A DNA stretch of 64,000 nt from an uncultured Hyphomicrobiales bacterium (lineage in GTDB: Bacteria; Bacteroidota; Ignavibacteria; Kapaibacteriales; UBA2268). The position numbers and the translations under genes were made by a program. Positions 1 through 64,000 of the stretch are shown piece by piece. Under the pieces are notes generated by a model that had not been told where the DNA came from, ran no database searches, and saw only the letters and a list, made by a program, of their open reading frames with translations. Each line of letters opens with the position of its first letter. Positions within the stretch are counted from its first letter, which is position 1. Location: NCBI GenBank assembly GCA_964472015.1, contig CAYYIP010000007.1, positions 7,219 through 71,218 on the forward strand, in the 5' to 3' direction.

Positions 1-1
1 A

Positions 2-1165
2 AACTCCATTGTTCAAGGTTTACAGACAAGTTTACTTTGGGGTCCAATGCTCAACAAATACAATATCAAAATTCACTTTGCACATCGTACTTTTAAATGG
101 AGTAACGAAGCTCGGGGAAATGCAGCAGTTTATTGTGTGATAGTTGGCTTTGCCAACTACGATACTAATAACAAAAGCATTTTTGAATATGAAGACATTA
201 AAGGAGAAGCACACGAAATACAGGTAAAGAACATAAATCCTTACTTAGTTGATGCTAAAGACATTTTAGTAGAAAGAAGACAGAAAGCAATTTCAAAGGT
301 ACCTGAAATGTATTTTGGTAATATGCCAGCCGATGGTGGCGAATTACTATTTACAACTGAAGAAAAAAATGAATTTGTAGCAAAAGAACCAAATGCAGAA
401 AAGTTTATTAAAAAGTTTATTGGTGCTGATGATTTTATAAATAATAAGGAACGATGGTGTTTGTGGTTACAAGACATAAATCCAACAGAATTAAAATCTC
501 TAAAATTAGTTTTAGATAGAGTTCAAAAAGTTAAAGCGATTCGTGAAAAATCTTCTAGACCACATCTTGCACAAATACCACATTTATTTGCTCAAATTAC
601 ACAACCCAAAGATGTTGATTACATTTTGATTCCAAGAGTATCATCTGAAAACAGAAAATATATACCAATGGGTCTTTTTGATAAAAACTCGATTGTAAGT
701 GATACTTGTATGTTTATTCCCAACGGAAATAAATATCATTTTGGCGTTCTTATGTCGGCAATGCATATGGCTTGGGTAAAGTACACTTGTGGAAGACTTA
801 AAAGTGATTATCGATATTCAAAAGATATAGTTTACAATAATTATCCTTGGCCTGATAATCCAACCGAAAAGCAAATAATTGCAATTGAAACAGCAGCCCA
901 AAAGGTTTTAGATGTTCGCTTGCAATTTCCAAACAGTAGCCTTGCTGATCTTTACGATCCTTTGACAATGCCATCTGAATTGGTAAAAGCACACAACGAA
1001 CTCGACAAAGCTGTTGATTTGGCTTATAGACCACAAGCATTTACAAGTGAAGCTAATAGAATGGAATTTTTATTTGGGCTTTACGAAAAATATACAGCGA
1101 ATTTATTTATAAAAGTAAAGCCGAAAAAGATAAAAAAACTGAACACTAAAAACAAAGAAAATTAG
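2..1165 (+). CDS. C-terminal part (5'-partial, runs off the window start) of an MmeI-family type IIL/IIG restriction-modification enzyme or DNA methyltransferase, covering the target-recognition and C-terminal domains
   Basis: The frame is open from base 2 with no upstream stop. The translation (..GNMPADGGELLFTTEEK.., ERWCLWLQDINPTELKSL, VLDRVQKVKAIREKSSRPH) matches my memory of the MmeI TRD and C-terminal domain conserved blocks. The N-terminal endonuclease and methyltransferase motifs lie upstream of the window. Confidence 0.55.
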   Translation, partial: NSIVQGLQTSLLWGPMLNKYNIKIHFAHRTFKWSNEARGNAAVYCVIVGFANYDTNNKSIFEYEDIKGEAHEIQVKNINPYLVDAKDILVERRQKAISKVPEMYFGNMPADGGELLFTTEEKNEFVAKEPNAEKFIKKFIGADDFINNKERWCLWLQDINPTELKSLKLVLDRVQKVKAIREKSSRPHLAQIPHLFAQITQPKDVDYILIPRVSSENRKYIPMGLFDKNSIVSDTCMFIPNGNKYHFGVLMSAMHMAWVKYTCGRLKSDYRYSKDIVYNNYPWPDNPTEKQIIAIETAAQKVLDVRLQFPNSSLADLYDPLTMPSELVKAHNELDKAVDLAYRPQAFTSEANRMEFLFGLYEKYTANLFIKVKPKKIKKLNTKNKEN

Positions 1166-1267
1166 GCAGTAACACGCAGTATTGTTAATTGCTGGTGCAG
1201 TAATAATATTGTCTGAACTATAATTTTTTTTGATTTGTGGGATTTATGTGTTTTTGAGATGTTTTTT

Positions 1268-1341
1268 ATTCCCCTTCAAATTGAATGTTGGGGCGTATTG
1301 CTATACGTCCTTATTGTCCTCGACGGGGTAGTTATAAAAAA
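1268..1341. repeat. 74-bp direct repeat, copy A, REP-like; contains the hairpin cgtat-tgct-atacg, extendable to gggcgtat/atacgtcc
   Basis: Identical to 2224-2297 except for one C/T difference (1321 vs 2277). Read directly from the sequence: attccccttcaaattgaatgttggggcgtattgctatacgtccttattgtcct(c/t)gacggggtagttataaaaaa. Confidence 0.9.
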
Positions 1342-1620
1342 TAGTATTATTTTTATTTTAAGATAATACTAATCTTTTTTTTCGTATGTTCTTATTTTGT
1401 TTTGAGATAATGTTTCTATTTTTTCAAAATGATTTCAAAGATTAATTTTTTTTTGTTTATATTTGAAATAACAATTTAACTATAAAATTAAAACTAAATA
1501 CTAAGCACTAAAAACTGCATTTTATCTTGCATTGAAATTTGATAAATGGAGATGCGATGTTTATATTAATAAATTTAATGCTAATTTTATTACCACTTTT
1601 AAAATAATGATACATATATT

Positions 1621-2037
1621 ATGGCAAAAAACAAAAGTATAATGGTTGAAGGCAGGGAAATATCGGTTATTATTGAAAAAGAACAAGAATATATTTCGTT
1701 GACGGATATGCTAAAAGCTAAGGACGGTGATTTTTTTATTTCCGATTGGCTTCGTAATCGAAATACGGTTGAATATCTTGGCATTTGGGAGTCGATTTAT
1801 AACCCAAATTTTAATTATGGCGAATTTGCCATAATTAAAAGTCAAGCAGGTTTGAATAGTTACAAACTTAGCGTAAAAGAATGGGTTGATAAGACTAAGG
1901 CAATAGGACTAAAGGCAGCTGCAGGTAGATATGGTGGGACGTATGGCCACCCCGACATCGCTTTTGAATTTGGAATGTGGATTAGTCCACAATTCAAAAT
2001 TTATCTTGTGAAAGACTTCTACAACTCAACAAAGTAG
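1621..2037 (+). CDS. KilA-N domain protein
   Basis: 138 aa. ISLTDMLKAKDGDFFISDWLRNRNTVEYLGIWESIYNPNF matches the KilA-N (APSES-like) consensus found in phage and Bacteroides KilA-N proteins. G+C is higher than in flanking DNA. Confidence 0.7.
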   Translation: MAKNKSIMVEGREISVIIEKEQEYISLTDMLKAKDGDFFISDWLRNRNTVEYLGIWESIYNPNFNYGEFAIIKSQAGLNSYKLSVKEWVDKTKAIGLKAAAGRYGGTYGHPDIAFEFGMWISPQFKIYLVKDFYNSTK

Positions 2038-2223
2038 CTATTACACAGATGAAATCACTACTTGCAAGTAACACAATGAAAAAATTGAAATAAAAAAACA
2101 ACGAACCGCTAACATATGCTATATGCGATGGCGATTCAGTGGTTAATGAATATTTTAATCTGTTTGATTTTGACTTTACATAAAGTTAATTTCAAACAGT
2201 TTTTGTCTGAGCTGGGATTTAAA

Positions 2224-2297
2224 ATTCCCCTTCAAATTGAATGTTGGGGCGTATTGCTATACGTCCTTATTGTCCTTGACGGGGTAGTTATAAAAAA
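2224..2297. repeat. 74-bp direct repeat, copy B, REP-like
   Basis: Second copy of the 1268-1341 repeat. The two copies bracket the KilA-N gene. Confidence 0.9.
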
Positions 2298-2377
2298 AAA
2301 TTTAACTACTACATTTGGGGCAAATAGTTATTCAAAATGGTATGTTTCAACACATTTTTTTTATGTTTTTCTTTAAT

Positions 2378-3607
2378 TTATTTTATTTTTTCCTCAAAAG
2401 GTAATTCAATAGCAAATGTAGTTCCTTTTTTTAAGTTAGATTCTTTAACATAAATTTTTCCATTATGGTATTCTTCTATAATTCTTTTAACAAGATTTAA
2501 TCCAATTCCCCAACCTCTTTTTTTTGTTGTGAACCCAGGATCAAAAATTTGAAATTTCATTTTTTTCGTCATTCCTTTTCCGGTGTCTTTAACTAGAATT
2601 AATATTTTTTTATTACTAATTTCTTGTGTAGATATTTCTATATTTCCAACTTTTCCTTCCATAGCTTCCGCTGCATTTTTTATTAAGTTTTCAAATACCC
2701 AAGTCATTAACATAGGATTAGCAAATATTTTAGTTCTTCCAGTAAAACTTCTGTTAATTGTAACTTTTTTTGAAATGTGTGGTAAGCGTTTTTCATAATA
2801 ATTAGCAACTTCTTCAATAATATTATCAATATTTATATTCTTTTTATCTGGCTTAGAACCTATTTTAGAAAATCTAATAGCAATAGTATTTAATCTATTT
2901 AAATCGTTTTCAATTTCATTAGTAGTTATATTTATCATTTCTTTATCATCTTTATTATTCCTTAATATTTCTAACCATGCTAGTAAACTTGATAATGGTG
3001 TTCCTAATTGATGCGCTGTTTCTCTTGCCATCCCTATCCATATTTTAGATTGTTCATTATTTCTTATTGAAGCAAGTGCAAAATATCCAAATCCAACAAT
3101 AGTAGATATTAATATTATTGATACAAAAGGAAATAGCTTTAATACTTCTACTAAATTCGAGTGAGAATAATAAAATTTGCTAATAACATTCCCAGAATTA
3201 TCATAAACCAATATAGGTTTATAATTTTTTTCCATTTTTTTTATAAGCTTTAATAAATAAGCACGTTGTTTTTCAATCGTTTTATATTTTTCTACATCAG
3301 TATTAAGAGTATATAAAGAGTAATCTTGTAAAGGTTCACCTTCTAAATCAGTTGTTATTATAGGAAAAACAATTGATGGAGTTATGCTTTCTAAAAAGAA
3401 AAACATATTCTCATAATTACTTGCATTAGGTGATAAATAATATCTATATATTTCAACATATGATTGCATTATAGATTTTTCTCTTTCAATTAACTGCTTT
3501 ATCAATATATTTGAATAAAATATAATTCCTATAAATACACTCGACATTGCAATTAATAGAGTAATTTTTATTGTAAGATTAAATATAGGTGTTGTTCTAA
3601 AAGACAT
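2378..3607 (-). CDS. Sensor histidine kinase with two N-terminal TM segments plus HisKA and HATPase_c domains
   Basis: H-box AHQLGTPLSSLLAWLEIL; N-box NLIKNAAEAM; G-boxes DTGKGM and GFTTK..GWGIGL. Confidence 0.85.
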   Translation of the reverse strand: MSFRTTPIFNLTIKITLLIAMSSVFIGIIFYSNILIKQLIEREKSIMQSYVEIYRYYLSPNASNYENMFFFLESITPSIVFPIITTDLEGEPLQDYSLYTLNTDVEKYKTIEKQRAYLLKLIKKMEKNYKPILVYDNSGNVISKFYYSHSNLVEVLKLFPFVSIILISTIVGFGYFALASIRNNEQSKIWIGMARETAHQLGTPLSSLLAWLEILRNNKDDKEMINITTNEIENDLNRLNTIAIRFSKIGSKPDKKNINIDNIIEEVANYYEKRLPHISKKVTINRSFTGRTKIFANPMLMTWVFENLIKNAAEAMEGKVGNIEISTQEISNKKILILVKDTGKGMTKKMKFQIFDPGFTTKKRGWGIGLNLVKRIIEEYHNGKIYVKESNLKKGTTFAIELPFEEKIK

Positions 3608-3778
3608 AAAAAAATAATAATAATTTATTCAAAAAATATAAGTATATTTAAACATAATAAAAATATTATAAAATTTTAATATTTTAATAATATTATAATA
3701 TAATTATAATTTTAAAAATACTAAATTAAAATATATTTTTATATATTATATTGTATTAATAACTAATTTAGCATAAAA

Positions 3779-6646
3779 ATGTTTTTTCATAAGTTATATA
3801 TTTTTATATTATTATTTATATTTCATTTCTGTTTTTTTTCTCAAAATTTATTTTCAGATGAAGGAAAAGGATGTGAATTTATATTTTCTATTCCACCAGT
3901 ATATGAAGAACAATCAAATGGTAATTTTGTAACAATTTGTGCTATAGCTTTAGAAGATTGTGAAATATCAGTTGAAGTTCAATCTTTATATTTTAATAAA
4001 AAACGAGTAAAGAAAAACGAGACTGTATTTTTTCAAATAGATGCTTCTTTTGGCCAAGTATCTAATTGGACTTCTGAAAGTAAACATAGTGCTCCTTCTA
4101 TTTCGGGTATATATAAAAATAGTGCTATAACAGTAAATTCTAGTAATTATATTTTATGTTATGTATTATGTCAATACTATTGGACTGGAGATGGTTTTGT
4201 AGCTTTCCCAACTTCAGTTCTTGGGAATAAATATATAGTATCTTCTTATTCTGATATGGGCAGTTATTATGGACATTATTATCCATCTGAACTTACAATA
4301 AGCGGAATATTTGATAATACAAATGTAGAATTTATTGTTGGCGGAAACTCAGCAACAAATATTCAATTTCAAGATTCTACTTATTATTTAGGAGATACAA
4401 TTTTAATATCTTTAAATAAAAAAGATGTTTGTTTATTAATGTCAGGTGGAATTTTAAAAGAATATCCTGATTTATCAGGTAGTAGAATTAATTCAAATTA
4501 TCCTATCGCAGTTAATTCAGGTAATGTATGTGCAAATATTCCAGTTAAAAGTCCTAGTTGTGATTATATAGTAACTATGGATTATCCTACATATATGTGG
4601 ACAAATAAATATTTAATACCTCCTATAAGTAGACGTAAATTTAGTCAAATAGTAAGAATATATGCAAAAGAAGATTCTACAATAATATATCATAATTATG
4701 TACCAATAGATACTCTTTTTAATAGTTATGTGCAAAATGAAGGATGGTGTGAAATAAGATTAAATGGAATGAAAGAGCCAAAACCAACTGTAATTTCAAG
4801 TAATAATCCTATTTATGTTATTTTTTATTATCCAAGTTGGACAGAAGATTCTACGATGTTTAGTGATCCTTTTATGATGCCTATTGTTCCTTTAGATATG
4901 TTTAATAAAAATTTAATATTTTCAACTCCTAAAAAGACTACTGTAAGTTCATTTGATTCAAATTTTATAAATATTGTTTATAAGTCAAATAATAGAGATA
5001 CCCTATCATTATCTTATTTTAATTTTCAATATGTTAATGATATGCAAGAATTTGAAGAAATATCTTTGGATGATTTAGAAATAGTTTCAAGTGGTCCTTT
5101 CCCTTTTGAAAATGGTAGTAATGATAGATATTATTATTTATTGATTAAATTACCTAAAATAGGGCAATATTATATATCGTCAAAAAAATTATTTGCCTGT
5201 TATTTATTTGGATGTTCTGATTTTACTTCTTTTGGTTTCCCGACTTATCCTATAGATATTTTTTTTAATGATGAAGATATTGAAGCACCAACTATGTTGG
5301 CAGATATTAATTGTGATGGTTCTGTTTTTAATGGAATTGTGAAAGATTTACCAGAAAAAAAATTAGGACGTTCTAATTTAAATAGTATAGTTTTTATTGA
5401 AGATGAAAGTAATAATGTTGAGTTTTCTTATTCACCTTTTACTCCCGGGATATCCTATGAAACTTATTGGAATTTAAATGTAATAGATATAAAATATGAT
5501 GCAACTGCAACTGTTAAAGTTTCTGATGTTGCAGAGAATGAGGAAACATTTGTTTTTAATTATTATGGATTAAAAGGAATTAACTTATTGCCTGTTAGAG
5601 ATTCTATTTGTTTAGATTATTATGCTACAGATTCTTTAATATTTGATTTGTATAATCCTAAGGATACTTCTTTTAATATAAATATATATCTAAATACTAC
5701 GTCAGAAAACTTAAGAATAAAATCTAAAAGAGATATAGAATTAAAACCCAAATCGTCAGAACGAATTGTTTTTGAAACTAAATTTGTAGATAATCCTGAT
5801 ACTCTTTTTCTTGTTTTAGAAAAATGTGATAACCAAGATACTATATGGTTGCCTATTAAATATAAATTGATACATTATCCAGTAAATGTTATATTAAAAA
5901 CAAATAAGAAAATTTATTCAATTGGCGATACTATTTATTGTAATTTAATTTTAAATACTAATGCTAATAAAGAAGATTTAAGTAAGATTAATTCAATAGA
6001 TGTAGAATTTAATATTTGTAATGTATTTGCTAATATTAATGAAAATAATTTTATATATCTTCCTACAGAAAATTTTACATTAAAAAATGTTATTATAGAA
6101 CGTTCTTCAGAAGAATTAAATACTAAATTAAATTTTACTATTTTTTCGTCTGATGGGATTTTTAAAAATATACAAAATAATAAATCTCTACTTTGTAATA
6201 TAAAATTATTATTAGTCTTACCTAATAATTCTTCTAATTATTATGGTGAATATTTTTCTATAAAGCCTGAGTTTTATTATTTAAATTTAAAGCCGAATAT
6301 TACATCTAATTTTTTCCCTTGTGTAAGTTTTAATTCTTTAAGTCAAGATATAAAAATTGATCCTATATGTGCCGATAATTTAAGATTACTAAATGTAACA
6401 GATCATTTATTTGATGTTAAATATGAAGATAATAATATATTATATTCAATAGGATTAGATGGTTATATAGAAATAAAAATATATAATTCTATTGCTAATA
6501 TTGTATATAATAAAGGTCTAGAATATAAACGAGCTGGCGTTTATAACCTAAATATTAAAGAATTAAATTTAGTAAATGGATTATATTTTTTTGAATTGAA
6601 TATGAATGGAGTTTATAGAAAATTTATAAATTTTATTAAACTATAA
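3779..6646 (+). CDS. Large secreted protein of unknown function with a T9SS C-terminal sorting domain
   Basis: N-terminal signal peptide. The C-terminus (..NGLYFFELNMNGVYRKFINFIKL) has the T9SS CTD pattern. Confidence 0.7.
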   Translation: MFFHKLYIFILLFIFHFCFFSQNLFSDEGKGCEFIFSIPPVYEEQSNGNFVTICAIALEDCEISVEVQSLYFNKKRVKKNETVFFQIDASFGQVSNWTSESKHSAPSISGIYKNSAITVNSSNYILCYVLCQYYWTGDGFVAFPTSVLGNKYIVSSYSDMGSYYGHYYPSELTISGIFDNTNVEFIVGGNSATNIQFQDSTYYLGDTILISLNKKDVCLLMSGGILKEYPDLSGSRINSNYPIAVNSGNVCANIPVKSPSCDYIVTMDYPTYMWTNKYLIPPISRRKFSQIVRIYAKEDSTIIYHNYVPIDTLFNSYVQNEGWCEIRLNGMKEPKPTVISSNNPIYVIFYYPSWTEDSTMFSDPFMMPIVPLDMFNKNLIFSTPKKTTVSSFDSNFINIVYKSNNRDTLSLSYFNFQYVNDMQEFEEISLDDLEIVSSGPFPFENGSNDRYYYLLIKLPKIGQYYISSKKLFACYLFGCSDFTSFGFPTYPIDIFFNDEDIEAPTMLADINCDGSVFNGIVKDLPEKKLGRSNLNSIVFIEDESNNVEFSYSPFTPGISYETYWNLNVIDIKYDATATVKVSDVAENEETFVFNYYGLKGINLLPVRDSICLDYYATDSLIFDLYNPKDTSFNINIYLNTTSENLRIKSKRDIELKPKSSERIVFETKFVDNPDTLFLVLEKCDNQDTIWLPIKYKLIHYPVNVILKTNKKIYSIGDTIYCNLILNTNANKEDLSKINSIDVEFNICNVFANINENNFIYLPTENFTLKNVIIERSSEELNTKLNFTIFSSDGIFKNIQNNKSLLCNIKLLLVLPNNSSNYYGEYFSIKPEFYYLNLKPNITSNFFPCVSFNSLSQDIKIDPICADNLRLLNVTDHLFDVKYEDNNILYSIGLDGYIEIKIYNSIANIVYNKGLEYKRAGVYNLNIKELNLVNGLYFFELNMNGVYRKFINFIKL

Positions 6647-6739
6647 TAATCTTTTTGTATAATATTTTTTGCTAAAAATTTTTAATTTATAGGATAATTA
6701 GTTATATTTAAATCTTATTAATTATGATGTATAATTAAA

Positions 6740-7981
6740 ATGTTTAAAATATTTATTATAGAAAAGACTTGTTTTTTATTAAAGAATATATTGATTCCTT
6801 TTTTTATAATAATTTTTTTATATTTTCAGTTATTTTTTCAATTATATTGTCAAACAAAGAATGTTGTAGATCCGTCTTTAACATTAGAACCAAATAATTT
6901 TGTTATAAAAATTGAAGTTGAGACGAGTTTAATTGCTAAATTTCCTTTTGTTAATGCGATATTTTTTGAAAGAAATAGCAGTAAGTTGCCTAATTATTTG
7001 TTATTAGAAACATTAACTAAAGATGAATATTTTAATAAAAACATTATAGATAAGAATAAATATATATTTTCTTATATAAAAAATATTTTAATTGATAATC
7101 CTAATACAGAAATTGTATTGGAAGGATCAAGTTCAGGGGAAAATATAGAAGAAAATGCAGAAAACTTACCTTATTTAAGGGCTAAAACGGTAAAAGATGC
7201 AATTGTTAAATTAGGGATAGATAGTAGTAAAGTAAGTATAAGAGAAAATAATGCTAAAAAAATATATTCAAATAATAATTATATAGAAGGTCAAGAAGAA
7301 AATCAAAGAGTTAATATTTATTTTAATAATATAAAGGTTGTCTCAAATTATATTCGTACAATAGATTTTGCTAAATTATTTTGTGAAAAAGAATATAAAG
7401 TAAGAATATTAAATACAAATAGAGAAGGTGTTTTATATTCGTGGTTAGCTGATAGTTCAATAATTGTTCAACCTAATATAGAATTTAAGACATATAAATT
7501 TTATATAAATGCTATTTTGGATAATTCTAAGTTTATTAATGGAGTTTTAGATAGTGTTTTAATTGATGAAACAATTTTGAGTTTAGGAAGTAATGATATA
7601 AGTTTTGTAGATACTATAAATTTAAAGAATGTAAAACAAAAAGTAATCAAAACAAATTATAATAATTTTAAACAAATAATTTTATTTGATTATAATTGTT
7701 ATAAATTATCTGAAAAAGCAAAAATGGATATATATCAATTATTGGATGAAATCCCTGCTAATTGTAGATTAAAAATATATGGAACGACTGATAATATTGG
7801 TAGTAAACAATATAATAAGTTATTAGCATTAAATCGTGCAAAAGAGATTAGAAATTATATAAATAGTTTAAAAAATGATTTAGTTATTGAGGTAGGTATA
7901 AATGATAATGATAAATTTCCAAATTCAACCCAATATGGTCGTTTTTTGAATAGAAATGCAATTATAAATATTGTTTTATAA
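6740..7981 (+). CDS. OmpA-family protein with two OmpA_C-like domains
   Basis: Motif YGTTDNIGSKQYNKLLALNRAKEIRNYI fits the TDxxGxxxYNxxLSxxRA peptidoglycan-binding signature. A degenerate copy lies upstream (LEGSSSGEN..LPYLRAKTVKDAI). N-terminal hydrophobic segment. Confidence 0.6.
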   Translation: MFKIFIIEKTCFLLKNILIPFFIIIFLYFQLFFQLYCQTKNVVDPSLTLEPNNFVIKIEVETSLIAKFPFVNAIFFERNSSKLPNYLLLETLTKDEYFNKNIIDKNKYIFSYIKNILIDNPNTEIVLEGSSSGENIEENAENLPYLRAKTVKDAIVKLGIDSSKVSIRENNAKKIYSNNNYIEGQEENQRVNIYFNNIKVVSNYIRTIDFAKLFCEKEYKVRILNTNREGVLYSWLADSSIIVQPNIEFKTYKFYINAILDNSKFINGVLDSVLIDETILSLGSNDISFVDTINLKNVKQKVIKTNYNNFKQIILFDYNCYKLSEKAKMDIYQLLDEIPANCRLKIYGTTDNIGSKQYNKLLALNRAKEIRNYINSLKNDLVIEVGINDNDKFPNSTQYGRFLNRNAIINIVL

Positions 7982-8069
7982 TTTTTTTATTTATGAATTA
8001 TAATATTAAAAATATAAATATACAAAATAGTAAAAATAAAAATCTAAATTTAATAAAAGAGGTAAAATT

Positions 8070-9881
8070 ATGAAATTTTACAAATTAATAGCATTAATTA
8101 TTTGTTTTATAATATTATCAAGTAATATATCTGCTCAAGTTTATGAAGTTGAGCCTAATGTTGCTAATTGTGAATGTGGTTCTTTAACTATGACTGAAAA
8201 ACAAAAAATTATTAATTTTATTAATAAGATAAGAAAGCATCATAAACTTGGTGAAATTGTTTGGTCAAATAAGCATGATAAACGTGTTCAAAGTGCTGCA
8301 TTAAGTATGTTAGCAACAGGTATTATCTCTCATAGTCCAGTTTCTGGGAAATGCTCGAGTGCAGATTCTGATTCAGGACGTGCAAGTTCAAATTTATCTA
8401 TTAAGTCGTCTACTGTTAATGATGGTTTTGGTTCAATAGAACACATTATTGGTTGGTTAAAAGACAATCATAGTCAAACGCAGCCTCATTCGGTTGGTCA
8501 TAGACGATTAATTATTAATCCATTTTTATCAGCTACTTGTTTAGGTAAAGCTGAAGGCACACATCCTACTAATACTGGTTGGTATTTAGGAACAGCTGCT
8601 TTATGGGGTATAAATACTGATGTAATGGCGCCGTCTACTTGTGCAAATGATTTTGTTGCCTATCCTTATGAAAATTATCCTATTGATTGGGTAGATAAAA
8701 CATTCTATTTAAGTTTCTCACCATTAGCAGATCCATCTTGGTGGTGGGGTGGTAAGAACAAAGTTGCTTTTGATAATGCAGTTATTACTATGACTACTGA
8801 AAGTGGGCAAGCAGTCCAAGTATCAGATAAAGCATATGATTATGATGCATGGGGATGTTTTATAAATAATTTATCGTGGAAAGTAGTGGGTGGTCTAAAA
8901 GATGAAGTTAAGTATTTTGTTAAAATTAGTAATGTTATAGTAAATGGTTCTACACGTGAATATTCATATTGGTTTAAACTTACTAATCAAGATGACGATC
9001 CTGTAGCTGTAGCACCAGAGCTTATTTTGCCTGTGAATGGTGAACAAAATATTGATTTAACTAATCCTGTTTGTTTTAGATGGAAACGGGGACAAAATCT
9101 TACTAAGTATGAATTACAATTATCATATAGTAAAGATTTCACTTATATTTTTGATAATTTTGAGACTTCAGATACAAATATGTATGTTTCAACATTAGTT
9201 AGTGGACAACAATTCTATTGGCGAGTAGCAGGATTTCCTAGTGGTAGTGATACTCCACTGTATTCTAGTGTATGGAGTTTTACAACAAAAGCAGAAGTAA
9301 TAGATCCGCCTTTAATTTTAAATCCAAAAAATAATGCTGTAAATGTTTATCAACGAGAAGTATATAGGTGGACTAATATTAATTCTGCGATTCATTATAG
9401 GATTCAAATTTCTGAAAATGAAACAAATAAAATTGTTGTTGATGAAAGTGAAATTGTTGATACAACTTATTATTTAACAGCAGAACAAGCACTAGAAAAA
9501 AATACATCTTATAGTTGTCGTGTGAGTGCTAATTTATCTAATGGTACTGCAACTGCTTGGTCAGATATTGTGAAATTTACAACAGGAGATAATTATACAT
9601 CTATAAATGAACCGGAACAGCTTGTTTCTTCTATTATTTATCCAAATCCAACAAGAATGTCTTTTGCTGTATCAATGACTTTGGAATCTCCTGCAAATAA
9701 TTTGACTATTAGTATTACAGATGTTAACGGTAGGATTATCAAGAAAGAAAATTATGGTTATGTTACTGCTGGTAATCTAACTTATTATTTTAATACTGGT
9801 AAATTAAGTAATGGTATTTATAATATTATTTTAACTATTGATGGTAAATCAAAAGTTGAAAAATTAGTTATTTATAATTAA
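8070..9881 (+). CDS. Secreted CAP/SCP-like domain protein with Ig/FN3-like repeats and a T9SS C-terminal sorting domain
   Basis: Signal peptide; block GHRRLIINPFLSATCLG; C-terminus IYPNPTRMSFAVSM..LSNGIYNIILTIDGKSKVEKLVIYN (Por_Secre_tail). Confidence 0.65.
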   Translation: MKFYKLIALIICFIILSSNISAQVYEVEPNVANCECGSLTMTEKQKIINFINKIRKHHKLGEIVWSNKHDKRVQSAALSMLATGIISHSPVSGKCSSADSDSGRASSNLSIKSSTVNDGFGSIEHIIGWLKDNHSQTQPHSVGHRRLIINPFLSATCLGKAEGTHPTNTGWYLGTAALWGINTDVMAPSTCANDFVAYPYENYPIDWVDKTFYLSFSPLADPSWWWGGKNKVAFDNAVITMTTESGQAVQVSDKAYDYDAWGCFINNLSWKVVGGLKDEVKYFVKISNVIVNGSTREYSYWFKLTNQDDDPVAVAPELILPVNGEQNIDLTNPVCFRWKRGQNLTKYELQLSYSKDFTYIFDNFETSDTNMYVSTLVSGQQFYWRVAGFPSGSDTPLYSSVWSFTTKAEVIDPPLILNPKNNAVNVYQREVYRWTNINSAIHYRIQISENETNKIVVDESEIVDTTYYLTAEQALEKNTSYSCRVSANLSNGTATAWSDIVKFTTGDNYTSINEPEQLVSSIIYPNPTRMSFAVSMTLESPANNLTISITDVNGRIIKKENYGYVTAGNLTYYFNTGKLSNGIYNIILTIDGKSKVEKLVIYN

Positions 9882-9965
9882 TAAATTTTTATTTACTAGT
9901 TTTATTTAATATAAAAAGTAGAGGTATAGGAATTTTCTTATATCTCTATTTTATTTATTTTAATT

Positions 9966-10574
9966 TTGACGATGAATATTAATAATTTTGATTTATTAGT
10001 ACTTGGATTAGGAAATCCTGAAAGTAAATATTTAAATACGAGACATAATATAGGATGGAATTGTGTTATAAATTTAATAAAAAAATATGCTAAAGAAATT
10101 TACATAATAAAGAATATTGCAAAATATGCAACATTTAAAATAAAGAATAAAAGAATTCTTGCAGCAGTTCCTTTAACTTATATGAATTTAAGTGGAATAG
10201 CAGCAAAAAAATTATGTAGTAAATTTCAAATATCTTATGATAAGTTATTAGTTATTGTTGATGAATATAATTTCCCCGTTGGAAAAATTCATATAAAACA
10301 AGGTGGAAATTCAGGTGGTCATAATGGAATTGCTTCTATAATAGAAGAAATAGAAACAAATGAATTTTATAAATTAAGATGTGGAATAGGTCATAATTTT
10401 TCTTCGGGAGAATTAATAGATTATGTATTATCTGATTTTAATAAAGACGAAGAAAAAGAAGTTGATTTTATGATTGAAAAAGTTATAAAAGCAATAGAGT
10501 ATTTTGTTATGTTTGAAAGCGGGCGTGCTATGTCTGAGATTAATTCAGGGAATTTATTTATGCCTCAATTATAA
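9966..10574 (+). CDS. pth: Peptidyl-tRNA hydrolase
   Basis: LLVLGLGNPESKYLNTRHNIGW and LSDFNKDE blocks; about 200 aa. Confidence 0.85.
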   Translation: MTMNINNFDLLVLGLGNPESKYLNTRHNIGWNCVINLIKKYAKEIYIIKNIAKYATFKIKNKRILAAVPLTYMNLSGIAAKKLCSKFQISYDKLLVIVDEYNFPVGKIHIKQGGNSGGHNGIASIIEEIETNEFYKLRCGIGHNFSSGELIDYVLSDFNKDEEKEVDFMIEKVIKAIEYFVMFESGRAMSEINSGNLFMPQL

Positions 10575-10664
10575 TATAATAATTTAAAATAATTTTGTTT
10601 TTTTATAAAAAATTATTATTTTTGTATTCGTTATTTTAGTAATAAATGGAATTAAAGAGAAAAA

Positions 10665-10931
10665 ATGGCGCATCATGCATCGGCTCTAAAAAGAATTAGA
10701 CAGAGCAGAAAAAGGAAGCTTTATAATAGAGCAAATAAGAAATTATTAAGAATTGCAATTAAAAATGTTCGTGCAGCAAAAACTTACGAAGAAGGTATCG
10801 AATTATTAAATAAAATGTATAGTGTAGCAGATAGAGTAGCTGCAAAAGGTGTTATACATAAAAATAATGCTGCAAATAAAAAATCCTCTTTAAATGCGTT
10901 TGTAAAACGTTTAGAAAAAAAAGCAGAATAA
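10665..10931 (+). CDS. rpsT: 30S ribosomal protein S20
   Basis: MAHHASALKRIRQSRKRKLYNRANKK..; 88 aa, basic. Confidence 0.9.
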   Translation: MAHHASALKRIRQSRKRKLYNRANKKLLRIAIKNVRAAKTYEEGIELLNKMYSVADRVAAKGVIHKNNAANKKSSLNAFVKRLEKKAE

Positions 10932-10985
10932 TATATAATACATAAAAATAATCTAATAAATAAAAATATATATATTAGAATATAA

Positions 10986-11059
10986 GCACCCGTAGCTCAA
11001 TTGGATAGAGTATCTGACTACGGATCAGAAGGTTATGGGTTCGACTCCCTTCGGGTGTG
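10986..11059 (+). tRNA. tRNA-Arg, anticodon ACG
   Basis: Manual cloverleaf. Acceptor gcacccg/cgggtgt (G1-U72); D arm gctc-aattggata-gagt; anticodon stem tctga/tcaga with loop cTACGga; T arm atggg-ttcgact-ccctt; 74 nt; no encoded CCA. Confidence 0.85.
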
Positions 11060-11119
11060 CGTTTTTAATACTCTGTATAATATGTGATAATTTATATAAA
11101 ATAAAAGTATATTAAATAT

Positions 11120-11152
11120 AAAGAACTTGTTTCTATACAAGTTCTTTTTTGT
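11120..11152 (+). terminator. Rho-independent terminator downstream of tRNA-Arg(ACG)
   Basis: Stem aagaacttgt/acaagttctt (10 bp), loop ttctat, then a tttt-g-tttt run. Confidence 0.7.
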
Positions 11153-11228
11153 TTTATTTATTTATAAATTATGAATCGAGTTACAAAATATTATTTCTAT
11201 TGTTTAAATAAAATTATATAAGAATAGA

Positions 11229-11439
11229 AAAAATCTGCATAATTCATCTGTTCTAAAAAGAATTAGACAGAGTAGAAAAAGGAAGCTTTATAATAGAGCG
11301 AATAAGAGAAATTATTAAAAATTGCAATTAATTTATTAAAAATTACAATTAATTTATTAAGAATTACAATTAAATAGTATTCGTGCAGCAAATAGAGTAG
11401 CTGCAAAAGGTGTTATACATAAAAATAATCTAATATATA
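11229..11439 (+). pseudogene. Decayed tandem duplicate of rpsT
   Basis: Near-identical to the rpsT 5' region (ctaaaaagaattagacagag.agaaaaaggaagctttataatagagc.aataaga) but with no start codon, an inserted triplicated 21-bp motif (aattgcaattaatttattaaa..) and two internal deletions. The 3' deletion lies between direct repeats cataaaaataat. Confidence 0.8.
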
Positions 11440-11464
11440 TATATTAGATTATATGCATCCGTAG

Positions 11465-11538
11465 CTCAATTGGATAGAGCATCTGACTTCGGATCAGAGG
11501 GTTGGGGGTTCGAGCCCCTCCGGGTGTGCTATATTTTT
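11465..11538 (+). tRNA. tRNA-Arg, anticodon TCG (UCG)
   Basis: Paralogue of the 10986 tRNA: the same acceptor and D arm apart from 2-3 substitutions, anticodon loop cTTCGga, and a G-richer T arm ggggg-ttcgagc-ccctc; 74 nt. Confidence 0.8.
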
Positions 11539-11834
11539 AAAGAATATCAATATTTACTTATCATCAATCCTGTTCTATTTATCAAAAAACATATAAAAAT
11601 TAATTTTACTATATTTTTTTAATTTTTTTTTATTTTTATATTGTATATTTGTATTTGGATAAGAAATTATAAAAAAGAATTAAATTAAATAATTATACTA
11701 ATATGTTATCTTAAAATATTAAGAAGAATTAATGTATTAAAAGATATTAAAAGATATTAAAAGGAAGTTAAATTTTATTTTACATTAATATATTTTTATT
11801 ATTTTTAGCTTTGTTATAAATTTATTTAAGCATT

Positions 11835-12632
11835 ATGTTGTTATCGAAATTAGTTAAAATTATAATAAAAAATTCAATAATTTATTTTGTATTATTTTTA
11901 TATTTATTTTTATATGAAACTAATGCACAAGGTTTTCAATGGCAATATTCGGCACGTTTGCCTGTTGAAATTCCTAAATTTTATTATGGTATTAATTTTA
12001 ATTATGGTATTGTTAGTTCAAATGGTAGTTTTAATTTTTCAGAAGATGGTATAATATGCCCTAGTTTTAAGAATGGTACAGGAGGAGTTTTATCTTTTGG
12101 ATTAAATGGTGAATATTGGGATAATAATCAAATTGCTTATGTTTTTTCTGTTAATTATTTAAAATATAATATATTTTGTAGTTTTATTGACTATGTACCG
12201 ATATCTAATACTGTAACAGCATCGTATGAAGATAAACTAAAACTAGATTTTTCTAATATATTATTAAAAGCTGGATTAAAATATAGAATTTTAAATTCTC
12301 ATTTTCATATTGGAGCAGGAATTGATTTTGGCGCTGCTTTTAATAGTACTTTTGCAGTAACAGAAAAAATTATCGGGCCGGATAATATGCCACCTTTTTC
12401 TACTAATCCTCCTTCTTATGAACGTGATATTATAAATGGAAATTTCGATAAACTAAATATATTTGTTTTTTATCCTAGTATTAGTATTGGGTATGACTTG
12501 CAAATTGGTCGTGGGAAATATATAACACCAACTATGTCTTTATATATCCCTCTTTTTGATTTTACTAAGAATGATAATGTTAAAAATTTATTATTATTAT
12601 TTGGAATAAAATCAAGTTTTAATTTTTTATAA
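11835..12632 (+). CDS. Putative outer-membrane beta-barrel protein, possibly PorP/SprF-like
   Basis: Signal peptide ending ..ETNAQG; alternating amphipathic beta-strand-like segments; C-terminal ..SSFNFL (terminal aromatic). Family assignment is uncertain. Confidence 0.4.
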   Translation: MLLSKLVKIIIKNSIIYFVLFLYLFLYETNAQGFQWQYSARLPVEIPKFYYGINFNYGIVSSNGSFNFSEDGIICPSFKNGTGGVLSFGLNGEYWDNNQIAYVFSVNYLKYNIFCSFIDYVPISNTVTASYEDKLKLDFSNILLKAGLKYRILNSHFHIGAGIDFGAAFNSTFAVTEKIIGPDNMPPFSTNPPSYERDIINGNFDKLNIFVFYPSISIGYDLQIGRGKYITPTMSLYIPLFDFTKNDNVKNLLLLFGIKSSFNFL

Positions 12633-12672
12633 ATAATATTTATTATTTATACTTATCTATATTTTTAATTAT

Positions 12673-15600
12673 CTACCTCATAATAATTAAGTTTTTTGTT
12701 TTAATAATATTAGAGTTATTTATAATTTTTATATTATAACTTCCATTACTTAAATAACTAACAGGGAAATTTATTTCATTGTTACCTTTTGTTAATTGCA
12801 CGTCTTGTGTAAGTACTAATTTACCTATTGTATTAAATAATTTTATTGTTACTTTTGTACTAGTGTCAGAGATAAATTTTATTTTTAATTCGTCTTTGAA
12901 TATAATTTCATTAATAATAGTTTCTATGTGATAATTATTAATTTTATTATATACATTAGTGTTACCACAATATCCATATATATTAAATTTACCTTCTTCT
13001 TGCGTTATTTCGCATATTTTATCTGTTAATATATCAAAATTTTTAAAACGTATGGGTGTTTCGTTTGGATATGATAAAAGTGCTATTCCATGAATTTCTA
13101 AAAATTTATTTCTATTGTTTAATATCGTTTGTGCAATATTGCTATTTATACTACCTTTTATACCATCATTAATAGAAAAATTAAATTCTATTTCTTCTTT
13201 TATGTTATTATATATTATATATAATTTTTCAGGATAGAATAGTAAATTATCCATATCTATTGTGAAATCTATAGCTTGTGCATTTATCTCTGATGATACA
13301 GTATCAGTAATAAAAGCGCTAATTATTGCTGTGTTTCCTGGTATAGCTTTTGTTGTATCAAATTTTATTGGTATTATATATTTCTCTATAGGTACAGTTG
13401 CACTTAATGTAATGCTATCATTAACATTACAACTACGTTCAATATTTAATAATATTTTTCCATCATATATATTAGTTTCTGGGCCCGAGAATGAAATATA
13501 AATTTTTTCAGAACTATTTTTTTGTATTAATAAAGGTAGAATTACATTACTTGTAAAGTATATATTTGGTTGAATATTAAAAGTTGTTAAATATACATCA
13601 AATAAAGAAGAATTTGTTATTTCAACTTCCATTGTTTTTTGATGGTTTTTCCATACTTCACCGAAATTTATTATTTTATCAGATATAGTAATTTTTATTG
13701 AATCTGTTATTGAATATAATGTAACATCAAAACTTTTTGGACATACTTTATTTTTTAATATTAATTTAGTTGTATTATAATTTGGTAGATCTATAACTTT
13801 TGAAGGTGTAAAAATTATATCTAATAACTCTTTTGAAAGTGGTTTTATGATAATGGTATCTTTATTAAATTCATAATAATCAGGAATATCAGACGAGGCT
13901 ATAAATAAAGTGTCTTCTAGTGTTCCATTATTTATTATTTCTAAATGTTTTATTATAGCTGAATCACAGTTTTCTGATATATCAAAATTTATACTTTTTT
14001 CATTTATTATTGTATTACTTTTTCTAAATTCATTTTGAAAATAAATAGTATCAAATCTTGTTTCTTGTGTATTGTCATTAAGCATTTCAAATATAATAGA
14101 ATTATTAAAGTTTCCTTCTTTATCATCTATATTATTATATGAAACAATAATTCTTATTTTTTCTACTTGATTTATTTTTAGTGGTAAATTCGGGCACTCT
14201 AATATATTATATTCCGGTTCATTTTTTGTAAAGTTTAATGAAACAAATGTATAAGGCTGAGTATTAGTAACATAAATTGTATCATAAATTATACTATTTT
14301 CACAAGTTGTATAATGTGAAAATGTATGTACGGGATCACCTTTTATGTCTGTGTATTCCAAATTATTGTTAACAAAATCAATTAGAATTGGAATATTTAA
14401 AGTATCAGTGCATTCACTTTTTAAATAAACTAATATGTTTCCTTTATAAGTAAATTCAGTATCTGAAATAGCTTGAAAAGATAAAACTTTTTTACCACTT
14501 GGTGATAAATAAATTGGAAATGTATTTAATAATTCTATCTTAGCATTTTGTACATTTGGTTCTATTATAGCAGAATCTATTCTAATAGTTTGTACAGAAT
14601 TAGAAGTTAAAGTTATATTATATTCTTTAAGTATATTGATATTTAATAAATCATTTATTTCCTTAGGTTCAATAGTTACATCATTTGTTACTCCTTGTCC
14701 ATTTAATACTAATTTAAGAGTATCATTACAAGGTGTTAAAGTTACAATAATTGTATCTTTAAATAATCCTACTTTATATGGTGTAAAACTAATAATATAG
14801 TTTGATTTTTGAGCAGGATCAAGATATTTAGGTGCCTGTTTTACATCAAATCCTTTTAATACATCTTGTTCTATTATATTGGTTAAATCAAATTTTTGAT
14901 TACCTAAATTTTCTATTTCTTTCATTAATGTTATTGAATTTCCTACGCATATATATCCAAAATTAAATTCCAAGATATTATTATTTAATTTATTCTTTTT
15001 AAATATTGCATTAAATTTTATTCTTTTAGGTGCTTCCGAGGTTATTCTTTTTGTATCATTACTTGTTATTAATAATTCACCACTTAATGTATCTAAGTCA
15101 TTTGAATATAAATATAATAATAGTGTATCAGTTGACTTAGGTTTAATAGTAGTAGGTAATGATTTATTATTTGATAGTCCTAGTATTTTTACTTGTCTAT
15201 TTAAAGTTATTGGATTTAATTCATTACTATCTTGTATACTAACTTTGTATACTTCTAAATCATATGTTCCAATATTTTCAATAGGAATTTTTATTGTTGT
15301 ATCATTTTTACAAATAATGTTTATATTATATTCTTTTTTTACATTTATAATAGGTGAGACACCATTTACTTTTAATACAATTGTTTTTGTTTCATTACAG
15401 GGCGAGAATGTAAAAGTATAAGTTACATACGCTATTCCTGTATCACGAGGTGATATTTTAAATTCCATTTTATTGTTTGTATCATTTGGATGTACTGTAA
15501 ATGGAATTTTCGTACTAGCAGAAATATTAGTGAAATCAAGATTATTTGTACTACATTTATATCCTATTATAGTGTCACCAGATTCTGAAAACCATTTTAA

Positions 15601-17055
15601 TGTTCTATAACTATTTGTTTTTACAAACACATCTCCAAAATCAATTGTATCTTGATCTGCATATGTAGTAAATTCTTTTAATGCTCCTTTATAGTATATA
15701 GTATCTATATGTGTTATTTGTTCATCGTACGGATGTAATTTTATAATAATAGAAAAATAATGTTCTCCAACTTCTTTTGGAGCATATTTTACAATTATCT
15801 TTGTTTCATTACATGCAGGTACAGGAAAATATAAATAATCGGGCTTTATTATTGAGTAAAATTCATTATTTTCTAAAATTGATATATCTAATGTTGAACT
15901 TTCAAAATTCATATTTTTGACAGTTACTGTATCATATACTGTTGCAATAGTACAACTATCTCCAAAATCTACAGTATCTTTATTTACTAACATCTTAGAT
16001 GAATTATTGAGTTTATAAATATTATCACCTACAACCCATCCAAAATCTGGGCCAATAAAAAACATATCATCTAGATTATCGTAATCTTCTATGCCACAGT
16101 TTTTTAATTTCCAAGTTATACCGCTATCATTTGTATGATAAATTCCTTTATTTGTGCCACAAACCCAGCCTTCAGAACTACTAAGTAAGAAAGCACCATA
16201 CATAGGATAATGTGTAGTATAATTTCTCCAAGTAGGATATGGATGGTCTATATTAATAGAAAAACGCATACCACCATCTTGTGCTCCACCTGCACAATCG
16301 TTTCCTGAGTAAGGGACCAATATTGAATTATTATAATGAGTTATTTCTTCTTGCCATGATAAAATGTTGCTTGTTTGAGATAATATATTCCAAGTATCAC
16401 CAAAATTTGTTGTTTTCCAAATTAATCCACTACTTGATGCATAACCAATACCACTAGAATATACAATAATATCTGTTAGACCAGAATAATAATTTGTGCT
16501 TCCATTTAATGGAATAAATGATAATGAGTTTGGAGTCCAAGTTGCTCCGCCATCTGTTGTTCGCCATATAATTCTATTATTTTTTATAGAATGCGTATCT
16601 GCAGGTAAACAACCACCGCCTGCTACAAAGATTGTATCACGGTTTAGCATAAAACAACCCCAAATGTCTATATCGCCATTATAAACTAAATTATTTATAT
16701 AAGTTATTGAAGTCCAAGTTGCACCACCATCGGTTGATTTGAAAATACCATCGGGTCCTGAACAGAATCCATATTCTGTATCTATAAAATGTACACTTTC
16801 TAGGAACCAGCCGGGTAATGTACTAACATTCCAAGTTGCACCACCGTCAGTAGTTCTTGCTACACGTCCTAAATAATCACTATAACTTCGACCACATATC
16901 CATCCATTTGTAGGATTTAAAAAATAAACATCTAACCATTGTACTAAATTAGCAGACGATGGTAGATTTTTTACTTTTTCCCAATATTTAGCATTTAAAG
17001 GAATGTTGCAAATCCATATTATAAAAAGAATTATAAATAGTATTTGTTTTTTCAT
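12673..17055 (-). CDS. Giant (1460 aa) secreted BNR/Asp-box repeat beta-propeller protein with Ig-like repeats and a T9SS C-terminal sorting domain
   Basis: Signal peptide. Six SxDxGxTW-type motifs (TTDGGATW x3, STDGGATW, TTNFGDTW, TNDSGITW) near the N-terminus. C-terminus ..SNGSYNIKIINNSNIIKTKNLIIMR matches the T9SS CTD. Confidence 0.75.
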   Translation of the reverse strand: MKKQILFIILFIIWICNIPLNAKYWEKVKNLPSSANLVQWLDVYFLNPTNGWICGRSYSDYLGRVARTTDGGATWNVSTLPGWFLESVHFIDTEYGFCSGPDGIFKSTDGGATWTSITYINNLVYNGDIDIWGCFMLNRDTIFVAGGGCLPADTHSIKNNRIIWRTTDGGATWTPNSLSFIPLNGSTNYYSGLTDIIVYSSGIGYASSSGLIWKTTNFGDTWNILSQTSNILSWQEEITHYNNSILVPYSGNDCAGGAQDGGMRFSINIDHPYPTWRNYTTHYPMYGAFLLSSSEGWVCGTNKGIYHTNDSGITWKLKNCGIEDYDNLDDMFFIGPDFGWVVGDNIYKLNNSSKMLVNKDTVDFGDSCTIATVYDTVTVKNMNFESSTLDISILENNEFYSIIKPDYLYFPVPACNETKIIVKYAPKEVGEHYFSIIIKLHPYDEQITHIDTIYYKGALKEFTTYADQDTIDFGDVFVKTNSYRTLKWFSESGDTIIGYKCSTNNLDFTNISASTKIPFTVHPNDTNNKMEFKISPRDTGIAYVTYTFTFSPCNETKTIVLKVNGVSPIINVKKEYNINIICKNDTTIKIPIENIGTYDLEVYKVSIQDSNELNPITLNRQVKILGLSNNKSLPTTIKPKSTDTLLLYLYSNDLDTLSGELLITSNDTKRITSEAPKRIKFNAIFKKNKLNNNILEFNFGYICVGNSITLMKEIENLGNQKFDLTNIIEQDVLKGFDVKQAPKYLDPAQKSNYIISFTPYKVGLFKDTIIVTLTPCNDTLKLVLNGQGVTNDVTIEPKEINDLLNINILKEYNITLTSNSVQTIRIDSAIIEPNVQNAKIELLNTFPIYLSPSGKKVLSFQAISDTEFTYKGNILVYLKSECTDTLNIPILIDFVNNNLEYTDIKGDPVHTFSHYTTCENSIIYDTIYVTNTQPYTFVSLNFTKNEPEYNILECPNLPLKINQVEKIRIIVSYNNIDDKEGNFNNSIIFEMLNDNTQETRFDTIYFQNEFRKSNTIINEKSINFDISENCDSAIIKHLEIINNGTLEDTLFIASSDIPDYYEFNKDTIIIKPLSKELLDIIFTPSKVIDLPNYNTTKLILKNKVCPKSFDVTLYSITDSIKITISDKIINFGEVWKNHQKTMEVEITNSSLFDVYLTTFNIQPNIYFTSNVILPLLIQKNSSEKIYISFSGPETNIYDGKILLNIERSCNVNDSITLSATVPIEKYIIPIKFDTTKAIPGNTAIISAFITDTVSSEINAQAIDFTIDMDNLLFYPEKLYIIYNNIKEEIEFNFSINDGIKGSINSNIAQTILNNRNKFLEIHGIALLSYPNETPIRFKNFDILTDKICEITQEEGKFNIYGYCGNTNVYNKINNYHIETIINEIIFKDELKIKFISDTSTKVTIKLFNTIGKLVLTQDVQLTKGNNEINFPVSYLSNGSYNIKIINNSNIIKTKNLIIMR

Positions 17056-17252
17056 ATTTATTTCTCTTTTTATTTTTATTAATTAAAATTAGATGAGACT
17101 ATATAAAATTATATAAAAAATATTATAAAAAATTATATTTATTAAAATAATTAAAATAATTTCTCTCTTAATATAAGAATATTTTTTATAATAATTATTA
17201 ATATTAATATATTTTTTTAATTTTTATTAATTTTTTATTATGTGGCAATAAA

Positions 17253-18071
17253 TTATAGAGTTATAAATTCGGGTGTATCAACTGCAAATCCAAGGAATTT
17301 ATGAGCTAATTCATAGAATTGATTTGGAATATCAGTTACATAAAATTTTATATTATATTTTATAGCAAATTCTTGTCGTTCGGGCTTTAATAATTTATTT
17401 TCTGCTAATAACCGTAAAGCAGTTACTGCAGCTTGTTCGCCTGTATCTATTTGAATAACATTAGGCATAATTTCTAGGAAGTTACGAGTAAGTAGGGGAT
17501 AATGAGTACATCCTAAAATAATAGTATCTACATTTTCATTAATAAGTTTTTGTAAGTAATCTTTTACTATTAATTTTGTAGCTGGATGTTCAAGCATTCC
17601 TTCTTCAACTAGTGGTACAAGCAATGGACATTCTTGTGATATTACCTTAATAGAATTTTTATTTGTTATTTGATTTATAGTATTTAAATACGCATTACTT
17701 GCAATAGTAGCACGTGTTCCTATTATTCCAATTTTATTATTTTTTGTACTATGCAAAGCAGCTTTTGCAGCGGGATATATCATACCTATTACAGGTATTC
17801 CTTTTGCAATATTTTTAACTGTTTCTAGTGCAACTGCTGATACGGTATTGCAAGCAACTACTATTAATTTTACATTTTTATCAATAAGGAAATTAGTACA
17901 TTCTTTTGCATATTGTTGCAAAGTATTATTAGATTTATTTCCATAAGGTACTCGGCCGGTATCTCCAAGATATATGTAATTTTCAAAAGGAAGAAATCTA
18001 ATTAACTGCTTTAATACACTTAATCCACCTATTCCGGAGTCAAATACTCCTATTGCGCCATCAACTAACAT
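17253..18071 (-). CDS. murI: Glutamate racemase
   Basis: VFDSGIGGLSV, ACNTVSAVALE and GCTHYPLL motifs. Confidence 0.9.
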   Translation of the reverse strand: MLVDGAIGVFDSGIGGLSVLKQLIRFLPFENYIYLGDTGRVPYGNKSNNTLQQYAKECTNFLIDKNVKLIVVACNTVSAVALETVKNIAKGIPVIGMIYPAAKAALHSTKNNKIGIIGTRATIASNAYLNTINQITNKNSIKVISQECPLLVPLVEEGMLEHPATKLIVKDYLQKLINENVDTIILGCTHYPLLTRNFLEIMPNVIQIDTGEQAAVTALRLLAENKLLKPERQEFAIKYNIKFYVTDIPNQFYELAHKFLGFAVDTPEFITL

Positions 18072-18200
18072 AAATACAAAATAATATCAAAAAAAAATAA
18101 TATACAAAAATAAAACTAAAAAAGATTTACAATATAAAAAAATATATTATAAATCTTTTTATTAAATTAACTGAAACTGAATAAATTAATTAAAAGAATA

Positions 18201-18803
18201 TTATTCTTTTCCACTTTCATCTTGGTTTTCTGCTGATGTATCATCTGCAGCCTTACCTTTTGGATTATTTACAGAACAAATAAGTGAATCCATTGGTAAA
18301 GAGTATTCAATTCCTTCAAGGTTAAGGTCATTCAAATAAATAGCATGTCCTATATCAAGTTTTGATATATCTATTTGAATAGAACTTATAAGATATTTTG
18401 GGAGACAAGTTATTTTAAATTTATGGAATACTTGCTGAAATCTTCCACCTTTTCTAACACCAATTGGTTGCTCTCCAATAAATTCTACTGGTATACTAAT
18501 AGTTACTTTTCTATCTTCTACAATACCTAATAAATCAAAATGAGTAATTTTATCTGTAACGGGATCAAATTTTACTTCTTTTAGTAAACATTTTTCTTGT
18601 TGCCCTTCGATATCCAAATTAACAAGTTTGATATTAGATGTATAAACTATTGGTTTTAAATCTTTAAGATTAGCTGAAATATTTATTCCTTTATTATTTT
18701 TTGAATAAAAAACACCTGGAACTTTATTTTCATTACGTAGTCGCTTGGATATTTGCTTACCTACTTCTCTTTTAGTAACTTTTAAATTAACTTCTTGTAA
18801 CAT
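18201..18803 (-). CDS. rplY: 50S ribosomal protein L25 (general stress protein Ctc form)
   Basis: Length, composition, a conserved N-terminal block and an acidic C-terminal tail; adjacent to prs, the usual arrangement. Confidence 0.75.
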   Translation of the reverse strand: MLQEVNLKVTKREVGKQISKRLRNENKVPGVFYSKNNKGINISANLKDLKPIVYTSNIKLVNLDIEGQQEKCLLKEVKFDPVTDKITHFDLLGIVEDRKVTISIPVEFIGEQPIGVRKGGRFQQVFHKFKITCLPKYLISSIQIDISKLDIGHAIYLNDLNLEGIEYSLPMDSLICSVNNPKGKAADDTSAENQDESGKE

Positions 18804-18823
18804 TTTATTTAATTTCCTATTTA

Positions 18824-19762
18824 TTATCTTGCTATATCAAATAAAGAACTAATAGATCGATTGTCATAAGTACGTAAAATAGCTTCGCCTATTAATTCAC
18901 CTATTGAAATAACTTCTATTTTTTTTATATTTCTTTTTAGAGGTATTGTATCAGTTATGAATAATTTATCTATACCATAAGAATTTTCTATTAATTCTAG
19001 TGCTTTTCCTGAAAAAACAGGATGTACAATAGTACCATAAATTTGTTTAGCGCCTTTATCTTTTAGAGCTTCAGCACACTTAACAAATGTAGTACCTGTA
19101 TCTATCATATCATCTACAATTAAAACATTTTTATTTTCTACTTCACCAATAATTGTTGATATTTCAGCTAAATTATGTGCTGGTCGTCTTTTATCTACTA
19201 AAACAAGCGAACCATTTAATTTTTCAGAATAAGATCTTGCTGTTTTAAGACCTCCGACATCTGGCGAAGCAACTGCTAAAGGTTGTAATTGTAATTTTTG
19301 TAATTTTTTATAAATTACAGGCGCTGCATATAAATGATCTACAGGGATATCAAAATATCCTTGTATTTGTGAAGAATGTAAGTCTACAACTAACACTCTA
19401 TCAGCACCTGCATTAACTAATAAATTAGCTACAAGTTTTGCTGTTAATGAAACGCGAGGCTGATCTTTTCTATCTTGACGTGCATATCCAAAATATGGAA
19501 TTACAGCTGTTACACGTTTTGCTGATGCACGTTTTGCCGCATCTATTAACATTAATAATTCCATTATGTTATCAGAAGGTGCTGTTGTAGATTGAATAAT
19601 AAAAAGATCTACCCCTCTAATATTTTCTTCATATTTAACCCAGATTTCTCCATCGCTAAAATTTCTTATGGAGGTAAGAGTTAAGGGCATTCCTAAATAG
19701 TTTGCAATTTTTTCTGCTAATTGGATATTAGAACGCCCCGAAGCAATTTTTAAATCTTGCAT
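18824..19762 (-). CDS. prs: Ribose-phosphate pyrophosphokinase
   Basis: IFSGSANxxLA-like N-terminus (IASGRSNIQLAEKIANYLG) and PRPP-binding loop VLIVDDMIDTGTT. Confidence 0.9.
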   Translation of the reverse strand: MQDLKIASGRSNIQLAEKIANYLGMPLTLTSIRNFSDGEIWVKYEENIRGVDLFIIQSTTAPSDNIMELLMLIDAAKRASAKRVTAVIPYFGYARQDRKDQPRVSLTAKLVANLLVNAGADRVLVVDLHSSQIQGYFDIPVDHLYAAPVIYKKLQKLQLQPLAVASPDVGGLKTARSYSEKLNGSLVLVDKRRPAHNLAEISTIIGEVENKNVLIVDDMIDTGTTFVKCAEALKDKGAKQIYGTIVHPVFSGKALELIENSYGIDKLFITDTIPLKRNIKKIEVISIGELIGEAILRTYDNRSISSLFDIAR

Positions 19763-19809
19763 TGGAATTATATATTGTAATTAATTAGTAAATAATACTA
19801 GAAAAAAAG

Positions 19810-19882
19810 CTGAGGCGGTAGGGATCGAACCTACGAAATGCCGGACCCAAAACCCGGTGCCTTACCACTTGGCTACACCTCA
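19810..19882 (-). tRNA. tRNA-Gln, anticodon TTG
   Basis: Reverse-complement cloverleaf: tgaggtg-ta-gcc-aagtggtaa-ggc-a-ccggg-tTTTGgg-tccgg-catt-tcgtagg-ttcgatc-cctac-cgcctca-g. The U1-A72 pair and overall sequence closely resemble E. coli tRNA-Gln. Confidence 0.8.
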
Positions 19883-20276
19883 GTATGTACTTGTTTTATA
19901 TTTTATTTGTTGATTATGATCATTGATTATAAAAAATCAATTTTTGATTATCATCAAACAAAGATATACAAACTTAATACTTTTTAAATTTATATACAAA
20001 AAAAATTTTATTTTTTGTCTTAATGTTTTGAAAAATAAAAAAAGAGGAATTATTATTATAGAGTTATTTAATATAATTTAATTTTTAATAACAATTTACT
20101 TTTATTATTTATTTATTATTATCTTTGTATTTTTGATTGTTTACTTAAATCATAAAAATAATAAAAAATAATATTAATATATAAAATAATATAAATATAT
20201 AAATATTATGTATAATAAAATAAGTTTTTAAAAATAAAATTATATTTAATGTATTAACTAAATAAAAAGGTATTTT

Positions 20277-21911
20277 ATGAAGAAGGATTTTAAATATCAA
20301 GCACCTTTTCCTATTGAAAGAGACAATACGGAATATGAACTTTTAACAAAAGATTTTGTTTCTATTAAGAATATGGATGAACAAGAAATTTTGGTGGTAA
20401 AACCAGAAGGGTTAACTTTTTTGTCTAATATTGCAATGAAGAATTGTGCTTTCTTTTTAAGGACAGAACATCAACAACAAGTTGCAGAGATATTAACGGA
20501 TCCAGAAGCGTCTGATAATGATAAATTTGTTGCGCTCACGATGCTTCTTAATGCAGATATTTCGGCTAAAGGTATATTACCATTTTGTCAAGATACTGGG
20601 ACGGCTACTATTGTTGCTAAAAAAGGTGATAATGTATGGACTGGAGGTGGGGATGAAGAAGCTATTTCAAAAGGAGTTTATAAAACTTATACAGAAGAGA
20701 ATTTAAGATATTCTCAAAATGTACCTATTAGTATGTATGAAGAGGTTAATACTGGTACAAATCTTCCGGCTCAAATAGATATTCAAGCAGTTGATGGAAA
20801 CGAATATAGTTTTTTATTTATTGCCAAAGGAGGTGGTTCATCTAATAAGACTTATTTATTTCAAGAATCTAAAGCTTTATTAACTCCTTCTGTCCTTGAA
20901 AAATTTTTAGTAGAGAAGATGAAGACATTAGGTACTGCTGCTTGTCCTCCTTATCATATTGCTTTTGTTATTGGCGGTACTTCTGCTGATGCTTGTATAA
21001 AGACTGCAAAATTAGCATCTGCTAAGTATTATGATGAATTACCAAAAACAGGGAATGAATTAGGACGTGCTTTTCGTGATGTTGAATTAGAGGAGAAAAT
21101 ATTAAAAGAGGCACAAAATTCTGGGTTAGGTGCACAATTTGGTGGTAAATATTTTGCTCATGATATTAGAATTATTAGATTGCCTAGACATGGTGCTTCC
21201 TGTTTTGTTGGTATGGCTGTTTCGTGTTCTGCTGATAGGAATGTGAAAGCTAAAATAAACAAAGATGGTATTTGGATTGAAAAGCTTGAGAAAAATCCGG
21301 CAAGATTTATTCCGAAAGAGTTTTTAATCGAGAAAGAGGATGAAGGTGTAAAAATTGATTTAAATCAACCTATGAAAGATATATTAAATGAATTAAGTAA
21401 ATATCCTGTTGCTACACGGTTATCACTATCTGGTACTATTGTTGTAGGACGTGATATTGCGCATGCTAAGTTGAAAGAAAAAATTGATAAGGGTGAAGGA
21501 TTACCTCAATATATAAAAGATCATCCTATTTATTATGCAGGTCCTGCAAAAACACCATTAGGAAAAGCATCAGGATCTTTTGGTCCTACTACTGCAGGTA
21601 GAATGGATGCATATGTTGACTTGTTTCAAAAAAATGGGGGAAGTATGATTATGATTGCGAAAGGTAATAGGAGCCAACAAGTTACAGATGCTTGTAAAAA
21701 ATACGGTGGTTTTTATTTAGGTTCTATTGGCGGACCTGCAGCTATTCTTGCAGAAAATAATATAACTAAAGTTGAATGTATTGAATATCCTGAACTTGGG
21801 ATGGAAGCTATTTGGAAAATTGAAGTTGTTGATTTCCCTGCTTTTATTCTTGTGGATGATAAAGGTAATGATTTTTTTAAACAAATAAAACCTCTTGATT
21901 GTAAGTGTTAA
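20277..21911 (+). CDS. Class I (Fe-S dependent) fumarate hydratase, single-chain alpha+beta form
   Basis: 544 aa; CQDTGTA motif and overall FumA / L(+)-tartrate dehydratase-like blocks. Confidence 0.8.
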
Positions 21912-21970
21912 ATTATTTAATTAAAAAAATTAATCCCTGTTAAATATATATTTTAAGTATAATTAAAAAT

Positions 21971-22019
21971 AGAGACAAGTTTATATTTCATATAATTATT
22001 TACATATAAACTCGTCTCT
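21971..22019. promoter_or_regulatory. Long imperfect inverted repeat in the fumarate hydratase - ferredoxin intergenic region (16-bp arms, 17-nt spacer)
   Basis: agagacaagtttatat ... atataaactcgtctct, with one mismatch. Confidence 0.4.
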
Positions 22020-22212
22020 ATATAATGTATGTAATTAAATTAAGAAAATAAATAAAATAACTTTTTTGTTTTAATACATTTTTTTTGTAATTTAGTATAC
22101 ATTTAATTGCAATATCTAAATACAATGCAAAATTAGATAGAGAGTTTAAGTTTTTGCAATTAAGATATAATTAATTATTTAATATTTTTATTTCTTTAGG
22201 AGATAATAAAAA

Positions 22213-22404
22213 ATGGCTTATAAAGTTACTGACGAATGCATTAGTTGTGGTGCTTGTATTCCTGAATGCCCTGTAGGTGCTATTAGTGAAGGTGAAGAGC
22301 ATACAGAAATTGATCCATCAAAATGTGTTGAATGTAAAGGATATTTTGATGAATCACAGTGTTCGGCCACTTGTCCAGTAAGTGCTATTGTTAAAGCAGA
22401 ATAA
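22213..22404 (+). CDS. Ferredoxin (small 2-cluster Fe-S protein)
   Basis: CISCGACIPECP and CVECKGY..QCSATCP cysteine motifs; 63 aa. Confidence 0.85.
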   Translation: MAYKVTDECISCGACIPECPVGAISEGEEHTEIDPSKCVECKGYFDESQCSATCPVSAIVKAE

Positions 22405-22551
22405 ACTGCATGGATTAATTTTATAAAAATTATTTTAATAGGATGACTCTAAAAGGGTTATCCTTTTATTTTTTATATAAAGTAATACTCTATATTACAT
22501 AGAATTAAATTATATATTATATAATTTTTTATTATAAGTTTAAGTTATATT

Positions 22552-23664
22552 ATGAAACAAATATTTTTTAGATTAATTATTTTAGTAGTAATATTTTTTT
22601 CTATTGAAAGCTTTGCTTTGTCGCAATGTGATTCTAAATGTGGAGATTGTAATAATTCAACTTGTAATACACAATCGGATACTTCTAATATTAATTCTAA
22701 TATTAATGATATTAAAAATGATATTAAAAATAATGAGAGTAAAAATGAAAGTAATGAGATTTTGGAAGTAGATGAATTTGAAGAGTTTGAAGAATTTGAA
22801 GAGAGTGATACAGGAAGTGTTTCAACTATTGAAATTAAACATAGATTAAAATTTCCATTTTTTACGTTAATATTTACATTAATTGCAGGAATATTTGTTA
22901 GGCATAAAATATTACGTAATTATAGAAAAGTGTTTTTATTTTTTACACTTATATTTTTTGGATTTAGTGGTTATTATGCGGGACCATGTATTTGTCCAGT
23001 TGGGAATTTTCAAAACTTAGTAATTTTTGATGGTAATATAATAAATTATTTATTATATACTGCTTCTATATTAATACTTATACCACTCACATATTTTTTT
23101 GGGAAAGTATGGTGTGGTTGGGTATGCCATTTAGGTGGTCTACAAGAATTTTTATATACAAAAAATAAAATTAAGATATTAAAAGGTGAGAAAGCTCAAA
23201 AGATAATGAAGATAACCAGGATAATTTTAGTTCTTGTAATATTAATTCATGCAGCGGTTAATCAAGATAGGACTTTTTGTAATATAGATCCTTTTAAGGC
23301 TATTTTTTCTTTTGAGTTTGAAAGCACGCTTGTAATAGTTCTTAGTATTGTGATTATTTTATTATCTTTATTTATTTATCGTCCATTTTGCCGTTCTGTT
23401 TGTCCAATAGGAATATTGTTAGGATTAGTATCAAAAATTCCGTTTGCTTATAAAGTTAGATATATAGAGAATGCAGAGCATATAAGTTGTTGTAAGACTT
23501 GTGTAAATATGTGTTTTATGCAGGCAATTACAGAAGATGAAAATAATGCAAAAAATACAATAGATACAAAAAAGAAAATAGATGATTTTAATTGTATAAC
23601 CTGTGGGGAATGCTTTTCTAAATGTACAACAAAAGGTATTAAATTAACAAGTGAAAATAAATGA
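22552..23664 (+). CDS. Integral-membrane 4Fe-4S binding protein (NapH/MauN/CcoG-like polyferredoxin) with a Cys-rich, acidic low-complexity N-terminal region
   Basis: WCGWVCHLGG and FCRSVCPIG motifs in TM helices; C-terminal CCKTCVNMC and CITCGECFSKC; N-terminal CDSKCGDCNNSTC and EVDEFEEFEEFEESD. Confidence 0.6.
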   Translation: MKQIFFRLIILVVIFFSIESFALSQCDSKCGDCNNSTCNTQSDTSNINSNINDIKNDIKNNESKNESNEILEVDEFEEFEEFEESDTGSVSTIEIKHRLKFPFFTLIFTLIAGIFVRHKILRNYRKVFLFFTLIFFGFSGYYAGPCICPVGNFQNLVIFDGNIINYLLYTASILILIPLTYFFGKVWCGWVCHLGGLQEFLYTKNKIKILKGEKAQKIMKITRIILVLVILIHAAVNQDRTFCNIDPFKAIFSFEFESTLVIVLSIVIILLSLFIYRPFCRSVCPIGILLGLVSKIPFAYKVRYIENAEHISCCKTCVNMCFMQAITEDENNAKNTIDTKKKIDDFNCITCGECFSKCTTKGIKLTSENK

Positions 23665-25142
23665 TTAGAGATAAAATTAAAAATCTTGCCAGTGATACAT
23701 TGACTTATGGAATATTTCAAACATTAGGACGTTTTTTGTCCTTTATGTTAACTCCTTTATATTCTAATTATTTGACAAAAGCAGATAATGGAATTGTTGC
23801 TTATTTATTTGCGATTATAGCATTAGTTGTATATATTTATTCTTTTGGGATGGAAGCTTCTTTTTTTCGTTTCTTTGAAGCAGGAAATGAAAAAAACAAT
23901 AGAAAAGTTTTTTCAACTTCTTTTTTTACTATCGTCTTAGTTAGTTTATTTTTTACAGTACTAATATTAATATTTTCGGCACCATTATCTGAATCTATTA
24001 TCGGTGATTTTGAAAATGCTCATTTGATATTACAAATAGCTGCTTTAATTCCTTTTTTTGATATGCTAATGGTTATTCCTTATGGTAAATTGCGTATGCA
24101 ACATAGGGTAAAACAATTTGCTATAACTAGATTTTGTATTATTTTGCTTGCAGTAATCTTAAATATTATATTTTTGATGTATACAGAATTAGGAACATTA
24201 GGCGTATTTGCTGCGCAGCTTATAGCATCAGTTTGTGGTGCTTGTATTTTCTTACCTGAAGTTATTAAAACATTAGACTTAAGTTTTGATAAAGTGCTTT
24301 TTAAGAATATGTTAAAATTTGGGTTTCCTACAATCCCAGCTAGTTTATCTACAGTTGCAATGCAGATGTTAGACAGACCTATTATGAAAATATTTATCAG
24401 TGATGAAAAAATTGGACTTTATCAAATTAATGCTAAGTTAGCAATTCCTATGATGTTAATGGTTACTATTTTTGATTATTCTTGGCGACCTTTTTATCTT
24501 TCTCATTATAAAGACGAAGATGCACCTGTTCTTTTCGGACGTGTTTTGACATATTTTACATTGCTTTGTGCCGGTATATTTTTAACAGCATCTTTATTTA
24601 TAGAAAATATAGTTCGTATTCCTTTATGGGGGGGGAAATTTTTTATCCATCCTGCTTATTGGGAAGCTATGTATATAGTTCCTATATTATTATTTGGATA
24701 TTTTTTATCCGGTGTTACCAATATTTTTTCTGCTGTTTTTCATATAGAAAAAAAGACAAAATATCTTCCTCTTGCTATTTCTATTGCTGCAATAGTTAGT
24801 ATTGTATTGAATTTTATTTTAATTCCAAAATTTGGATTTATAGGAGCGGCAATTGCTCTTGTTATTGCTTATTTTTCAGGTGCTGCTTTAATGAAATTTT
24901 ATCAATCAAAAGTTAAATTCAAAGTAAATTACGAATGGCATAGAATATTATTAATATTTGTTGCAACTATAATAATTTTTGTTGTTGGTAGTTATATTAA
25001 ATGCTTGTTTAATATATATGTATCCTTTATTTTGAAGTTTTTATTAATGGGAGTTTTTATACTTTTATTAAGAATTTTAGGATTTTTTACTAAAAGTGAA
25101 TTACAATTTTTGAAAAATTTTATTAGAGTAGTTAAAAAGTAG
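23661..25142 (+). CDS. Polysaccharide biosynthesis / oligosaccharide flippase family protein (Wzx/PST-type, about 12-14 TM)
   Basis: 493 aa, highly hydrophobic and multi-TM. ATGA overlap with the upstream gene. Confidence 0.55.
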   Translation: MIRDKIKNLASDTLTYGIFQTLGRFLSFMLTPLYSNYLTKADNGIVAYLFAIIALVVYIYSFGMEASFFRFFEAGNEKNNRKVFSTSFFTIVLVSLFFTVLILIFSAPLSESIIGDFENAHLILQIAALIPFFDMLMVIPYGKLRMQHRVKQFAITRFCIILLAVILNIIFLMYTELGTLGVFAAQLIASVCGACIFLPEVIKTLDLSFDKVLFKNMLKFGFPTIPASLSTVAMQMLDRPIMKIFISDEKIGLYQINAKLAIPMMLMVTIFDYSWRPFYLSHYKDEDAPVLFGRVLTYFTLLCAGIFLTASLFIENIVRIPLWGGKFFIHPAYWEAMYIVPILLFGYFLSGVTNIFSAVFHIEKKTKYLPLAISIAAIVSIVLNFILIPKFGFIGAAIALVIAYFSGAALMKFYQSKVKFKVNYEWHRILLIFVATIIIFVVGSYIKCLFNIYVSFILKFLLMGVFILLLRILGFFTKSELQFLKNFIRVVKK

Positions 25143-25192
25143 TTGTTATAAATTGAGTTTTATAAAGATATTAATTTGGAACTAATAAATTT

Positions 25193-25714
25193 TTAATATG
25201 CTGAGTCATCTTTCCATAAAGATAATTTCCAAGCTGACGAAGTATCCGGTCGTTTCAAATAAAGGTTGGCTTTTCCATATATTCTTACTATATCAGATGT
25301 TGAAAATATTATTGAAAGATTAAAACTACGTGTAATATATAATTTCAGACTATCACCTGATTGAGAGATTATATCATTCCATATTAAATCTAAATTTTGT
25401 GCAGCCATAAATAATCTATATGTTGAATGTAGGTCTTCTTTACGACTCCAACTTACGTCTATTCCTGCATCATAATTTCTATATGAAAATATAAAATCAT
25501 CATCAAGTAAATTACTATATGTGATTGTATCTTTAAAATTATAAGAATATTGAAAATTTTTAAAAAATCCATCTATTGTTTTTGGGTCTCCTAATAAATT
25601 ATTATATGAATTATCAAGAGTTATTGCAGGTGCGAAAGGATTTACACAAGAATTATGTATTAGTATTATCAATATAAATATAAAACATTTTAATAGTTTT
25701 TTATACATAATCAA
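25193..25714 (-). CDS. Hypothetical lipoprotein
   Basis: Signal peptide with a lipobox-like ..IHNSC. Confidence 0.45.
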   Translation of the reverse strand: MIMYKKLLKCFIFILIILIHNSCVNPFAPAITLDNSYNNLLGDPKTIDGFFKNFQYSYNFKDTITYSNLLDDDFIFSYRNYDAGIDVSWSRKEDLHSTYRLFMAAQNLDLIWNDIISQSGDSLKLYITRSFNLSIIFSTSDIVRIYGKANLYLKRPDTSSAWKLSLWKDDSAY

Positions 25715-25898
25715 TTTGATTTTTAATTTTAAATATACATATATTATTATTTTTAATAATATAATACTTAGTATAAAAAATAACTATGTTAATATAGAAA
25801 TATAATAGATATTATATATATAATAAAATAATATTATCTAATTTTAAAGTTAGATAATATTAATTTATTATTTAAAGTCTCATTTTTTAATACAAAAA

Positions 25899-26447
25899 TT
25901 AGGTAATAGATTCTATTTTTTCTATTTTATCAATCCCGTCAGATGGACATTTTTGATGTATTTTATATGATGCTGATAAAGTAGTAATAGGAACCGCTAA
26001 CAATCTTTCTTTAGCTATTAAGCAATTACAAACTCTACATATTCCATAAGTTTTGTTTTCTATGCGTACTAATGCTTCATTTAACTTTTGTATATATTCA
26101 GTTATTCTTTGAACTTGTGCATAAGTTTTTTCTTTTTCTAAAGCTTCTGAGCCTTGTTCACCCATATGATCAGAATATACCATTGTATCTTCAATAGATG
26201 TGTTTTTTGTTAAGTCGTATAATCGTTCTTTTAACATTCTAAGTTCATCTATTGCTTCTATCTTATTCATTTCTATTACAGAACGAAAAGTAGTAAGATC
26301 TTTATCAGAATAACGTAAGAATTTATTACTTTTAGCTTCTGAAGTTTCACCAACATCTTGATCTTTTAGTTCATGATCAATTGGCATAAGAATTTGTGGT
26401 TCTATATTCTTTACTTTTTTAGTCTTCTTCGAGGTCTTTGCTGGCAT
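25899..26447 (-). CDS. DksA/TraR-family C4-type zinc-finger protein with an extended N-terminal coiled-coil region
   Basis: C-terminal YGICRVCNCLIAKERLLAVPITTL...HQKC resembles the DksA/TraR finger (YG.C..C...I...RL.A.P). Confidence 0.55.
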   Translation of the reverse strand: MPAKTSKKTKKVKNIEPQILMPIDHELKDQDVGETSEAKSNKFLRYSDKDLTTFRSVIEMNKIEAIDELRMLKERLYDLTKNTSIEDTMVYSDHMGEQGSEALEKEKTYAQVQRITEYIQKLNEALVRIENKTYGICRVCNCLIAKERLLAVPITTLSASYKIHQKCPSDGIDKIEKIESIT

Positions 26448-26926
26448 AATTCTTTTCTCCTTTGTTTAAATTATAATTAAAGTTATTTTAATTTTTAATT
26501 ATAGTAATTAATTTTTATTGTAAATCTTTAATATCTAAACTTTTAAAATACAAAAAAATTATGAAATAATTGCAAAATAAATATTATATTTTTATAAAAG
26601 TTAATATTAAAATAATTAATAGAATTATTAATACTAACCTTTTATATATATAAAATTATTTACAATAGTACAATATAGTTTATTTTAATGTATTAATATT
26701 TTAAATACAATATACTATTTTTATATATAATTTTACTTATTCTTGTTAATTATTATTTAAAATAATTTTAAATATAAATATTTTTTATATAAAAATATAA
26801 TTTTATTTTTATTATCTTTGTTATATTTAAATATTCTATAAATTTATATATTCTATAAGTTTATATATTCTATATAGGTTATGATGATAAGTATTACAAT
26901 AAGATTATATTTTTAAGGAGTTTTTT

Positions 26927-28234
26927 ATGAGTTTTTTTAAAAAATTAAAAGAAAAAATAGGTGAAAAAGCTATAGAAAAAGATTATGATGTAAATAAAAG
27001 TTTAGATAATAAAGAGTCGGAAGTATTAAATCCTCAAAACTATTCAATTCAAGATGAAGAAACACAAACAGTTTCAGAAACAAGTGAAGATTTTCAAGAA
27101 AACATAGTTGAAAATATAAACTCAAATGTTATTGATATTGAAAACGAAACATCTGTTGAATTAGACGAAGTTTCGTATGCAGAAAATTATCAAGTTAATC
27201 GTAGTGAAAATGAAAAAAAGTCTTTTTTTAAAAAGTTCTTTGATAAAACAACAGATGCAGTAAAAACTACATTTGGTTATGAAAAAATCAAAGAAGGATT
27301 AACAAAAACAAGGAAGAATTTTTCTGATAATTTACGTAAGGTTCTTGGTGTAGGTAAGAAAATAGATTCGGGTTTACTTGATAATATAGAAGAGCTTTTA
27401 ATAACGTCTGATATTGGCGTTGATACTACTGAGCAAATTATTAATTCTTTGAAAAATAGAATAAAAAAGGAAAATTTTGAAAATTCTGAAGATTTATATA
27501 AAATATTAAAAGAAGAAATTAGTAAAATACTTATTACGTCATCTTCTGCAAAGAATGACAGTCTTTATGAAATAGATGTTGATAAAAAGCCTTATGTTAT
27601 TTTAGTTATTGGAGTTAATGGTGTTGGTAAGACAACAACGATAGGTAAATTAGCTTATAATTATAAAAATGCGGGGAAAAATGTAATTATTGGGGCATCT
27701 GATACTTTTAGAGCTGCTGCAAATGAACAATTAGAAATATGGGCTGATCGTGCTGGCGTAGATATTGTTCGCCAACAGTCAGGGGCGGATCCTGCAGCAG
27801 TTGCTTATGATACACTAAAATCTGCTCAGGCAAAGAACAAGGATGTAGTAATTATTGATACTGCAGGGCGTTTACATAATAAAACTCATTTAATGTCGGA
27901 ATTAGATAAGATATCGAGAGTATTAAAAAAACTTAAAGAAACTGCGCCGGATGAAGTATATTTAATTTTAGATGCAACAACAGGACAAAATGCTATATTT
28001 CAGGCGAAAGAATTTGAAAAAGTTGCACCAATCACAGGAATTATTTTAACTAAATTAGATGGAACTGCAAAAGGTGGTGTTGTTATTCCTATTGCAAATG
28101 AATTAAAAATCCCTGTTAGATATGTAGGAGTTGGTGAAAAAATTGATGATTTACAAGTTTTTTCTGCTCAAAATTTTGTAGATGCTTTATTTGAATCTTC
28201 TGAAGAAAAAATAGAAACGGATAATATTAATTAA
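26927..28234 (+). CDS. ftsY: Signal recognition particle receptor FtsY
   Basis: Acidic N-domain; GVNGVGKTTTIGKLA (P-loop), DTAGR, TKLDGTAKGG. Confidence 0.9.
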   Translation: MSFFKKLKEKIGEKAIEKDYDVNKSLDNKESEVLNPQNYSIQDEETQTVSETSEDFQENIVENINSNVIDIENETSVELDEVSYAENYQVNRSENEKKSFFKKFFDKTTDAVKTTFGYEKIKEGLTKTRKNFSDNLRKVLGVGKKIDSGLLDNIEELLITSDIGVDTTEQIINSLKNRIKKENFENSEDLYKILKEEISKILITSSSAKNDSLYEIDVDKKPYVILVIGVNGVGKTTTIGKLAYNYKNAGKNVIIGASDTFRAAANEQLEIWADRAGVDIVRQQSGADPAAVAYDTLKSAQAKNKDVVIIDTAGRLHNKTHLMSELDKISRVLKKLKETAPDEVYLILDATTGQNAIFQAKEFEKVAPITGIILTKLDGTAKGGVVIPIANELKIPVRYVGVGEKIDDLQVFSAQNFVDALFESSEEKIETDNIN

Positions 28235-28349
28235 CAATTAACTAATTATATATTTTAATAATTTTAAATAAAAAAGTATTATATAATAACTGATAATATA
28301 ATAAATAATATAATAATTTATATTTAACTGTCACAAATATAAAGTATAT

Positions 28350-29513
28350 ATGAAAGAAGCTCAAGATTTTAATGTACAAAATAACAAAGGACATATAGAC
28401 TGGATTATTTTTATTCCAGTTGTTGGATTAATGTTGTTTTCATTAGTTTTTGTTTATAGTGCTAGTGCACCTTTCTCTGCAGCAAAATATCAGGATGTTG
28501 GGAAAATATTTTTTGACCATTTAATAAGAGTTATTTTAGGATTAATAACGTTACTTATTTTTTCAAAAATAGATTATCATGTTTATAAAAAAGCAGCAAG
28601 ACCTATATTTTATTTTGGATTAATACTATTAGTTGCAGTTTTATTTACGGAAGAAGTAAATGGAGCAAAGAGATGGTTGAATTTTAAAATAATTAGTATT
28701 CAACCTGTTGAATTTATGAAATTTGCTATGATTATATATTTTTCTCATTTATTAGTAGAGAAGCAAAAAGTAATAAAAGATTTTCAAGATGGTTTTTTGC
28801 CTTTTATTATTTGGACAGTAATTATTTGTGTTTTAATTGCCCTTCAGCCAAATTTCTCAAATTTGATTTTAATATTTGTTATTTCTTTGGCTATGATGTT
28901 TATAGGTAATGTTAATTTATTATATTTAATACTTGTTAGTTTTATTGGAAGTATTCTAGTTGGAATATATGCAGTTTCTGCTCAATACAGGGTAAATAGA
29001 CTTATGTCTTTTTTTGATAGTGACTTATCGCCATCTGTAATAGGTTATCAATCGCAACAAGCTTTAATTGCTTTGGGAAATGGGGGGTTTTTTGGACTTG
29101 GACCGGGACAGAGTAAACAGAATCATTTATTTTTGCCTGAATCTCATGTAGATTTTATATTTTCAATAATTGGGGAAGAATATGGGTTTATAGGATTATT
29201 TATTATAGTTGTGATATTTGCAGTAATATTGTGGCGGAGTATGTTAATTGCAAAAAAAGCACCTGATAATTTTGGATATTTTCTTGCTATTGGGATAGTA
29301 ATTACTTTAGCAGTTTACTTTGTTGTTAATGCAGCGGTTAATACTGCTTTATTACCAACAACGGGGATTCCGCTTCCTTTTATAAGTTATGGAGGAACGG
29401 CTATATTAATTTATTCTGCGGTTGCTGGTATTTTACTTAATATATCGTCGCAAGCAAATATATATCCAATTGAAAGTAATGTTAGTAAATTGAAATCTGA
29501 AAAAAATATATAA
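28350..29513 (+). CDS. SEDS-family peptidoglycan glycosyltransferase (FtsW/RodA)
   Basis: About 10 TM; blocks of the FtsW/RodA/SpoVE family (PESHTDFIFS, YGFIG). Confidence 0.75.
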   Translation: MKEAQDFNVQNNKGHIDWIIFIPVVGLMLFSLVFVYSASAPFSAAKYQDVGKIFFDHLIRVILGLITLLIFSKIDYHVYKKAARPIFYFGLILLVAVLFTEEVNGAKRWLNFKIISIQPVEFMKFAMIIYFSHLLVEKQKVIKDFQDGFLPFIIWTVIICVLIALQPNFSNLILIFVISLAMMFIGNVNLLYLILVSFIGSILVGIYAVSAQYRVNRLMSFFDSDLSPSVIGYQSQQALIALGNGGFFGLGPGQSKQNHLFLPESHVDFIFSIIGEEYGFIGLFIIVVIFAVILWRSMLIAKKAPDNFGYFLAIGIVITLAVYFVVNAAVNTALLPTTGIPLPFISYGGTAILIYSAVAGILLNISSQANIYPIESNVSKLKSEKNI

Positions 29514-29543
29514 AAATCTTAAGAAATAAAAAGGAGATTTATA

Positions 29544-29807
29544 ATGACTAGAATAATGAATATATTACTTATTTGTTTATTAATAATTGTTGCAGTTTGG
29601 AGTATATATACACAAAAATGGTTAATTTTAATTAGTAATTTGTGTATTGTATCGGGTGTTCTTATTGATAGTAAAACTACTAAATTATTAATGAAAGAGA
29701 ATACTAATATAGACAAAATAAAAAAAATCAAAAAAATACCTATGTACCTATATTTTATAGGAGCTATTGCTTTAATAATTTATGGAATTACTACATTTAT
29801 GAATTAA
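29544..29807 (+). CDS. Small hypothetical membrane protein
   Basis: Three hydrophobic segments and a good RBS-like context (aaaggagattt). It is also overlapped by an antisense ORF (29519..29731, -), hence the low confidence. Confidence 0.35.
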   Translation: MTRIMNILLICLLIIVAVWSIYTQKWLILISNLCIVSGVLIDSKTTKLLMKENTNIDKIKKIKKIPMYLYFIGAIALIIYGITTFMN

Positions 29808-29880
29808 TAATATTTTATTTAATTTTTTATATAGAATTTTTATATAGAATAATATAATAAATATAAAAGTAAATGTTTTT

Positions 29881-31206
29881 TTATTGTATTAAGGTTGCGT
29901 TAACTGTATAATTGTTATTATTGCTATTTATACTATTTAATTGTATCTTATAAAAATCATTATTTAAGCTTTTGTTATATTTTAATATAATTGGTATATA
30001 GTTTTCTGTATGTCCTATTATTATATATTTTTCTTTTTCTATATTAGATTTTTCTGGTAATAAAGTTAAAATATTATTTAAATTTTTTTCATAATATTGT
30101 TTTGTTTTTTGCTTTGATATTTTTAGCAATTCATTAATTCTATATTTTTTTGTTATATTATCTACTTGTCCGAGCATAGTATAGGCTTCTGTATTATCTC
30201 TTTTTGAAAAAGAGAAGCAATGTAAATAAGTTATATTTAATGAATTTATAAAATTATAAGTTTCTTCAAATAAATTGTTATTTTCTGTTGGGAAACCGAT
30301 TATTACATCAAGTCCTATAGATGCATTAGGCATATAAGAATTAATCAACTCTATATATTTTCTAAACTTATCTGTGTTATATCGTCTACGCATCTTTTTT
30401 AATATTTCGTCGCATCCACTTTGTAATGGAATATGAAAATGAGGGCATATATTTTTTGAATTAATTATAATATCTAACAATTCATTTGTAATAATATGTG
30501 GTTCAATAGAAGATATTCTAAATCTCAATGATAATTCTAATTTTGAGATTAGTTTTAATATATCATAAAAATTTTTATTATTATAATTATAGTCACTAAG
30601 ATTTATACCTGTTAATACAATTTCTTTAAATCCAGAATTATATATTTCTTTTATTTGTGGAAGGATATTATCAAAGTTTATGCTACGTGAATTTCCTCTT
30701 GCTAGTGGTATAGTACAATATGAACATTTATAATTACATCCATCTTGTAATTTTATAATAGCTCTTGTTCGCGATTCACTATCGCCAGAATATGCATAAT
30801 CAAATTTATTAACGATTGGAGACACAAATATCTTACTATTGTATTTATTATTTAAGATATTTTTATTTTGTATTTTTTCTTGAATTATTTGTGCAATATT
30901 AAATTTTTCATTGATTCCAAATACCGCATCAGCTTCTGTATTTTTTATTATTTCCTCCGGGTTAAGTTGTGCGTAGCATCCGAGGACACCAATAAAAGAA
31001 TTTGGATTAATTTTTCTAACTCGTCTGATTAACTTTCTTGAATCGGCAGCTGCCTTATTTGTTACACTACAAGTGTTAATTAATACAATATCTGAATCTT
31101 CTATTTTATCATTAATTATATAGTTTAAATTTTTAAAAATTTCTTTTAGACGAGATAATTCTACAAAATTGACTTTGCAACCTATATTTATAAAATGTAT
31201 TTTCAT
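29881..31206 (-). CDS. Radical SAM methylthiotransferase of the MiaB/RimO/MtaB family, most like MtaB
   Basis: N-terminal MTTase domain (INTCSVTNKAAADSR) and radical-SAM motif CNYKCSYCTIP. Confidence 0.8.
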   Translation of the reverse strand: MKIHFINIGCKVNFVELSRLKEIFKNLNYIINDKIEDSDIVLINTCSVTNKAAADSRKLIRRVRKINPNSFIGVLGCYAQLNPEEIIKNTEADAVFGINEKFNIAQIIQEKIQNKNILNNKYNSKIFVSPIVNKFDYAYSGDSESRTRAIIKLQDGCNYKCSYCTIPLARGNSRSINFDNILPQIKEIYNSGFKEIVLTGINLSDYNYNNKNFYDILKLISKLELSLRFRISSIEPHIITNELLDIIINSKNICPHFHIPLQSGCDEILKKMRRRYNTDKFRKYIELINSYMPNASIGLDVIIGFPTENNNLFEETYNFINSLNITYLHCFSFSKRDNTEAYTMLGQVDNITKKYRINELLKISKQKTKQYYEKNLNNILTLLPEKSNIEKEKYIIIGHTENYIPIILKYNKSLNNDFYKIQLNSINSNNNNYTVNATLIQ

Positions 31207-31410
31207 TCTTTTTTATTTTTATTATAATTTCATTATACAAAAATATAATTTTTGTATAAATTATCTAAATTAATTCTTTTTTATTTTTTGGCTTGATATT
31301 TGCTTATAATACATAAAACAATTAGATTTATAACATAAAATATATATTTAATTAATCTAAAATATATATTAATAATCCTATTTAATTATTTATTTAATAT
31401 AGTAAATAGC

Positions 31411-31785
31411 ATGGATAATACAAGACTTACAGAAGATAAAAATTATATATTTCAAGATGAATTATTTCAAGACATAATTAATTTTAATGAATTGCTTTTA
31501 AATAATGAACCAAAATCATTTGTTGCAAGAGTAAAAAGCAATAAATATAATTCTTTTAATATACAAGAAAATGATATTATTGTAATAAATGTTGCAAAAA
31601 AATTAAGAAATGGGAATTTGGTACTTATAAGATTATATGACGAACTTATTATAAAGAAATATGTAATAATTGATAACGAAGAGTACTTTTCTGATATTGA
31701 TGGAATATTTATGCCTATAGGGATTAAAAATATTATTAACTATGAAATTATAGGTATAATTTCACAATCGATACATAATTTTTAA
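31411..31785 (+). CDS. LexA/UmuD-like S24 peptidase-fold protein without an HTH; the catalytic Ser is possibly lost
   Basis: FVARVKSNKY..ENDIIVINVAKKLRNGNLVLIRLYDELIIKKY aligns with the LexA C-domain F.RV.G.SM..GDL..V....VRNG.VVVAR.DDE.TVKRL. The Lys is retained but the GMSM Ser position is not obvious. Confidence 0.4.
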   Translation: MDNTRLTEDKNYIFQDELFQDIINFNELLLNNEPKSFVARVKSNKYNSFNIQENDIIVINVAKKLRNGNLVLIRLYDELIIKKYVIIDNEEYFSDIDGIFMPIGIKNIINYEIIGIISQSIHNF

Positions 31786-31816
31786 TATTTTTACAGTTAT
31801 TAATATTAAAGTTTAT

Positions 31817-32425
31817 ATGTCTAAAAATATAGATTATTATTATTCAATACAAGATATACAGAGAGCTGAAATTAAAATTAAATCTTCTAAGTTTATTGCT
31901 ACTTCTGCACCAGTTTTTAATGTTGATGAAGCGGTTAATTTTTTGAATAAAATAAGAGCAGAATTTTTTGATGCTACACATAATTGTTTTGCTTATAGAA
32001 TTGGTTGGGATGGTAATACTTTTAGGGCAGTAGATGCGGGTGAACCGAATGGTTCTGCGGGTAAACCTATACTTTTTGCTATACAAAAATATGATATATC
32101 GGATGTTATTGTTATAGTTACTAGATATTTTGGAGGTACTAAACTTGGTGTTGGGGGACTAGTTAGAGCATATTCAGCAGCAACCGAAGCAGTACTAGAA
32201 AAATGTGAAAAAAAAATAATAAATCGTACATTACCAATTACTATAAATTGTCGTTATGAAGATATATCCATTGTTAAACGTATAGTTGATGATTTGGCTA
32301 TTTCTTTTAATGAAGAATATTCTGATTCCGTTGAAATTATTGCTAATATTCCAATCTCAAAAGTAGATTTTTTTATTTCGTCTATTCAAACTGCCACTAA
32401 TGCTAAAGCTAAAATTTATTATTAA
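31817..32425 (+). CDS. YigZ/IMPACT family protein (UPF0029)
   Basis: HNCFAYRIG, DAGEPNGSAGKPIL and VTRYFGGTKLGVGGLVRAY blocks. Confidence 0.8.
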   Translation: MSKNIDYYYSIQDIQRAEIKIKSSKFIATSAPVFNVDEAVNFLNKIRAEFFDATHNCFAYRIGWDGNTFRAVDAGEPNGSAGKPILFAIQKYDISDVIVIVTRYFGGTKLGVGGLVRAYSAATEAVLEKCEKKIINRTLPITINCRYEDISIVKRIVDDLAISFNEEYSDSVEIIANIPISKVDFFISSIQTATNAKAKIYY

Positions 32426-32616
32426 ATTATTAATTTATTAATAAAATATAAATATACAAACTATATTGTATATAAATTTATTTTGTTTAATTAAAAATAA
32501 AATTATATTTTTGTAATTATTTGTATTTTTATATTTAAAATGCTTAAAATATAAAAATATAATATTAAAATTTATATATAAGAATAATACTTTTCTGTGT
32601 TTTTGGGGGAATAAAA

Positions 32617-33396
32617 GTGTATAAAGACACAAAATATTATGAAAATGTAAAAGAAATTAATTTTAAGATTCCTTTTGATAGAAATACCACTATTGGGTTT
32701 TGTATAGGTACACCTATTGTTTTAATACTAATATATTTATTAGTATTTTTTGAGAATATAGAAGTTGAAGTTAGAGCTATAAAATATAACATAGTACCTA
32801 TTGCTGTATTAAATTTTGGTCGAGGAGATGGAACAGGAATGAGTAAAGGAAATTTAAGTGCAGAAGGAATTGCTCATAAAGGAAATGCCCCGCAATCAAG
32901 TTTACATGATGCAGAAACTGCTGCTAATACAAAAATTGCTAAAACGGATGCAGAAACAGATATATCTATAAGTAGTAATTTAAAATCGGTTAGTGATGTT
33001 GCCGGTGATGAAAATAGTGATAATAATATGGGGAATAGCAATAGGAATGTTGGTACAAAAGATGGTTCGGAATCGGGGACAGGACTTGGAACAAGAGGAT
33101 TTGGTCGAGGATTAGGTGAAGGTTTTGGAGATATAGAGTGGGGCGGCGGTGGAAATAGATTTGTGCTTGTAAAGAAGCCACCTAAATATCCAAAAGGAGT
33201 AAATACTTCCGGAACTATAAAAATAAAATTTAGAGTTAGAAAAGATGGTACTATATCTTCAATGGTACCTTTACAAAAAGCTGATCCTGCACTGGAAAGA
33301 GCAGCAATGGATGCTTTAAGACAATGGCGATTTAATCCGATTAATGAAGATATAGAAATGGAAGGTATAATTCCTTTTAATTTTAGATTGAGATAA
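32617..33396 (+). CDS. TonB-family energy transducer (N-terminal TM, Gly/Ser-rich spacer, TonB C-terminal domain)
   Basis: N-terminal TM; C-terminal KIKFRVRKDGTI...ALRQWRFNP. Confidence 0.7.
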   Translation: MYKDTKYYENVKEINFKIPFDRNTTIGFCIGTPIVLILIYLLVFFENIEVEVRAIKYNIVPIAVLNFGRGDGTGMSKGNLSAEGIAHKGNAPQSSLHDAETAANTKIAKTDAETDISISSNLKSVSDVAGDENSDNNMGNSNRNVGTKDGSESGTGLGTRGFGRGLGEGFGDIEWGGGGNRFVLVKKPPKYPKGVNTSGTIKIKFRVRKDGTISSMVPLQKADPALERAAMDALRQWRFNPINEDIEMEGIIPFNFRLR

Positions 33397-33413
33397 ATGT
33401 AAATATTTAATAA

Positions 33414-33450
33414 AAAAGTTACTCTTTTGAGTAACTTTTTTTATTTTTTA
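33414..33450 (+). terminator. Rho-independent terminator after the TonB-like gene
   Basis: aaaagttactc-tttt-gagtaactttt followed by a T-run. Confidence 0.75.
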
Positions 33451-33583
33451 AAACAAAGTAATATAATAAAAGTAGTATAATAATGGAAGTTATAAAATAA
33501 TTTATTATTTTTGAAAAACTATTTTTAATAATATTTTTAATATTTATTTAACAAATTAATATTATTTTATTTAAATTTATTTA

Positions 33584-36500
33584 TTGATTATGTTGATTAA
33601 TATGCAAACTATGAAAAAAAATATATATATATTATTGATATTAAACTTATTTATTATCTTTATAGTAGATAATTGTTTTGCTCAAAAAGAGACTTATAAT
33701 TGGTATTTTGGTAATAATGCAGGTATTAGTTTTTTAACTGATGATTTAGAGCCTGTTTTTTTATCAGGTTCTAAAATGGAGCAAATGGAAGGAGTATCAA
33801 CAATTTCAGATAAAAATGGTAATTTATTATTTTATTCTGATGGTGTTTATGTATGGAATCGGCAACATTCTTATATTTCATATGGTGGCGGATTAAAAGG
33901 TAATTATTCATCTTCACGTTCTGTTATTATTATTCCTAGACCACGTTCGAATCGTTATTATTATGTTTTTACTATTGATGCTTTTGAGCGAAGCCTTGGC
34001 ATATCTTCAGATACTAATGGTTTACGTTATTCTGTAATTGATGTTTTAGGAGATAAATATGGTGCTATTATTCCTGATAAATATAATATAAAATTGTTAG
34101 ATGGTGCGGTTGAAAAAATGATAACAATTAATCACGCAAACAAAATAGATGTATGGTTAGTTACTTATAATCGTAAAAATAATAGTTTTTATACATATTT
34201 GATTAATAGGAATGGAATAAATACGCCTAAAATTACTAAGTTAAATGAATTAGATAGTATAAGTTTGTTAGATGCAGTTTTTAATTTAGAATATGATTTT
34301 GAACATAAAAAATTAATTAATTGTTCGAGAGCATCTTATTCTTTTGAGGTATATGATTTTGATAATTTAACGGGTGAAATAGATGTTGCTAATTCATTAA
34401 AAATTCCGTCTTTTATTCCGCATCCCAATTCTGGTGAAGATTCAACTCAATTTTTTATTCCTTATAGTGCTGCAATTTCAGCAGATGGTACAAAATTATA
34501 TGCCAGTTGTTATCGTAAAAGTATTTTACAATACGATATAAGTTCTAAAAATATTGAAGAGATATGTAAAACTAGGTGTGTTATTGCTGATTCGTTAAAT
34601 GGTGATGGTTCTTTTGGGTCTATAAGAAAAGGACCTAATGGTAAAATATACATTACTTGTGATACAAGTGAGTATTTATCAGTAATAAATTTTCCTAATA
34701 AATTAGGAAAGGAATGTAATTTTGTTAAAAAGGCTATATTTTTAGAGGGAGGATGTTGTAGATTAGGGTTACCTATTATGATGAATTATGATGTACCGCC
34801 ATGTGATTTCTCAGGTTATGCGGGTGATGATAAAATTGTATGCACTGGAGAAGAATTAAAAATAGGAGATGTTGCCGATACAACAAATTTAAAATTTGAA
34901 TGGACACCGCAAATGTTTTTAGATAATCCATATATCTTAAATCCTGTTTGTCGACCTCTAGAAACTATAACTTATGTATTAAAAATAACAGATACGGAAT
35001 TAGATTGTTTTGATTTTGATACAGTAACTATTACGGTTATAGAAGCACCAAAAATATTGAATGCAGAAGATGTTCATACTTGTAAGAATAATTCTATTAT
35101 GATAGGGAATAGTAACAATAGTGATGAATATATTTATCAATGGGAACCAGAACTTTATTTAGATGATTTTAATGCTAAAACGCCTATTTGTAAGCCAGAA
35201 ACTGAAATGACTTATATTTTGACTGTTACTAATGAATTTGGTTGTAAAAGTTATGATACGGTAAGAGTTTTCTTAAAACCTTTATCTGATATTAATATAA
35301 CAGGTGACTCTTATATTTGTGAAGGTGATTCTACGACATTAAGACTGAAAGGTGATTTTATTTCTTGTGAATGGAATACTGGTGAAACGACTAATTCTAT
35401 TGTTGTAAAAAAAACAGGTGTTTATTCTGCAGAAGTTGTTGATAGGAATGGATGCACAGGAGATATATATTTTGAAGTTAAATATTTTGTTTCAGATTCT
35501 ATAAAAATAATTGCGCCAAAAACTATTTGTGAAAATACATATACTAATATTTACGTAGAGGATGTATTTGAAAGTTATTTATGGAGTACAGGAGAAACTA
35601 CATCAAGTATTGATGTTAATAAGAGTGGAAAATACTGGGTAATAGGAGTTAATGAAAATGGTTGCAAGTCTTATGATACGGTAGATATTTTATCTTATGA
35701 ATTAAATTATACTTTATACGATGAAGCTATAAATTTATATTCTTGTCTCTATAATAGTACTTCGCAAGAATTTTATATACAAAATGAAGGCGAAGAAGCT
35801 ATTACTGTAAGTTCTATAAAGTTACTTATTAATGATACAAAAAATAATATTGATATTGTAACTACAAATACTTTACCTGAAAATATAGAAGATAGGTTTT
35901 ATTTTAATATAAATCTAGTTGGACTAGAAGTTGGGAATTATTATGATACAGTATTAGTAGAGGTTTCTTATCCTTGTCAAATGCTAATAAAGATCCCAAT
36001 AAATATAATTATTAATGAGGAATATTTAAGTGTATCATCAAAAGATATAATTATAAGACCGGGGCAAAATATAATTATTCCTATATATACACTGTATCAT
36101 AATGTAAATTCTTATTTGCCTGATACAGCAATATTTTTATATGATTTTTTCTACGATAATGAACTTTTAAAAATAAAAAGTGTAAAAAATGCAAATATTA
36201 TTTTTGATGATTATAATAGTGGTATTTTACATTTATCAAAGAATACATTACAAATAAAACAAGGTGATACTATATTTATAGAAGCATTTACTTCTTTAGG
36301 AACGTCTGAGGAGTTTAATTTAAAAGATGTATTTTCTTTTAGAGTATTTTTAAAGCCACCAGTAGATGTTGATACTAAATATTATTGTATAGATACTTGC
36401 AGTAGTATTCATTCAATCAATATTGATGGATGTATGGTTAGTTTAGAAAAGTTTAAATTATTAAACAATACAGTATTAAAAATAAATAATGTTATAGATA

Positions 36501-36727
36501 ATACTATAAAATGTAATATTTCAACTCAAGAAATAGGAGAGTTAAATGTTGAATTGTGTGGTTTAGCAGGAAATATTATAGATAAAAAAGTATGGATGAG
36601 AAAGGAAGATAATTTTGAAAGTAAGGAAATTATCTTTAATATAGAAAATTATGTTAATGGTATATATTTTATAATTTTAAGAACAAATAATAATTATTTT
36701 TCAGAAAAATTTATTATATTTAAGTAA
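33584..36727 (+). CDS. Large (1047 aa) secreted protein of unknown function with a T9SS C-terminal sorting domain
   Basis: Signal peptide. Repeated Cys-containing about 90-aa modules (..WTPQ..LDNPYILNPVCRP.., ..WEPELYLDDFNAKTPICKP..). C-terminus ..NGIYFIILRTNNNYFSEKFIIFK. Confidence 0.7.
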   Translation: MIMLINMQTMKKNIYILLILNLFIIFIVDNCFAQKETYNWYFGNNAGISFLTDDLEPVFLSGSKMEQMEGVSTISDKNGNLLFYSDGVYVWNRQHSYISYGGGLKGNYSSSRSVIIIPRPRSNRYYYVFTIDAFERSLGISSDTNGLRYSVIDVLGDKYGAIIPDKYNIKLLDGAVEKMITINHANKIDVWLVTYNRKNNSFYTYLINRNGINTPKITKLNELDSISLLDAVFNLEYDFEHKKLINCSRASYSFEVYDFDNLTGEIDVANSLKIPSFIPHPNSGEDSTQFFIPYSAAISADGTKLYASCYRKSILQYDISSKNIEEICKTRCVIADSLNGDGSFGSIRKGPNGKIYITCDTSEYLSVINFPNKLGKECNFVKKAIFLEGGCCRLGLPIMMNYDVPPCDFSGYAGDDKIVCTGEELKIGDVADTTNLKFEWTPQMFLDNPYILNPVCRPLETITYVLKITDTELDCFDFDTVTITVIEAPKILNAEDVHTCKNNSIMIGNSNNSDEYIYQWEPELYLDDFNAKTPICKPETEMTYILTVTNEFGCKSYDTVRVFLKPLSDINITGDSYICEGDSTTLRLKGDFISCEWNTGETTNSIVVKKTGVYSAEVVDRNGCTGDIYFEVKYFVSDSIKIIAPKTICENTYTNIYVEDVFESYLWSTGETTSSIDVNKSGKYWVIGVNENGCKSYDTVDILSYELNYTLYDEAINLYSCLYNSTSQEFYIQNEGEEAITVSSIKLLINDTKNNIDIVTTNTLPENIEDRFYFNINLVGLEVGNYYDTVLVEVSYPCQMLIKIPINIIINEEYLSVSSKDIIIRPGQNIIIPIYTLYHNVNSYLPDTAIFLYDFFYDNELLKIKSVKNANIIFDDYNSGILHLSKNTLQIKQGDTIFIEAFTSLGTSEEFNLKDVFSFRVFLKPPVDVDTKYYCIDTCSSIHSINIDGCMVSLEKFKLLNNTVLKINNVIDNTIKCNISTQEIGELNVELCGLAGNIIDKKVWMRKEDNFESKEIIFNIENYVNGIYFIILRTNNNYFSEKFIIFK

Positions 36728-36758
36728 ATTTATTATTTATATTATTTTGTTATAGACT

Positions 36759-37280
36759 ATGAATTTTGAACAAATTTCACCTTTTGAATTAAATAATAAC
36801 TTTTTTAAAGCCTTGAACAATGATTGGGCATTATTATGTTCAGGCAATCCAGTCTCAGAAAAAGAATGTAACATTATGACTATAAGTTGGGGTGGAATAG
36901 GAATATTATGGAATAAACCTATTGCTATTTGTTATGTGCGACCGCAACGTTATACTTTTGAATTTATTGAAAAAACAGGACATTTTTCAATAAACTTTTT
37001 TGAAAGTGAGAAATATAGAAACGAATTAAATTTATGTGGTACAAAATCGGGACGAGATGTAAATAAATTTTTAGAAACTAGTTTCAAGCTAAAGAAATAT
37101 AATGAAGAATATGTGGGGATAGAAGAGGCTAAATTGATATTAAATTGTAAAGTTTTGTATGCTGATTTTCTTAAGGAAACTAATTTTTTAGACAAAGAAG
37201 TAATAAAAAGTTTTTATCCTAAAAAAGATTTCCATAAATTTTTTATTGGTGAAATAAATAATATTCTACAAGCTAAGTAA
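36759..37280 (+). CDS. Flavin reductase-like domain protein
   Basis: NIMTISWGG..ICYVRPQRYTFEFIEKTGHFSINF matches the flavin reductase-like FMN-binding fold. Confidence 0.65.
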   Translation: MNFEQISPFELNNNFFKALNNDWALLCSGNPVSEKECNIMTISWGGIGILWNKPIAICYVRPQRYTFEFIEKTGHFSINFFESEKYRNELNLCGTKSGRDVNKFLETSFKLKKYNEEYVGIEEAKLILNCKVLYADFLKETNFLDKEVIKSFYPKKDFHKFFIGEINNILQAK

Positions 37281-37289
37281 TTATAAAGT

Positions 37290-37952
37290 ATGAAAAATAG
37301 ACAAACAGAATTTACAATAGAATTACAAAATTATGTATATGAAAATTTTAATGCAGAAGATAAATTATTAAAAGATATTGCTAATAATTGTTGGGAAGAA
37401 GCACAGATTCCACAGATAAATATAACGGGATATCAAGCCCAATTTTTGCAATTTATTATAAAAGCTATAGATGCAAAAAATATTTTGGAAATTGGGACGT
37501 TAGCAGGATATTCGGCAATTGTAATGGCACGTGCTGCTTCAGAAGACGCTAAAGTTTTAACTATTGAAAAAGAGAAAAAATATGCTGATTATGCAAGAAA
37601 TAATATTATAAAAGCAGGACTGGAGAATAAAATAAAGATTATTGTTGAAAACGCACATAGTTTTATAAAAAAATTTGCACCTAATGAACTTTTAGATCTT
37701 ATTTTTCTTGATGCAGATAAATCTGCATATTTTAAATATATAAATGCTTTAACGCCATATCTTAGAAAAGGTGGTATTGTTATTGCTGATAATGCATTTG
37801 CGTTTGGATTTTTATTAGATACTGCACCTGAAAGAAATCCGGAAGAAGTACGTTCTATGATAAACTTTCATAAACATTTACTTGAACGTAAAGATTATTT
37901 TACGACTATAGTACCTATTGGAGATGGTATTTTATTAAGTATTAAAATTTAA
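37290..37952 (+). CDS. Class I SAM-dependent O-methyltransferase (family 3, caffeoyl-CoA OMT-like)
   Basis: ILEIGTLAGYSAI, DLIFLDADK and GGIVIADN motifs. Confidence 0.8.
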   Translation: MKNRQTEFTIELQNYVYENFNAEDKLLKDIANNCWEEAQIPQINITGYQAQFLQFIIKAIDAKNILEIGTLAGYSAIVMARAASEDAKVLTIEKEKKYADYARNNIIKAGLENKIKIIVENAHSFIKKFAPNELLDLIFLDADKSAYFKYINALTPYLRKGGIVIADNAFAFGFLLDTAPERNPEEVRSMINFHKHLLERKDYFTTIVPIGDGILLSIKI

Positions 37953-38050
37953 TATTTCTATTATTTAAATATAGAAAATTTATTGTATTTGTTATATTTG
38001 TTGTAAGTTAATTATAAGATTAATATTTAAGTCTAAATGAATAATATAGT

Positions 38051-38815
38051 ATGAAGCCGCTAACAGAAATTGTAAAATTTAAATGTACTTTAATTGCATC
38101 ACATAGAGGGGATAATAGATTAGGACCTGAAAACACAATTATTGCTTTTAAAGAAGCAATAGAAAATGGTGTTGATATGATAGAGATGGATATACAGTTT
38201 ACAAAAGATAAAAAAATTATTGTTTTTCATAATGATGAAATAGAACTCGGTGATAAAATTTATAAGATAATTGATTTAAATTATGAAGATATAAAAAAAT
38301 ATAAAATATACTATAATTTGGAAGATGGGACGAAAACTTATACTAATATACCGTTATTATATGAAGTTTTTGATAATTTTAAAGATAAAGTTTATTTTAT
38401 TACTGAGATTAAAAATAATTTTGATGATGATAACATTGAAAGTATAAATAACTTATGTAATTTTATTATTAAAAATAATCTTCAAAAAGAGCTTGTTATA
38501 ACTTCTTTCGATATAAAAAATCTTTTATTTATAAAAAATAAATATCCTTTATTATTAACTGCTGTTATTTACGAACCTAATAGTAATATATTACCTAGTA
38601 AATATAAAAAACAATTAAATTGTAACGCTTTTATTTGTGATATAAATGAACTAACAGAAAAATTTGTTTTAGATGCTAATAAGAATAATATATTTATTGG
38701 TGTGTATGGTGCAAATACAAAAGAATTAATTAAAAAAGCAATAAATTATAATGTAAGATTTATTGGCACAGATTGTATAGATTTATTAAAAAATATTTTA
38801 AATGAAATTAAATAA
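38051..38815 (+). CDS. Glycerophosphodiester phosphodiesterase
   Basis: IASHRGDNRLGPENTIIAF..GVDMIEMDIQFTKDKKIIVFHND (GDPD HR(G) and E-D motifs). Confidence 0.8.
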   Translation: MKPLTEIVKFKCTLIASHRGDNRLGPENTIIAFKEAIENGVDMIEMDIQFTKDKKIIVFHNDEIELGDKIYKIIDLNYEDIKKYKIYYNLEDGTKTYTNIPLLYEVFDNFKDKVYFITEIKNNFDDDNIESINNLCNFIIKNNLQKELVITSFDIKNLLFIKNKYPLLLTAVIYEPNSNILPSKYKKQLNCNAFICDINELTEKFVLDANKNNIFIGVYGANTKELIKKAINYNVRFIGTDCIDLLKNILNEIK

Positions 38816-38889
38816 AATATTGTTTATTTAGAAAAAAATTGTATTGTTAATATTATAATAATAAAATTTGTAAAGTATAATAAAAATTA

Positions 38890-40467
38890 ATGTTAAAAAA
38901 ACAAGCAAAAGAAAAAGCAATAGAAGTAGCCTTGTGGGAAACAGCAAATAAATTGCGTGGAAGTGTTGAACCTTCGGAATATAAGCACGTGGTATTGGCG
39001 TTGATTTTTTTGAAGTTTGTGAACGATAAATTTGAGGAGCAACGACAAAAACTAATTAATTGTGGCAAAGAGAAATACATTGAAAACTCGGACTTTTACA
39101 ATAAGGACAAAGTCTTTTTTCTAAAAGAAGAGACCCGTTGGAAATATATTGTTAGTAAAGCTCGCCAAAACGATATTGCGTTGATAATTGATTCCGCTTT
39201 ACACACTATAGAAAAAGACAATAAAGTTCTGAAAGGTGCATTGCCTGATAACTATTTTTCACGTCTTGGACTTGATACCTCTAAATTAGCTGCTCTTATC
39301 AGCGAAATAGATAGCATATATATACTCAAGGACAAAGAGCAAGATGTTATTGGACGTATTTACGAGTATTTTCTGAGTAAGTTTGCCATTGCTGAAGGAA
39401 AAGGGAAAGGTGAGTTTTACACGCCCAAAAGCATTGTAAATTTAATTGCCGAGCTGATAGAGCCTTACAAAGGTTTTATTTATGATCCATGTTGCGGTTC
39501 GGGCGGAATGTTTGTGCAGTCTATCAAGTTTATTGAAGCACACCACGGCAATCAAAAAGAGGTTTCCATTTACGGACAGGAATATACGAACACAACGTAT
39601 AAATTGGCGAAAATGAATCTTGCCATTCGAGGCATTTCTGCTAATTTAGGCGAAAAAGCCGCTAACACTTTTAGCAACGATTTACATAAAGATTTAAAAG
39701 CCGATTTTATTATGGCAAATCCTCCTTTCAACCAAAAAGATTGGCGAGCAGAAAACGAACTTTTAGACGATCCTCGCTGGAAAGGTTACGAAGTACCACC
39801 CAAAAGCAACGCTAATTATGGTTGGATACTTCACATGGCATCTAAGCTTTCGGGAAATGGTGTAGCAGGATTTCTTTTAGCAAACGGAGCATCGAGCGGT
39901 GGCGGTGATGAGTATAAAATACGTAAACAGTTGATTGAAAATGATTTGGTTGAAGCTATCTTGATTTTACCACGAAATATGTTTTACACAACCGATATAA
40001 GCGTAACTCTTTGGATATTGAATAAAAACAAAAAAGAATACGTAAGGGCGTATGGCGATATACCTCAACGAAATTACCGAAATCGACAAAAAGAAATTCT
40101 TTTTATGGATTTGCGGGAAATGGGCGAGCCGTTTGAGAAAAAGTACATACAATTCTCTGAAAAAGATATTAGGAAAATAGCTGATAATTATCATAACTGG
40201 CAATGTACGGGTGAATTGAATTCGCCATATCAAGATATTCCAGAATTCTGCTATTCCGCAGGTATAGAAGAAATTAGAGAGAAAGATTATTCGCTTGTAC
40301 CGAGCAGATACATAGAATTTGTAAATCGTGATGAACAGATTGATTTTGACGAAAAAATGAAAACTTTACAGCAGGAAATTGGTAAATTATTACAAGAAGA
40401 AAAAAAATCGCGAGAAGAATTGTTAGCTGTTTTTAAAAATTTAGGTTATAAAATTGAGTTAAAATGA
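38890..40467 (+). CDS. hsdM: Type I restriction-modification system methyltransferase subunit
   Basis: HsdM N-terminal domain (LWETANKLRG); SAM motif DPCCGSGGMF; catalytic NPPF (IMANPPFNQKDW). G+C is clearly above the genome background. Confidence 0.9.
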   Translation: MLKKQAKEKAIEVALWETANKLRGSVEPSEYKHVVLALIFLKFVNDKFEEQRQKLINCGKEKYIENSDFYNKDKVFFLKEETRWKYIVSKARQNDIALIIDSALHTIEKDNKVLKGALPDNYFSRLGLDTSKLAALISEIDSIYILKDKEQDVIGRIYEYFLSKFAIAEGKGKGEFYTPKSIVNLIAELIEPYKGFIYDPCCGSGGMFVQSIKFIEAHHGNQKEVSIYGQEYTNTTYKLAKMNLAIRGISANLGEKAANTFSNDLHKDLKADFIMANPPFNQKDWRAENELLDDPRWKGYEVPPKSNANYGWILHMASKLSGNGVAGFLLANGASSGGGDEYKIRKQLIENDLVEAILILPRNMFYTTDISVTLWILNKNKKEYVRAYGDIPQRNYRNRQKEILFMDLREMGEPFEKKYIQFSEKDIRKIADNYHNWQCTGELNSPYQDIPEFCYSAGIEEIREKDYSLVPSRYIEFVNRDEQIDFDEKMKTLQQEIGKLLQEEKKSREELLAVFKNLGYKIELK

Positions 40468-42440
40468 ACGAAAAGCAAATAAATCCTTTTGAATTAGATG
40501 ATGAGTATGTTATATACTCACTCATAAACGAAGAATTTTTACCGGAAGAGTACCATGAACTTGAATATAAATCCGGTAAAGATGGATTTCCAAAAGAGAT
40601 TTGGAAAACATATTCAGCCTTTGCCAACACAAATTCTGGTATTATTATCATTGGTATAAAAGAGAAAAGAGGTGTTTTTCTAATTGAGGGATTGACAGAA
40701 GAACAAATTTCAAATTATAAAAAGCATTTTTGGGACAGCTGCAACAATCCGAATACCGTTAGTGTCAATCTTTTGAGTAACGAAGATATAAAAGTAATTG
40801 AGACAAATTCAAAAAAACTGTTAGTTATTCGAGTTCCTTTCGCTCATCGTACCAAAAGACCGGTTTTTCTTACACGAAATCCATTTGGAAACACGTACAA
40901 ACGCAACTACGAAGGCGACTACAGATGTACTGATGACGAAGTAAGAAGAATGTTAGCTGAAGGCGGCACAGAACTTAAAAGAGATAACTTGCTTTTAGAA
41001 AATTTCACGATAGACGATTTAGATCCTGTTAGTATTCGTCAGTTTCGTCAATTGTTTTCATCTACAAGACCGGGGCACCCTTGGCTTGCTTTAGAAGATA
41101 AAGACTTACTAAAGAAACTCGGAGCTTATCGCATTGACCGAAAAACTGGACAAGAAGGAATTACGCTTGCTGGGCTGTTAATGTTTGGCAAAGGAGACAG
41201 CATACGAGAACAAGATGCTTTACCTGATTACTTTCCTGATTTTAGAGAGCGTTTGTCAATAGATGAAAAAGTGCGATGGACAGATCGTATTTATCCCGAC
41301 GGAACTTGGGAAAGTAATTTACTTCAATTTTATTTGAAAGTATTGCCCAAATTATCATCTACATTACCTAAACCATTTCGCTTAGATAAAGATGAACGTG
41401 TTGATGAAACACCTGCTCATATTGCGTTGCGTGAAGCTTTTGTAAATACATTGGTGCATACTGATTATTTGTTAAGTGGTAACATTATCATTGAACTTGA
41501 TACCGAACAATTTGTATTTTCAAATCCCGGTACATTACTCGTTTCTTTGGAACAATATTATGCGGGAGGAGTGAGTGAGTGCCGTAATCCTGCATTACAA
41601 CAAATGTTTATGCTGATTGGTCGTGCTGAAAAAGCTGGTAGTGGAGTGGACAAAATTATGTCAGGCTGGCAAGATTCTCATTGGCGAAAGCCTTTTCTTG
41701 TGTTAGAAAACCGACCTGATAAAGTTAAACTCACTTTACCTATGTTTAGCGTGTTGCCTGAACAAGTACTAAACGAGTTAAATACTATTTATGGCGATGT
41801 GAGTCATTTTAGTTCCGACGAACTAACTGCACTTTCTTTCTGTCTGATAGAGGGTTCAATTTCCAACCACCGCTTGCAATATGTGTTAAATATGCACAGT
41901 TCAGACATTACGAAAATGCTTAAAAAATTGTGTGTGGGTGATTATTTAGAAGCTGAAAATTATGGTCGCTGGACTACTTATAAAATTAAACATAAGGTTG
42001 CAAGCTCAGGCGGAAAGGTTGACACCTCAGGCGAAAAGGTTGCAAGCTCCGATAGAAAGGTTGCAACCTCAGGCGAAAAGGTTGCAAGCTCTGGTGGAAA
42101 CCTTGCAAGCTCTGGTGGAAACCTTGCAAGCTCTGGTGGAAACCTTGCAAGCTCTGGTGGAAACCTTGCAAGCTCAGGCGGAAACCTTGCAAGCTTAACT
42201 GAACTTCCTAAAAGGATAAGTATAGAAAAAATGGAAGATATAATTATGCGAATTTGTAAGGATAATTACGTTAAAAAAGAAGACCTTGCAACATTATTGA
42301 ACCGTTCAGAAAATTATATAAGAAATGAAATTTTACCTAAAATGATAAAAGAGAAAAAAATAGAGAAAAAATATCCGTTTACGCTTAATCATCCTGAACA
42401 AGCTTATAAAACTACAGAGGAATATGCAGAAAAACTATAA
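40464..42440 (+). CDS. COG2865-type Schlafen-like ATP-binding protein / putative transcriptional regulator (AlbA_2 + HATPase_c_4-like + C-terminal HTH), inserted between hsdM and hsdS
   Basis: N-terminal ELEYKSG..IWKTYSAFANTNSGIIIIGIKEKRG matches AlbA_2. TLVHTDYLLSGNIIIELDTEQFVFSNPGTL matches HATPase_c_4. ATGA overlap with hsdM. An internal 7-aa repeat region sits ahead of the C-terminal domain. Confidence 0.75.
   Translation: MNEKQINPFELDDEYVIYSLINEEFLPEEYHELEYKSGKDGFPKEIWKTYSAFANTNSGIIIIGIKEKRGVFLIEGLTEEQISNYKKHFWDSCNNPNTVSVNLLSNEDIKVIETNSKKLLVIRVPFAHRTKRPVFLTRNPFGNTYKRNYEGDYRCTDDEVRRMLAEGGTELKRDNLLLENFTIDDLDPVSIRQFRQLFSSTRPGHPWLALEDKDLLKKLGAYRIDRKTGQEGITLAGLLMFGKGDSIREQDALPDYFPDFRERLSIDEKVRWTDRIYPDGTWESNLLQFYLKVLPKLSSTLPKPFRLDKDERVDETPAHIALREAFVNTLVHTDYLLSGNIIIELDTEQFVFSNPGTLLVSLEQYYAGGVSECRNPALQQMFMLIGRAEKAGSGVDKIMSGWQDSHWRKPFLVLENRPDKVKLTLPMFSVLPEQVLNELNTIYGDVSHFSSDELTALSFCLIEGSISNHRLQYVLNMHSSDITKMLKKLCVGDYLEAENYGRWTTYKIKHKVASSGGKVDTSGEKVASSDRKVATSGEKVASSGGNLASSGGNLASSGGNLASSGGNLASSGGNLASLTELPKRISIEKMEDIIMRICKDNYVKKEDLATLLNRSENYIRNEILPKMIKEKKIEKKYPFTLNHPEQAYKTTEEYAEKL
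41994..42196 (+). repeat. In-frame 21-bp tandem repeat (about 9.7 units), with 4 consecutive perfect copies of aaccttgcaagctctggtgga
   Basis: Units read directly from the sequence (aaggttgcaagctcaggcgga ... aaccttgcaagctctggtgga x4 ...). They encode KVASSGG / NLASSGG heptads. The repeat creates spurious ORFs in other frames and on the opposite strand. Confidence 0.9.
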
Positions 42441-43551
42441 GCGATTAGGCGATTATATACAAGAATTCAATGTCCGTAACACAGATTTAGCTATTACCAA
42501 TCTTTTAGGTGTGAGTATAGAAAAAACTTTTATACCATCCGTAGCAAATCTTAATGGCGTGGATTTATCTGTATATAAAATATTGAAAAAAGACCAGCTA
42601 GCTTGTAATTTAATGATCGTAGAGCGTGATAAAAAACTTCCTGTAGATTTGTATAGAGAAGAAAAACCAGCTATAGTTTCTTCTGCATATTATGTTTTTG
42701 AGCCAAAAAACAAAGAAGAATTATTACCTGAATATTTAATGATGTGGCTTTTTCGACCTGAAAGTGATAGGTATTTTGGTTTTATTAGTGGCGGAGATGT
42801 AAGAGGTGGAATTACTTGGGAGACATTTTGCAGTCTTCCAATTAAAGTCCCAAAAATTGAAAAACAACGAGAAATCGTAAAAGAATACAAAACAGTAGAG
42901 AGACGCATACAGATAAACGAAGAGCTCTGCAAAAAATTAGAAGAAACAGCACAAGCGCTATATAGAAAATATTTTGTAGAAGATATAGACCCAGAAAATT
43001 TACCGGAAGGGTGGAGATGGGGAAAGTTAGAGGAGGTTGCTAAGATTACAATGGGACAATCACCAGTGGGAGAAAGTTATAACACTGATGGAATTGGAGA
43101 AATATTTTATCAAGGTAGAAGCGATTTTGGAATGCGATTTCCCACAATTAGAATGTTTACAAATGAGCCTACCAAAATGGCTAAAAAAGATGATATTTTA
43201 TTAAGTGTTAGAGCACCTGTTGGGGACATAAATATTGCACCACACAATTGCTGTATTGGTAGAGGATTAGCAAGCATAAGAAACAAGAAAAAACAGAAGT
43301 CTTATATGTTTTATCTAACAAAAAATTTAGATACAATTTTTAATATAGCAGACGGAGCTGGAACAATCTTTGGAAGTATTAATAGAGATACACTTTTGAA
43401 TATTGACGTAATAATTCCTAATGAAGAAGTTATTCAATTATTTGAAAAAAAAGTTTCAACAATTGATAAGCTGTATGAATATAATGATATAGAAACGCAA
43501 AAGCTAAAAGAATTACTATCTTTGTTGTTGGCAAAGATGGGGAGAGAATAA
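42424..43551 (+). CDS. hsdS: Type I restriction-modification system specificity subunit
   Basis: Two target-recognition domains separated by, and ending in, the conserved HsdS helical regions (..EELCKKLEETAQALYRKYF.. and ..QKLKELLSLLLAKM). Overlaps the upstream gene by 17 nt. Confidence 0.8.
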   Translation: MQKNYKRLGDYIQEFNVRNTDLAITNLLGVSIEKTFIPSVANLNGVDLSVYKILKKDQLACNLMIVERDKKLPVDLYREEKPAIVSSAYYVFEPKNKEELLPEYLMMWLFRPESDRYFGFISGGDVRGGITWETFCSLPIKVPKIEKQREIVKEYKTVERRIQINEELCKKLEETAQALYRKYFVEDIDPENLPEGWRWGKLEEVAKITMGQSPVGESYNTDGIGEIFYQGRSDFGMRFPTIRMFTNEPTKMAKKDDILLSVRAPVGDINIAPHNCCIGRGLASIRNKKKQKSYMFYLTKNLDTIFNIADGAGTIFGSINRDTLLNIDVIIPNEEVIQLFEKKVSTIDKLYEYNDIETQKLKELLSLLLAKMGRE

Positions 43552-43557
43552 GAAGAT

Positions 43558-44076
43558 ATGAATTTTATTTTAAGATTTTTTTTTACAATTAGCGCTGTAT
43601 CTTTTTTTGTTGTTGTTTATTTAGTACAAAATAAGATAAATCCATTTGATGAGGTTCTTGGAAAATATGCGTGGTTAATTTATATAGTGTACGTACTTTT
43701 TCCATTTATACTGACTTGTATATCACTGCGAATTTGTAAATTATTAGCCAGAAACTCGATTAAAAAAATACAATCAATAGAACCATCGAATAATGATTTC
43801 CTTGCCACCTATCTTGCGTTCTTTTTTGTTGCATTAAGTATTAAAGGAACAATTACTTTTTGGATAGTATTTGGAATGACGGTTCTTTTTACTTTTGTTT
43901 CAAGAGTATCATACTTTAATCCGGTTCTTTTAGTATTTGGTTACAATTTTTATTATATAGTTACAGGGGAGAATGTAAAGATTATGTTAATTAGCAAACA
44001 AAAATTAAAAGCTCCGAATAATTTTGATCATAAAGATGTAGGACGCATCAATGATTATACATTTATAGATATTTAA
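43558..44076 (+). CDS. Hypothetical integral membrane protein (4-5 TM, 172 aa) inside the type I R-M locus
   Basis: Hydrophobic helices FFTISAVSFFVVVYLV, WLIYIVYVLFPFILTCISL, YLAFFFVALSI, FWIVFGMTVLFTFV and PVLLVFGYNFYYIV. No recognisable motif. Starts 7 nt after the hsdS stop. Confidence 0.6.
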   Translation: MNFILRFFFTISAVSFFVVVYLVQNKINPFDEVLGKYAWLIYIVYVLFPFILTCISLRICKLLARNSIKKIQSIEPSNNDFLATYLAFFFVALSIKGTITFWIVFGMTVLFTFVSRVSYFNPVLLVFGYNFYYIVTGENVKIMLISKQKLKAPNNFDHKDVGRINDYTFIDI

Positions 44077-44079
44077 AAT

Positions 44080-44889
44080 ATGGCAGAATTAATAGTAAAA
44101 TACAAATCTGAATACAAAAATGTATTGAAACAAGAAGACAATATTATTGAAAATATTGATCTAACTAATGTAGAACAAATAGATTTTACAACAAGCTATA
44201 AGCTTGAAGATAATGAATGGTTTAAAATTACTGATTTTAGCAATCAAGACTATGTTGTTGAAATATGTAATGAAAATTTCAGTACTGCAAGTCTCGTGCA
44301 AATAGTTAACAAGGAGTATGAAGATATTAAAGAAATAGTTATTTTGCAGAACGAGCAGATGCATTTCCAAAGGGTTACTCCTTCTTATTATGTAAATAAG
44401 AAAACTTTTTTAGACTATTCAGGAAGTCCCAAAGTAGTAGAACACAGAAAACAGATCGAGATAAAAAAAGAATCTGATGCTGTATATTTGTTAGAAACTG
44501 ACACATTGTTATTTAAAGATATATCTAAAATAAAACCTATTTTTAAAGGAATAGAGATGTTGCATCGAGAAGCAACACAAGAGGAAGTTAACACATTTAT
44601 GGAATATGATTTCATTTCAACGTTAAATTTTGACTCTAAACGTGTAGGTGTTCAAAATCGAAAAAGAATAGCTGATATTGGGGTAAAATATGCTAATCTT
44701 TCAAGCGAGAAACAAAAAGGACTAATAACTTATGCAAAAGAGAAATCAGGAATTGATATAGAGGATGGCAAATTTCTAATTAGAAATGATAACGATTTGA
44801 AAAACTTGCTTTACGCAATGGATCAACGTTATTATTATGCTGATATATATGAAGAAAATAGAATTGCTAACTCCATTCGTATTGTGTAA
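44080..44889 (+). CDS. Hypothetical soluble protein (269 aa), translationally coupled to the membrane protein
   Basis: Starts 4 nt after the upstream stop. No catalytic motif that I can recognise. Charged, Lys/Glu-rich. Confidence 0.55.
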   Translation: MAELIVKYKSEYKNVLKQEDNIIENIDLTNVEQIDFTTSYKLEDNEWFKITDFSNQDYVVEICNENFSTASLVQIVNKEYEDIKEIVILQNEQMHFQRVTPSYYVNKKTFLDYSGSPKVVEHRKQIEIKKESDAVYLLETDTLLFKDISKIKPIFKGIEMLHREATQEEVNTFMEYDFISTLNFDSKRVGVQNRKRIADIGVKYANLSSEKQKGLITYAKEKSGIDIEDGKFLIRNDNDLKNLLYAMDQRYYYADIYEENRIANSIRIV

Positions 44890-44960
44890 CGGGTTATTTA
44901 GCAAGTTCATATTATAAAGTAAAATACGGATTTATGAATTATTTTTAAATTAATATTTAA

Positions 44961-45926
44961 ATGATCAATTTTCATGCACATAATCGCAAAAGTATTCGTC
45001 TAAAAGGATACGATTATTCGCAAGAAGGATTGTATTTTATAACGATTTGTTGTCAAGATAAAATTTGTAGGTTTGGACATATTGAAAACGACGAAATGAT
45101 ATGTAACCAATATGGAATTGTGGCATATAATGAATGGATAAAAACGTCACAAATACGTTCCAATATTACGTTGCACGAATTTGTTGTAATGCCCAATCAT
45201 ATCCACGGTATTATTGAAATAAATCGCGATGCGGAATTATATTCCCAAAACCGTGGTTGCGAATTGCGTTCGCCAAATTGTAGTGGCGAATTGTATTCGC
45301 CCGTTCCAAAGGGCGTATTCGATACGCCCCAACAGCCCGATTTCGATACGTCCGTTCGTGGTTGCGAATTTTATTCGCCAAATTGTAGTGGCGAATTGTA
45401 TTCGCCCATTCCAAAGGGGGTATTCAATACGCCCCAACAGCCCGATTTTGATTTGTCCGTTCGTGGTTGCGAATTGCGTTCGCAAAATTGTGGTTGCGAA
45501 TTGCATTCGCCAAATTGTAGTGGCGAATTGTATTCGCCCATTCCAAAGGGGGTATCCGATACGCCCCAACAGCCCGATTTCGATACGTCCGTTCGTGGTT
45601 GCGAATTGCGTTCGCAAAATTGTAGTGGCGAATTGTATTCGCCCGTTCCAAAGGGGGTATTCGATACGCCCCAACAGATTGATTTCGATACGTCCCGATT
45701 GCGATCACCGTCGCAAACGGTTGGTGCCATCGTTCGCGGATACAAATCGGCGGTTACAAAACAATTGAATGCGTTGGGAATGACCGAAAAATTATGGCAA
45801 CGCAATTATTACGAACATATTATACGCAATGAACAATCATATATACATATTTCTGAATATATTCGCAACAATCCCATACAATGGATAAACGATAGATTTT
45901 ATGATTATGAAATTTACAGAAAATGA
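44961..45926 (+). mobile_element. IS200-like REP-associated tyrosine transposase (RAYT) whose ORF carries an in-frame insertion of a REP array
   Basis: N-terminal part with HuH motif VVMPNHIHGII. C-terminal part with the RAYT Tyr motif LWQRNYYEHIIRNEQSY. Together these make about 165 aa, the normal RAYT size. They are separated by about 150 aa encoded by palindromic repeats. Confidence 0.7.
45252..45700. repeat. Four tandem about 105-bp units (unit 3 carries a 27-bp internal duplication), each holding three REP-like hairpins (gcgaa-ttgcg-ttcgc; ggcgaa-ttgta-ttcgcc; gggcgtat-tcg-atacgccc)
   Basis: Direct reading: cgtggttgcgaattgcgttcgccaaattgtagtggcgaattgtattcgcccgttccaaagggcgtattcgatacgccccaacagcccgatttcgatacgtccgtt repeated 4 times with point differences. 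Open in several frames on both strands. Confidence 0.9.
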
Positions 45927-48900
45927 ATTAGAAAAGGCATTTATCAAATTATTAGAGCAAGAGGGCTATACGCATAGTGCAGGTGCTTCGGTATCACGTT
46001 CCTCAATGAACGAGGTGCTGATAAAAGAAGATTTGCGTAGGTTTTTGCATTCGCACTATAAGGCAGATGAGCTGACGGGAAACGAGGTAAATTTCATTAT
46101 CCAGCAACTTAACTCGCTTCCTGCCAGCGATTTATATGAAAGTAATAAACGGTTTATGCAGATGCTTTCAGACGGTTTTATTCTGAAAAGAGATGACCAC
46201 AAGCAGAAAGATCTTTACATTGAGCTTATCAACTATAGATTTTTGAAAAAAAATCTACATCTTAAAACAGAAAAATATACTTCTATAGTTGCGGAAAATA
46301 ATGACGACAATAACATCTACAGATTTGTAACTCAATTGGAAATCGTAGGGAATGAAAAACGTATTCCCGATGGAATTGTTTATGTAAACGGTTTACCATT
46401 AGTGGTTTTTGAATTTAAGACTCCCGTTAAAGAAGAGGTTACTATTTATGATGCTTACAAGCAACTTACGGTGCGTTATCGTCGCGATATTCCCGAACTT
46501 TTCAAGTACAACGCTTTTTGTGTTATCAGTGACGGCGTAAACAGCAAAGCAGGTTCATTGTTTGCCTCTTACGAGTTTTATTACGCATGGAGAAGAATAG
46601 CAAGTTTAGCAAAAGATGTTGACGGAATTGATAGTATGTTTACCCTAATTAAAGGAGTTTTCGACAAAAACCGTTTTCGAGACATACTTCGTAATTTTAT
46701 CTTTTTCCCCGATACAGAAAAAAATGAAAGTAAAATCGTTTGTCGTTATCCTCAATATTACGCTGCCCGTGCTTTGTTCGAAAATATCAAGCAAGCTCAA
46801 AAACCTCACGGCAACGGAAAAGGCGGAACCTATTTCGGAGCAACTGGCAGTGGCAAGAGCTTCACGATGCTTTACCTTACACGTTTGCTGATGAAAAGCG
46901 AACATTTTGCTAGTCCAACTATCGTACTTATTACAGATCGTACCGATTTAGACGATCAGCTCTCTGCACAATTTGTAAATGCCAAGAGATTTATAAGTGA
47001 TGATACAGTGCAAAGCGTTGAAAATCGTGCTGATTTACGCGAGAAGCTACAAGGCAGACAGAGCGGAGGTGTTTTTCTTACTACTATACAGAAATTTACT
47101 GAAGATACGGAATTGCTTACCGAACGCAATAATGTGATTTGTATTTCAGATGAAGCACATCGCACACAAACAAATCTCGATCAAAAAATCCGTATTACCG
47201 AACAAGGAGTTACTAAATCATTTGGCTTTGCTAAATATCTGCACGATTCTTTGCCTAATGCTACTTACGTTGGTTTTACTGGAACACCTATAGATGCTAC
47301 ATTAGATGTTTTCGGTCCGGTGGTAGATTCCTACACAATGACCGAATCAGTTAAAGATGAAATTACTGTGCGTATCGTTTACGAAGGCAGAGCTGCTAAA
47401 GTAGCTTTAGATAACAGTAAATTAGAGGAGATTGAACGTTACTACGAAGCAGCTGCGGAAGCTGGAGCTAACGAATATCAAATTGAGCAAAGCAAAAAAG
47501 AGACTGCTAAAATGAATGCTATTCTTGGCGACCCGAAACGTTTACAAAGTGTTGCCGAAGATTTTGTAGAACATTACGAAAAACGTGTTTCGGAAAAAGC
47601 AACGCTGAAAGGTAAAGCTATGTTTGTTTGTAGCAACAGAGAAATAGCTTATGATCTGTTTAAGCGTATTATTACACTTCGTCCCGAATGGAATGAAATA
47701 CGTGCAGCAGAAGAAGGAGCAGAACTTTCCGATAAGGATAAAAGGGAATTAAAACCTATAGAGCGAATAAAAATGGTAATGACACGGTCAAAAGACGACG
47801 AAAAAGAACTTTGGGATTTGTTAGGGACAAAGGAATATAGAAAAGAGCTTGACAGACAATTCAAAAATGAAAAATCTAACTTTAAAATAGCTATCGTGGT
47901 TGATATGTGGCTCACAGGATTCGACGTGCCTTTTTTGGATACAATTTATATAGACAAACCAATACAACAACATAATCTAATACAAACTATTTCGCGAGTA
48001 AATCGTCGAGTGGAAGGAAAAGATAAAGGGCTTGTGGTTGATTATATCGGCATAAAGAACAAGATGAATTTGGCACTTGCTCAATACGATAAAATTGAAG
48101 GTGATAACTTTGAAGATATTTCTCAATCACTTGTGATAATGCGAGAGCATTTGGATTCGTTGAAACATTTGATGCATACGTTCGACGATACAAAGTATTT
48201 TAAAGGTTCAAATTTAGAACAACTAAATACACTTAATTTGGCTGCTGAATTTGTACAACAAACCAAAGAAACTGAAAGCCGATTTATGGGACTAACAAAA
48301 CGTTTGAAAGCTGCTTATGATATTTGTGTGGGAAGCGAACAAATAACACAGAAAGATCGAGATTATGTACATTTTTATATAGCTATTCGTTCCATTGTTT
48401 TTAAACTGACTAAAGGCGATATTCCCGATGTGGTACAAATGAATAACCGAGTACGTCAGATGATTGAAGAAGCTTTACAAAGTGACGGTGTTGAGGAAAT
48501 ATTAAAAATTGGCGATGAAACTAAAAGTGAACAAGATTTGTTTGATGAAAAGTATTTGGCAAAAATCAATAAGATAAAGCTACCTAATACGAAAATTAAA
48601 CTCTTGCAGAAGCTCTTAGCAAAAGCTATCGGGCAACTGCGAAAAATTAATCGCATAAAAGGAATTGACTTTAGCCATCGAATGCAAAAGTTAGTGGATC
48701 AATACAACGACCGTTCAGTAAACGATATTTTGCGAAGCGAGGTATATGAAGAGATGGCTGAAAAACTTACCGCTATGATTTGGGATGTACACGAAGAATT
48801 TTATGCCGGCGAAAAGTTGGGAATTGATTTTGAAGAAAAAGCCTTTTACGATATTCTAAAAGAATTGTGTGTGAAATACGATTTTAAATATCCCGACGAC

Positions 48901-49110
48901 AAAATGATAAAGTTGGCTAAAAAAGTCAAAGAGCTAGTTGATTTTATAGCCAGTTATCCCGATTGGAATAAGCAAGAGAATATAAAATCAGAGTTGAAAG
49001 CTGGATTAATTGTGTTGCTTGATGAATACAATTATCCGCCTGTTGAACGAGATGAAGTTTATGTAGAAATTTTTGAACAAGCGGAGAATTTTAAGAAAAA
49101 TAGAGAATAA
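45901..49110 (+). CDS. hsdR: Type I restriction-modification system endonuclease subunit
   Basis: HsdR N-terminal domain (MKFTENELEKAFIKLLEQEGY); SF2 helicase motifs including Walker A GATGSGKS and DEAH (ICISDEAHRTQ); 1069 aa. Overlaps the RAYT 3' end by 26 nt. Confidence 0.9.
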   Translation: MIMKFTENELEKAFIKLLEQEGYTHSAGASVSRSSMNEVLIKEDLRRFLHSHYKADELTGNEVNFIIQQLNSLPASDLYESNKRFMQMLSDGFILKRDDHKQKDLYIELINYRFLKKNLHLKTEKYTSIVAENNDDNNIYRFVTQLEIVGNEKRIPDGIVYVNGLPLVVFEFKTPVKEEVTIYDAYKQLTVRYRRDIPELFKYNAFCVISDGVNSKAGSLFASYEFYYAWRRIASLAKDVDGIDSMFTLIKGVFDKNRFRDILRNFIFFPDTEKNESKIVCRYPQYYAARALFENIKQAQKPHGNGKGGTYFGATGSGKSFTMLYLTRLLMKSEHFASPTIVLITDRTDLDDQLSAQFVNAKRFISDDTVQSVENRADLREKLQGRQSGGVFLTTIQKFTEDTELLTERNNVICISDEAHRTQTNLDQKIRITEQGVTKSFGFAKYLHDSLPNATYVGFTGTPIDATLDVFGPVVDSYTMTESVKDEITVRIVYEGRAAKVALDNSKLEEIERYYEAAAEAGANEYQIEQSKKETAKMNAILGDPKRLQSVAEDFVEHYEKRVSEKATLKGKAMFVCSNREIAYDLFKRIITLRPEWNEIRAAEEGAELSDKDKRELKPIERIKMVMTRSKDDEKELWDLLGTKEYRKELDRQFKNEKSNFKIAIVVDMWLTGFDVPFLDTIYIDKPIQQHNLIQTISRVNRRVEGKDKGLVVDYIGIKNKMNLALAQYDKIEGDNFEDISQSLVIMREHLDSLKHLMHTFDDTKYFKGSNLEQLNTLNLAAEFVQQTKETESRFMGLTKRLKAAYDICVGSEQITQKDRDYVHFYIAIRSIVFKLTKGDIPDVVQMNNRVRQMIEEALQSDGVEEILKIGDETKSEQDLFDEKYLAKINKIKLPNTKIKLLQKLLAKAIGQLRKINRIKGIDFSHRMQKLVDQYNDRSVNDILRSEVYEEMAEKLTAMIWDVHEEFYAGEKLGIDFEEKAFYDILKELCVKYDFKYPDDKMIKLAKKVKELVDFIASYPDWNKQENIKSELKAGLIVLLDEYNYPPVERDEVYVEIFEQAENFKKNRE

Positions 49111-49465
49111 GGCTTTTTATATATATTCATCGAACAAGTTTTATATTATCGATTTTTGAAACACTAAAACTCATCGAATTTGCAAAAAAGATTGGGATAA
49201 TAAAAAGAGTAGAAAGAGAAATAACAGAATAAATTAACAATATATATTTTTTATAGTTTTTGACGATTTAATTAAATTACTTTTTAATTTATAAATATTA
49301 AGTCGTCTTTTTTTATATTATATTTGGCTAAGAATTAAGTTATAAAAATACTTCTGATTATATTTATTAATTTTAAAATATATTAAATAATTAAAATAAT
49401 TAAAAATATAGTTTTTTTTTGTATTTTAGTATTTTTATTAAAGGTTAAAATTAGGATAATATAAT

Positions 49466-50917
49466 ATGTCAGTACGAGTTAGATTTGCACCTTCTCCTAC
49501 AGGTTACTTACACATTGGTGGACTTAGAACAGCTTTATATAATTATCTTTTTGCAAAACATCATAATGGGAAATGTATTTTAAGAATAGAAGATACTGAT
49601 AGAACAAGATTTGTAGAAAATGCTCAGGAAAATTTAATATCTTCTTTACGATGGGCAGGTATAGAATTTGATGAAAGTCCTGAAATAGGTGGTGAATATG
49701 GTCCTTATATACAATCTGAACGATTTGATTTATATAAAAAATATGCTTTTCAACTTATAGAAAATGGTTCAGCGTATTATGCTTTTGATACAAGTGACGA
49801 ATTAGATTCTATGCGAGATCGTCAACAAAAAGCAGGTATTGTTCCTAAATATGATAGGACAACTATGCGTAATGAATTTACTCTTGGTAAAGAAGAAACA
49901 AAAAAAATGATAGAAAATGGTGTTTCTTATGTTATACGTCTAAAAGTTCCTATAACCGAAAATATAAAATTTGTCGATATAATTAGGGGAGAAGTTATTG
50001 TAAATGGTCACGATATAGATGACCAAATTTTACTTAAATCAGATGGTTTCCCAACATATCATCTTGCTAATGTTGTCGATGACCATTTAATGGGAATAAC
50101 TCATGTTATTCGCGGAGAAGAATGGTTACCGTCAACTCCTAAACACGTAATACTTTATAAATCATTTGGATGGGATAGTCCTACTTTTGCTCATCTTCCA
50201 CTCTTGTTGAATAAAGATAAAACTAAATTAAGTAAAAGGCAAGGTAGTGTAGCAGTTGAAGATTTTATTGAACAAGGATATTTCAAAGAAGCCTTTGTAA
50301 ATTTTGTAGCATTACTTGGATGGAATCCTACTGCCGATAGAGAAATATTTTCTATGCAAGAATTAATTCAACATTTTAATTTAGAAAAAGTAAATAAAAG
50401 TGGTGCCGTTTTTGATATTAAAAAGTTAGAATGGGTTAATTCTCAATATTTAAAAATATTACCATTGGATTATATGGCTGATATTTTGATACCTGAATTA
50501 AAAAAATATAATTTTAATAATATAGATAAAGATTATGTTATACAAGTTATTAATTTATTAAAAGAACGTATTACTTTCTTAAACCAAATTCCTATTTTTG
50601 GTAATTATATGTTTGAAAAACCAAAAGAATTTGAACAAGATTATTTACAAAAACATTGGAAAGAAAATACTTTTGAAATAATGTTACCGCTTATTAATCT
50701 TTTGAAAAGTATTAAAAATTGGCGACACGATGATATGTATAACGTAACAAAACAGTATGTAGAAGAAAATGAGTTAAAACTTAAAGATGTTATACATCCT
50801 TTAAGATTAATGATAACAGGTAAATCAGTTGGTGCAGGTATGTTTGAAACTATGGAAGTTTTAGGAAAAGAACAGTGTATTGAACGTATTGATTCTTTTA
50901 TAGATACTTATAAATAA
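49466..50917 (+). CDS. gltX: Glutamyl-tRNA synthetase
   Basis: RFAPSPTGYLHIGGLRTAL (HIGH region) and KLSKR (KMSKS variant). Confidence 0.9.
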   Translation: MSVRVRFAPSPTGYLHIGGLRTALYNYLFAKHHNGKCILRIEDTDRTRFVENAQENLISSLRWAGIEFDESPEIGGEYGPYIQSERFDLYKKYAFQLIENGSAYYAFDTSDELDSMRDRQQKAGIVPKYDRTTMRNEFTLGKEETKKMIENGVSYVIRLKVPITENIKFVDIIRGEVIVNGHDIDDQILLKSDGFPTYHLANVVDDHLMGITHVIRGEEWLPSTPKHVILYKSFGWDSPTFAHLPLLLNKDKTKLSKRQGSVAVEDFIEQGYFKEAFVNFVALLGWNPTADREIFSMQELIQHFNLEKVNKSGAVFDIKKLEWVNSQYLKILPLDYMADILIPELKKYNFNNIDKDYVIQVINLLKERITFLNQIPIFGNYMFEKPKEFEQDYLQKHWKENTFEIMLPLINLLKSIKNWRHDDMYNVTKQYVEENELKLKDVIHPLRLMITGKSVGAGMFETMEVLGKEQCIERIDSFIDTYK

Positions 50918-51089
50918 TTATTTATTATATATACTTGAATTAAATAAATTCTTTATAAATCAAAATTATATTATTTATAAATATTATAATAATATATTTA
51001 CATTATTATTGTAATTAGTATTGGGAACTTTAATTAAAGTTATATTATAATTAAAGTAATTTAAATAAAAGCATACAAATTTTAAATTA

Positions 51090-51752
51090 GTGTTTATGAT
51101 TTATAAGCGTGAAATTTTAAATCTTATAGAAAAAGGAGAAAGTAATATTGTAGAATTTAAACGACAAGGAACAACCCCGGAAAAATTATCTAAAGAAATT
51201 TGTGCTTTTTCTAATACCAAAGGTGGATATTTATTTATAGGAGTTGATGACGATAGAAAAATAATAGGTGTAAAAAACGAAAAAGCTGAACTTGATATTA
51301 TTCAACAAGCATGTTATTTTAATATTGTTCCTGTTCCTAAATATGAAGTTTCTATTTTTTCTATAAAAAAAACAATAGATATTATTGTTGTATATATTCC
51401 TCAAAGTTTAAATAAGCCACATAAAATAAAGTTATTTGATACAATAAACAATAAATTTTATTGGCGTGCTTATATTAGGAATAAAGATGAATCGGTTCTT
51501 GCTAGTAGAGAAATGACCAATTTGATGGCTTATATTTCTAAAGATGAACCTATGACGAATATTACTATTGGTAAAACCGAACGAATTCTTTTTGAATATC
51601 TTTCGATAAATAAAAAAATTAATATTCAAGAATTTTCAAAAATTGCAAATATTTCACGAAGACGAGCGGAGCGTATTTTAATTCAATTAGTCAAATTGGG
51701 TTTAATTATGATACATACAGATTTGCAACAAGATTATTTTACTGCTATCTAG
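51090..51752 (+). CDS. AlbA_2 (Schlafen-like) domain protein with a C-terminal HTH; putative transcriptional regulator
   Basis: IVEFKRQGTTPEKLSKEICAFSNTKGGYLFIGVDDDRKIIGV fits AlbA_2. C-terminal NIQEFSKIANISRRRAERILIQLVKLGLI is HTH-like. Confidence 0.6.
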   Translation: MFMIYKREILNLIEKGESNIVEFKRQGTTPEKLSKEICAFSNTKGGYLFIGVDDDRKIIGVKNEKAELDIIQQACYFNIVPVPKYEVSIFSIKKTIDIIVVYIPQSLNKPHKIKLFDTINNKFYWRAYIRNKDESVLASREMTNLMAYISKDEPMTNITIGKTERILFEYLSINKKINIQEFSKIANISRRRAERILIQLVKLGLIMIHTDLQQDYFTAI

Positions 51753-51799
51753 TGTCTTCGTTTTAAGTAAATGTTTATTTAAAAATATTATAAACAAAA

Positions 51800-52930
51800 A
51801 TGTTATATTTTTTAGCACATTGGATTGAATTAGTATTTTCACCTCCTGGGTTTGGAATTTTTCAATATATTACAGTACGAGCTGCCTCAGCTGCTATTAC
51901 TGCTTTAATAATTAGTTTTATTTTTGGACCATTTATAATAAAAAAATTAAAGAACCATCAAATTGGTGAACAAAATAAAATAGAACTCACAGGCGTAGGT
52001 AATCATCATTTAAAATCAGGCACGCCAACTATGGGTGGATTGATAATTTTATTGGCAGTACTTTTGCCTACAATATTATGGGCTAACATGTCAAATTGGT
52101 ATGTATTATTAGTACTTATAACTACTTTATTTCTAGGACTTGTTGGTTTTTTAGATGATTATTTAAAAGTTGTAAAAAAATATCAAAAAGGATTGATAGG
52201 ACGTTATAAGATAGTTGGACAGGTTTTTATTGGTATTGTTTTAGGTGGAGTTATTTATTTTTTCCCCGAGTTATTTGGTAAAAATTTTGAATTATTTAAT
52301 ACTTTAACAACGGTACCATTTTCAAAAAATTTAAATTTTGATTTTGGTTTATTATATATTCCTGTTGTTATTTTTATTCTGACTGCAACATCTAATGCAG
52401 TAAATTTAACAGATGGGCTAGATGGGTTAGCAATAGGAACCGTGGGGATCGTTGCGTTAGCACTTGCTTTAATTTGTTATGTTACCGGGAATGTAGGCTT
52501 TGCTAAATATTTAAATATAGTATACTTAAATGGTGCAGGAGAACTTACTATTTTTGCTGCTGCATTAGTAGGTGCATCTTTAGGATTTTTATGGTATAAT
52601 GCTTATCCCGCACAAGTATTTATGGGTGATACGGGTTCGCTTGCATTAGGAGGTGCTATTGGCGCATTATGCATATTAGTTAAAAAAGAATTTTTATTAC
52701 CTATTTTAGGATGTGTTTTTTTTCTAGAAGCTTTATCAGTTATTATACAGGTAACTTATTTTAAATATACAAAAAAGAAAAATGGCGAAGGACGTAGAAT
52801 TTTTCTTATTGCACCAATTCATCATCATTTTGAAAAAAGAGGTGTGCACGAATCTAAAATTGTTATTAGATATTATATAATTGCAATTATTGTTGCTATT
52901 ATATCACTTGCGACTTTCAAAGTCAGATAA
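51800..52930 (+). CDS. mraY: Phospho-N-acetylmuramoyl-pentapeptide transferase
   Basis: MraY N-terminus (GFGIFQYITVRAASAAITALIISF), GTPTMGG, NAVNLTDGLDGLA and VFMGDTGSLALG motifs. Confidence 0.9.
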   Translation: MLYFLAHWIELVFSPPGFGIFQYITVRAASAAITALIISFIFGPFIIKKLKNHQIGEQNKIELTGVGNHHLKSGTPTMGGLIILLAVLLPTILWANMSNWYVLLVLITTLFLGLVGFLDDYLKVVKKYQKGLIGRYKIVGQVFIGIVLGGVIYFFPELFGKNFELFNTLTTVPFSKNLNFDFGLLYIPVVIFILTATSNAVNLTDGLDGLAIGTVGIVALALALICYVTGNVGFAKYLNIVYLNGAGELTIFAAALVGASLGFLWYNAYPAQVFMGDTGSLALGGAIGALCILVKKEFLLPILGCVFFLEALSVIIQVTYFKYTKKKNGEGRRIFLIAPIHHHFEKRGVHESKIVIRYYIIAIIVAIISLATFKVR

Positions 52931-52951
52931 AGTATGAATTTGATAAAAAAA

Positions 52952-52986
52952 AGAGTAATCAAATTAATTATGATTACTCTTTTTTG
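52952..52986. terminator. Bidirectional rho-independent terminator between the convergent mraY and M24 peptidase genes
   Basis: agagtaatca-(aattaatta)-tgattactct followed by ttttttg, with an A-run on the other side. Confidence 0.7.
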
Positions 52987-53032
52987 TTTTATTTAAGTTA
53001 CATAAAAATATATGTTATGTAAGTTATTATAT

Positions 53033-54220
53033 TTATAGATTTAATATTGGAATAACTTTTTCTTGTTGTTCTCCAGAAACTTCAACATTTCCTTCATCAG
53101 TTACGAATATGTTTATTTCAGTTCTATATCCTAATTTTCTTTCAGGCATATATATCCCCGGTTCTATAGAAAAACAAGTACCTGGAATAATAATTCTTTC
53201 GTCTTTTGTTTCTAGATTATCTATATGACATCCATTCCCGTGTACTTCTTCACCTATATTATGTCCTGTTCTATGAATAAAATATTCTCCATAACCTGCA
53301 TTTGTTAGTACATTACGGCATGCGTCATCTACTTCCCATCCATAAACCGGCTGTTTTTTTGCATAACGTTCTTTTACAAGTTCTAATGCAGCATTACGTC
53401 CAGCACGTGCTATTTGGAATATATCTTCTATTTCTTTTGGTACATTTTCACCTATGTATCCCATCCAAGTAATATCATAATATATTGCCCCAGGCTTATT
53501 TTTTTTAGCCCATAAGTCTATAAGTACTAAATCGCCATTTTTCATTTTTGTAGCATTTTCTTTTGTAGGCTCAAAATGAGGGTCAGCGGCATGTTCATTT
53601 ACTGCTACAATAGGTCCATCTTCACATACCATATTATGTTGCTTGTATAATTCTAACATAAATTCATAAATTTCATACTCGGTTGGTGGATCATTTGCTT
53701 TCATTCGTCTTGCAATTTCTTTGAAAGCAGAATCTTTTATGAATTGCATACTTTTACCTGCTTCGCAATGACTGTTATAATCTTCCATAGTAAGATGAGA
53801 TTCAAACATACTAACTAAATTAGCACTTGAAACTATTTCAACTCCAAAACTACGAATTAAATCTATTGTACCTCCATCTACAATAGATACATATGGTATT
53901 GCATTATTAGGGGAGTATTGCATAGCTATTTTTTTTGCACCATTTAGGATGTTTTTCAAAAGATTATGCTGCTGTTGCCAAGGCAAGTAAATATTTTTTT
54001 TGCCCGGTAAATGGTCGCAACGCCATGATTCTATACTATGAACTAATTTCTCAGGTTCACCTTTAGCTGGAATATAATAAAACCATCTGCGAGACGCAAA
54101 ACGTGATGTATTCATATTTAATATTCTTGCTGCTATTGCATCTCTATTATGAAAATCATAAAATAACCAACCATCTATTCCTATTTTTTGTAATTCTTTT
54201 TGAATTGCTTGTAAATTCAT
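53033..54220 (-). CDS. M24-family metallopeptidase (Xaa-Pro aminopeptidase / prolidase-like)
   Basis: Pita-bread fold metal-ligand blocks (DLVLIDLWA, HRTGHNIGEEVHGNG, and the E residues in FSIEPGIY..E). Confidence 0.8.
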   Translation of the reverse strand: MNLQAIQKELQKIGIDGWLFYDFHNRDAIAARILNMNTSRFASRRWFYYIPAKGEPEKLVHSIESWRCDHLPGKKNIYLPWQQQHNLLKNILNGAKKIAMQYSPNNAIPYVSIVDGGTIDLIRSFGVEIVSSANLVSMFESHLTMEDYNSHCEAGKSMQFIKDSAFKEIARRMKANDPPTEYEIYEFMLELYKQHNMVCEDGPIVAVNEHAADPHFEPTKENATKMKNGDLVLIDLWAKKNKPGAIYYDITWMGYIGENVPKEIEDIFQIARAGRNAALELVKERYAKKQPVYGWEVDDACRNVLTNAGYGEYFIHRTGHNIGEEVHGNGCHIDNLETKDERIIIPGTCFSIEPGIYMPERKLGYRTEINIFVTDEGNVEVSGEQQEKVIPILNL

Positions 54221-54618
54221 ATTTATCCTCTTATTTGTATTTTATATTAATTTATTTATTTGACTTAGTTATTTATATTAATAGTATTTATAAAATTAAT
54301 AATATTTTATAAAATTATTAAAACAAATCAAATAAAAATACACAAAAAAAATGATATAAACAAAAAGATATAAATAAAAATATATAAACAAATACTGTAA
54401 GTTATGTATATTTTATTTTTTTTTATATATATTTTTTGTATTATTGTAGTTTATAAAATTTACAATATTTTATATTTTTCTATAATACAAGTAACAAAAA
54501 ACTAAAAATAAGATATTTAAACTAAACGATTTTTTATTTTTATTTTAGAGGTTTTTATATTTATAATAATTTTTTATATAGTTATATAGTTTAATTATTT
54601 ATATAAATTTTAAATTTA

Positions 54619-55815
54619 ATGGAATCAATAAAAAATATATATAAAATTGGATATGGGCCTTCTAGTAGTCATACTATGGGTCCGACTAAAGCAGCTGAAA
54701 TTTTTAAATCAAAAAATCCTACTGCTAATTCTTTTAGGATAACTCTTTATGGTAGCTTAGCAGCAACAGGGAAAGGACATTTAACAGATATTGCTATAAA
54801 ATCTACATTAGGACCTAAAAAATGTGAATTTATTTGGAAGCCAAACGAAGTATTACCTGCCCATACAAATGGAATGAAATTTGAGGCTATTGATGCTATG
54901 GGAATAGTCAAATCAAATTGGATAGTTTATAGTATTGGAGGAGGCGAAATAATGAGTGATGAATTATTGCCAGATAAAAAGTATATTTATACTATGTATA
55001 AACTGAGTGATATAATGGAATGGAGTAATAAAACAGGTAAAAGTTTTTGGGAATATGTACTTGAAACAGAGGAAAGTGATATATTTGATTATTTGAACGA
55101 AGTTTGGAAAACAATGTGTCGTACTATAATAAATGGACTTGAAGCAGAAGGAGTTATTCCTGGTGGTTTAGGATTACAACGTAAAGCAAATTCATATTAT
55201 ATAAAAGGAGGTGGATATAAAGAATCATTAAAAAGTCGTGCTTTATTATTTGCATATGCTCTTGCAACAGCAGAAGAAAATGCTTGTGGTGGAATAGTGG
55301 TTACAGCACCAACTTGTGGCTCCGCAGGTGTACTACCTGCAGTTTTATATTATATTTATGAAAAACATAATTTTTCTGATAAAAGTATATTACGAGCCTT
55401 AGCAACTGCGGGATTATTTGGGAATATTATAAAGAAAAATGCTTCTATTTCAGGTGCAGTAGTAGGATGTCAAGGTGAAATAGGTAGCGCTTGTGCAATG
55501 GCATCAGCTGCAGCTAACCAACTATTTGGAGGGAGTATTGCTCAAATAGAATATGCAGCAGAAATGGGATTAGAACATCATCTGGGATTAACTTGTGATC
55601 CAGTTTGTGGACTTGTACAAATCCCTTGTATTGAGAGATGTTCTTTTGCAGCTGCACGTGCTTTTAATTGTAATATGTATTCTATGCTTTCTGATGGTAT
55701 ACATAGAGTACATTTTGATAAAGTTGTAGAAGTTATGAAGCAAACCGGGAAAGATCTTCCAAGTTTATATAAAGAAACATCACAAGGTGGTTTAGCTGCA
55801 AAAGTTATTGTATAA
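54619..55815 (+). CDS. sdaA: L-serine ammonia-lyase (iron-sulfur dependent L-serine dehydratase)
   Basis: N-terminal GYGPSSSHTMGP block, internal CGG..TAPTCGSAG cysteine block and GEIGSACAMA. Confidence 0.75.
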   Translation: MESIKNIYKIGYGPSSSHTMGPTKAAEIFKSKNPTANSFRITLYGSLAATGKGHLTDIAIKSTLGPKKCEFIWKPNEVLPAHTNGMKFEAIDAMGIVKSNWIVYSIGGGEIMSDELLPDKKYIYTMYKLSDIMEWSNKTGKSFWEYVLETEESDIFDYLNEVWKTMCRTIINGLEAEGVIPGGLGLQRKANSYYIKGGGYKESLKSRALLFAYALATAEENACGGIVVTAPTCGSAGVLPAVLYYIYEKHNFSDKSILRALATAGLFGNIIKKNASISGAVVGCQGEIGSACAMASAAANQLFGGSIAQIEYAAEMGLEHHLGLTCDPVCGLVQIPCIERCSFAAARAFNCNMYSMLSDGIHRVHFDKVVEVMKQTGKDLPSLYKETSQGGLAAKVIV

Positions 55816-55919
55816 TATTAAAGTTTATAACTATAAACATTAAATTATAAGAATTAATTAAAATATTAAAATTTTAAATTAGAAGATTTTAAAAATAAAA
55901 ATATAATAAATACTATATT

Positions 55920-56912
55920 ATGATGAATATGAATTTAAATAGGGTAAATAATATATTTAGTAACATAAAAGGTCAAAAAGTAGCAGTTGTGGGCGATGTT
56001 ATGTTAGATAGATACTTTTGGGGGAATGTTTCTAGAGTATCGCCAGAAGCTCCCGTTCCAGTTGTTGATATTGAAAGTGAAACTTTTCATCTCGGTGGCG
56101 CTGCTAATGTTGCAAAAAACTTGTGTTCATTAAAAATAACACCTATTTTATGTGGATTACTTGGGAACGATGAGCCTGCTGAAATTTTTATTAATCAATG
56201 TAATAAATGTGGTATACTTGCTGATGGACTTTTTGTAGAGAACGAGAGAGTTACGACTGTAAAAACTCGTGTTATTGGTAATAATCAACAAATAGTTAGA
56301 CTGGATAGAGAAGTTAGATGTATAATATCAAAAGAAGGTGAAAACTTTATTTTGAATAAAGTAAAAAGTATTGAAGGCCTAGCAGGAATTATTTTTGAAG
56401 ATTATGATAAAGGGACTATTAGTGATACACTAATTAAAAATATTACTAATTTTGCTAATAAAAATAATATACCAGTTTTTGTTGATCCTAAGTTTGATAA
56501 TTTTAATAAGTATAAAAATGTTACTTTATTTAAACCTAATAAAAAGGAAACAATGCAGGGGTTAGGAATTCAATTAAATTCTTATGAAGATATAAAGTAT
56601 GCGGGGAATAAATTATTAGAAAAACTGAAAGCTGAATATATATTAATTACTTTAGGTTCGGCGGGAATGGTACTTTTTGAAAAAAATGGTGATATTACTA
56701 AGATACCTACTGTTGCAAAAAAAATTGCTGATGTTTCAGGGGCCGGTGATACTGCTATTGCTACTTTTGCAACAATGTTAATATCAGGTGCAACTTGTAA
56801 AGAAGCAGCTATATTAGCAAATTTTGCTTCGGGATATGTTTGTGAAAAACCGGGTATTGTTGCTATAAATCAAGAACAACTATTGAAAGCAGCATCTATA
56901 ATGAAGATATAA
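55920..56912 (+). CDS. D-glycero-beta-D-manno-heptose-7-phosphate kinase (RfaE domain I; PfkB-family sugar kinase)
   Basis: VAVVGDVMLDRY, HLGGAANVA and C-terminal GAGDT.. blocks; 330 aa, kinase domain only. Confidence 0.7.
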   Translation: MMNMNLNRVNNIFSNIKGQKVAVVGDVMLDRYFWGNVSRVSPEAPVPVVDIESETFHLGGAANVAKNLCSLKITPILCGLLGNDEPAEIFINQCNKCGILADGLFVENERVTTVKTRVIGNNQQIVRLDREVRCIISKEGENFILNKVKSIEGLAGIIFEDYDKGTISDTLIKNITNFANKNNIPVFVDPKFDNFNKYKNVTLFKPNKKETMQGLGIQLNSYEDIKYAGNKLLEKLKAEYILITLGSAGMVLFEKNGDITKIPTVAKKIADVSGAGDTAIATFATMLISGATCKEAAILANFASGYVCEKPGIVAINQEQLLKAASIMKI

Positions 56913-57021
56913 TTTTTTTATAATTTTTATTTTTTTTTTATAAAAATTTGGAATTAATGAAAAAAGGTCGTAAATTTGTGTTTATTAATTATTTATATTA
57001 ATATAATATAAACTTGAAAAT

Positions 57022-57093
57022 GGTCCTATAGACTAACGGTTAGGTCACCAGCCTTTCACGCTGGCAGTAGGGGTTCAAATCCCCTTAGGATCA
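57022..57093 (+). tRNA. tRNA-Glu, anticodon TTC
   Basis: ggtccta-ta-gact-aacggtta-ggtc-a-ccagc-cTTTCac-gctgg-cagt-agggg-ttcaaat-cccct-taggatc-a; 72 nt; resembles E. coli tRNA-Glu. Confidence 0.8.
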
Positions 57094-58089
57094 CAAAAAT
57101 ATTAAAAAATGCTTCCAATACTCTTTTTATTTTCATATCTAAAAGGTAAATCACTTTAATTTCTCAATAATATAAATATAATAAGTATATAAAATAATAT
57201 AGTATATAAATATATATATATCAAAATATAAATATGTTCTTTTGAAGTATTATATTTTATTATTAATTTTTTTTATTATTATTTTTCATTATTTTAAATT
57301 AAAATAATGTTGTTATAAACTCATATTTATATGATTTTTTATTATGATTTATTATAGTATTAATTAATTATATTATTGTTATTAGAAATGTCAGTATGTA
57401 GTTAAATAAGTTATTAATAAAGTAAATTTTTGACTACAAATTTAATAATTATATATGAATAAAGTAATAATAAATAAAAATTAACAAAAGTTGGTTTTTT
57501 GTTGTCTTTATTATATTGCGTTTATTATATTTAAATTGTATTAAGGTATATTAAAATTATAGTAATACTGTAAAATTATTCATTGTTTTATTTTTTTGGC
57601 AAATTTTTTGATAGTAATAATAACTTGTATAGAAATAATAATAACTTGAATTATATTAATTTGTAATGCAATATTTATGATAAATTAAATTAAGTTTTGT
57701 TAATTATATCTTTATATCATAAAAAAATATAATCTAAGTATGTATGTTATCAAAATATAATATTAAAATAGTAACAAAAGATACACATATTTTTTATTAT
57801 AGTATATCAAATTATAAATATTACTTATTTTTACATTCTTTTTACAAAAATTTATTTTGTAATATCAAAAAAAATGTATATTTTGCAATTTAAATTTATA
57901 TATTTATAATTTATTATTTTTTATTTTTTATTTTGTAGTAGCAAATACTCTATTATAGTATGGAGTTTTTTATTTAAATAAAAAAATAAAAAAAGTAAAT
58001 TATTATATATAATTTTAAGTTTAATATAAAATGTTAAGTTATTGAAAAGTAAATTAAAATTTTTAAATAAAATAAATTATAGGTTTTTT

Positions 58090-61000
58090 ATGAATACTCA
58101 ATTAAAAACACCAAAGTTCTTTAAACTATTGTATTTTGTATGTTTAGTAATATTTGGTTTTTTAGGGAAGCCATTATTAGCGCAAAATGACAATGGTATA
58201 ATGGACCCTAATTATCAAATAACTGTAAGTAATGAAACTTATACAGAGCTTACTTCATATACACAATTGTATGGTACAGCAGATGATGGATATAGTAGAA
58301 TATATGTTCCATTTGCATTTAAATGGGATACAACAGTTTATCCAGCAAACTTTCTTTTAGCTGTTTCGCCTAATGGATGGGTTGGGTTTCCAGGTTATTA
58401 TTTTTATGATAGTTATGAATCTGGTTCTATTTCTAGTAATAATCCATTAACATATTCAAGTACTCCAACAACTGGGTTTGTTAAAACTATACACTTTTTA
58501 ACAGGTGATAATTATGTTAGAACCAGTTTAAGATATGCTACTTTAGGGTCAGCCCCTAATCGCAGATTTGTTGTTCAATGGCAAGGTTTTTCTCCAATAT
58601 CTTATTCTAGTAATCTCTCTAATTTTCAACTAATTTTATATGAGAATGGTGGTGCAGATGCAGGGAAAATGAGAATGCATTGGGGGACTTGTAATCCTTA
58701 TACTCAAAATAATTCTAATGTTTGTTGTTTAATTGGTGGTAGAATGGAGAGATATATTAACATACAACCTCAAGCTTCAGGGTTAACATTCTATAAAGGT
58801 AATTCAACAAATACTTATGTTACTAATGCTACAATTGGATATTTATTTTCAAATGGAAAATGTATAGATTATGAATTGGATTTGTTACCAACGTTGGTTG
58901 CAGTTTATCCTACTAATGGTAGTACTTTTATTGGTAATACAGTAATGGATCCTTCACAACGACCGGGTGTAACTGTAAAAAGAAGCAATGCGTCGATACC
59001 TAAGCCAATAATGAAATATGAGATATTTAATGCAGATGGTGATATTGTTTATACAACGAATAATATTGCTATTGATGTAGTAGGTACACAACGTTATAAT
59101 ATTACATCAGCAACTGGTTCAAGAGCTAATTCTGATGGTACTTTTAACTTAACAGGCGCTCCGGGTGGATGGTATACTGTTAGAGTAACATTTGATAATA
59201 CAGAAACAGTAGAAACAAGGACTTCATCATTTTTTGTAGATAATAAATGTGCAACGTATATAAGAAGTTATCCGGCTCCAGGAACACTACTAACAAGTGG
59301 AGTTGCAGTGCCAGTAGAGGAGAGACCTTCGGTAGTTATTACAAAAGAATGGCCAGTACCAATAGCACCAAATCCATTAGTAAAATATAAAATTCTTAAT
59401 GATAGAGGTGAAGCAGTATATACTGCTTTATCAAATTCAGGGTTGTCAGAATTTGAAGTAAATGTTTTTGGTGTAAATCAAAGATATTATTTTTCTAATG
59501 CTGTGGGTCCATTCGCTGGTATAAGTGGTAATTTGGATTTAACAAATGCACCTCCGGGTACTTATACAATAGTAGTGGAATTTGATGACAAAGTAAATCC
59601 AAAAGTAGAGATTCCAACAACACAGTTTTATATAATTAGAACTTATGATCTTATTTTGAAAGATATTATAGTTCCAAGAGGCTGGTTATCTACTGATACT
59701 ATATCAGCAGATAAATATAGATATTCATATGGAGCACAATTCCCTGTAGAATTTGAAGTATATAATGGTGGTGGTGTTCAAATAGATTCTTTTAAAGTAG
59801 ATGTAGATATTTATAATTCAAGTAATACATTAGTAACTGAATTTACTAATGCATTTTCTTTAAGAAATAATCCATTATTAAAAACAGAATCACGTATTTA
59901 TACAACTGCAACTCAAATAAATTCTAGTACATTAGGAGTTGGTTTATATAAAATAGTATGTACAGTTACACCTTTGGTACCGTCACAAGATGAAGATTTA
60001 GCTAATAATGTGTTCCCACGTGCTAATAGTACTAGATATTTTGAAATAGCTCAGCCTATAGATGTTGCTATAAATAAAACTATGGCAGTGCCTGGTAGTA
60101 ATACATACAGATATCCATTCTATCCGACTATAGAAATAACAAATCTAGGAACTGAAGATTTAAGTGGTTCTATGGCAAATATAGAAATAAAGCATAATGG
60201 TAAAGTGGTTTACACTGGGGTGGTAATGTTACAAAATATTACTTTCAATACTCCATCAAAAATAAAATTCCCAGAAATCTTTATGCCTGAAGAAATTGGT
60301 AAATATGAAGTAACGTTAACATTAGATTTACACGGTTTACCAAAAGTTGAAACATTTGTTTTTGTAGTTGGCGATGGTCTTAAAGGTACTTATACAATAG
60401 GAGCAGCAGGTACATATAAAACATTTAATGAAGCTGTTGAAATGTTGTATTTAAGAGGTGTAGGTGGCAATGTTGTATTTGAATTATTAGATGAAGAATA
60501 TGTATTAGGACATAATTCTGCATTACCAGAATTCCGTTCAAAAATAGTAGGTGTTGGCCCTAATGCTACCATTACATTTAGGCCAAGTCAACTTAGAATG
60601 CTATCTTTTACTCCAATAAGAATGGTGTTAGAATCAACAGATGGTTATGGTATTAGATTTGGTCAAGCATTAGAAACAGGTGATTATAAGGTACCAGCAG
60701 TTAACATTATTACAGATTTAGATCTAAGACGTGAATTTGCTACCTCAGAAGGTTATATTACTTTTGATGGCGGTCCAAGAAAAAATATAAAATTTGTTAT
60801 GTATCAACCTGATAATATAAAATTTAGCGCTCCTATTTATATGGGTGAGGGATCAAAAAATATTACAATAACAAATTGTCGTATAACTGGTAATAATTAT
60901 AATAGTAGTGAATTACCAACAGTACAATATACAAATGAAGCTTTAGGATTTGAATTTGATAATGATATTTTTGTTAATAAATTTGATTTTTATGATACAT

Positions 61001-63999
61001 TAACTTATAGTACAGGTATACTAATAAGAAATAAACCATATAAAAATAATTTAATAGGTATAGCTGATTATAAAGTTGATACAGTTGCTACTTCTAATAT
61101 AACAATAGATGGAAATATAATAGAAGGATTTGGTTATGGTATAGTATCTATTGGTATGGGACCTATATATCAATTAAACAGTGGGAATGTTGAAATTATA
61201 TATAACCGTAATAATAAGTTTACTAATAACTATATTACAAAAATTGCAAAAGCAGGTATATTCTTAGGTTTTGAAGATGGAGCTGTTATTAGTGGTAACC
61301 GTATAGATTCAATAGGTGGATTAAAAAAACTAAATGAAGAAATATATGGTATTAAACTTGGTGGTAATTATCGTTATGATAATTGCTTCGGATATCATAA
61401 TATTAATGTAACAGTTAGCGAAAATGAAATAAGTAATATACAATCTAATTTATTTTCTTATGGTATAAAAATTGAACAACATAAATTAAATATAGGTTAT
61501 AATAGTATAGGTTATTCATTCCCATCAGAAGATAATGATGTATTTAAAGTATATAATAATGTAATTAATAAATTAACAACAACAAAAAATGCTTCTAACT
61601 GTAAAGTTGGTATTGCTGTAAGTACAACAAGAAAAGTAGTAGATGATATAGAACTTGATTATGAAGGTCCTATTTATAATAATGGTAATTTAGAAGTATA
61701 TGCTTTATATCCTTTTGAAGAAAGTTTTAAGGTAACTAATTCTTTAATAAATAATAATACAATTAGTATATCAGAAGGAGAATACGATTTAAATAATAAT
61801 GGTAGAATGATTGGTATCTTAGTTCAAGATGTTGATTACTTTGAAATATTAAATAATGCTATTAGTATTGAAGGTGTTGCTAATTCTTTGAGAGAAAATT
61901 CTGCTGTTGCATTACAAGGATTAAATCCAAAGAAATTACGTTCAAGATTAAATCATAATGCTTATTACGTAACTCCTCTGGGATTAGATTTTAATTCAAG
62001 TTATGTTAGATTATATGAAATGGATGAAGTAGGTCGTTTCTTAGAAGATGGTGGTTATCCTAATGAATATATGAAATTAACACAATGGATAGGTTGGACA
62101 GGTGAAGATGTTAATTCAATATCTGGTTTTGATTTTAAACGCGATATGCAAGAACAAGATGTTTTATTAAATGGAATAAAACTTTATAATGTATGGCGTA
62201 TGAAAGAAAAGAAACATATTACAAGAAATTCTCAACTAAATAACAGAGCTGAATTAATTACTTATATACAAAAAGACTTAACAGGTGCTTCAAGAATTAA
62301 TTTAGATCAAAATCCTGATATAGGAGCTTTTGAATTTGATAGCGAAGTATATTTAACTGATATGGAAGTTAAAATGATTACTGCACCTGCTGCTTATTGT
62401 GATTATAGAGGACGTTTTGCAGATGCTGAATATGTAATGGTAGGTGGTTCTGCAGTAGATGTAAAAGCACTTATAAGAAATAATGGTTATGTTGTTGTTC
62501 CTAATCATCCTATAAGATGTGAAATTTATAAAAATCCTAATTATACAGTTCCGGTTAAGGATACAACAGTTAGGATAACGCTTGCACCAGGTGAAGAACG
62601 TGAAGTTGTATTTTTCTCGTCAATGGAAGAAAGTAACTTAAGATTTGAGCCCGAACCTTTCAATGGTGAAATGCCTGATAAAGAATGGTTTATGACAATG
62701 CGTACAAATGTAACGCCTTTATATTACATAAAAGTTACTGCTGATCCTAATCACGTAACTGATGAATATCGTCCAAACGATGCTATGAGTAAATATGTAA
62801 GATTTTATGTGCCTTCTAATTCAATAGATAAATTGTATTTGATTATTTCGGCTGAAAATACAACAGCTGATTTATCAGAAAATAATTTACCTAATTTAAA
62901 TGCAGATATTATTGCTGGTAAATTAAATTATGATACACTTTTAGCTGCTTTCAATAATTTGAAATATTTTGTTGCAACTACTGAACAGAAAGCAAGACAT
63001 ATTGATATTATGGATAGAAATGGATGGGAACAACGTTCTATTGATTATACAGTACAACGTTATAATAAAGGAAAAGGATTATATGAACCTGTATATAATA
63101 ATTTATTCTGGGCAGATGGTGATGATAAAGAATTAACTTATTGGGAAAAACAATCTTTAATAGATTTTGAAAATGCAGGTGTTTATAACTATAAGAAAAA
63201 TATAGTAATAGCTTCACAAGAAATTTCTAGAGAAAATTTAGCAGGTGTAAATGCATTTAATACAGAATTGAATTTTGATATTTTACGTTCAAAATCTAAG
63301 GGTGATGGTTTCCTTGGTGATGAATTTGTATTAGCTGATCCTCCTGCTTACAAAATCAAGGGATTTTATCAAGCTCATAATATTGTATTAGATATAAAAC
63401 CTACAAAATATGTTCCTGATAATGGACCAGAGCCAGGTATATTTGCTAAGATAGATACTATATTAGGACAAAATTATGTTGGATATTATTATTACAATCC
63501 TAATGATATAGATGCAGATAAAGATATTGAAAATAAAATGAGTTTAATTTCTAATAAAAAATTAAATAATAATAATATCTATGGTGCATTTGATTGGAGA
63601 CATTTAGGAAATGCAACTGCTTTTGTTGCTGGGGTGCTAGATGATATTGGTGATGATTTAGTTGTGCCAGTTGAATTAGTAAGCTTTAATGCTAATAATA
63701 TAGGTAGAAAAGTTATGTTGGATTGGCGTACTGCTTCTGAAATTAATACTAATTGTTTTGAAATAGAAAGAGCTAATGTATTAAATAATGGTGCAGGATA
63801 TGGTATATTCAATAATATAACAACAATTAAAGCAGCTGGCAATAGCAATACTACATTAGATTATAACTATACTGATAGAAATGTTATATACGGTGAAAGT
63901 TATGCTTATAGATTGAAAGTAACTGATATTGATGGTACTTATTCTTATTCAGGAATAAGAGAAGTTACTATTGAAAATGCAAACGGTCTAAGGATAAAC
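58090..63999 (+). CDS. Giant secreted protein (over 1970 aa, 3'-partial) with beta-helix-like and Ig-like repeat regions. It probably ends in a T9SS C-terminal sorting domain, but that would lie beyond the window and was not seen.
   Basis: ATG at 58090. Signal peptide MNTQLKTPKFFKLLYFVCLVIFGFLGKPLLAQ. I translated frame 1 by eye and found no stop through to the window end. The supplied ORF track lists no + strand ORF after 56912, consistent with an ORF lacking an in-window stop. NxxxGxxxxG-type parallel beta-helix-like segments (ITIDGNIIEGFGYGIVSIG, AVISGNRIDSIGG). Confidence 0.7.
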   Translation, partial: MNTQLKTPKFFKLLYFVCLVIFGFLGKPLLAQNDNGIMDPNYQITVSNETYTELTSYTQLYGTADDGYSRIYVPFAFKWDTTVYPANFLLAVSPNGWVGFPGYYFYDSYESGSISSNNPLTYSSTPTTGFVKTIHFLTGDNYVRTSLRYATLGSAPNRRFVVQWQGFSPISYSSNLSNFQLILYENGGADAGKMRMHWGTCNPYTQNNSNVCCLIGGRMERYINIQPQASGLTFYKGNSTNTYVTNATIGYLFSNGKCIDYELDLLPTLVAVYPTNGSTFIGNTVMDPSQRPGVTVKRSNASIPKPIMKYEIFNADGDIVYTTNNIAIDVVGTQRYNITSATGSRANSDGTFNLTGAPGGWYTVRVTFDNTETVETRTSSFFVDNKCATYIRSYPAPGTLLTSGVAVPVEERPSVVITKEWPVPIAPNPLVKYKILNDRGEAVYTALSNSGLSEFEVNVFGVNQRYYFSNAVGPFAGISGNLDLTNAPPGTYTIVVEFDDKVNPKVEIPTTQFYIIRTYDLILKDIIVPRGWLSTDTISADKYRYSYGAQFPVEFEVYNGGGVQIDSFKVDVDIYNSSNTLVTEFTNAFSLRNNPLLKTESRIYTTATQINSSTLGVGLYKIVCTVTPLVPSQDEDLANNVFPRANSTRYFEIAQPIDVAINKTMAVPGSNTYRYPFYPTIEITNLGTEDLSGSMANIEIKHNGKVVYTGVVMLQNITFNTPSKIKFPEIFMPEEIGKYEVTLTLDLHGLPKVETFVFVVGDGLKGTYTIGAAGTYKTFNEAVEMLYLRGVGGNVVFELLDEEYVLGHNSALPEFRSKIVGVGPNATITFRPSQLRMLSFTPIRMVLESTDGYGIRFGQALETGDYKVPAVNIITDLDLRREFATSEGYITFDGGPRKNIKFVMYQPDNIKFSAPIYMGEGSKNITITNCRITGNNYNSSELPTVQYTNEALGFEFDNDIFVNKFDFYDTLTYSTGILIRNKPYKNNLIGIADYKVDTVATSNITIDGNIIEGFGYGIVSIGMGPIYQLNSGNVEIIYNRNNKFTNNYITKIAKAGIFLGFEDGAVISGNRIDSIGGLKKLNEEIYGIKLGGNYRYDNCFGYHNINVTVSENEISNIQSNLFSYGIKIEQHKLNIGYNSIGYSFPSEDNDVFKVYNNVINKLTTTKNASNCKVGIAVSTTRKVVDDIELDYEGPIYNNGNLEVYALYPFEESFKVTNSLINNNTISISEGEYDLNNNGRMIGILVQDVDYFEILNNAISIEGVANSLRENSAVALQGLNPKKLRSRLNHNAYYVTPLGLDFNSSYVRLYEMDEVGRFLEDGGYPNEYMKLTQWIGWTGEDVNSISGFDFKRDMQEQDVLLNGIKLYNVWRMKEKKHITRNSQLNNRAELITYIQKDLTGASRINLDQNPDIGAFEFDSEVYLTDMEVKMITAPAAYCDYRGRFADAEYVMVGGSAVDVKALIRNNGYVVVPNHPIRCEIYKNPNYTVPVKDTTVRITLAPGEEREVVFFSSMEESNLRFEPEPFNGEMPDKEWFMTMRTNVTPLYYIKVTADPNHVTDEYRPNDAMSKYVRFYVPSNSIDKLYLIISAENTTADLSENNLPNLNADIIAGKLNYDTLLAAFNNLKYFVATTEQKARHIDIMDRNGWEQRSIDYTVQRYNKGKGLYEPVYNNLFWADGDDKELTYWEKQSLIDFENAGVYNYKKNIVIASQEISRENLAGVNAFNTELNFDILRSKSKGDGFLGDEFVLADPPAYKIKGFYQAHNIVLDIKPTKYVPDNGPEPGIFAKIDTILGQNYVGYYYYNPNDIDADKDIENKMSLISNKKLNNNNIYGAFDWRHLGNATAFVAGVLDDIGDDLVVPVELVSFNANNIGRKVMLDWRTASEINTNCFEIERANVLNNGAGYGIFNNITTIKAAGNSNTTLDYNYTDRNVIYGESYAYRLKVTDIDGTYSYSGIREVTIENANGLRIN

Positions 64000-64000
64000 G

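What the first reader, a model, noticed from the sequence alone, without database searches (positions are those of the whole stretch)
41994..42196. Perfect 21-bp in-frame tandem repeat inside the hsdM-hsdS-embedded Schlafen-like ATPase gene
About 9.7 units of a 21-bp repeat, including 4 consecutive identical copies of aaccttgcaagctctggtgga. They encode KVASSGG / NLASSGG heptads between the HATPase_c_4-like core and the C-terminal HTH-like tail. Perfect tandem copies of a multiple-of-three unit are classic substrates for slipped-strand mispairing. That would make the linker length between the two domains variable across a population without breaking the frame. The same DNA also reads as a QALVETL leucine-heptad repeat in another frame. 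Length-variable repeats inside a defence-island gene may be a tuning or phase-variation device.
Basis: seen in the sequence. Interest (0 to 1): 0.65.

Follow-up and report, generated by a model that had tools for sequence, protein, structure and literature searches.

The report
Length-variable repeat linker in Schlafen defence gene
A 21-base repeat inside a bacterial Schlafen-type anti-phage gene encodes a floppy linker whose length differs between almost identical strains, and its DNA is conserved even at silent codon positions, so it probably does more than link two domains.

Summary
Window 41994-42203 carries ten codon-aligned 21-bp units (KVASSGG / KVDTSGE / NLASSGG and variants) in frame in a 658-aa prokaryotic Schlafen protein. 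Its domain order is Slfn nuclease, GHKL ATPase, wHTH1, repeat, wHTH2. The gene lies between hsdM and hsdS.

AlphaFold2 predicts the repeat to be a disordered tether between two winged-helix domains.

Copy number does vary. Relatives in the same 90%-identity cluster have 3, 7, 10 or 13 units, always exact multiples of 21 bp. A 13-unit locus and a 3-unit locus are 99.98% identical over 11.6 kb of flank. The unit is a multiple of three, so this changes length only and is not on/off phase variation.

The repeat is a hallmark of the whole family, and it is also a recombination junction where the C-terminal wHTH cassette is exchanged.

One result was unexpected. Across 39 independently sampled genomes, the core AAGGTTG[CA][AC]ACCTC keeps invariant synonymous positions. 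The next third-codon position is fully randomised. Two other repeat classes behave the same way. This points to a constraint at DNA or RNA level. What reads the motif is unknown.

No alternative frame is consistently open, so the QALVETL reading is a by-product.

The parts
38890..40467 (+). hsdM, the type I methyltransferase subunit. Its stop overlaps the start of the next gene by 4 nt.
   Evidence: PF02384 N6_Mtase E=4.7e-103 and PF12161 HsdM_N. PADLOC MTase_I E=4.7e-148.
40464..42440 (+). Prokaryotic Schlafen gene of the 'pSlfn-HisKinase-HTH' / 'Schlatpase + HTH' class, 658 aa.
   Evidence: PF04326 at 46.9 bits (cut-off 25.3) and PF13749 at 38.4 bits (cut-off 26). 6928 homologues. Best solved relative is 3lmm.
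40548..40571 (+). Predicted nuclease motif E29-x4-E34-x-K36 (EYHELEYK).
   Evidence: Translation. E29, E34 and K36 are invariant in the 36-sequence alignment A1. The motif is defined in PMC13056530.
41484..41735 (+). GHKL-type ATPase core (HATPase_c_4), aa 341-424.
   Evidence: Pfam.
41814..41987 (+). Predicted winged-helix domain 1 (aa 451-508), ending in GRWTTYKIK.
   Evidence: AlphaFold2 secondary structure H451-463, H468-475, H479-491, E495-497, E505-508 with pLDDT about 65-85. Foldseek gives local matches to MarR/ArsR winged helices at probability 1.0; which of the two domains they align to was not resolved.
41994..42203 (+). The finding: ten 21-bp units encoding [K/N]-[V/L]-[A/D]-[S/T]-S-x-x heptads (aa 511-580). 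Each unit is a 14-nt conserved core AAGGTTG[CA][AC]A[CG]CTC plus 7 variable nt.
   Evidence: pLDDT 26-35 across aa 512-580. Codon-level conservation.
42222..42413 (+). Predicted winged-helix domain 2 (aa 587-650), carrying the NHPxQxY signature (LNHPEQAY).
   Evidence: AlphaFold2 H587-597, H605-612, H616-629, E633-635, E647-650 with pLDDT 73-89. It always follows KV[AD][TS]S arrays.
42424..43551 (+). hsdS, the specificity subunit. Its start overlaps the Schlafen gene by 17 nt.
   Evidence: PF01420 Methylase_S. PADLOC Specificity_I E=1.1e-64.
45901..49110 (+). hsdR, the restriction subunit.
   Evidence: TIGR00348 at 458 bits. PADLOC REase_I at 1259.7 bits.

Best explanation
The 21-bp array is a real, in-frame coding minisatellite. 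It encodes a disordered heptad-repeat tether that joins the C-terminal winged-helix domain (NHPxQxY type, the presumed sensor or nucleic-acid-binding module) to the body of a bacterial Schlafen tRNA-nuclease/GHKL-ATPase defence protein. That protein is embedded in a type I restriction-modification operon.

Because neighbouring units are identical or nearly so, the array gains and loses whole units. The inferred mechanisms are replication slippage and unequal recombination. Different strains therefore carry tethers of 3 to 13 heptads without ever losing the frame. The same homology makes the array a breakpoint where the C-terminal winged-helix cassette is exchanged between alleles.

The likely functional effect is inferred, not shown: tether length sets the reach or avidity of the winged-helix domains displayed on the ATP-driven Schlafen-ATPase oligomer, and so sets the threshold at which the nuclease is switched on. 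It does not work as an on/off switch.

In addition, the 14-nt core of each unit is held constant at synonymous positions across distant species. So the same DNA or its transcript is also under a sequence-specific constraint at nucleic-acid level. What reads it is not known.
For: Shown:
1. Repeat and frame.
2. The repeat lies in a segment with pLDDT below 35, between two well-predicted winged helices. Winged-helix fold matches come from Foldseek.
3. Members of the same 90% cluster are 609, 637, 658 and 679 aa long, which corresponds to 3, 7, 10 and 13 heptads.
4. L001 (13 units) and L007 (3 units) are 99.98% identical over 11,582 nt upstream and 99.7% over 8.2 kb downstream. The gene lengths differ by exactly 210 nt. 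The 13-unit allele was recovered from at least 6 assemblies and the 3-unit allele from 3.
5. The window and L011 are 98.6% identical and both have 10 units, but in a different order and composition.
6. Other clusters show 643/650, 636/650 and 627/634 aa.
7. All 120 closest homologues carry K-V-[AD]-[TS]-S-x-x arrays at this position. More distant family members carry other tandem repeats at the same place, mostly with a 7-aa period.
8. P0031 and P0161 are 92-96% identical up to mid-array, 48% in wHTH2, then 23/24 identical at the end.
9. In a paralogous family, a core that is 87-97% identical carries at least six different [repeat linker + wHTH] cassettes.
10. Codon conservation in 39 loci picked by an N-terminal peptide: K=AAG in 34/34, V=GTT in 34/37, A=GCA in 18/18, D=GAC in 20/21, T=ACC in 34/35. 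The third position of codon 5 carries 0.00 bits. None of 36 conserved K/V/A/T/D columns elsewhere in the gene reaches 90% of one codon.

From the literature: Ex4ExK Schlafen nucleases cleave tRNA and defend against phage, with C-terminal domains acting as sensors (PMC13056530). The GHKL domain drives ATP-dependent tetramerisation (bioRxiv 10.64898/2026.05.29.728809).
Against: - No read-level data were available, so variation within a single population was not seen. All comparisons are between assemblies, mostly short-read metagenome assemblies that can mis-size repeats.
- One lineage (cluster of P0007, 677 aa, on more than 100 contigs) shows no length variation. Its units are more degenerate.
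- Nothing shows that length changes activity. A purely tolerated, functionally neutral spacer would give the same polymorphism.
- The synonymous-site conservation is not explained by a peptide tether, so the explanation is incomplete.
Confidence: 0.7

Rival explanations
1. Dual-use element. Besides encoding the tether, each unit's 14-nt core is a cis-acting DNA or RNA motif read by a sequence-specific factor. The most economical candidate is the adjacent NHPxQxY winged-helix domain of the same protein. Examples would be a landing pad on its own gene, or a repeat array in its own mRNA that titrates or holds the nuclease latent, as the ToxI repeats do in type III toxin-antitoxin systems. Copy number would then set stoichiometry.
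For: - Synonymous positions of the core are nearly invariant across 39 genomes whose proteins are a median 67% identical in the N-terminal 500 aa. Codon identity at conserved T, A and V residues elsewhere in the gene is 0.29-0.33. The neighbouring third-codon position is random.
- A second array class occurs in Proteobacteria, Chlamydiae and Desulfobacterota, in genes of 36-61% G+C. It keeps TCC-NNA-CAT-AAG, with the third base of the x codon being A in 24/24 although the amino acid varies (V, P, L, I or E).
- A third class keeps the identical 12-nt unit AATGTTGCTAGT in five loci (Rikenella, Candidatus Rikenella, two Candidatus Alistipes and a Bacteroides MAG). Between the two most divergent of these and the other three, N-terminal identity is 59-72%.
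- The same AAG GTT GCA codons occur in a paralogous family sampled by protein, not by DNA.
- KV[AD][TS]S arrays are always followed by the NHPxQxY winged helix, in 38/38 of the paralogous family and in all complete members of the main family.
Against: - The core is always read in the same frame: 191 of 191 plus-strand occurrences inside the genes.
- It is absent elsewhere in the window. A 10-mer version is at chance level in 1.06 Mb of flanks, so there is no second operator.
- The period is not fixed (12, 15, 18, 21, 24 nt in different lineages), which argues against helical phasing.
- The RNA fold of the array is not unusually stable (z = -1.7; 10 of 200 shuffles fold as well).
- There is no Rfam match near threshold.
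- The link between array type and wHTH type could be simple physical adjacency.
Confidence: 0.3
2. Passive spacer. The array is a tolerated low-complexity linker with no length-dependent or sequence-dependent role, and its polymorphism is neutral minisatellite drift.
For: Predicted disorder. A wide range of copy numbers (2-13) and of repeat types is tolerated across the family.
Against: - The K-V-[AD]-[TS]-S motif is kept over homologues down to about 45% identity.
- Synonymous sites are conserved.
- A repeat linker of some kind is retained at this junction in most sampled members of two paralogous families.
Confidence: 0.15
3. Classical contingency locus. Slippage switches the gene, or the downstream hsdS, on and off.
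For: A hypermutable repeat in a restriction-modification operon. hsdS overlaps the gene's end by 17 nt, so their translation may be coupled.
Against: The unit is 21 bp. All alleles differ by multiples of 21 nt and keep the frame. No frameshifted allele was seen among close relatives.
Confidence: 0.03
4. Assembly artefact. The array, or its copy-number differences, were created by repeat mis-assembly.
For: Most compared contigs come from short-read de Bruijn assemblies. Some cluster members are truncated proteins (242-248 aa), and such truncation could come from contigs that break at or near the array; their position in the contigs was not checked.
Against: - The protein is identical in an NCBI record with a 114,750-nt contig.
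- The array is present in hundreds of independent assemblies.
- The longest perfectly periodic stretch is 94 nt.
- The 3-unit allele appears in three assemblies from two studies, and the 13-unit allele in at least six.
- By inspection of the units listed (not computed), the longest internal exact repeat of the 13-unit array is only about 55-60 nt, well below the k=127-141 used.
Confidence: 0.03
5. Overlapping gene. The +1 frame (QALVETL leucine heptads, ORF 41962-42198) or the minus-strand ORF 41986-42192 is translated, and dual coding explains the nucleotide conservation.
For: Both ORFs bracket the array in the window.
Against: Among 36 homologous arrays, the number that are stop-free is 18 for the +1 frame, 3 for +2, and 8, 21 and 11 for the three minus-strand frames. 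With the usual ACC codon the +1 frame reads R-L-[QT]-P, which puts a proline in every heptad. The constrained block is 14 contiguous nt followed by 7 free nt, not a codon-periodic pattern.
Confidence: 0.02

Closest known systems
Prokaryotic Schlafen proteins of the pSlfn-HisKinase-HTH architecture ('Schlatpase' + HTH). Sources: Nat Microbiol 2026, PMC13056530; bioRxiv 10.64898/2026.05.29.728809.
   Same: SLFN_AlbA_2 domain with the Ex4ExK motif, a GHKL/HATPase_c_4 domain, a C-terminal helix-turn-helix, and a defence-island context that includes type I R-M.
   Different: In term searches of both papers I found no mention of tandem-repeat linkers, their copy-number polymorphism or their codon-level conservation. 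The tested members were other architectures (Ig-like, pAgo fusions). No member of this HTH subfamily has a known trigger.
EcoR124I / EcoR124II HsdS TAEL repeat (12 bp, two versus three copies) (PMC3874165).
   Same: A short in-frame tandem repeat between two DNA-recognition modules in a type I R-M locus. Its copy number changes by unequal crossing-over and alters the spacing between the modules.
   Different: TAEL lies in a rigid coiled-coil helix of HsdS and has a proven effect (N6 versus N7 spacer). Here the repeat is a predicted disordered tether in an accessory protein, with 3-13 copies and no demonstrated effect.
PrrC anticodon nuclease embedded in the EcoprrI type Ic operon (PMC3874165).
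   Same: A latent tRNA nuclease gene inserted inside a type I hsd operon.
   Different: An unrelated protein family (PrrC has an ABC-ATPase-like N-domain). It has no repeat linker and a different position in the operon. Physical association of this Schlafen protein with Hsd subunits has not been tested.
In-frame coding minisatellites (VNTRs) of bacterial proteins. From my own knowledge: the 24-bp repeats in the X region of staphylococcal protein A, serine-aspartate repeats, alpha C protein.
   Same: Units are a multiple of three, whole units are gained and lost, and alleles differ in length between strains.
   Different: Those are surface proteins under immune or adhesive selection. This is a cytoplasmic defence enzyme, and the repeat core is conserved at synonymous sites across phyla.
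Type III toxin-antitoxin RNA repeats (ToxI/ToxN) and iteron/RepA winged-helix pairs. From my own knowledge; these are mechanistic analogies only.
   Same: Tandem nucleic-acid repeats that co-occur and co-vary with the protein encoded next to them. RepA-type initiators have two winged helices and bind arrays with a period of about 22 bp.
   Different: Here the array lies inside the ORF and there is no ToxN-fold toxin. No terminator is predicted between the array and the rest of the gene on the coding strand, and nothing suggests an origin function. Binding has not been tested.

Membership tests
Prokaryotic Schlafen (pSlfn), HisKinase-HTH architecture | SLFN_AlbA_2 (PF04326) domain above the Pfam threshold | tested here: met
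   46.9 bits against a cut-off of 25.3, aa 29-155.
Prokaryotic Schlafen (pSlfn), HisKinase-HTH architecture | Catalytic E-x4-E-x-K motif | tested here: met
   E29-YHEL-E34-Y-K36. All three residues are invariant in alignment A1. Motif as defined in PMC13056530.
Prokaryotic Schlafen (pSlfn), HisKinase-HTH architecture | GHKL / HATPase_c_4 (PF13749) domain following the Slfn domain | tested here: met
   38.4 bits against a cut-off of 26, aa 341-424.
Prokaryotic Schlafen (pSlfn), HisKinase-HTH architecture | C-terminal helix-turn-helix domain | tested here: met
   No Pfam hit. AlphaFold2 predicts two H-H-H-strand-strand winged helices, and Foldseek matches MarR/ArsR/CzrA at probability 1.0.
Prokaryotic Schlafen (pSlfn), HisKinase-HTH architecture | tRNA cleavage and protection against phage | not testable with these tools
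   Requires experiments.
Type I restriction-modification operon | HsdM, HsdS and HsdR genes present together on one strand | tested here: met
   The hsdM-gene-hsdS arrangement with overlapping stops and starts recurs in 22-25 of the 80 genome loci sampled; all of these encode proteins at least 62% identical to the window protein.
Contingency locus / phase-variable gene | Hypermutable simple repeat whose copy number differs between close relatives | tested here: met
   3, 7, 10 and 13 units within the same 90%-identity protein cluster; the 13- and 3-unit loci have 99.98% identical flanks and the 7-unit locus is 98.5% identical to them.
Contingency locus / phase-variable gene | A change in repeat number switches expression (frameshift or promoter spacing) | tested here: not met
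   The unit is 21 bp, and all alleles are in frame and full length.
Type III toxin-antitoxin (ToxIN-like) | Non-coding RNA repeat array upstream of, and separated by a terminator from, a ToxN/AbiQ-fold endoribonuclease gene | tested here: not met
   The array lies inside the ORF, with no terminator on the coding strand and no enrichment of terminator-like sites. The protein is a Schlafen/GHKL type.
Kiwa defence system (neighbouring genes, not the finding) | KwaA plus KwaB gene pair | tested here: inconclusive
   PADLOC KwaA E=7.9e-15 and KwaB E=7.7e-16. NCBIfam KwaA scores 26.9 bits, below its cut-off of 100.

The most novel reading that the evidence does not exclude
The repeat is a dual-coded element. 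Its peptide is a tether, and its 14-nt core (AAGGTTG[CA][AC]ACCTC here; CTCC-NN-ACATAAG in Proteobacteria; AATGTTGCTAGT in Rikenellaceae and a Bacteroides MAG) is a lineage-specific cis-acting DNA or RNA motif. The motif would be read by the winged-helix domain encoded immediately downstream, or by another part of the same protein. The Schlafen tRNA nuclease would then be titrated or held latent by repeats in its own gene or transcript, and released when host DNA or transcription is disturbed by phage. Copy number would act as an evolvable threshold. This would be a type III-toxin-antitoxin-like or iteron-like logic embedded inside an open reading frame.
Probability: 0.2. Interest if true: 0.85.

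Novelty: new variant of a known kind. Interest (0 to 1): 0.62.

Why it matters
Bacterial Schlafen nucleases were shown only in 2025-2026 to be anti-phage tRNases. In the survey of PMC13056530, HisKinase-HTH is the second most frequent domain composition (19.2% of prokaryotic Schlafens), and its trigger and regulation are unknown.

This work shows three things about the tether to the C-terminal winged helix in two families of this class:
- It is a rapidly evolving minisatellite.
- It marks the point where sensor cassettes are swapped.
- It carries a nucleotide-level signal that a peptide linker cannot explain.

That yields concrete experiments on how these proteins are kept silent and how their specificity diversifies: change the copy number, or recode the array synonymously. 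It also gives a practical marker. Copy number at this locus discriminates strains that are otherwise 99.98% identical.

Tried and rejected
- Overlapping ORF in another frame: no frame is consistently open in 36 arrays.
- Stable RNA structure: z = -1.7, not significant.
- Known RNA family: the best hit scores 29 bits against a gathering score of 54. At gathering thresholds the window has only 4 tRNAs.
- Promoter or terminator inside the array: counts do not exceed shuffles.
- A second copy of the core acting as an operator: none in the window. None was found outside the arrays in 1.1 Mb of homologous loci for the 12-mer, apart from the L066 pseudogene. The 10-mer is at chance level.
- Phage origin: no match in viral contigs.
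- Palindrome or hairpin constraint. AAGGTTGCAACCTT is a perfect palindrome, but the D variant and the NLAT units break it, and no compensatory codon pairs (AAA...ACT) are seen.
- Programmed -1 frameshift at A_AAG. The second array class has CAT AAG, which is not slippery.
- Silent-cassette shufflon. The 5'-truncated copies (end of wHTH1 + array + wHTH2) found in metagenomes stand alone or are deletion derivatives. None of the five loci examined had a nearby full-length partner.
- The metagenome scan for tandem cores also found arrays with periods of 17, 25, 30, 33 and 44 nt in non-coding or other contexts (L114, L123, L186, L194, L116, L143). Given the size of the database, these may be chance hits or REP-like elements, and I do not rely on them.
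- From memory, the core resembles an anticodon loop and the 16S rRNA 3' tail (ACACCUCC). These resemblances were noted but not tested and are not used.
- Exact look-up of the window protein's contig failed.
Full report
**1. The observation**

Window 41994-42203 holds ten codon-aligned 21-bp units: KVASSGG, KVDTSGE, KVASSDR, KVATSGE, KVASSGG, four NLASSGG and NLASLTE. They lie in frame in ORF 40464-42440, which is 658 aa long. Tandem Repeats Finder reports 41998-42195, period 21, 9.4 copies, score 221. This is the highest-scoring short-period repeat in the window.

Four identical copies exist only in a shifted register, and the perfectly periodic stretch is 42082-42175. The array is 52% G+C, in a gene of 37% and a window of 27%.

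**2. The gene and its surroundings**

The protein has these features:
- SLFN_AlbA_2 (aa 29-155) and HATPase_c_4 (aa 341-424), both above Pfam thresholds.
- The Schlafen nuclease motif E29-x4-E34-x-K36, invariant among homologues.
- Partial matches to the Schlafen-ATPase part of PADLOC pAgo models.

Its only sequence relative with a solved structure is 3lmm.

The gene sits between hsdM (4-nt overlap) and hsdS (17-nt overlap). Downstream follow a KwaA/KwaB pair, a REP-associated tyrosine transposase (RAYT) gene and hsdR. The island (38-49 kb) is 29-37% G+C by 2-kb window, against mostly 22-29% in the rest of the window.

Recent papers define this class as prokaryotic Schlafen 'HisKinase-HTH', which makes up 19.2% of bacterial Schlafens. 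These are tRNA anticodon-arm nucleases that defend against phage, with C-terminal domains acting as sensors (PMC13056530). A preprint calls the class 'Schlatpase' plus HTH. In it the GHKL domain drives ATP-dependent tetramerisation, and the module has been exchanged with type I R-M systems (bioRxiv 10.64898/2026.05.29.728809). In term searches of both papers I found no mention of repeat linkers.

**3. Where the repeat sits in the protein**

AlphaFold2 was run with a 36-sequence alignment. The overall model is modest (mean pLDDT 59.8). It predicts two winged helices, aa 451-508 and aa 587-650, with block-mean pLDDT of about 64-89. They are separated by aa 512-580 at pLDDT 26-35 with no secondary structure. 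Foldseek finds 3lmm and human SLFN14 for the body, and MarR/ArsR/CzrA-type winged helices locally at probability 1.0. The repeat therefore encodes a disordered tether between two winged-helix domains.

**4. Does copy number vary?**

Yes.
- The 90%-identity cluster that contains the window protein (P0126 is identical to it) has members of 609, 637, 658 and 679 aa. These carry 3, 7, 10 and 13 heptads.
- At DNA level the short arrays are clean subsets of the long one.
- L001 (13 units) and L007 (3 units) lie in the same chromosomal context (secA ... hsdM-gene-hsdS-RAYT-hsdR-permease). They are 99.98% identical over 11,582 nt upstream and 99.7% over 8.2 kb downstream. The genes differ by exactly 210 nt.
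- L010 has 7 units and is 98.5% identical.
- L011 is a relative of the window's own organism with the same flanking genes and 98.6% identity. It also has 10 units, but in a different order and composition.
- Other clusters show 643/650, 636/650 and 627/634 aa.
- One lineage with more degenerate units is fixed at 677 aa on more than 100 contigs.

All differences are multiples of 21 nt, so this is length polymorphism and not on/off phase variation.

A caveat applies. These are comparisons between assemblies, mostly from short reads. However, each allele recurs in several independent assemblies. By my inspection of the units, the internal exact repeats are far shorter than the k-mers used.

**5. 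The repeat is a family hallmark**

- All 120 closest homologues (61-95% identity; those with names are mostly Bacteroidota, plus Ignavibacteria) have K-V-[A/D]-[T/S]-S-x-x arrays at this junction. Motif spacing is 7 in 645 of 927 intervals, with 2-13 copies.
- In 80 genome loci chosen by an N-terminal peptide, and in 150 representatives at 50% clustering, more distant members carry other tandem repeats at the same position. Most have a period of 7 aa (LPGDSER, DPSLPVK, DSVHKDG and others). Some have periods of 4, 5, 6, 8, 10, 11 or 14 aa.
- A paralogous family lacks wHTH1. There, Schlafen-ATPase cores that are 87-97% identical carry at least six different [short tandem-repeat linker + winged-helix] cassettes.
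- KV[AD][TS]S arrays are always followed by the winged helix with the NHPxQxY signature.

**6. A recombination junction**

P0031 and P0161 belong to the same 90% cluster. They are 92-96% identical up to the middle of the array, 48% identical through most of wHTH2, and 23/24 identical at the extreme C-terminus. Deletion derivatives that keep only the N-terminal 20 aa plus array plus wHTH2 occur in the same hsdM-X-hsdS slot (L178).

**7. The unexpected result: conservation at synonymous sites**

The 39 loci were sampled without reference to the array. Their N-terminal aa identity has a median of 67% and a minimum of 44%.

| Motif residue | Codon in array (per-locus majority) | Usage in the rest of the same genes |
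|---|---|---|
| K | AAG, 34/34 | AAA 79% |
| V | GTT, 34/37 | GTT 36% |
| A | GCA, 18/18 | GCA 30% |
| D | GAC, 20/21 | GAT 71% |
| T | ACC, 34/35 | ACC 23% |
| S (codon 5) | TCA 13, TCC 10, TCT 7, TCG 7 | free |

The third position of codon 5 carries 0.00 bits of information, and the next codon's third position carries 0.07 bits. None of the 36 K/V/A/T/D columns elsewhere in the gene that are at least 90% conserved as amino acids reaches 90% of one codon. Pairwise codon identity at identical T, A and V residues is 0.29-0.33, which I read as synonymous sites near saturation.

Each unit is therefore a 14-nt constrained core, AAGGTTG[CA][AC]ACCTC, followed by 7 free nt.

The pattern repeats in other array classes:
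- A second class occurs in Gammaproteobacteria, Desulfobacterota and Chlamydiae, with related units in a Fibrobacterota MAG, in genes of 36-61% G+C. It keeps TCC (23/24), NNA (24/24, although the amino acid is V, P, L, I or E), CAT (24/24) and AAG (17/17).
- A third class keeps the identical unit AATGTTGCTAGT in five loci: Rikenella microfusus, a Candidatus Rikenella MAG, two Candidatus Alistipes MAGs and a Bacteroides MAG. Between the two most divergent of these and the other three, N-terminal identity is 59-72%; the latter three are 87-99% identical to one another.
- Two members of the paralogous family, chosen by protein sequence, again use AAG GTT GCA.

Homogenisation within an array cannot explain identity between species, because the adjacent free positions have diverged completely.

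**8. What reads the core?**

This is not resolved. The following were tested and found unsupported:
- An overlapping gene.
- Unusual RNA stability.
- Rfam families.
- Promoter or terminator content.
- Additional copies acting as operators.
- A viral origin.
- A hairpin constraint, since no compensatory codon pairs occur and the D and NLAT variants break the palindrome.

The core is always in the same reading frame (191/191), and its period differs between lineages.

The strict pairing of array type with the type of the adjacent winged helix fits recognition by that domain. It equally fits simple linkage.

**9. Verdict**

The phase-variation and alternative-frame ideas are not supported.

The most likely role is an evolvable tether and cassette junction for the sensor-like winged helix of a latent tRNA nuclease. 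The effect of tether length on function is inferred, not shown.

The synonymous-site conservation is well supported by the comparisons here (three array classes and a paralogous family). I found no description of it in the papers searched, and it remains unexplained. It is the part most worth an experiment.

Noticed in passing
window 44961-45926 (repeats at 45242-45695): The REP-associated tyrosine transposase (RAYT) ORF is 321 aa (NF047646, 63.7 bits, below its cut-off of 80). It contains an in-frame expansion of a G+C-rich repeat of about 105 nt. TRF reports periods of 105, 132 and 237 nt with scores of 363-781. Each unit is made of three short hairpin-forming palindromes, for example GCGAATTGCATTCGC and GGGCGTATTCGATACGCCC. 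The Ignavibacteria homologue (L001) is 218 aa, and its matching interval is about 309 nt shorter. This is a second length-variable coding repeat in the same island.
   Followed up: partly
window 43558-44889: A KwaA-like (172 aa) and KwaB-like (269 aa) pair, that is a Kiwa defence system, is inserted between hsdS and the RAYT gene, inside the type I operon. The Ignavibacteria version of the operon (L001) lacks it. The KwaA-like gene at least is present in L011, where the contig ends.
   Followed up: partly
window 42956-43493, compared with L011 6944-7581: The window and its close relative L011 are 98.6-99.1% identical on both sides, but show no similarity across the second half of hsdS (375 aa versus 408 aa). 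This looks like a swap of the target-recognition domain, which would change R-M specificity.
   Followed up: partly
window 38878-49102, compared with L001: The hsdM-Schlafen and hsdR segments are 94% and 91.5% identical in DNA to those of an Ignavibacteria MAG. That MAG's flanking genes are unrelated, and its locus G+C is 33% against 27% for the window. The island is also richer in G+C than most of the window. Together these point to horizontal transfer of the cassette.
   Followed up: partly
L178 9421-9846: Between hsdM and hsdS there is a 141-aa ORF that keeps only the first 20 or so residues, the KV[AD]TS array and wHTH2. The whole nuclease-ATPase-wHTH1 body is deleted, with the deletion ending at the array.
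   Followed up: partly
proteins P0321-P0440; loci L212-L214: In a gut Bacteroidales paralogue family, Schlafen-ATPase cores that are 87-97% identical carry at least six different linker-repeat types, each tied to a different winged-helix type. The repeat types are KVATSxx heptads and the tetrads GGKx, LSQx, VENx, VGDN, DTQx and STxK. The winged-helix types include NHPxQxY, PF21247, HTH_24/MarR and HTH_11. This indicates extensive swapping of C-terminal cassettes.
   Followed up: partly
L123 about 8100-8900; also L186, L194, L143, L116: Metagenome contigs carry the same 14-nt core in tandem arrays with periods of 25, 30, 33, about 32 and 44 nt. In L123 all three frames are open, and the core is read as KVATS, KGC[ND]L and RL[RQ]PH in turn. 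These may be unrelated REP-like repeats or chance hits in a very large database.
   Followed up: partly
window 11312-11373: An AT-rich 21-bp tandem repeat (3.0 copies, 95% matches, TTATTAAAAATTACAATTAAT) lies between two tRNA-Arg genes (10986-11060 and 11455-11529).
   Followed up: no

What the first reader, a model, noticed from the sequence alone, without database searches (positions are those of the whole stretch)
43558..44889. Uncharacterised two-gene cassette (4-5 TM membrane protein + 269-aa soluble protein) wedged between hsdS and hsdR: a candidate undescribed defence module
The two ORFs are translationally coupled (starts 7 nt and 4 nt after the upstream stops) and sit inside a type I R-M operon, where accessory anti-phage genes are commonly embedded. 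Neither shows any catalytic or family motif I can recognise. Their G+C is visibly lower than that of the flanking hsd genes, which suggests a separate insertion into the island. The membrane-partner-first arrangement recalls Kiwa (KwaA 4-TM + KwaB) and, with the order reversed, RexB/RexA-type abortive-infection pairs, but no sequence similarity can be asserted from reading alone. If neither matches a known family, this is a small membrane-anchored two-component system riding on an R-M island, which is where new defence systems are typically found.
Basis: partly seen in the sequence, partly recalled or inferred. Interest (0 to 1): 0.8.

Follow-up and report, generated by a model that had tools for sequence, protein, structure and literature searches.

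The report
Divergent Kiwa defence pair inside R-M operon
The two unnamed genes are a distant, short version of the known Kiwa anti-phage system (membrane sensor KwaA plus DNA-binding KwaB), so they are not a new defence system; the less ordinary point is that this branch of Kiwa is usually built into a type I restriction-modification operon, in bacteria from several phyla.

Summary
ORFs 43558-44076 (172 aa) and 44080-44889 (269 aa) exist, start 7 and 4 nt after the upstream stops, and lie between hsdS and hsdR.

- **Sequence:** PADLOC KwaA and KwaB profiles match both proteins full-length (E 8e-15 and 8e-16).
- **Fold:** AlphaFold models match only solved KwaA and KwaB structures in the PDB.
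  - KwaA: Foldseek E 1e-6, TM 0.70.
- **Architecture:** the KwaA model has four TM helices plus six cytoplasmic beta-strands, as published for KwaA.
- **Why it looked unknown:** identity to the solved E. coli proteins is only 12-23%, Pfam and NCBIfam miss both proteins, and RefSeq calls relatives hypothetical.

In 35 related loci kwaA always directly precedes kwaB (33/33). Most pairs sit in the same hsdS-kwaA-kwaB-hsdR slot, with the kwaB stop abutting the hsdR start. The low G+C recurs across the family, so it does not mark a local insertion.

In this window a RAYT-like gene has been inserted between kwaB and hsdR.

Likely function: KwaA senses membrane disturbance at DNA entry and KwaB binds the incoming DNA, layered with restriction. 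Verdict: a new member of a known kind, of modest interest.

The parts
43558..44076 (+). kwaA-like gene: 172-aa inner-membrane protein with four TM helices and a cytoplasmic beta-barrel built from the TM2-TM3 loop and the C-terminal tail.
   Evidence: PADLOC KwaA PDLC00221 E 7.9e-15 (residues 1-172 against 2-170 of 173), with five further KwaA models; NCBIfam KwaA NF041622 E 3.6e-6, below its cutoff. AlphaFold model pLDDT 87: helices 3-24, 40-61, 78-94, 98-114 and strands 65-68, 71-76, 130-136, 141-146, 159-165, 168-171. The top six Foldseek PDB hits are all KwaA (9mrx_A E 1.1e-6, TM 0.70/0.63); the next hit is E 0.59.
44080..44889 (+). kwaB-like gene: 269-aa soluble protein, a short form of the KwaB (DUF4868) DNA-binding effector.
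38890..40467 (+). hsdM, methyltransferase subunit of the host type I R-M operon.
   Evidence: Pfam N6_Mtase E 4.7e-103 and HsdM_N E 1.2e-21. HsdM of 67-74% identity lies upstream of kwaAB in most related loci.
40464..42440 (+). Passenger gene between hsdM and hsdS: a 658-aa protein with Schlafen/AlbA_2 and HATPase_c_4 domains and a GGNLASS heptad repeat. It is not part of the conserved five-gene core.
   Evidence: Pfam SLFN_AlbA_2 E 4.7e-12 and HATPase_c_4 E 1.3e-9. A 21-nt tandem repeat of 9.4 copies lies at 41998-42195. It is absent from most related loci and present at the same place only in L022 (63% identity).
42424..43551 (+). hsdS, specificity subunit; its stop lies 6 nt before the kwaA start.
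   Evidence: Pfam Methylase_S E 1.6e-22, two stretches. Junction sequence. hsdS lies upstream of kwaA in 21 of 27 loci with enough sequence.
44961..45926 (+). Inserted RAYT / IS200-like Y1 transposase gene whose middle is filled with G+C-rich palindromic tandem repeats. It separates kwaB from hsdR in this genome.
   Evidence: NCBIfam REP_Tyr_transpos E 1.7e-17 (two stretches) and Pfam Y1_Tnp E 6.3e-6. Tandem repeats of period 105-237 nt lie at 45242-45695. In uninterrupted loci the kwaB stop abuts the hsdR ATG.
45901..49110 (+). hsdR, restriction/translocase subunit. The conserved start is probably the ATG at 45907 (M-K-F-T-E).
   Evidence: Pfam HSDR_N, SWI2_SNF2, T1R_D3-like and T1RH-like_C. 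Nearest solved relative is EcoR124I HsdR, E 3.6e-28. Alignments to related HsdR begin at residue 3. Sequence.

Best explanation
The pair is a divergent, short-form Kiwa anti-phage and anti-plasmid system.

**Proposed mechanism (inferred from E. coli Kiwa).** KwaA (172 aa) sits in the inner membrane, probably as a tetramer. Its cytoplasmic beta-barrel docks dimers of KwaB (269 aa). When a phage tail or a conjugation pilus disturbs the membrane at the DNA entry site, KwaA activates KwaB. KwaB then binds the incoming DNA without cutting it, and stalls its replication and late transcription. The infected cell is not killed.

**Operon context.** In this lineage the cassette is part of a type I R-M operon (hsdM-hsdS-kwaA-kwaB-hsdR) and is co-expressed with it. 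Incoming DNA therefore meets a modification-dependent nuclease and a modification-independent DNA-binding block together.

**Shown here:** homology by profile and by fold, the KwaA architecture, strict kwaA-kwaB adjacency, and conserved embedding with translational coupling to hsdR.

**Inferred:** oligomeric state, the trigger, DNA binding, and the defence phenotype.
For: **Sequence.** PADLOC KwaA (6 models, best E 7.9e-15) and KwaB (3 models, best E 7.7e-16) match both proteins end to end. NCBIfam KwaA gives a sub-threshold hit, E 3.6e-6. Relatives of 57-58% identity reach Pfam PF16162 KwaB.

**Fold.**
- The KwaA model (pLDDT 87) matches only KwaA chains: 9mrx_A, 9mrg and 9mrr, E 1e-6 to 1e-3, TM up to 0.70.

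**Architecture.** Four TM helices and six beta-strands from ICL1 and the C-terminus. This matches the published KwaA description (PMC11785009).

**Gene order and context.**
- kwaA lies directly upstream of kwaB in 33 of 33 loci, with a gap of 0-6 nt.
- Standalone two-gene copies occur on Apilactobacillus, Roseivivax and Proteus plasmids, so the pair is an autonomous module.
- Neighbours are defence genes almost everywhere: type I R-M, an MmeI-type R-M enzyme, a STAND NTPase, Abi_2 and RhuM.

**Mechanism.** Taken from PMC11785009.
Against: - Identity to the characterised E. coli proteins is only 12-14% for KwaB and 17-23% for KwaA.
- Profiles built from this clade (A1, A2) and from the wider KwaB-like family (A3) do not reach the solved Kiwa chains by sequence.
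- Pfam KwaB misses the window protein and 55 of 60 members of the wider family.
- Both proteins are shorter than the E. coli ones (172 against about 195 aa; 269 against 315 aa), so parts of the published interfaces may be missing.
- I could not map the DNA-contacting or KwaA-KwaB interface residues, because no canonical sequence or coordinates were available to align.
- No member of this clade has been tested.
- In this genome a RAYT insertion has broken the kwaB-hsdR coupling.
Confidence: 0.8

Rival explanations
1. The pair is a Kiwa-derived accessory of the type I R-M enzyme, not an independent system. In this clade KwaAB would be functionally wired to HsdR/HsdM. One option is a guardian or back-up that takes over when a DNA-mimic anti-restriction protein (Ocr, ArdA or Gam-like) blocks the R-M enzyme, as PrrC does in EcoprrI. 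Another is a decoy that splits such inhibitors between two targets, as reported for Kiwa and RecBCD. A third is a membrane tether that holds incoming DNA where the R-M complex can act.
For: - hsdS lies upstream in 21 of 27 loci and hsdR downstream in at least 16 of 26, in hosts from several phyla.
- The kwaB stop abuts or overlaps the hsdR start codon in eight loci.
- The pair recurs in non-orthologous type I operons: L019 (HsdR 30% identical), L051 (31%), and Neisseria gonorrhoeae L057, which has a different gene order.
- By my recollection it is the same slot as prrC; the review read here says only that prrC is embedded in the type IC locus ecoprrI (PMC12707154).
- E. coli KwaB is itself a target of the DNA mimic Gam, and Gam is partitioned between Kiwa and RecBCD (PMC11785009).
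Against: - More distant family members stand alone on plasmids or sit beside other defence genes (L008, L011, L058, L059, L061). R-M is therefore not needed for the family as a whole.
- Kwa and Hsd divergences are only weakly correlated, which suits a passenger cassette.
- Other unrelated passengers use the same operon (RhuM, Abi_2, Schlafen-like, RAYT). The slot may simply tolerate inserts and provide a promoter.
- Ocr did not inhibit E. coli Kiwa in the paper.
- No physical interaction was tested.
Confidence: 0.2
2. One reading: a previously undescribed two-gene membrane-anchored defence system, unrelated to any known family.
For: There are no Pfam or NCBIfam hits above threshold for either window protein. 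Relatives are named 'hypothetical protein' in RefSeq and GenBank. Single-sequence and clade-profile searches do not reach any PDB chain.
Against: PADLOC KwaA and KwaB hits on both proteins are full-length, E about 1e-15. Fold matches are exclusive to the solved KwaA and KwaB structures. The KwaA-specific layout of 4 TM helices plus six beta-strands is present. Gene order is the same as in Kiwa.
Confidence: 0.03
3. The pair has a housekeeping membrane function (a transporter subunit plus a cognate enzyme), or is an inactive remnant that happens to lie in the operon.
For: There are weak chance-level hits to MerF (E 0.011) and to an O-antigen polymerase model (E 0.067) for the membrane protein. 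The operon in this window has suffered two insertions, a Schlafen-like gene and a RAYT gene.
Against: - No transporter or enzyme family scores significantly.
- Distribution is patchy across phyla and linked to defence genes, typical of horizontally moved defence modules.
- Both ORFs are intact and full-length relative to more than 150 homologues each.
- True remnants look different: truncated kwaB next to an IS3-family transposase in L015, and an hsdM-kwaB fusion in L012.
Confidence: 0.05

Closest known systems
Kiwa (KwaA/KwaB) of E. coli O55:H7 RM12579 and ECOR49; structures 9mrx, 9mrg, 9mrr, 9nyu, 9o0i; mechanism in PMC11785009
   Same: - A two-gene operon with the membrane protein first.
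- KwaA fold: four TM helices plus a six-stranded cytoplasmic barrel formed by ICL1 and the C-terminus.
- KwaB fold.
- PADLOC profiles for both proteins match.
- Location in defence islands, with a patchy, horizontally transferred distribution.
   Different: - Identity is only 12-23%.
- Both proteins are shorter (172 against about 195 aa; 269 against 315 aa).
- Both fall below the Pfam PF16162 and NCBIfam NF041622 thresholds.
- This clade is usually embedded in a type I R-M operon with kwaB translationally coupled to hsdR. The Kiwa paper does not mention this.
- Function is untested.
PrrC anticodon nuclease in the EcoprrI type IC R-M locus
   Same: An accessory defence gene embedded inside a type I R-M operon and co-expressed with it. 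The review read here says prrC is embedded in the type IC locus ecoprrI (PMC12707154). That it sits between hsdS and hsdR is my recollection of the EcoprrI literature. The window's HsdR is most similar to the type IC enzyme EcoR124I among solved structures.
   Different: There is no sequence or fold relation. PrrC is a single cytoplasmic ABC-ATPase-like tRNA nuclease, held latent by the R-M enzyme, and it acts by abortive infection. Here there are two genes, one of them membrane-bound, and no nuclease domain. Characterised Kiwa is non-abortive.
RexA/RexB of phage lambda
   Same: A two-component pair made of one membrane protein and one soluble protein.
   Different: Gene order is reversed and it is prophage-encoded. 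It acts by membrane depolarisation and abortive infection. No homology was detected in any search here.

Membership tests
Kiwa (KwaA/KwaB) | KwaA: matches KwaA sequence profiles. | tested here: met
   Six PADLOC KwaA models hit, the best PDLC00221 at E 7.9e-15, covering 1-172 of 172 aa and 2-170 of 173 profile positions. The NCBIfam equivalog NF041622 scores only 26.9 bits against a cutoff of 100. Membership therefore holds at superfamily or subfamily level, not as an equivalog of E. coli KwaA.
Kiwa (KwaA/KwaB) | KwaA: integral membrane protein with four TM helices and a six-stranded cytoplasmic beta-barrel made of ICL1 and the C-terminus (PMC11785009). | tested here: met
   The AlphaFold model (pLDDT 87, pTM 0.78) has helices 3-24, 40-61, 78-94 and 98-114. 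It has two strands in the TM2-TM3 loop and four in the C-terminal tail. K/R residues are enriched in that loop and tail. Foldseek matches only KwaA chains, TM 0.70/0.63 to 9mrx_A.
Kiwa (KwaA/KwaB) | KwaB: carries the DUF4868 / KwaB domain (Pfam PF16162). | tested here: inconclusive
   There is no PF16162 hit for the window protein at E <= 1. Relatives of 57-58% identity score 25.1 and 27.1 bits against the cutoff of 26.3. Only 5 of 60 members of the wider family hit at E <= 1e-3. PADLOC KwaB ('DUF4868 domain') models do hit, E 7.7e-16, 2.1e-15 and 1e-10, nearly full-length.
Kiwa (KwaA/KwaB) | KwaB: fold of the solved KwaB (N-terminal alpha/beta domain plus C-terminal helical DUF4868 domain). 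| tested here: met
Kiwa (KwaA/KwaB) | Operon: kwaA immediately followed by kwaB on the same strand. | tested here: met
   The gap is 3 nt in the window. kwaA is adjacent upstream in 33 of 33 related loci, with gaps of 0-6 nt.
Kiwa (KwaA/KwaB) | KwaA tetramer and KwaB dimer assemble into a membrane supercomplex; the interface residues are conserved. | not testable with these tools
   No multimer prediction was available, and I had no canonical Kiwa sequence or coordinates to align. The interface residues listed in PMC11785009 could not be mapped.
Kiwa (KwaA/KwaB) | KwaB binds DNA without cleaving it; the system protects against phage and conjugation without abortive infection. | not testable with these tools
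   This needs EMSA and plaque or conjugation assays. The only sequence hint is an invariant or nearly invariant basic motif, N193-R-K-R-I-A-D199, at the start of a long helix.
PrrC-type R-M guardian (resemblance in working, not membership) | The gene is embedded in a type I R-M operon and co-transcribed with it. | tested here: met
   The order is hsdM-hsdS-kwaA-kwaB-hsdR in most related loci. No terminator-like site lies between hsdS, kwaA and kwaB. The kwaB stop abuts the hsdR start.
PrrC-type R-M guardian (resemblance in working, not membership) | ABC-ATPase-like N-domain and anticodon nuclease C-domain; activity is masked by the R-M enzyme and released by an anti-restriction factor. | tested here: not met
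   Neither protein has a PrrC, ATPase or nuclease domain. Regulation by the R-M enzyme could not be tested.

The most novel reading that the evidence does not exclude
This short Kiwa clade has become an integrated third module of a type I R-M machine. kwaA-kwaB-hsdR are translationally coupled, and the cassette has been captured repeatedly by non-orthologous type I operons. KwaAB might hold incoming DNA at the membrane entry site for the R-M complex. Alternatively it might act as a back-up or decoy when DNA-mimic anti-restriction proteins block HsdMSR, a membrane-based counterpart of the PrrC-EcoprrI guardian arrangement. I found no description of this in the literature I could search.
Probability: 0.2. 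Interest if true: 0.65.

Novelty: new member of a known kind. Interest (0 to 1): 0.35.

Why it matters
For annotation, a large family can now be labelled as short-form KwaB. It has 628 representatives at the 50% identity level, about 270 aa each, and is called 'hypothetical protein' in RefSeq. Its 172-aa partner can be labelled KwaA. Pfam and NCBIfam thresholds currently miss both.

For biology, characterised Kiwa is a standalone pair whose link to other defences is indirect, through sharing the inhibitor Gam with RecBCD. Here a Kiwa branch is hard-wired into type I R-M operons across Bacteroidota, Gammaproteobacteria, Betaproteobacteria and others, with the kwaB stop fused to the hsdR start. 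That gives a natural system for testing whether a membrane-sensing DNA binder and a restriction enzyme cooperate, and whether DNA-mimic anti-restriction proteins are partitioned between them.

If the two are merely co-located, the finding is an ordinary defence-island passenger.

Tried and rejected
**Searches that did not reach Kiwa**
- Single-sequence phmmer of both proteins against PDB sequences gave only chance hits: a methyltransferase at E 0.04 and a GABA receptor at E 0.7.
- Profiles of the close clade (A1, A2) and of the wider KwaB-like family (A3) against PDB sequences did not reach KwaA or KwaB. Only PADLOC subfamily HMMs and fold comparison make the link.
- Pfam on the window KwaB gave nothing. 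Pfam on nine distant relatives gave nothing relevant.

**Searches that found nothing**
- A viral-contig scan for KwaB relatives found none, so there is no evidence that this clade is phage-borne.
- The sigma-70 promoter scan was not above shuffled expectation (54 against 45 +/- 6) and gave no useful operon boundaries. The host is probably a Bacteroidota, whose promoters the tool does not cover.
- I looked in the Kiwa paper for accession numbers of canonical KwaA and KwaB, to map the DNA-binding and interface residues. None are in the held text, so residue-level comparison was dropped.
- Literature searches for Kiwa inside type I R-M operons found nothing.

**Ideas rejected**
- Low G+C as evidence of a recent local insertion: the offset recurs across the family.
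- ORF2 as a fragment of a larger gene: homologue lengths are constant.
- Loci that seemed to lack hsd genes as a non-defence context: most carry other defence genes.
- The C-terminal kwaB fragments as a sign of programmed cassette exchange: the ones I examined in detail look like decay. L015 is cut next to an IS3-family transposase, and L012 is an in-frame hsdM-kwaB deletion fusion.
- L052, with several inverted kwaA/kwaB/hsdR pieces, looks like a chimeric assembly and was not used.
Full report
**1. The observation**

hsdS ends at 43551, so ORF1 starts 7 nt later. ORF1 ends at 44076, and ORF2 starts 4 nt later (TAAaatATG).

The flanking genes are a bona fide type I R-M system:
- hsdM 38890-40467 (N6_Mtase, E 5e-103).
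- hsdS 42424-43551 (Methylase_S, E 2e-22).
- hsdR 45901-49110 (HSDR_N, SWI2_SNF2, T1R_D3-like, T1RH-like_C).

ORF1 is strongly hydrophobic and ORF2 is not. G+C is 0.266 and 0.285 for the pair, against 0.32-0.36 for the hsd genes.

- A 321-aa ORF (44961-45926) lies between ORF2 and hsdR.
- The pair's G+C equals the window mean (0.272). Relative to the host, the hsd genes are the ones that stand out.

Both ORFs are real genes under selection. I found 186 and 154 full-length homologues at about 50-80% identity with constant lengths.

**2. What it is**

PADLOC profiles identify ORF1 as KwaA. Six models hit, the best at E 7.9e-15, covering 1-172 against 2-170 of 173 profile positions. They identify ORF2 as KwaB. 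Three models hit, the best at E 7.7e-16, covering 18-268 against 36-287 of 289.

The curated general libraries miss both proteins:
- Pfam has no KwaB (PF16162) hit.
- NCBIfam KwaA scores 26.9 bits against a cutoff of 100.
- Relatives of 57-58% identity straddle the Pfam KwaB cutoff, at 25.1 and 27.1 bits against 26.3.

Sequence profiles built from this clade, and from the wider KwaB-like family, do not reach the solved E. coli proteins. I therefore tested the assignment by fold.

*KwaA.* The model has pLDDT 87 and pTM 0.78. It shows four TM helices (3-24, 40-61, 78-94, 98-114), two beta-strands in the TM2-TM3 loop, and four in the C-terminal tail. [quoted passage not shown] In the PDB it matches only KwaA chains. 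The best is 9mrx_A at E 1.1e-6, TM 0.70/0.63, 17% identity; 9mrg and 9mrr follow. The next hit has E 0.59.

The pair is therefore a deeply diverged, shorter form of Kiwa. Lengths are 172 against about 195 aa, and 269 against 315 aa.

**3. The family and its context**

A full HMM scan of 1.84 billion representatives finds 628 clusters at E <= 1e-3 and 201 at E <= 1e-30. Nearly all are 270-285 aa. Only 5 of 60 sampled members reach Pfam KwaB. RefSeq and GenBank name the relatives 'hypothetical protein'.

Genome and metagenome scans gave 35 distinct loci with a full-length close relative.

| Feature | Count |
|---|---|
| kwaA directly upstream of kwaB | 33 of 33 |
| kwaA-kwaB gap | 0-6 nt in every locus printed |
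| hsdS upstream | 21 of 27 with enough sequence |
| hsdM upstream | 12 of 16 |
| hsdR downstream | at least 16 of 26 |

The hsdR count is an undercount, because L025 is a short duplicate of L026, which does have hsdM and hsdR.

Hosts include Flavobacteriaceae, Cyclobacterium, Cytophagales, Galbibacter, gammaproteobacterial mussel symbionts and a bin labelled Methanosarcina. Their HsdM and HsdR are about 70% identical to the window's.

In the uninterrupted loci the kwaB stop abuts the hsdR start. The sequence is TAAATGAAATTCACAGAA (M-K-F-T-E) in L001, L004, L005, L006, L020, L021 and L029, and an ATGA overlap in L007. The ancestral core is therefore hsdM-hsdS-kwaA-kwaB-hsdR, with kwaA, kwaB and hsdR translationally coupled.

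The window departs from this core by two insertions:
- A Schlafen/AlbA_2-HATPase_c_4 gene between hsdM and hsdS, shared only with L022.
- The RAYT-like gene between kwaB and hsdR.

The conserved hsdR start is the ATG at 45907. No terminator-like site separates hsdS, kwaA and kwaB.

**4. Passenger or partner?**

The G+C dip of kwaAB relative to hsdM/hsdR recurs in 13 of 14 related loci, with a mean difference of 0.073. It is a family trait and not a local insertion scar.

Pairwise divergence across 12 operons:

| Pair compared | Mantel r |
|---|---|
| HsdM-HsdR | 0.98 |
| KwaA-KwaB | 0.80 |
| Kwa against Hsd | 0.22-0.51 (p 0.03-0.16) |

The sample is small, so this is indicative only.

Similar kwaAB pairs also sit in clearly different type I operons:
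- L019: HsdM 43% and HsdR 30% identical, about 60% G+C against 40-45% for kwaAB.
- L051: KwaB 42%, HsdR 31%.
- Neisseria gonorrhoeae L057: KwaB 35%, with a different order, hsdR ... kwaA-kwaB-hsdM.

More distant relatives stand alone on small plasmids of Apilactobacillus, Roseivivax and Proteus. Others sit beside different defence genes: an MmeI-type R-M enzyme with a helicase in L008, and a STAND NTPase in L011. Both proteins of the Neisseria, Apilactobacillus and Roseivivax pairs, and the Proteus KwaA-like protein, are PADLOC-positive; the Proteus KwaB-like protein is not. All are Pfam-negative.

So kwaAB is an autonomous two-gene cassette that type I R-M operons have captured repeatedly. 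The same operons also host RhuM, Abi_2 and Schlafen-like passengers. Truncated kwaB copies mark decay, by an IS3-family insertion in L015 and an hsdM-kwaB fusion in L012.

**5. How it most likely works**

This section is inference from the E. coli system (PMC11785009).
- KwaA tetramers in the inner membrane bind KwaB dimers through the cytoplasmic barrel.
- Membrane distortion at a phage attachment or DNA ejection site, or at a conjugation site, activates the complex.
- KwaB binds the entering DNA non-specifically, without cleavage. This stalls replication forks and late transcription.
- The cell survives, so this is not abortive infection.

In KwaB of this clade an invariant or nearly invariant basic motif, N193-R-K-R-I-A-D199, begins a long helix. 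It is my candidate DNA-contact patch, and it is untested.

Co-expression with HsdMSR would pair a modification-dependent nuclease with a modification-independent block.

The rival reading is functional coupling to the R-M enzyme, either as a PrrC-like guardian or through partitioning of a DNA mimic. The conserved slot, the stop-start fusion with hsdR and the repeated capture suggest it. The standalone relatives and the weak co-divergence argue against it. I give it about 0.2.

**6. Comparison, novelty and verdict**

The pair meets the Kiwa criteria that I could test:
- Sequence profiles for both proteins (PADLOC).
- Both folds.
- KwaA architecture.
- Gene order.

The Pfam DUF4868/KwaB criterion is inconclusive. 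Oligomeric assembly, DNA binding and the defence phenotype could not be tested here.

It is not a PrrC, RexAB or transporter relative.

I rate it a new member of a known kind. It is a divergent short-form Kiwa that a PADLOC run would flag, and that general annotation leaves as hypothetical.

The conserved, translationally coupled embedding in type I R-M operons is the one feature I could not find described. My literature access is partial. Interest overall is modest, at 0.35.

Noticed in passing
window 44961-45926 (+), repeats at 45242-45695: The gene inserted between kwaB and hsdR is a REP-associated tyrosine transposase (RAYT/IS200-like). Its N- and C-terminal parts match the family, but its middle is filled by G+C-rich (about 0.48) tandem repeats of period 105-237 nt. 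These carry palindromes such as TTGCGAATTGCATTCGCAA. All six frames stay open across the repeats. The palindrome occurs five times, only inside this ORF, and nowhere else in the 64-kb window. The ORF's end overlaps the hsdR start by 26 nt.
   Followed up: partly
window 40464-42440 (+), repeat at 41998-42195: A 658-aa protein with Schlafen/AlbA_2 and HATPase_c_4 domains is wedged between hsdM and hsdS, overlapping both. It contains a 21-nt tandem repeat (9.4 copies) that encodes GGNLASS/GEKVASS heptads. The same gene sits at the same place in L022 (63% identity). Schlafen-like genes also occur downstream of kwaB in L003, L026 and L033.
   Followed up: partly
L015 10231-11214; L047 689-1660; L048 8173-9000; L025 2185-3180: RhuM-family genes repeatedly occupy the gap between kwaB and hsdR, and an Abi_2 gene does so in L025/L026. 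The kwaB-hsdR junction looks like a recurrent landing site for extra passengers.
   Followed up: partly
L012 312-1145 (same contig as L046); L015 9108-10234: These are decay products of the module. L012 has an in-frame fusion of an hsdM N-terminal fragment to the C-terminal 170 residues of KwaB. L015 has a kwaB cut to its last 72 codons next to an IS3-family transposase, with RhuM and hsdR still downstream.
   Followed up: partly
L052 (ENA ERZ26869290 ctg250407), whole 5.2 kb: The contig holds several inverted copies of kwaA, kwaB and HsdR N-terminal fragments. It is most likely a chimeric long-read assembly and not a shufflon.
   Followed up: no
L002 (DADO01000114.1, 'Methanosarcina sp. UBA402' MAG) 5314-12804: A complete hsdM-hsdS-kwaA-kwaB-hsdR module, 63-72% identical to the window's, lies in a bin labelled as an archaeon. 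This is either inter-domain transfer or a mis-binned bacterial contig. Operon G+C is 0.32-0.42, against 0.45 for the flanks.
   Followed up: no
window 33584-36727 (+): A 1047-aa secreted protein lies just upstream of the island. Together with the 27% G+C of the window, this suggests a low-G+C Bacteroidota host. The organism was not identified.
   Followed up: no

Follow-up and report, generated by a model that had tools for sequence, protein, structure and literature searches.

The locus described here raises the question of how an ORF whose middle part consists of REP-like hairpins can encode a REP-associated tyrosine transposase (RAYT), and of what these hairpins represent. The gene lies in a stretch of bacterial DNA of 64,000 nucleotides, which was analyzed as a whole and is referred to as the window. 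An initial annotation of this DNA described a RAYT ORF with an in-frame array of palindromes, regarded the arrangement as an unusual invasion of the gene by REPs, and named a pseudogene, a regulatory arrangement, and a tolerated loop insertion as possible explanations. The RAYT ORF with its in-frame array was borne out, as the frame is open over 321 aa and the array is recovered by Tandem Repeats Finder. The coordinates of all the features are compiled in Table 1.

Table 1. Features of the RAYT gene, its hairpin array, and a related site in hsdM, with positions given within the window.
Feature	Position	Strand	Evidence and remarks
RAYT / TnpA_REP gene, subclass 2.4 (group 4), intact ORF, 321 aa	44961–45926	+	Y1_Tnp, REP_Tyr_transpos, homologues, 4ER8 fold
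N-terminal core half (β1-αA-αB-β2-β3), residues 1–91	44961–45233	+	pLDDT 81–94 over residues 21–90; 0.8% divergence from L001
HuH motif H80-I81-H82 inside MPNHIHGII	45198–45206	+	N79, H80, and H82 invariant in alignment A2
Decayed leader hairpin GGAAT-TAT-ATTCC, encodes AELYSQ	45233–45245	+	Read from sequence; paired in ssDNA fold
In-frame REP/BIME-like array, residues ~98–245 (predicted disordered), 13 hairpins	45253–45695	+	Tandem-repeat and hairpin scans, pLDDT, folding
Type A REP, GTGG-T-TGCGAA-TTGCG-TTCGCC	45253–45274	+	Other hairpins 45363–45379, 45468–45484, 45495–45511, 45600–45616
Type B REP, GTAG-T-GGCGAAT-TGT-ATTCGCC	45280–45301	+	Other hairpins 45390–45406, 45522–45538, 45627–45643
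Type C REP, inverted, GGGCGTAT-TCG-ATACGCCC then CAAC (degenerate CTAC foot)	45311–45334	+	Others 45417–45433, 45549–45565, 45654–45670
C-terminal core half (αC, β4, αD), residues 246–321	45696–45923	+	pLDDT 71–90; 0/205 mismatches to L001
W motif W279-Q280 ... E285-H286 ... R289	45795–45827	+	phmmer alignment to 4er8_A
Y motif YIRNNP	45858–45875	+	Y300 = E. coli catalytic Y115, N304 = metal ligand N119 (alignment); Messing 2012
RAYT 3' end overlapping the hsdR start codon region by 26 nt	45901–45926	+	Also in L001, L002, and L095
In-frame site in hsdM, probably a decayed REP of this family, GTAC-G-GGTGAAT-TGA-ATTCGCC (peptide QCTGELNSP)	40205–40226	+	One-mismatch match

Family Assignment and Catalytic Core

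A sequence search with the 321-aa protein returned about 8000 homologues, and its N- and C-terminal parts match RAYT/IS200 profiles as initially proposed. The Pfam model Y1_Tnp (PF01797) scores 26.8 bits over residues 56–93, above its gathering score of 23. The NCBIfam equivalog NF047646 (REP_Tyr_transpos), which represents the E. coli type, scores 63.7 bits in two stretches and falls below its cut-off of 80, a result that fits subclass 2.4 rather than subclass 2.2. The Y1 HuH core is split in two by a tandem array of 454 bp. Among solved structures, the E. coli TnpA_REP in complex with its REP (4ER8) is the top match both by sequence and by fold, and the AlphaFold core retrieves 4ER8 first, followed at ranks 2–28 by Y1 HuH folds that include the TnpA proteins of IS608 and ISDra2.

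Every invariant residue of the family is kept in the ORF, namely the HuH motif, W279, Q280, Y300, and N304, and alignment A2 shows no variation at Y300, I301, N304, or P305. In the phmmer alignment to 4er8_A, W279, Q280, E285, H286, and R289 correspond to W94, Q95, E100, H101, and R104, the GTAG-binding residues of E. coli TnpA_REP (Quentin et al. 2018, Fig. S11; Messing 2012). The residues for GTAG binding are thus conserved in the RAYT. Two placements in the initial annotation had to be corrected. The HuH motif is not at the start of the ORF but at residues 80–82, and the assignment of the catalytic tyrosine to LWQRNYYEHIIRN (NYYEH) is rejected because alignment to Y115 of 4ER8 places this residue at Y300 in YIRNNP; LWQRNYYEHIIRN aligns instead to the GTAG-binding W94–R104 segment of E. 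coli TnpA_REP.

In-frame REPs of variable length in the β3–αC loop were described as unique to TnpA_REP subclass 2.4 by Quentin, Siguier, Chandler, and Fichant (2018, BMC Genomics 19:475), and this subclass is the same as RAYT group 4 (Bertels et al. 2017). The motifs NHIH, LWQ, and YIRNNP of the ORF correspond to the signature NH[IFV]H, WQ, and YIxNNP of subclass 2.4 (Quentin et al. 2018, Table 1). Since the motifs and the variable β3–αC insert match the published definition, the ORF, judged by its sequence, encodes a TnpA_REP, a Y1 HuH single-strand DNA nuclease, of subclass 2.4 or RAYT group 4. The insert comprises residues 92–246, between the HuH strand and the helix at 250–271. Structure prediction, which had been suggested at the outset, gives an insert that is predicted to be disordered (pLDDT <50, without secondary structure) and a core that folds like 4ER8 with a pLDDT of 80–94. 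The RAYT itself had no PADLOC match. A Pfam match to PDZ_assoc inside the repeat peptide (21.1 bits, below its own cut-off) was rejected as low-complexity noise.

Architecture of the Hairpin Array

Tandem Repeats Finder places the array at 45242–45695 with periods of 105, 27, 132, and 237 nt and 89–93% matches; the periods 105, 27, and 132 are all multiples of 3. The array consists of four units at 45253–45357 (105 nt), 45358–45462 (105 nt), 45463–45594 (132 nt), and 45595–45695 (101 nt), and the 132-nt unit contains one extra 27-nt module. The four units, the three palindromes, and the 8-bp stem of the initial annotation are present.

There are three hairpin types per unit, A, B, and C, which occur five, four, and four times, respectively. 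Type A follows the pattern GTGG-T-TGCGAA(T)..TTCGC(C/A). Type B, which reads GTAGTGGCGAATTGTATTCGCCC as a single-stranded sequence, is a perfect hairpin in all four copies. Type C has the general form GGGCGTAT-NNN-ATACGCCC followed by CAAC, with a perfect 8-bp stem in one copy (45311–45329) and one mismatch in each of the other three. Altogether, 7 of the 13 hairpins are perfect and 6 are imperfect. Nine of them carry a GT[AG]G foot and four are inverted copies, all in frame, and the forward (A and B) and inverted (C) copies alternate in the fashion of BIMEs or REPIN doublets. All 12 hairpins scored in the codon-phase scan start at codon position 1, while the thirteenth (type A, 45258–45274) was missed by the scan and is in phase by its coordinates.

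The hairpin patterns gave no match in 100 shuffles of the window, and folding of the array as single-stranded DNA gave z = −5.05 relative to shuffles. The array has a GC content of 0.50, compared with 0.25–0.40 in the flanks. No Rfam family matched the region 44000–47000 at E ≤ 1, and the hairpins are thus without explanation by a known RNA family. The array had also been described as open in at least four other frames. Long ORFs are indeed present in one other plus-strand frame and in three minus-strand frames, but no more than two of these extend across the entire array; in the remaining plus-strand frame, the TAG of GTAG acts as a stop.

REPs in the Gene, the Subclass, and the Genome

The hairpin GTAG-T-GGCGAAT-TGT-ATTCGCC-C and its variants satisfy the definition of a REP as a palindrome of 20–40 nt with a conserved GT[AG]G foot, which is the published foot consensus of subclass 2.4 REPs (Quentin et al. 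2018). The array hairpins, with stems of the form GGCG(A/T)AT, share this foot and the GGCG..CGCC stem base with the published REPs of the subclass, and the architecture of type B is that of GTAGTGGCGTATATCATACGCCC, an example from Bibersteinia (Quentin et al. 2018, Table S1). These features, together with a near-identical 22-mer in 12 contigs described below, uphold the view that the repeats are REPs. REPs inside the gene are, however, the normal published state of subclass 2.4, and the locus represents a large case of an already described peculiarity. The in-gene REPs were thus observed correctly, but a recent one-off invasion is rejected, as REPs are found in this loop throughout the family.

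A repeat-rich insert occupies the same loop in all 24 homologues inspected (177–332 aa), and the loop length among homologues ranges from about 30 to 177 aa. Counted over 33 loci, the density of perfect hairpins of ≥7 bp is 13.2/kb in the loop, compared with 1.33/kb elsewhere in the gene and 0.98/kb in flanking DNA. Hairpins of the GGCG..CGCC kind occur at 1.47/kb in RAYT ORFs and at 0.088/kb outside, and of 63 in-gene hairpins, 51 have GT[AG]G or C[TC]AC at the foot. The loop opens with a forward REP, which in the closest clade encodes GRGELHSP as GGTAGGGGCGAATTGCATTCGCCC and which recurs at the loop start in Bacteroidota, Chloroflexota, Cyanobacteria, Pasteurellaceae, and other groups. The closest relatives also have an inverted REP where the loop ends (GVCDTPLR); in relatives, the type C counterpart, GGCGTATGCGATACGCCCCTAC, encodes GVCDTPL(R/Q). 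The copy number between the forward and the inverted REP varies freely. These comparisons show that the in-gene REP array is a trait of the whole subclass.

The preservation of frame and codon phase in all 13 copies and the recurrence of the motifs GELHSP and GVCDTP across homologues would agree with selection on the repeat region as a protein, either as a disordered linker or as an interaction module, with the palindromes as a by-product of codons. We consider this very unlikely. In the loops of 120 homologues, the combinations E..S (328), V..T (145), E..T (29), and V..S (8) give an odds ratio of 205, and this covariation of E..S and V..T has no rationale at the protein level but matches exactly the base pairing of GAA with TTC and of GTA with TAC. 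REPs of the same kind are read in two codon phases to give the unrelated peptides RGELHSP and VGAKNFSPL, the insert is predicted to be disordered and varies widely in length, and the same DNA hairpins with GTAG feet are also found in intergenic DNA.

Pattern scans detected no extragenic REP copy in the 63 kb of the window outside the gene. The sole copy outside the ORF is the probable decayed REP in hsdM, located 4.7 kb upstream of the RAYT, and 0.02 such one-mismatch matches are expected per window. The HsdM loop homologous to this site carries a six-REP array in locus L013 and is short in L049 and L081. The 22-mer that is near-identical to the type B REP was found in 12 metagenome contigs at sites with no detectable RAYT gene nearby, mostly in intergenic positions, with one doublet in frame in an hsdM gene and with the loop TGC instead of TGT in 11 of the 12. 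It is present as single copies, inverted doublets, and tandem arrays; extragenic doublets of the form GTAG-hairpin ... hairpin-CTAC are found in L084 and L094, and tandem arrays in L088. An identical hairpin is present both inside and outside the gene at 13 of 25 loci, compared with 8 of 600 in a cross-locus control. As the hairpins are identical to extragenic copies in related genomes, they probably belong to the REP population of the genome.

Turnover of the Array Between Strains

Between the window and L001, the flanks differ by 4 mismatches in 660 bases, whereas the array differs by 48 mismatches in 435 aligned bases and by indels of 27, 24, and 27 nt. In near-identical strains, the array differs about 25-fold more than the flanks, with indels in frame only. 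The observed changes of the array can arise without the RAYT being active; their breakpoints lie within hairpin cores common to both versions, a pattern expected of ordinary homologous recombination or slippage. In L095, one perfect GTAG..CTAC doublet is accompanied by several decayed relics.

One possible source of the array named at the outset was misassembly, through the collapse of extragenic REPs into the gene. Repeats of 105 nt with 89–93% identity are hard to assemble from short reads, and an assembly of this kind may not give the exact copy number of the 105-nt repeat. Nevertheless, such an artefact is scarcely conceivable, as the two independent ENA assemblies L001 and L002 carry a comparable array in an identical 329-aa in-frame version of the gene, the units bear their own substitutions, and the trait is family-wide and published.

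The same comparisons bear on whether the gene is a decaying relic, effectively a pseudogene whose ORF is open by chance and whose array is junk that followed the loss of function. In the sister lineage L096–L099 (11 contigs) the RAYT is frameshifted, which indicates that the gene can be lost, and about 16 of 80 related loci, detected with an HMM built from alignment A2, are split or truncated. The lack of extragenic REPs in the window and the imperfect hairpins point in the same direction. We find this explanation improbable, however, because the ORF is intact with all the invariant family residues, its core is 99.6% identical between the window and L001 while the array length has changed only by in-frame indels, and in about 64 of the 80 related loci the two halves still share a single ORF even though the arrays vary. 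Moreover, the periods of the in-gene array are all multiples of 3, whereas the spacings in an extragenic array of the same REP are 37 and 39 nt.

Maintenance of the Array

Of the pseudogene, the regulatory arrangement, and the tolerated loop insertion, the last fits best. The locus is very probably a RAYT with an array of REPs of the substrate type of its enzyme family, which is tolerated in the surface β3–αC loop, is shared across the subclass, and is kept or renewed at the DNA level. The loop would lie away from the active site and would tolerate any disordered peptide, so that selection would keep only the reading frame. The array and the strain indels would accordingly stay in multiples of 3, and the two codon phases used would avoid an in-frame TAG of GTAG. 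The DNA hairpins would be kept or renewed at the DNA level, and the array would grow, shrink, and reshuffle rapidly through recombination or replication slippage between near-identical hairpin cores, with cleavage and rejoining by the RAYT itself as a possible further cause. Old copies would decay into coding relics.

For annotation, a tolerated loop insertion means that the gene need not be labelled as a pseudogene, a misassembly, or a novel repeat protein, and it accounts for the tangle of overlapping ORFs. The locus also provides a clean and large example for questions on RAYTs, including selection or constant renewal of the hairpins, self-cutting, and the rate of array turnover; three in-frame indels already separate near-identical strains.

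The Restriction–Modification Operon

The RAYT sits inside a type I R-M operon, between hsdS/Kiwa and hsdR, with KwaB and HsdR as its neighbors, and Kiwa and a Schlafen/AlbA_2 gene are further members of the operon. The RAYT–hsdR junction is common to L001, L002, and L095–L099. At least 13 of the 80 related loci, from several phyla, likewise belong to a type I R-M operon and share its strand. The window (Bacteroidota), a Geobacter locus, and a Nitrosomonas locus have their genes in the order HsdM–Schlafen/AlbA_2–HsdS–RAYT–HsdR, and further related loci lie directly upstream of Cas3 (two loci) or of a type IIG R-M enzyme (one locus). REPs of the same kind are present in frame in hsdM genes.

REPs affect mRNA stability and translation within operons. 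The array could thus be a cis regulatory element of the type I R-M operon that throttles or tunes HsdR synthesis or mRNA stability, with the copy number acting as a volume control, a role that would be compatible with a tolerated loop insertion. The position of the RAYT with its overlap into hsdR, the recurrence of this junction and of the operon setting, and the hypervariability of the array between strains favor such a role, but we regard it as unlikely. About 80% of the subclass members with in-gene REPs are not beside R-M genes, so that in-gene REPs cannot owe their existence to the control of hsdR, and hsdR is intact where the RAYT is frameshifted (L096–L099). The terminator scan gave 2 terminator-like sites against 1.9 expected, which is not above chance, and the promoter scan, with 22 promoter-like sites against 14.6 expected, was uninformative.

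A literature search for a link between RAYTs and type I R-M found no relevant report, R-M context is not mentioned in Quentin et al. (2018) or Bertels et al. (2017), and the link is apparently unreported. Bertels et al. (2017) did suggest that RAYTs and REPINs act against foreign DNA. A broader and rather doubtful proposal is that subclass 2.4 RAYTs with REP arrays are recurrent functional passengers of defence operons and not free-standing domesticated transposases. The hairpin-rich ORF may, on that proposal, tune the expression of the downstream translocase-nuclease, or the HuH ssDNA-hairpin nuclease may cooperate with or back up the SF2 translocase, in a manner reminiscent of PrrC and in keeping with the suggestion of Bertels et al. 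(2017). The recurrent placement across phyla inside type I R-M operons and beside Cas3, together with the in-frame REPs in hsdM, offers a testable lead to a defence-linked or regulatory role, which is potentially weightier than the array itself.

Comparison with Known Systems

In E. coli, PrrC is an accessory gene embedded in a type I R-M operon, with hsdS and hsdR on its two sides. The RAYT likewise lies between hsdS and hsdR on the same strand, but it has become a pseudogene in the sister lineage, where hsdR has stayed intact. The TnpA proteins of the IS200/IS605 family (IS608 and ISDra2) resemble the RAYT in the Y1 HuH fold and in the recognition of ssDNA hairpins with a guide tetranucleotide. 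In contrast to these elements, the RAYT has no IS ends and no tnpB, is present as a single copy in the window, and carries the motifs of class 2 and not those of subclass 1.1.

The E. coli TnpA_REP (subclass 2.2, 4ER8) aligns with the RAYT in the HuH motif, the catalytic tyrosine, and the GTAG-binding residues; the substrate is a hairpin with GTAG at its 5' side, and the E. coli REPs alternate in orientation like BIMEs, as they do here. The two proteins share 12% identity in the fold alignment, and the β3–αC loop of the E. coli protein is short. The REPs of the window sit in the gene, whereas those of E. coli are longer and bulged, are confined to extragenic DNA, and flank the gene. The doublets of forward and inverted REPs known from REPINs and BIMEs correspond to the combination of types B and C; unlike REPINs and BIMEs, the array units are coding and in frame, with periods that are multiples of 3.

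Subclass 2.4 itself is abundant in Bacteroidetes and Cyanobacteria and scattered over other phyla (Quentin et al. 2018). The ORF resembles its members in the motifs, in the variable β3–αC insert of short repeats, and in the foot and stem of the REPs, and in both the REPs lie in the gene with the frame unbroken. The ORF differs in the length of its array, which ranks with the longest in the 120 best homologues (protein of 321 aa in a range of 177–332 aa), in its composite unit with three hairpins, and in its type I R-M operon setting, which is not discussed by Quentin et al. (2018). REPs are found within ±1000 nt of most members of the subclass (Quentin et al. 2018), a feature that is typical but not defining, whereas the ORF has none within 1 kb and carries its REPs in the loop.

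An In-Frame Hairpin Array inside a RAYT Gene

The RAYT gene of the window is an open reading frame of 321 amino acids in which residues 77–85 read MPNHIHGII and residues 278–305 read LWQRNYYEHIIRNEQSYIHISEYIRNNP. Between these segments, Tandem Repeats Finder reports a single array (89–93% matches) with periods of 27, 105, 132, and 237 nt, each divisible by 3, which confirms the in-frame repeat described in the initial annotation. The array was divided into four composite units of three modules: type A, GTGG-T-TGCGAA-TTGCG-TTCGCC; type B, GTAG-T-GGCGAAT-TGT-ATTCGCC; and type C, GGGCGTAT-TCG-ATACGCCC followed by CAAC. The third unit carries an extra 27-nt module. Of 13 hairpins, 7 are perfect; all 12 that were scored start at codon position 1, as does the 13th by its coordinates. 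The module patterns had no occurrence in shuffled versions of the window, the array as single-stranded DNA folds 5 standard deviations better than its shuffles, and GC content spikes to 0.50 against 0.25–0.40 in the flanks. Long ORFs also run over the array in one other forward and three reverse frames, which explains the overlapping ORFs in the track, as had been proposed; the third forward frame is stopped by the TAG of GTAG. LRSPSQ, a junction peptide conserved among homologues, is encoded by a further 6-bp hairpin at 45699–45716, TTGCGA-TCACCG-TCGCAA, which is paired in the single-stranded fold.

Features of the RAYT locus and of related loci
Feature	Location	Strand	Remarks
Composite defence operon	38890-49110	+	every gene on this strand
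HsdM	38890-40467	+
Probable decayed REP in window hsdM	40205-40226		encodes QCTGELNSP, after YHNW motif
Schlafen/AlbA_2-HATPase_c_4 protein	40464-42440	+
HsdS	42424-43551	+
KwaA	43558-44076	+	Kiwa, PADLOC 53-56 bits
KwaB	44080-44889	+	Kiwa, PADLOC 53-56 bits
RAYT	44961-45926	+
Hairpin array	45242-45695
Composite unit 1	45253-45357	+	modules A, B, C
Composite unit 2	45358-45462	+	modules A, B, C
Composite unit 3	45463-45594	+	modules A, B, C, extra 27-nt module
Composite unit 4	45595-45695	+	modules A, B, C
HsdR	45901-49110	+
Six-copy REP array in hsdM	L013:7049-7435		homologous loop; hsdM appears frameshifted
In-frame REP doublet in hsdM	L094:8373-8430		GRGVSHTPNNKGECNSPLP, another loop
Double-foot REP in hsdM	L060:4571-4600		in-frame VGAKNFSPL
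Extragenic REP tandem	L088:3200-3400		same in L089, L090
Cas3 downstream of RAYT	L021:1723-4164		Pfam on immediate neighbours
Cas3 downstream of RAYT	L063:10846-13086		Pfam on immediate neighbours
Type IIG R-M fusion enzyme downstream	L038:10593-12593		Pfam on immediate neighbours
UvrB downstream	L022:10385-12430		Pfam on immediate neighbours
Mfd downstream	L056:11051-14242		Pfam on immediate neighbours

Identity, Fold, and Active Site

Both ends of the protein belong to a RAYT, as the initial annotation held: Pfam Y1_Tnp matches above threshold, NCBIfam REP_Tyr_transpos matches both halves with a score under the equivalog cut-off, and the best solved relative by sequence, with the insert removed, is E. 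coli TnpA_REP (4ER8). The AlphaFold model, made from 22 sequences, has a confidently predicted core (pLDDT about 80–94 for residues 21–90 and 71–90 for residues 250–320) and a loop predicted to be disordered, residues 92–246 being unstructured with pLDDT below 50. Foldseek ranks 4ER8 first for this model, with the transposases of IS608 and ISDra2 next. W279, Q280, E285, H286, and R289 align with the GTAG-binding residues of 4ER8; the segment formerly read as carrying the catalytic tyrosine is therefore the guide-binding W motif, and the tyrosine itself lies 16 residues downstream as Y300 in YIRNNP. Y300 aligns with the catalytic Y115 of 4ER8 and N304 with its metal ligand N119.

The Loop Peptide as a Read-Out of REP DNA

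A repeat domain maintained at the protein level is very improbable in view of covariation, extragenic copies, and the use of two reading phases. Across the 120 best homologues, loop instances of the motif [EV]xx[ST] are E..S 328 times, V..T 145, E..T 29, and V..S 8, an odds ratio of 205, or 92 when each distinct 8-mer is counted once, these counts being phylogenetically non-independent. GAA for Glu is complementary to the TTC that spans xAT-TCG, and GTA for Val to TAC, which makes the loop peptide a read-out of the hairpin. The prediction of this DNA-level reading that GRGELHSP and GVCDTPL(R/Q) are encoded by REPs was confirmed in related genomes, where the former is coded by GGTAGGGGCGAATTGCATTCGCCC, a canonical REP, and the latter by the inverted, CTAC-footed REP GGCGTATGCGATACGCCCCTAC. 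Other clades read such REPs in a second permitted phase, VGAKNFSPL from GTAGGGGCGAAAAATTTTTCGCCCCTAC being one instance, and in the third phase TAG would fall in frame.

The density of perfect hairpins (7 bp or longer) is 13.2 per kb in the loop, compared with 1.33 elsewhere in the gene and 0.98 in the flanks (33 loci); that of GGCG..CGCC hairpins is 1.47 per kb in RAYT ORFs versus 0.088 outside (82 fetched loci and the window). The latter type lies within the gene at 42 of 80 loci, outside it at 39, and in both places at 25; at 13 of these 25 an identical stem plus loop is found inside and outside, against 8 of 600 pairs in a cross-locus control. Of 59 footed copies outside the RAYT gene, 23 are no more than 300 bp away from it.

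A 22-mer over the type B REP (loop TGY) was found on 12 metagenome contigs with no RAYT in reach, with TGC as loop in 11 of them and TGT in the window. Some copies stand alone, others form GTAG-hairpin ... hairpin-CTAC doublets (L084, L094), and L088 has them in a tandem array. Most copies are intergenic; the L094 doublet is in frame within hsdM, and GT[AG]G-GGCG-type REPs likewise lie in frame inside the hsdM genes of the window and of the RAYT loci L013 and L060. The L088 array, at least four GTAG(G/T)GGCGAATTGCATTCGCCC REPs spaced by 37–39 nt, is the in-gene array's non-coding equivalent, free of the multiples-of-3 constraint of coding arrays.

Turnover of the Array

The same gene is carried by two independent ENA contigs (L001, L002), so that a misassembly of extragenic REPs, the danger named at the outset, is scarcely credible. 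Flanks compared with the window from codon 7 into hsdR show 4 mismatches in 660 positions, whereas the arrays differ at 48 of 435 aligned positions and by indels of 27, 24, and 27 nt; turnover is thus much faster in the array than in its flanks, and in frame only. At some junctions the head of a type A module is joined to a type B tail within the shared GCGAATTG..TTCGCC core. Another relative, L095, retains one perfect doublet among decayed relics such as RMGELYIP and RMDELHTK.

Both RAYT halves occupy one ORF at about 64 of 80 related loci; 4 of the remainder are split across frames and all others are truncated, some at contig ends. In a sister lineage of 11 contigs (L096–L099 among them), the RAYT is frameshifted, at L096:1066–1760 near GMTEKLW with the C-terminal half and its catalytic Tyr in another frame, while the downstream hsdR is intact, which indicates that the RAYT is dispensable for that operon. 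This dispensability would suit a decaying pseudogene, but with intact motifs and exclusively in-frame change in the window gene, that reading is improbable.

The gene is instead an intact subclass-2.4 RAYT with REPs of cognate type in its loop, an arrangement either ancestral to the family or constantly renewed there, and we hold this identity and general picture with considerable confidence. The loop would be a permissive site, at which purifying selection on the enzyme may screen array variants for frame. Hairpins would be renewed by duplication, inter-repeat recombination, and exchange with extragenic REPs, old copies presumably decaying into coding relics. RAYT activity may add to this renewal, although nothing observed requires it; whether ordinary recombination and slippage, rather than RAYT catalysis, are the main driver is close to an even call.

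A Possible Link to Type I Restriction–Modification

The RAYT is embedded in a type I R-M operon with a composite set of defence genes, and this context suggests that the array could act in cis on hsdR, a possible but rather unlikely role that is compatible with the explanation preferred here. The Kiwa genes have a lower GC content (0.25–0.30) than hsdR (0.30–0.43), and sister contigs show the order HsdS-RAYT-HsdR without Kiwa. Homology to these relatives begins abruptly at RAYT codon 7 (window 44961–44978 versus L001:727–744), the first six codons and all upstream sequence being unrelated, which places the breakpoint of Kiwa gain or loss within the RAYT 5' end, with a new start supplied.

In at least 13 of 80 GTDB loci with subclass-2.4 RAYTs, drawn from several phyla, a gene for HsdM, HsdS, or HsdR lies a few kb away at most and is co-oriented with the RAYT (L007, L010, L012, L013, L020, L023, L035, L049, L052, L060, L065, L071, and L081; RAYT at about position 10001 in most). 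Their sources include Cytophagales, Flavobacterium, Aureispira, Nodosilinea, Histophilus, Geobacter, Nitrosomonas, Desulfosudis, Chloroflexota, and Omnitrophota, and the RAYT often adjoins or overlaps an hsd gene; the order HsdM-Schlafen-like-...-RAYT-HsdR is common to L049 (Geobacter), L060 (Nitrosomonas), and the window. By Pfam, HSDR_N is present in 6 of 63 downstream neighbours, SF2 DNA helicases or translocases (HsdR included) make up about 10 of the 63, and the commonest upstream families are Methylase_S, N6_Mtase, and Eco57I. Partner HsdR proteins fall into different families (HindI-like and EcoR124-like), and the linked RAYTs are dispersed across a rough NJ tree. Oliveira et al. 2014 counted 4743 systems in 2261 genomes, 29.5% of them type I, which gives about 0.62 type I systems per genome; from this we roughly estimate that well under 1% of random 20-kb neighbourhoods hold one, far below the observed 16% of loci. 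With this estimate as its baseline, the link is a lead rather than a result; an incomplete literature search found no paper reporting it, and it is the defence-operon setting that might be worth following up systematically.

Comparison with Known RAYTs

About 8000 homologues of 177–332 amino acids emerged from a search of 5.8 billion proteins, and in every one inspected this loop holds a repeat-rich insert, with motifs such as GELHSP, GECNSP, GVCDTP, and GVFDTP. In-frame, in-gene REPs at the variable-length beta3-alphaC insert are the "unique feature" of TnpA_Y1 subclass 2.4 (Quentin, Siguier, Chandler, and Fichant 2018), which is RAYT group 4 of Bertels et al. Gene-flanking REPs, typical of the subclass but not defining, are absent at the window gene, which has every defining feature. 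The Bibersteinia REPs of this subclass in the published REP table, GTAGTGGCGTATATCATACGCCC and GTAGGGGCGTATTGCATACGCCC (Quentin et al. 2018), share the architecture of the type B and type C hairpins. The initial finding was real and its interpretation correct overall; as the phenomenon was published in 2018, its intrinsic novelty is low, and the window gene is a new, unusually large member of it.
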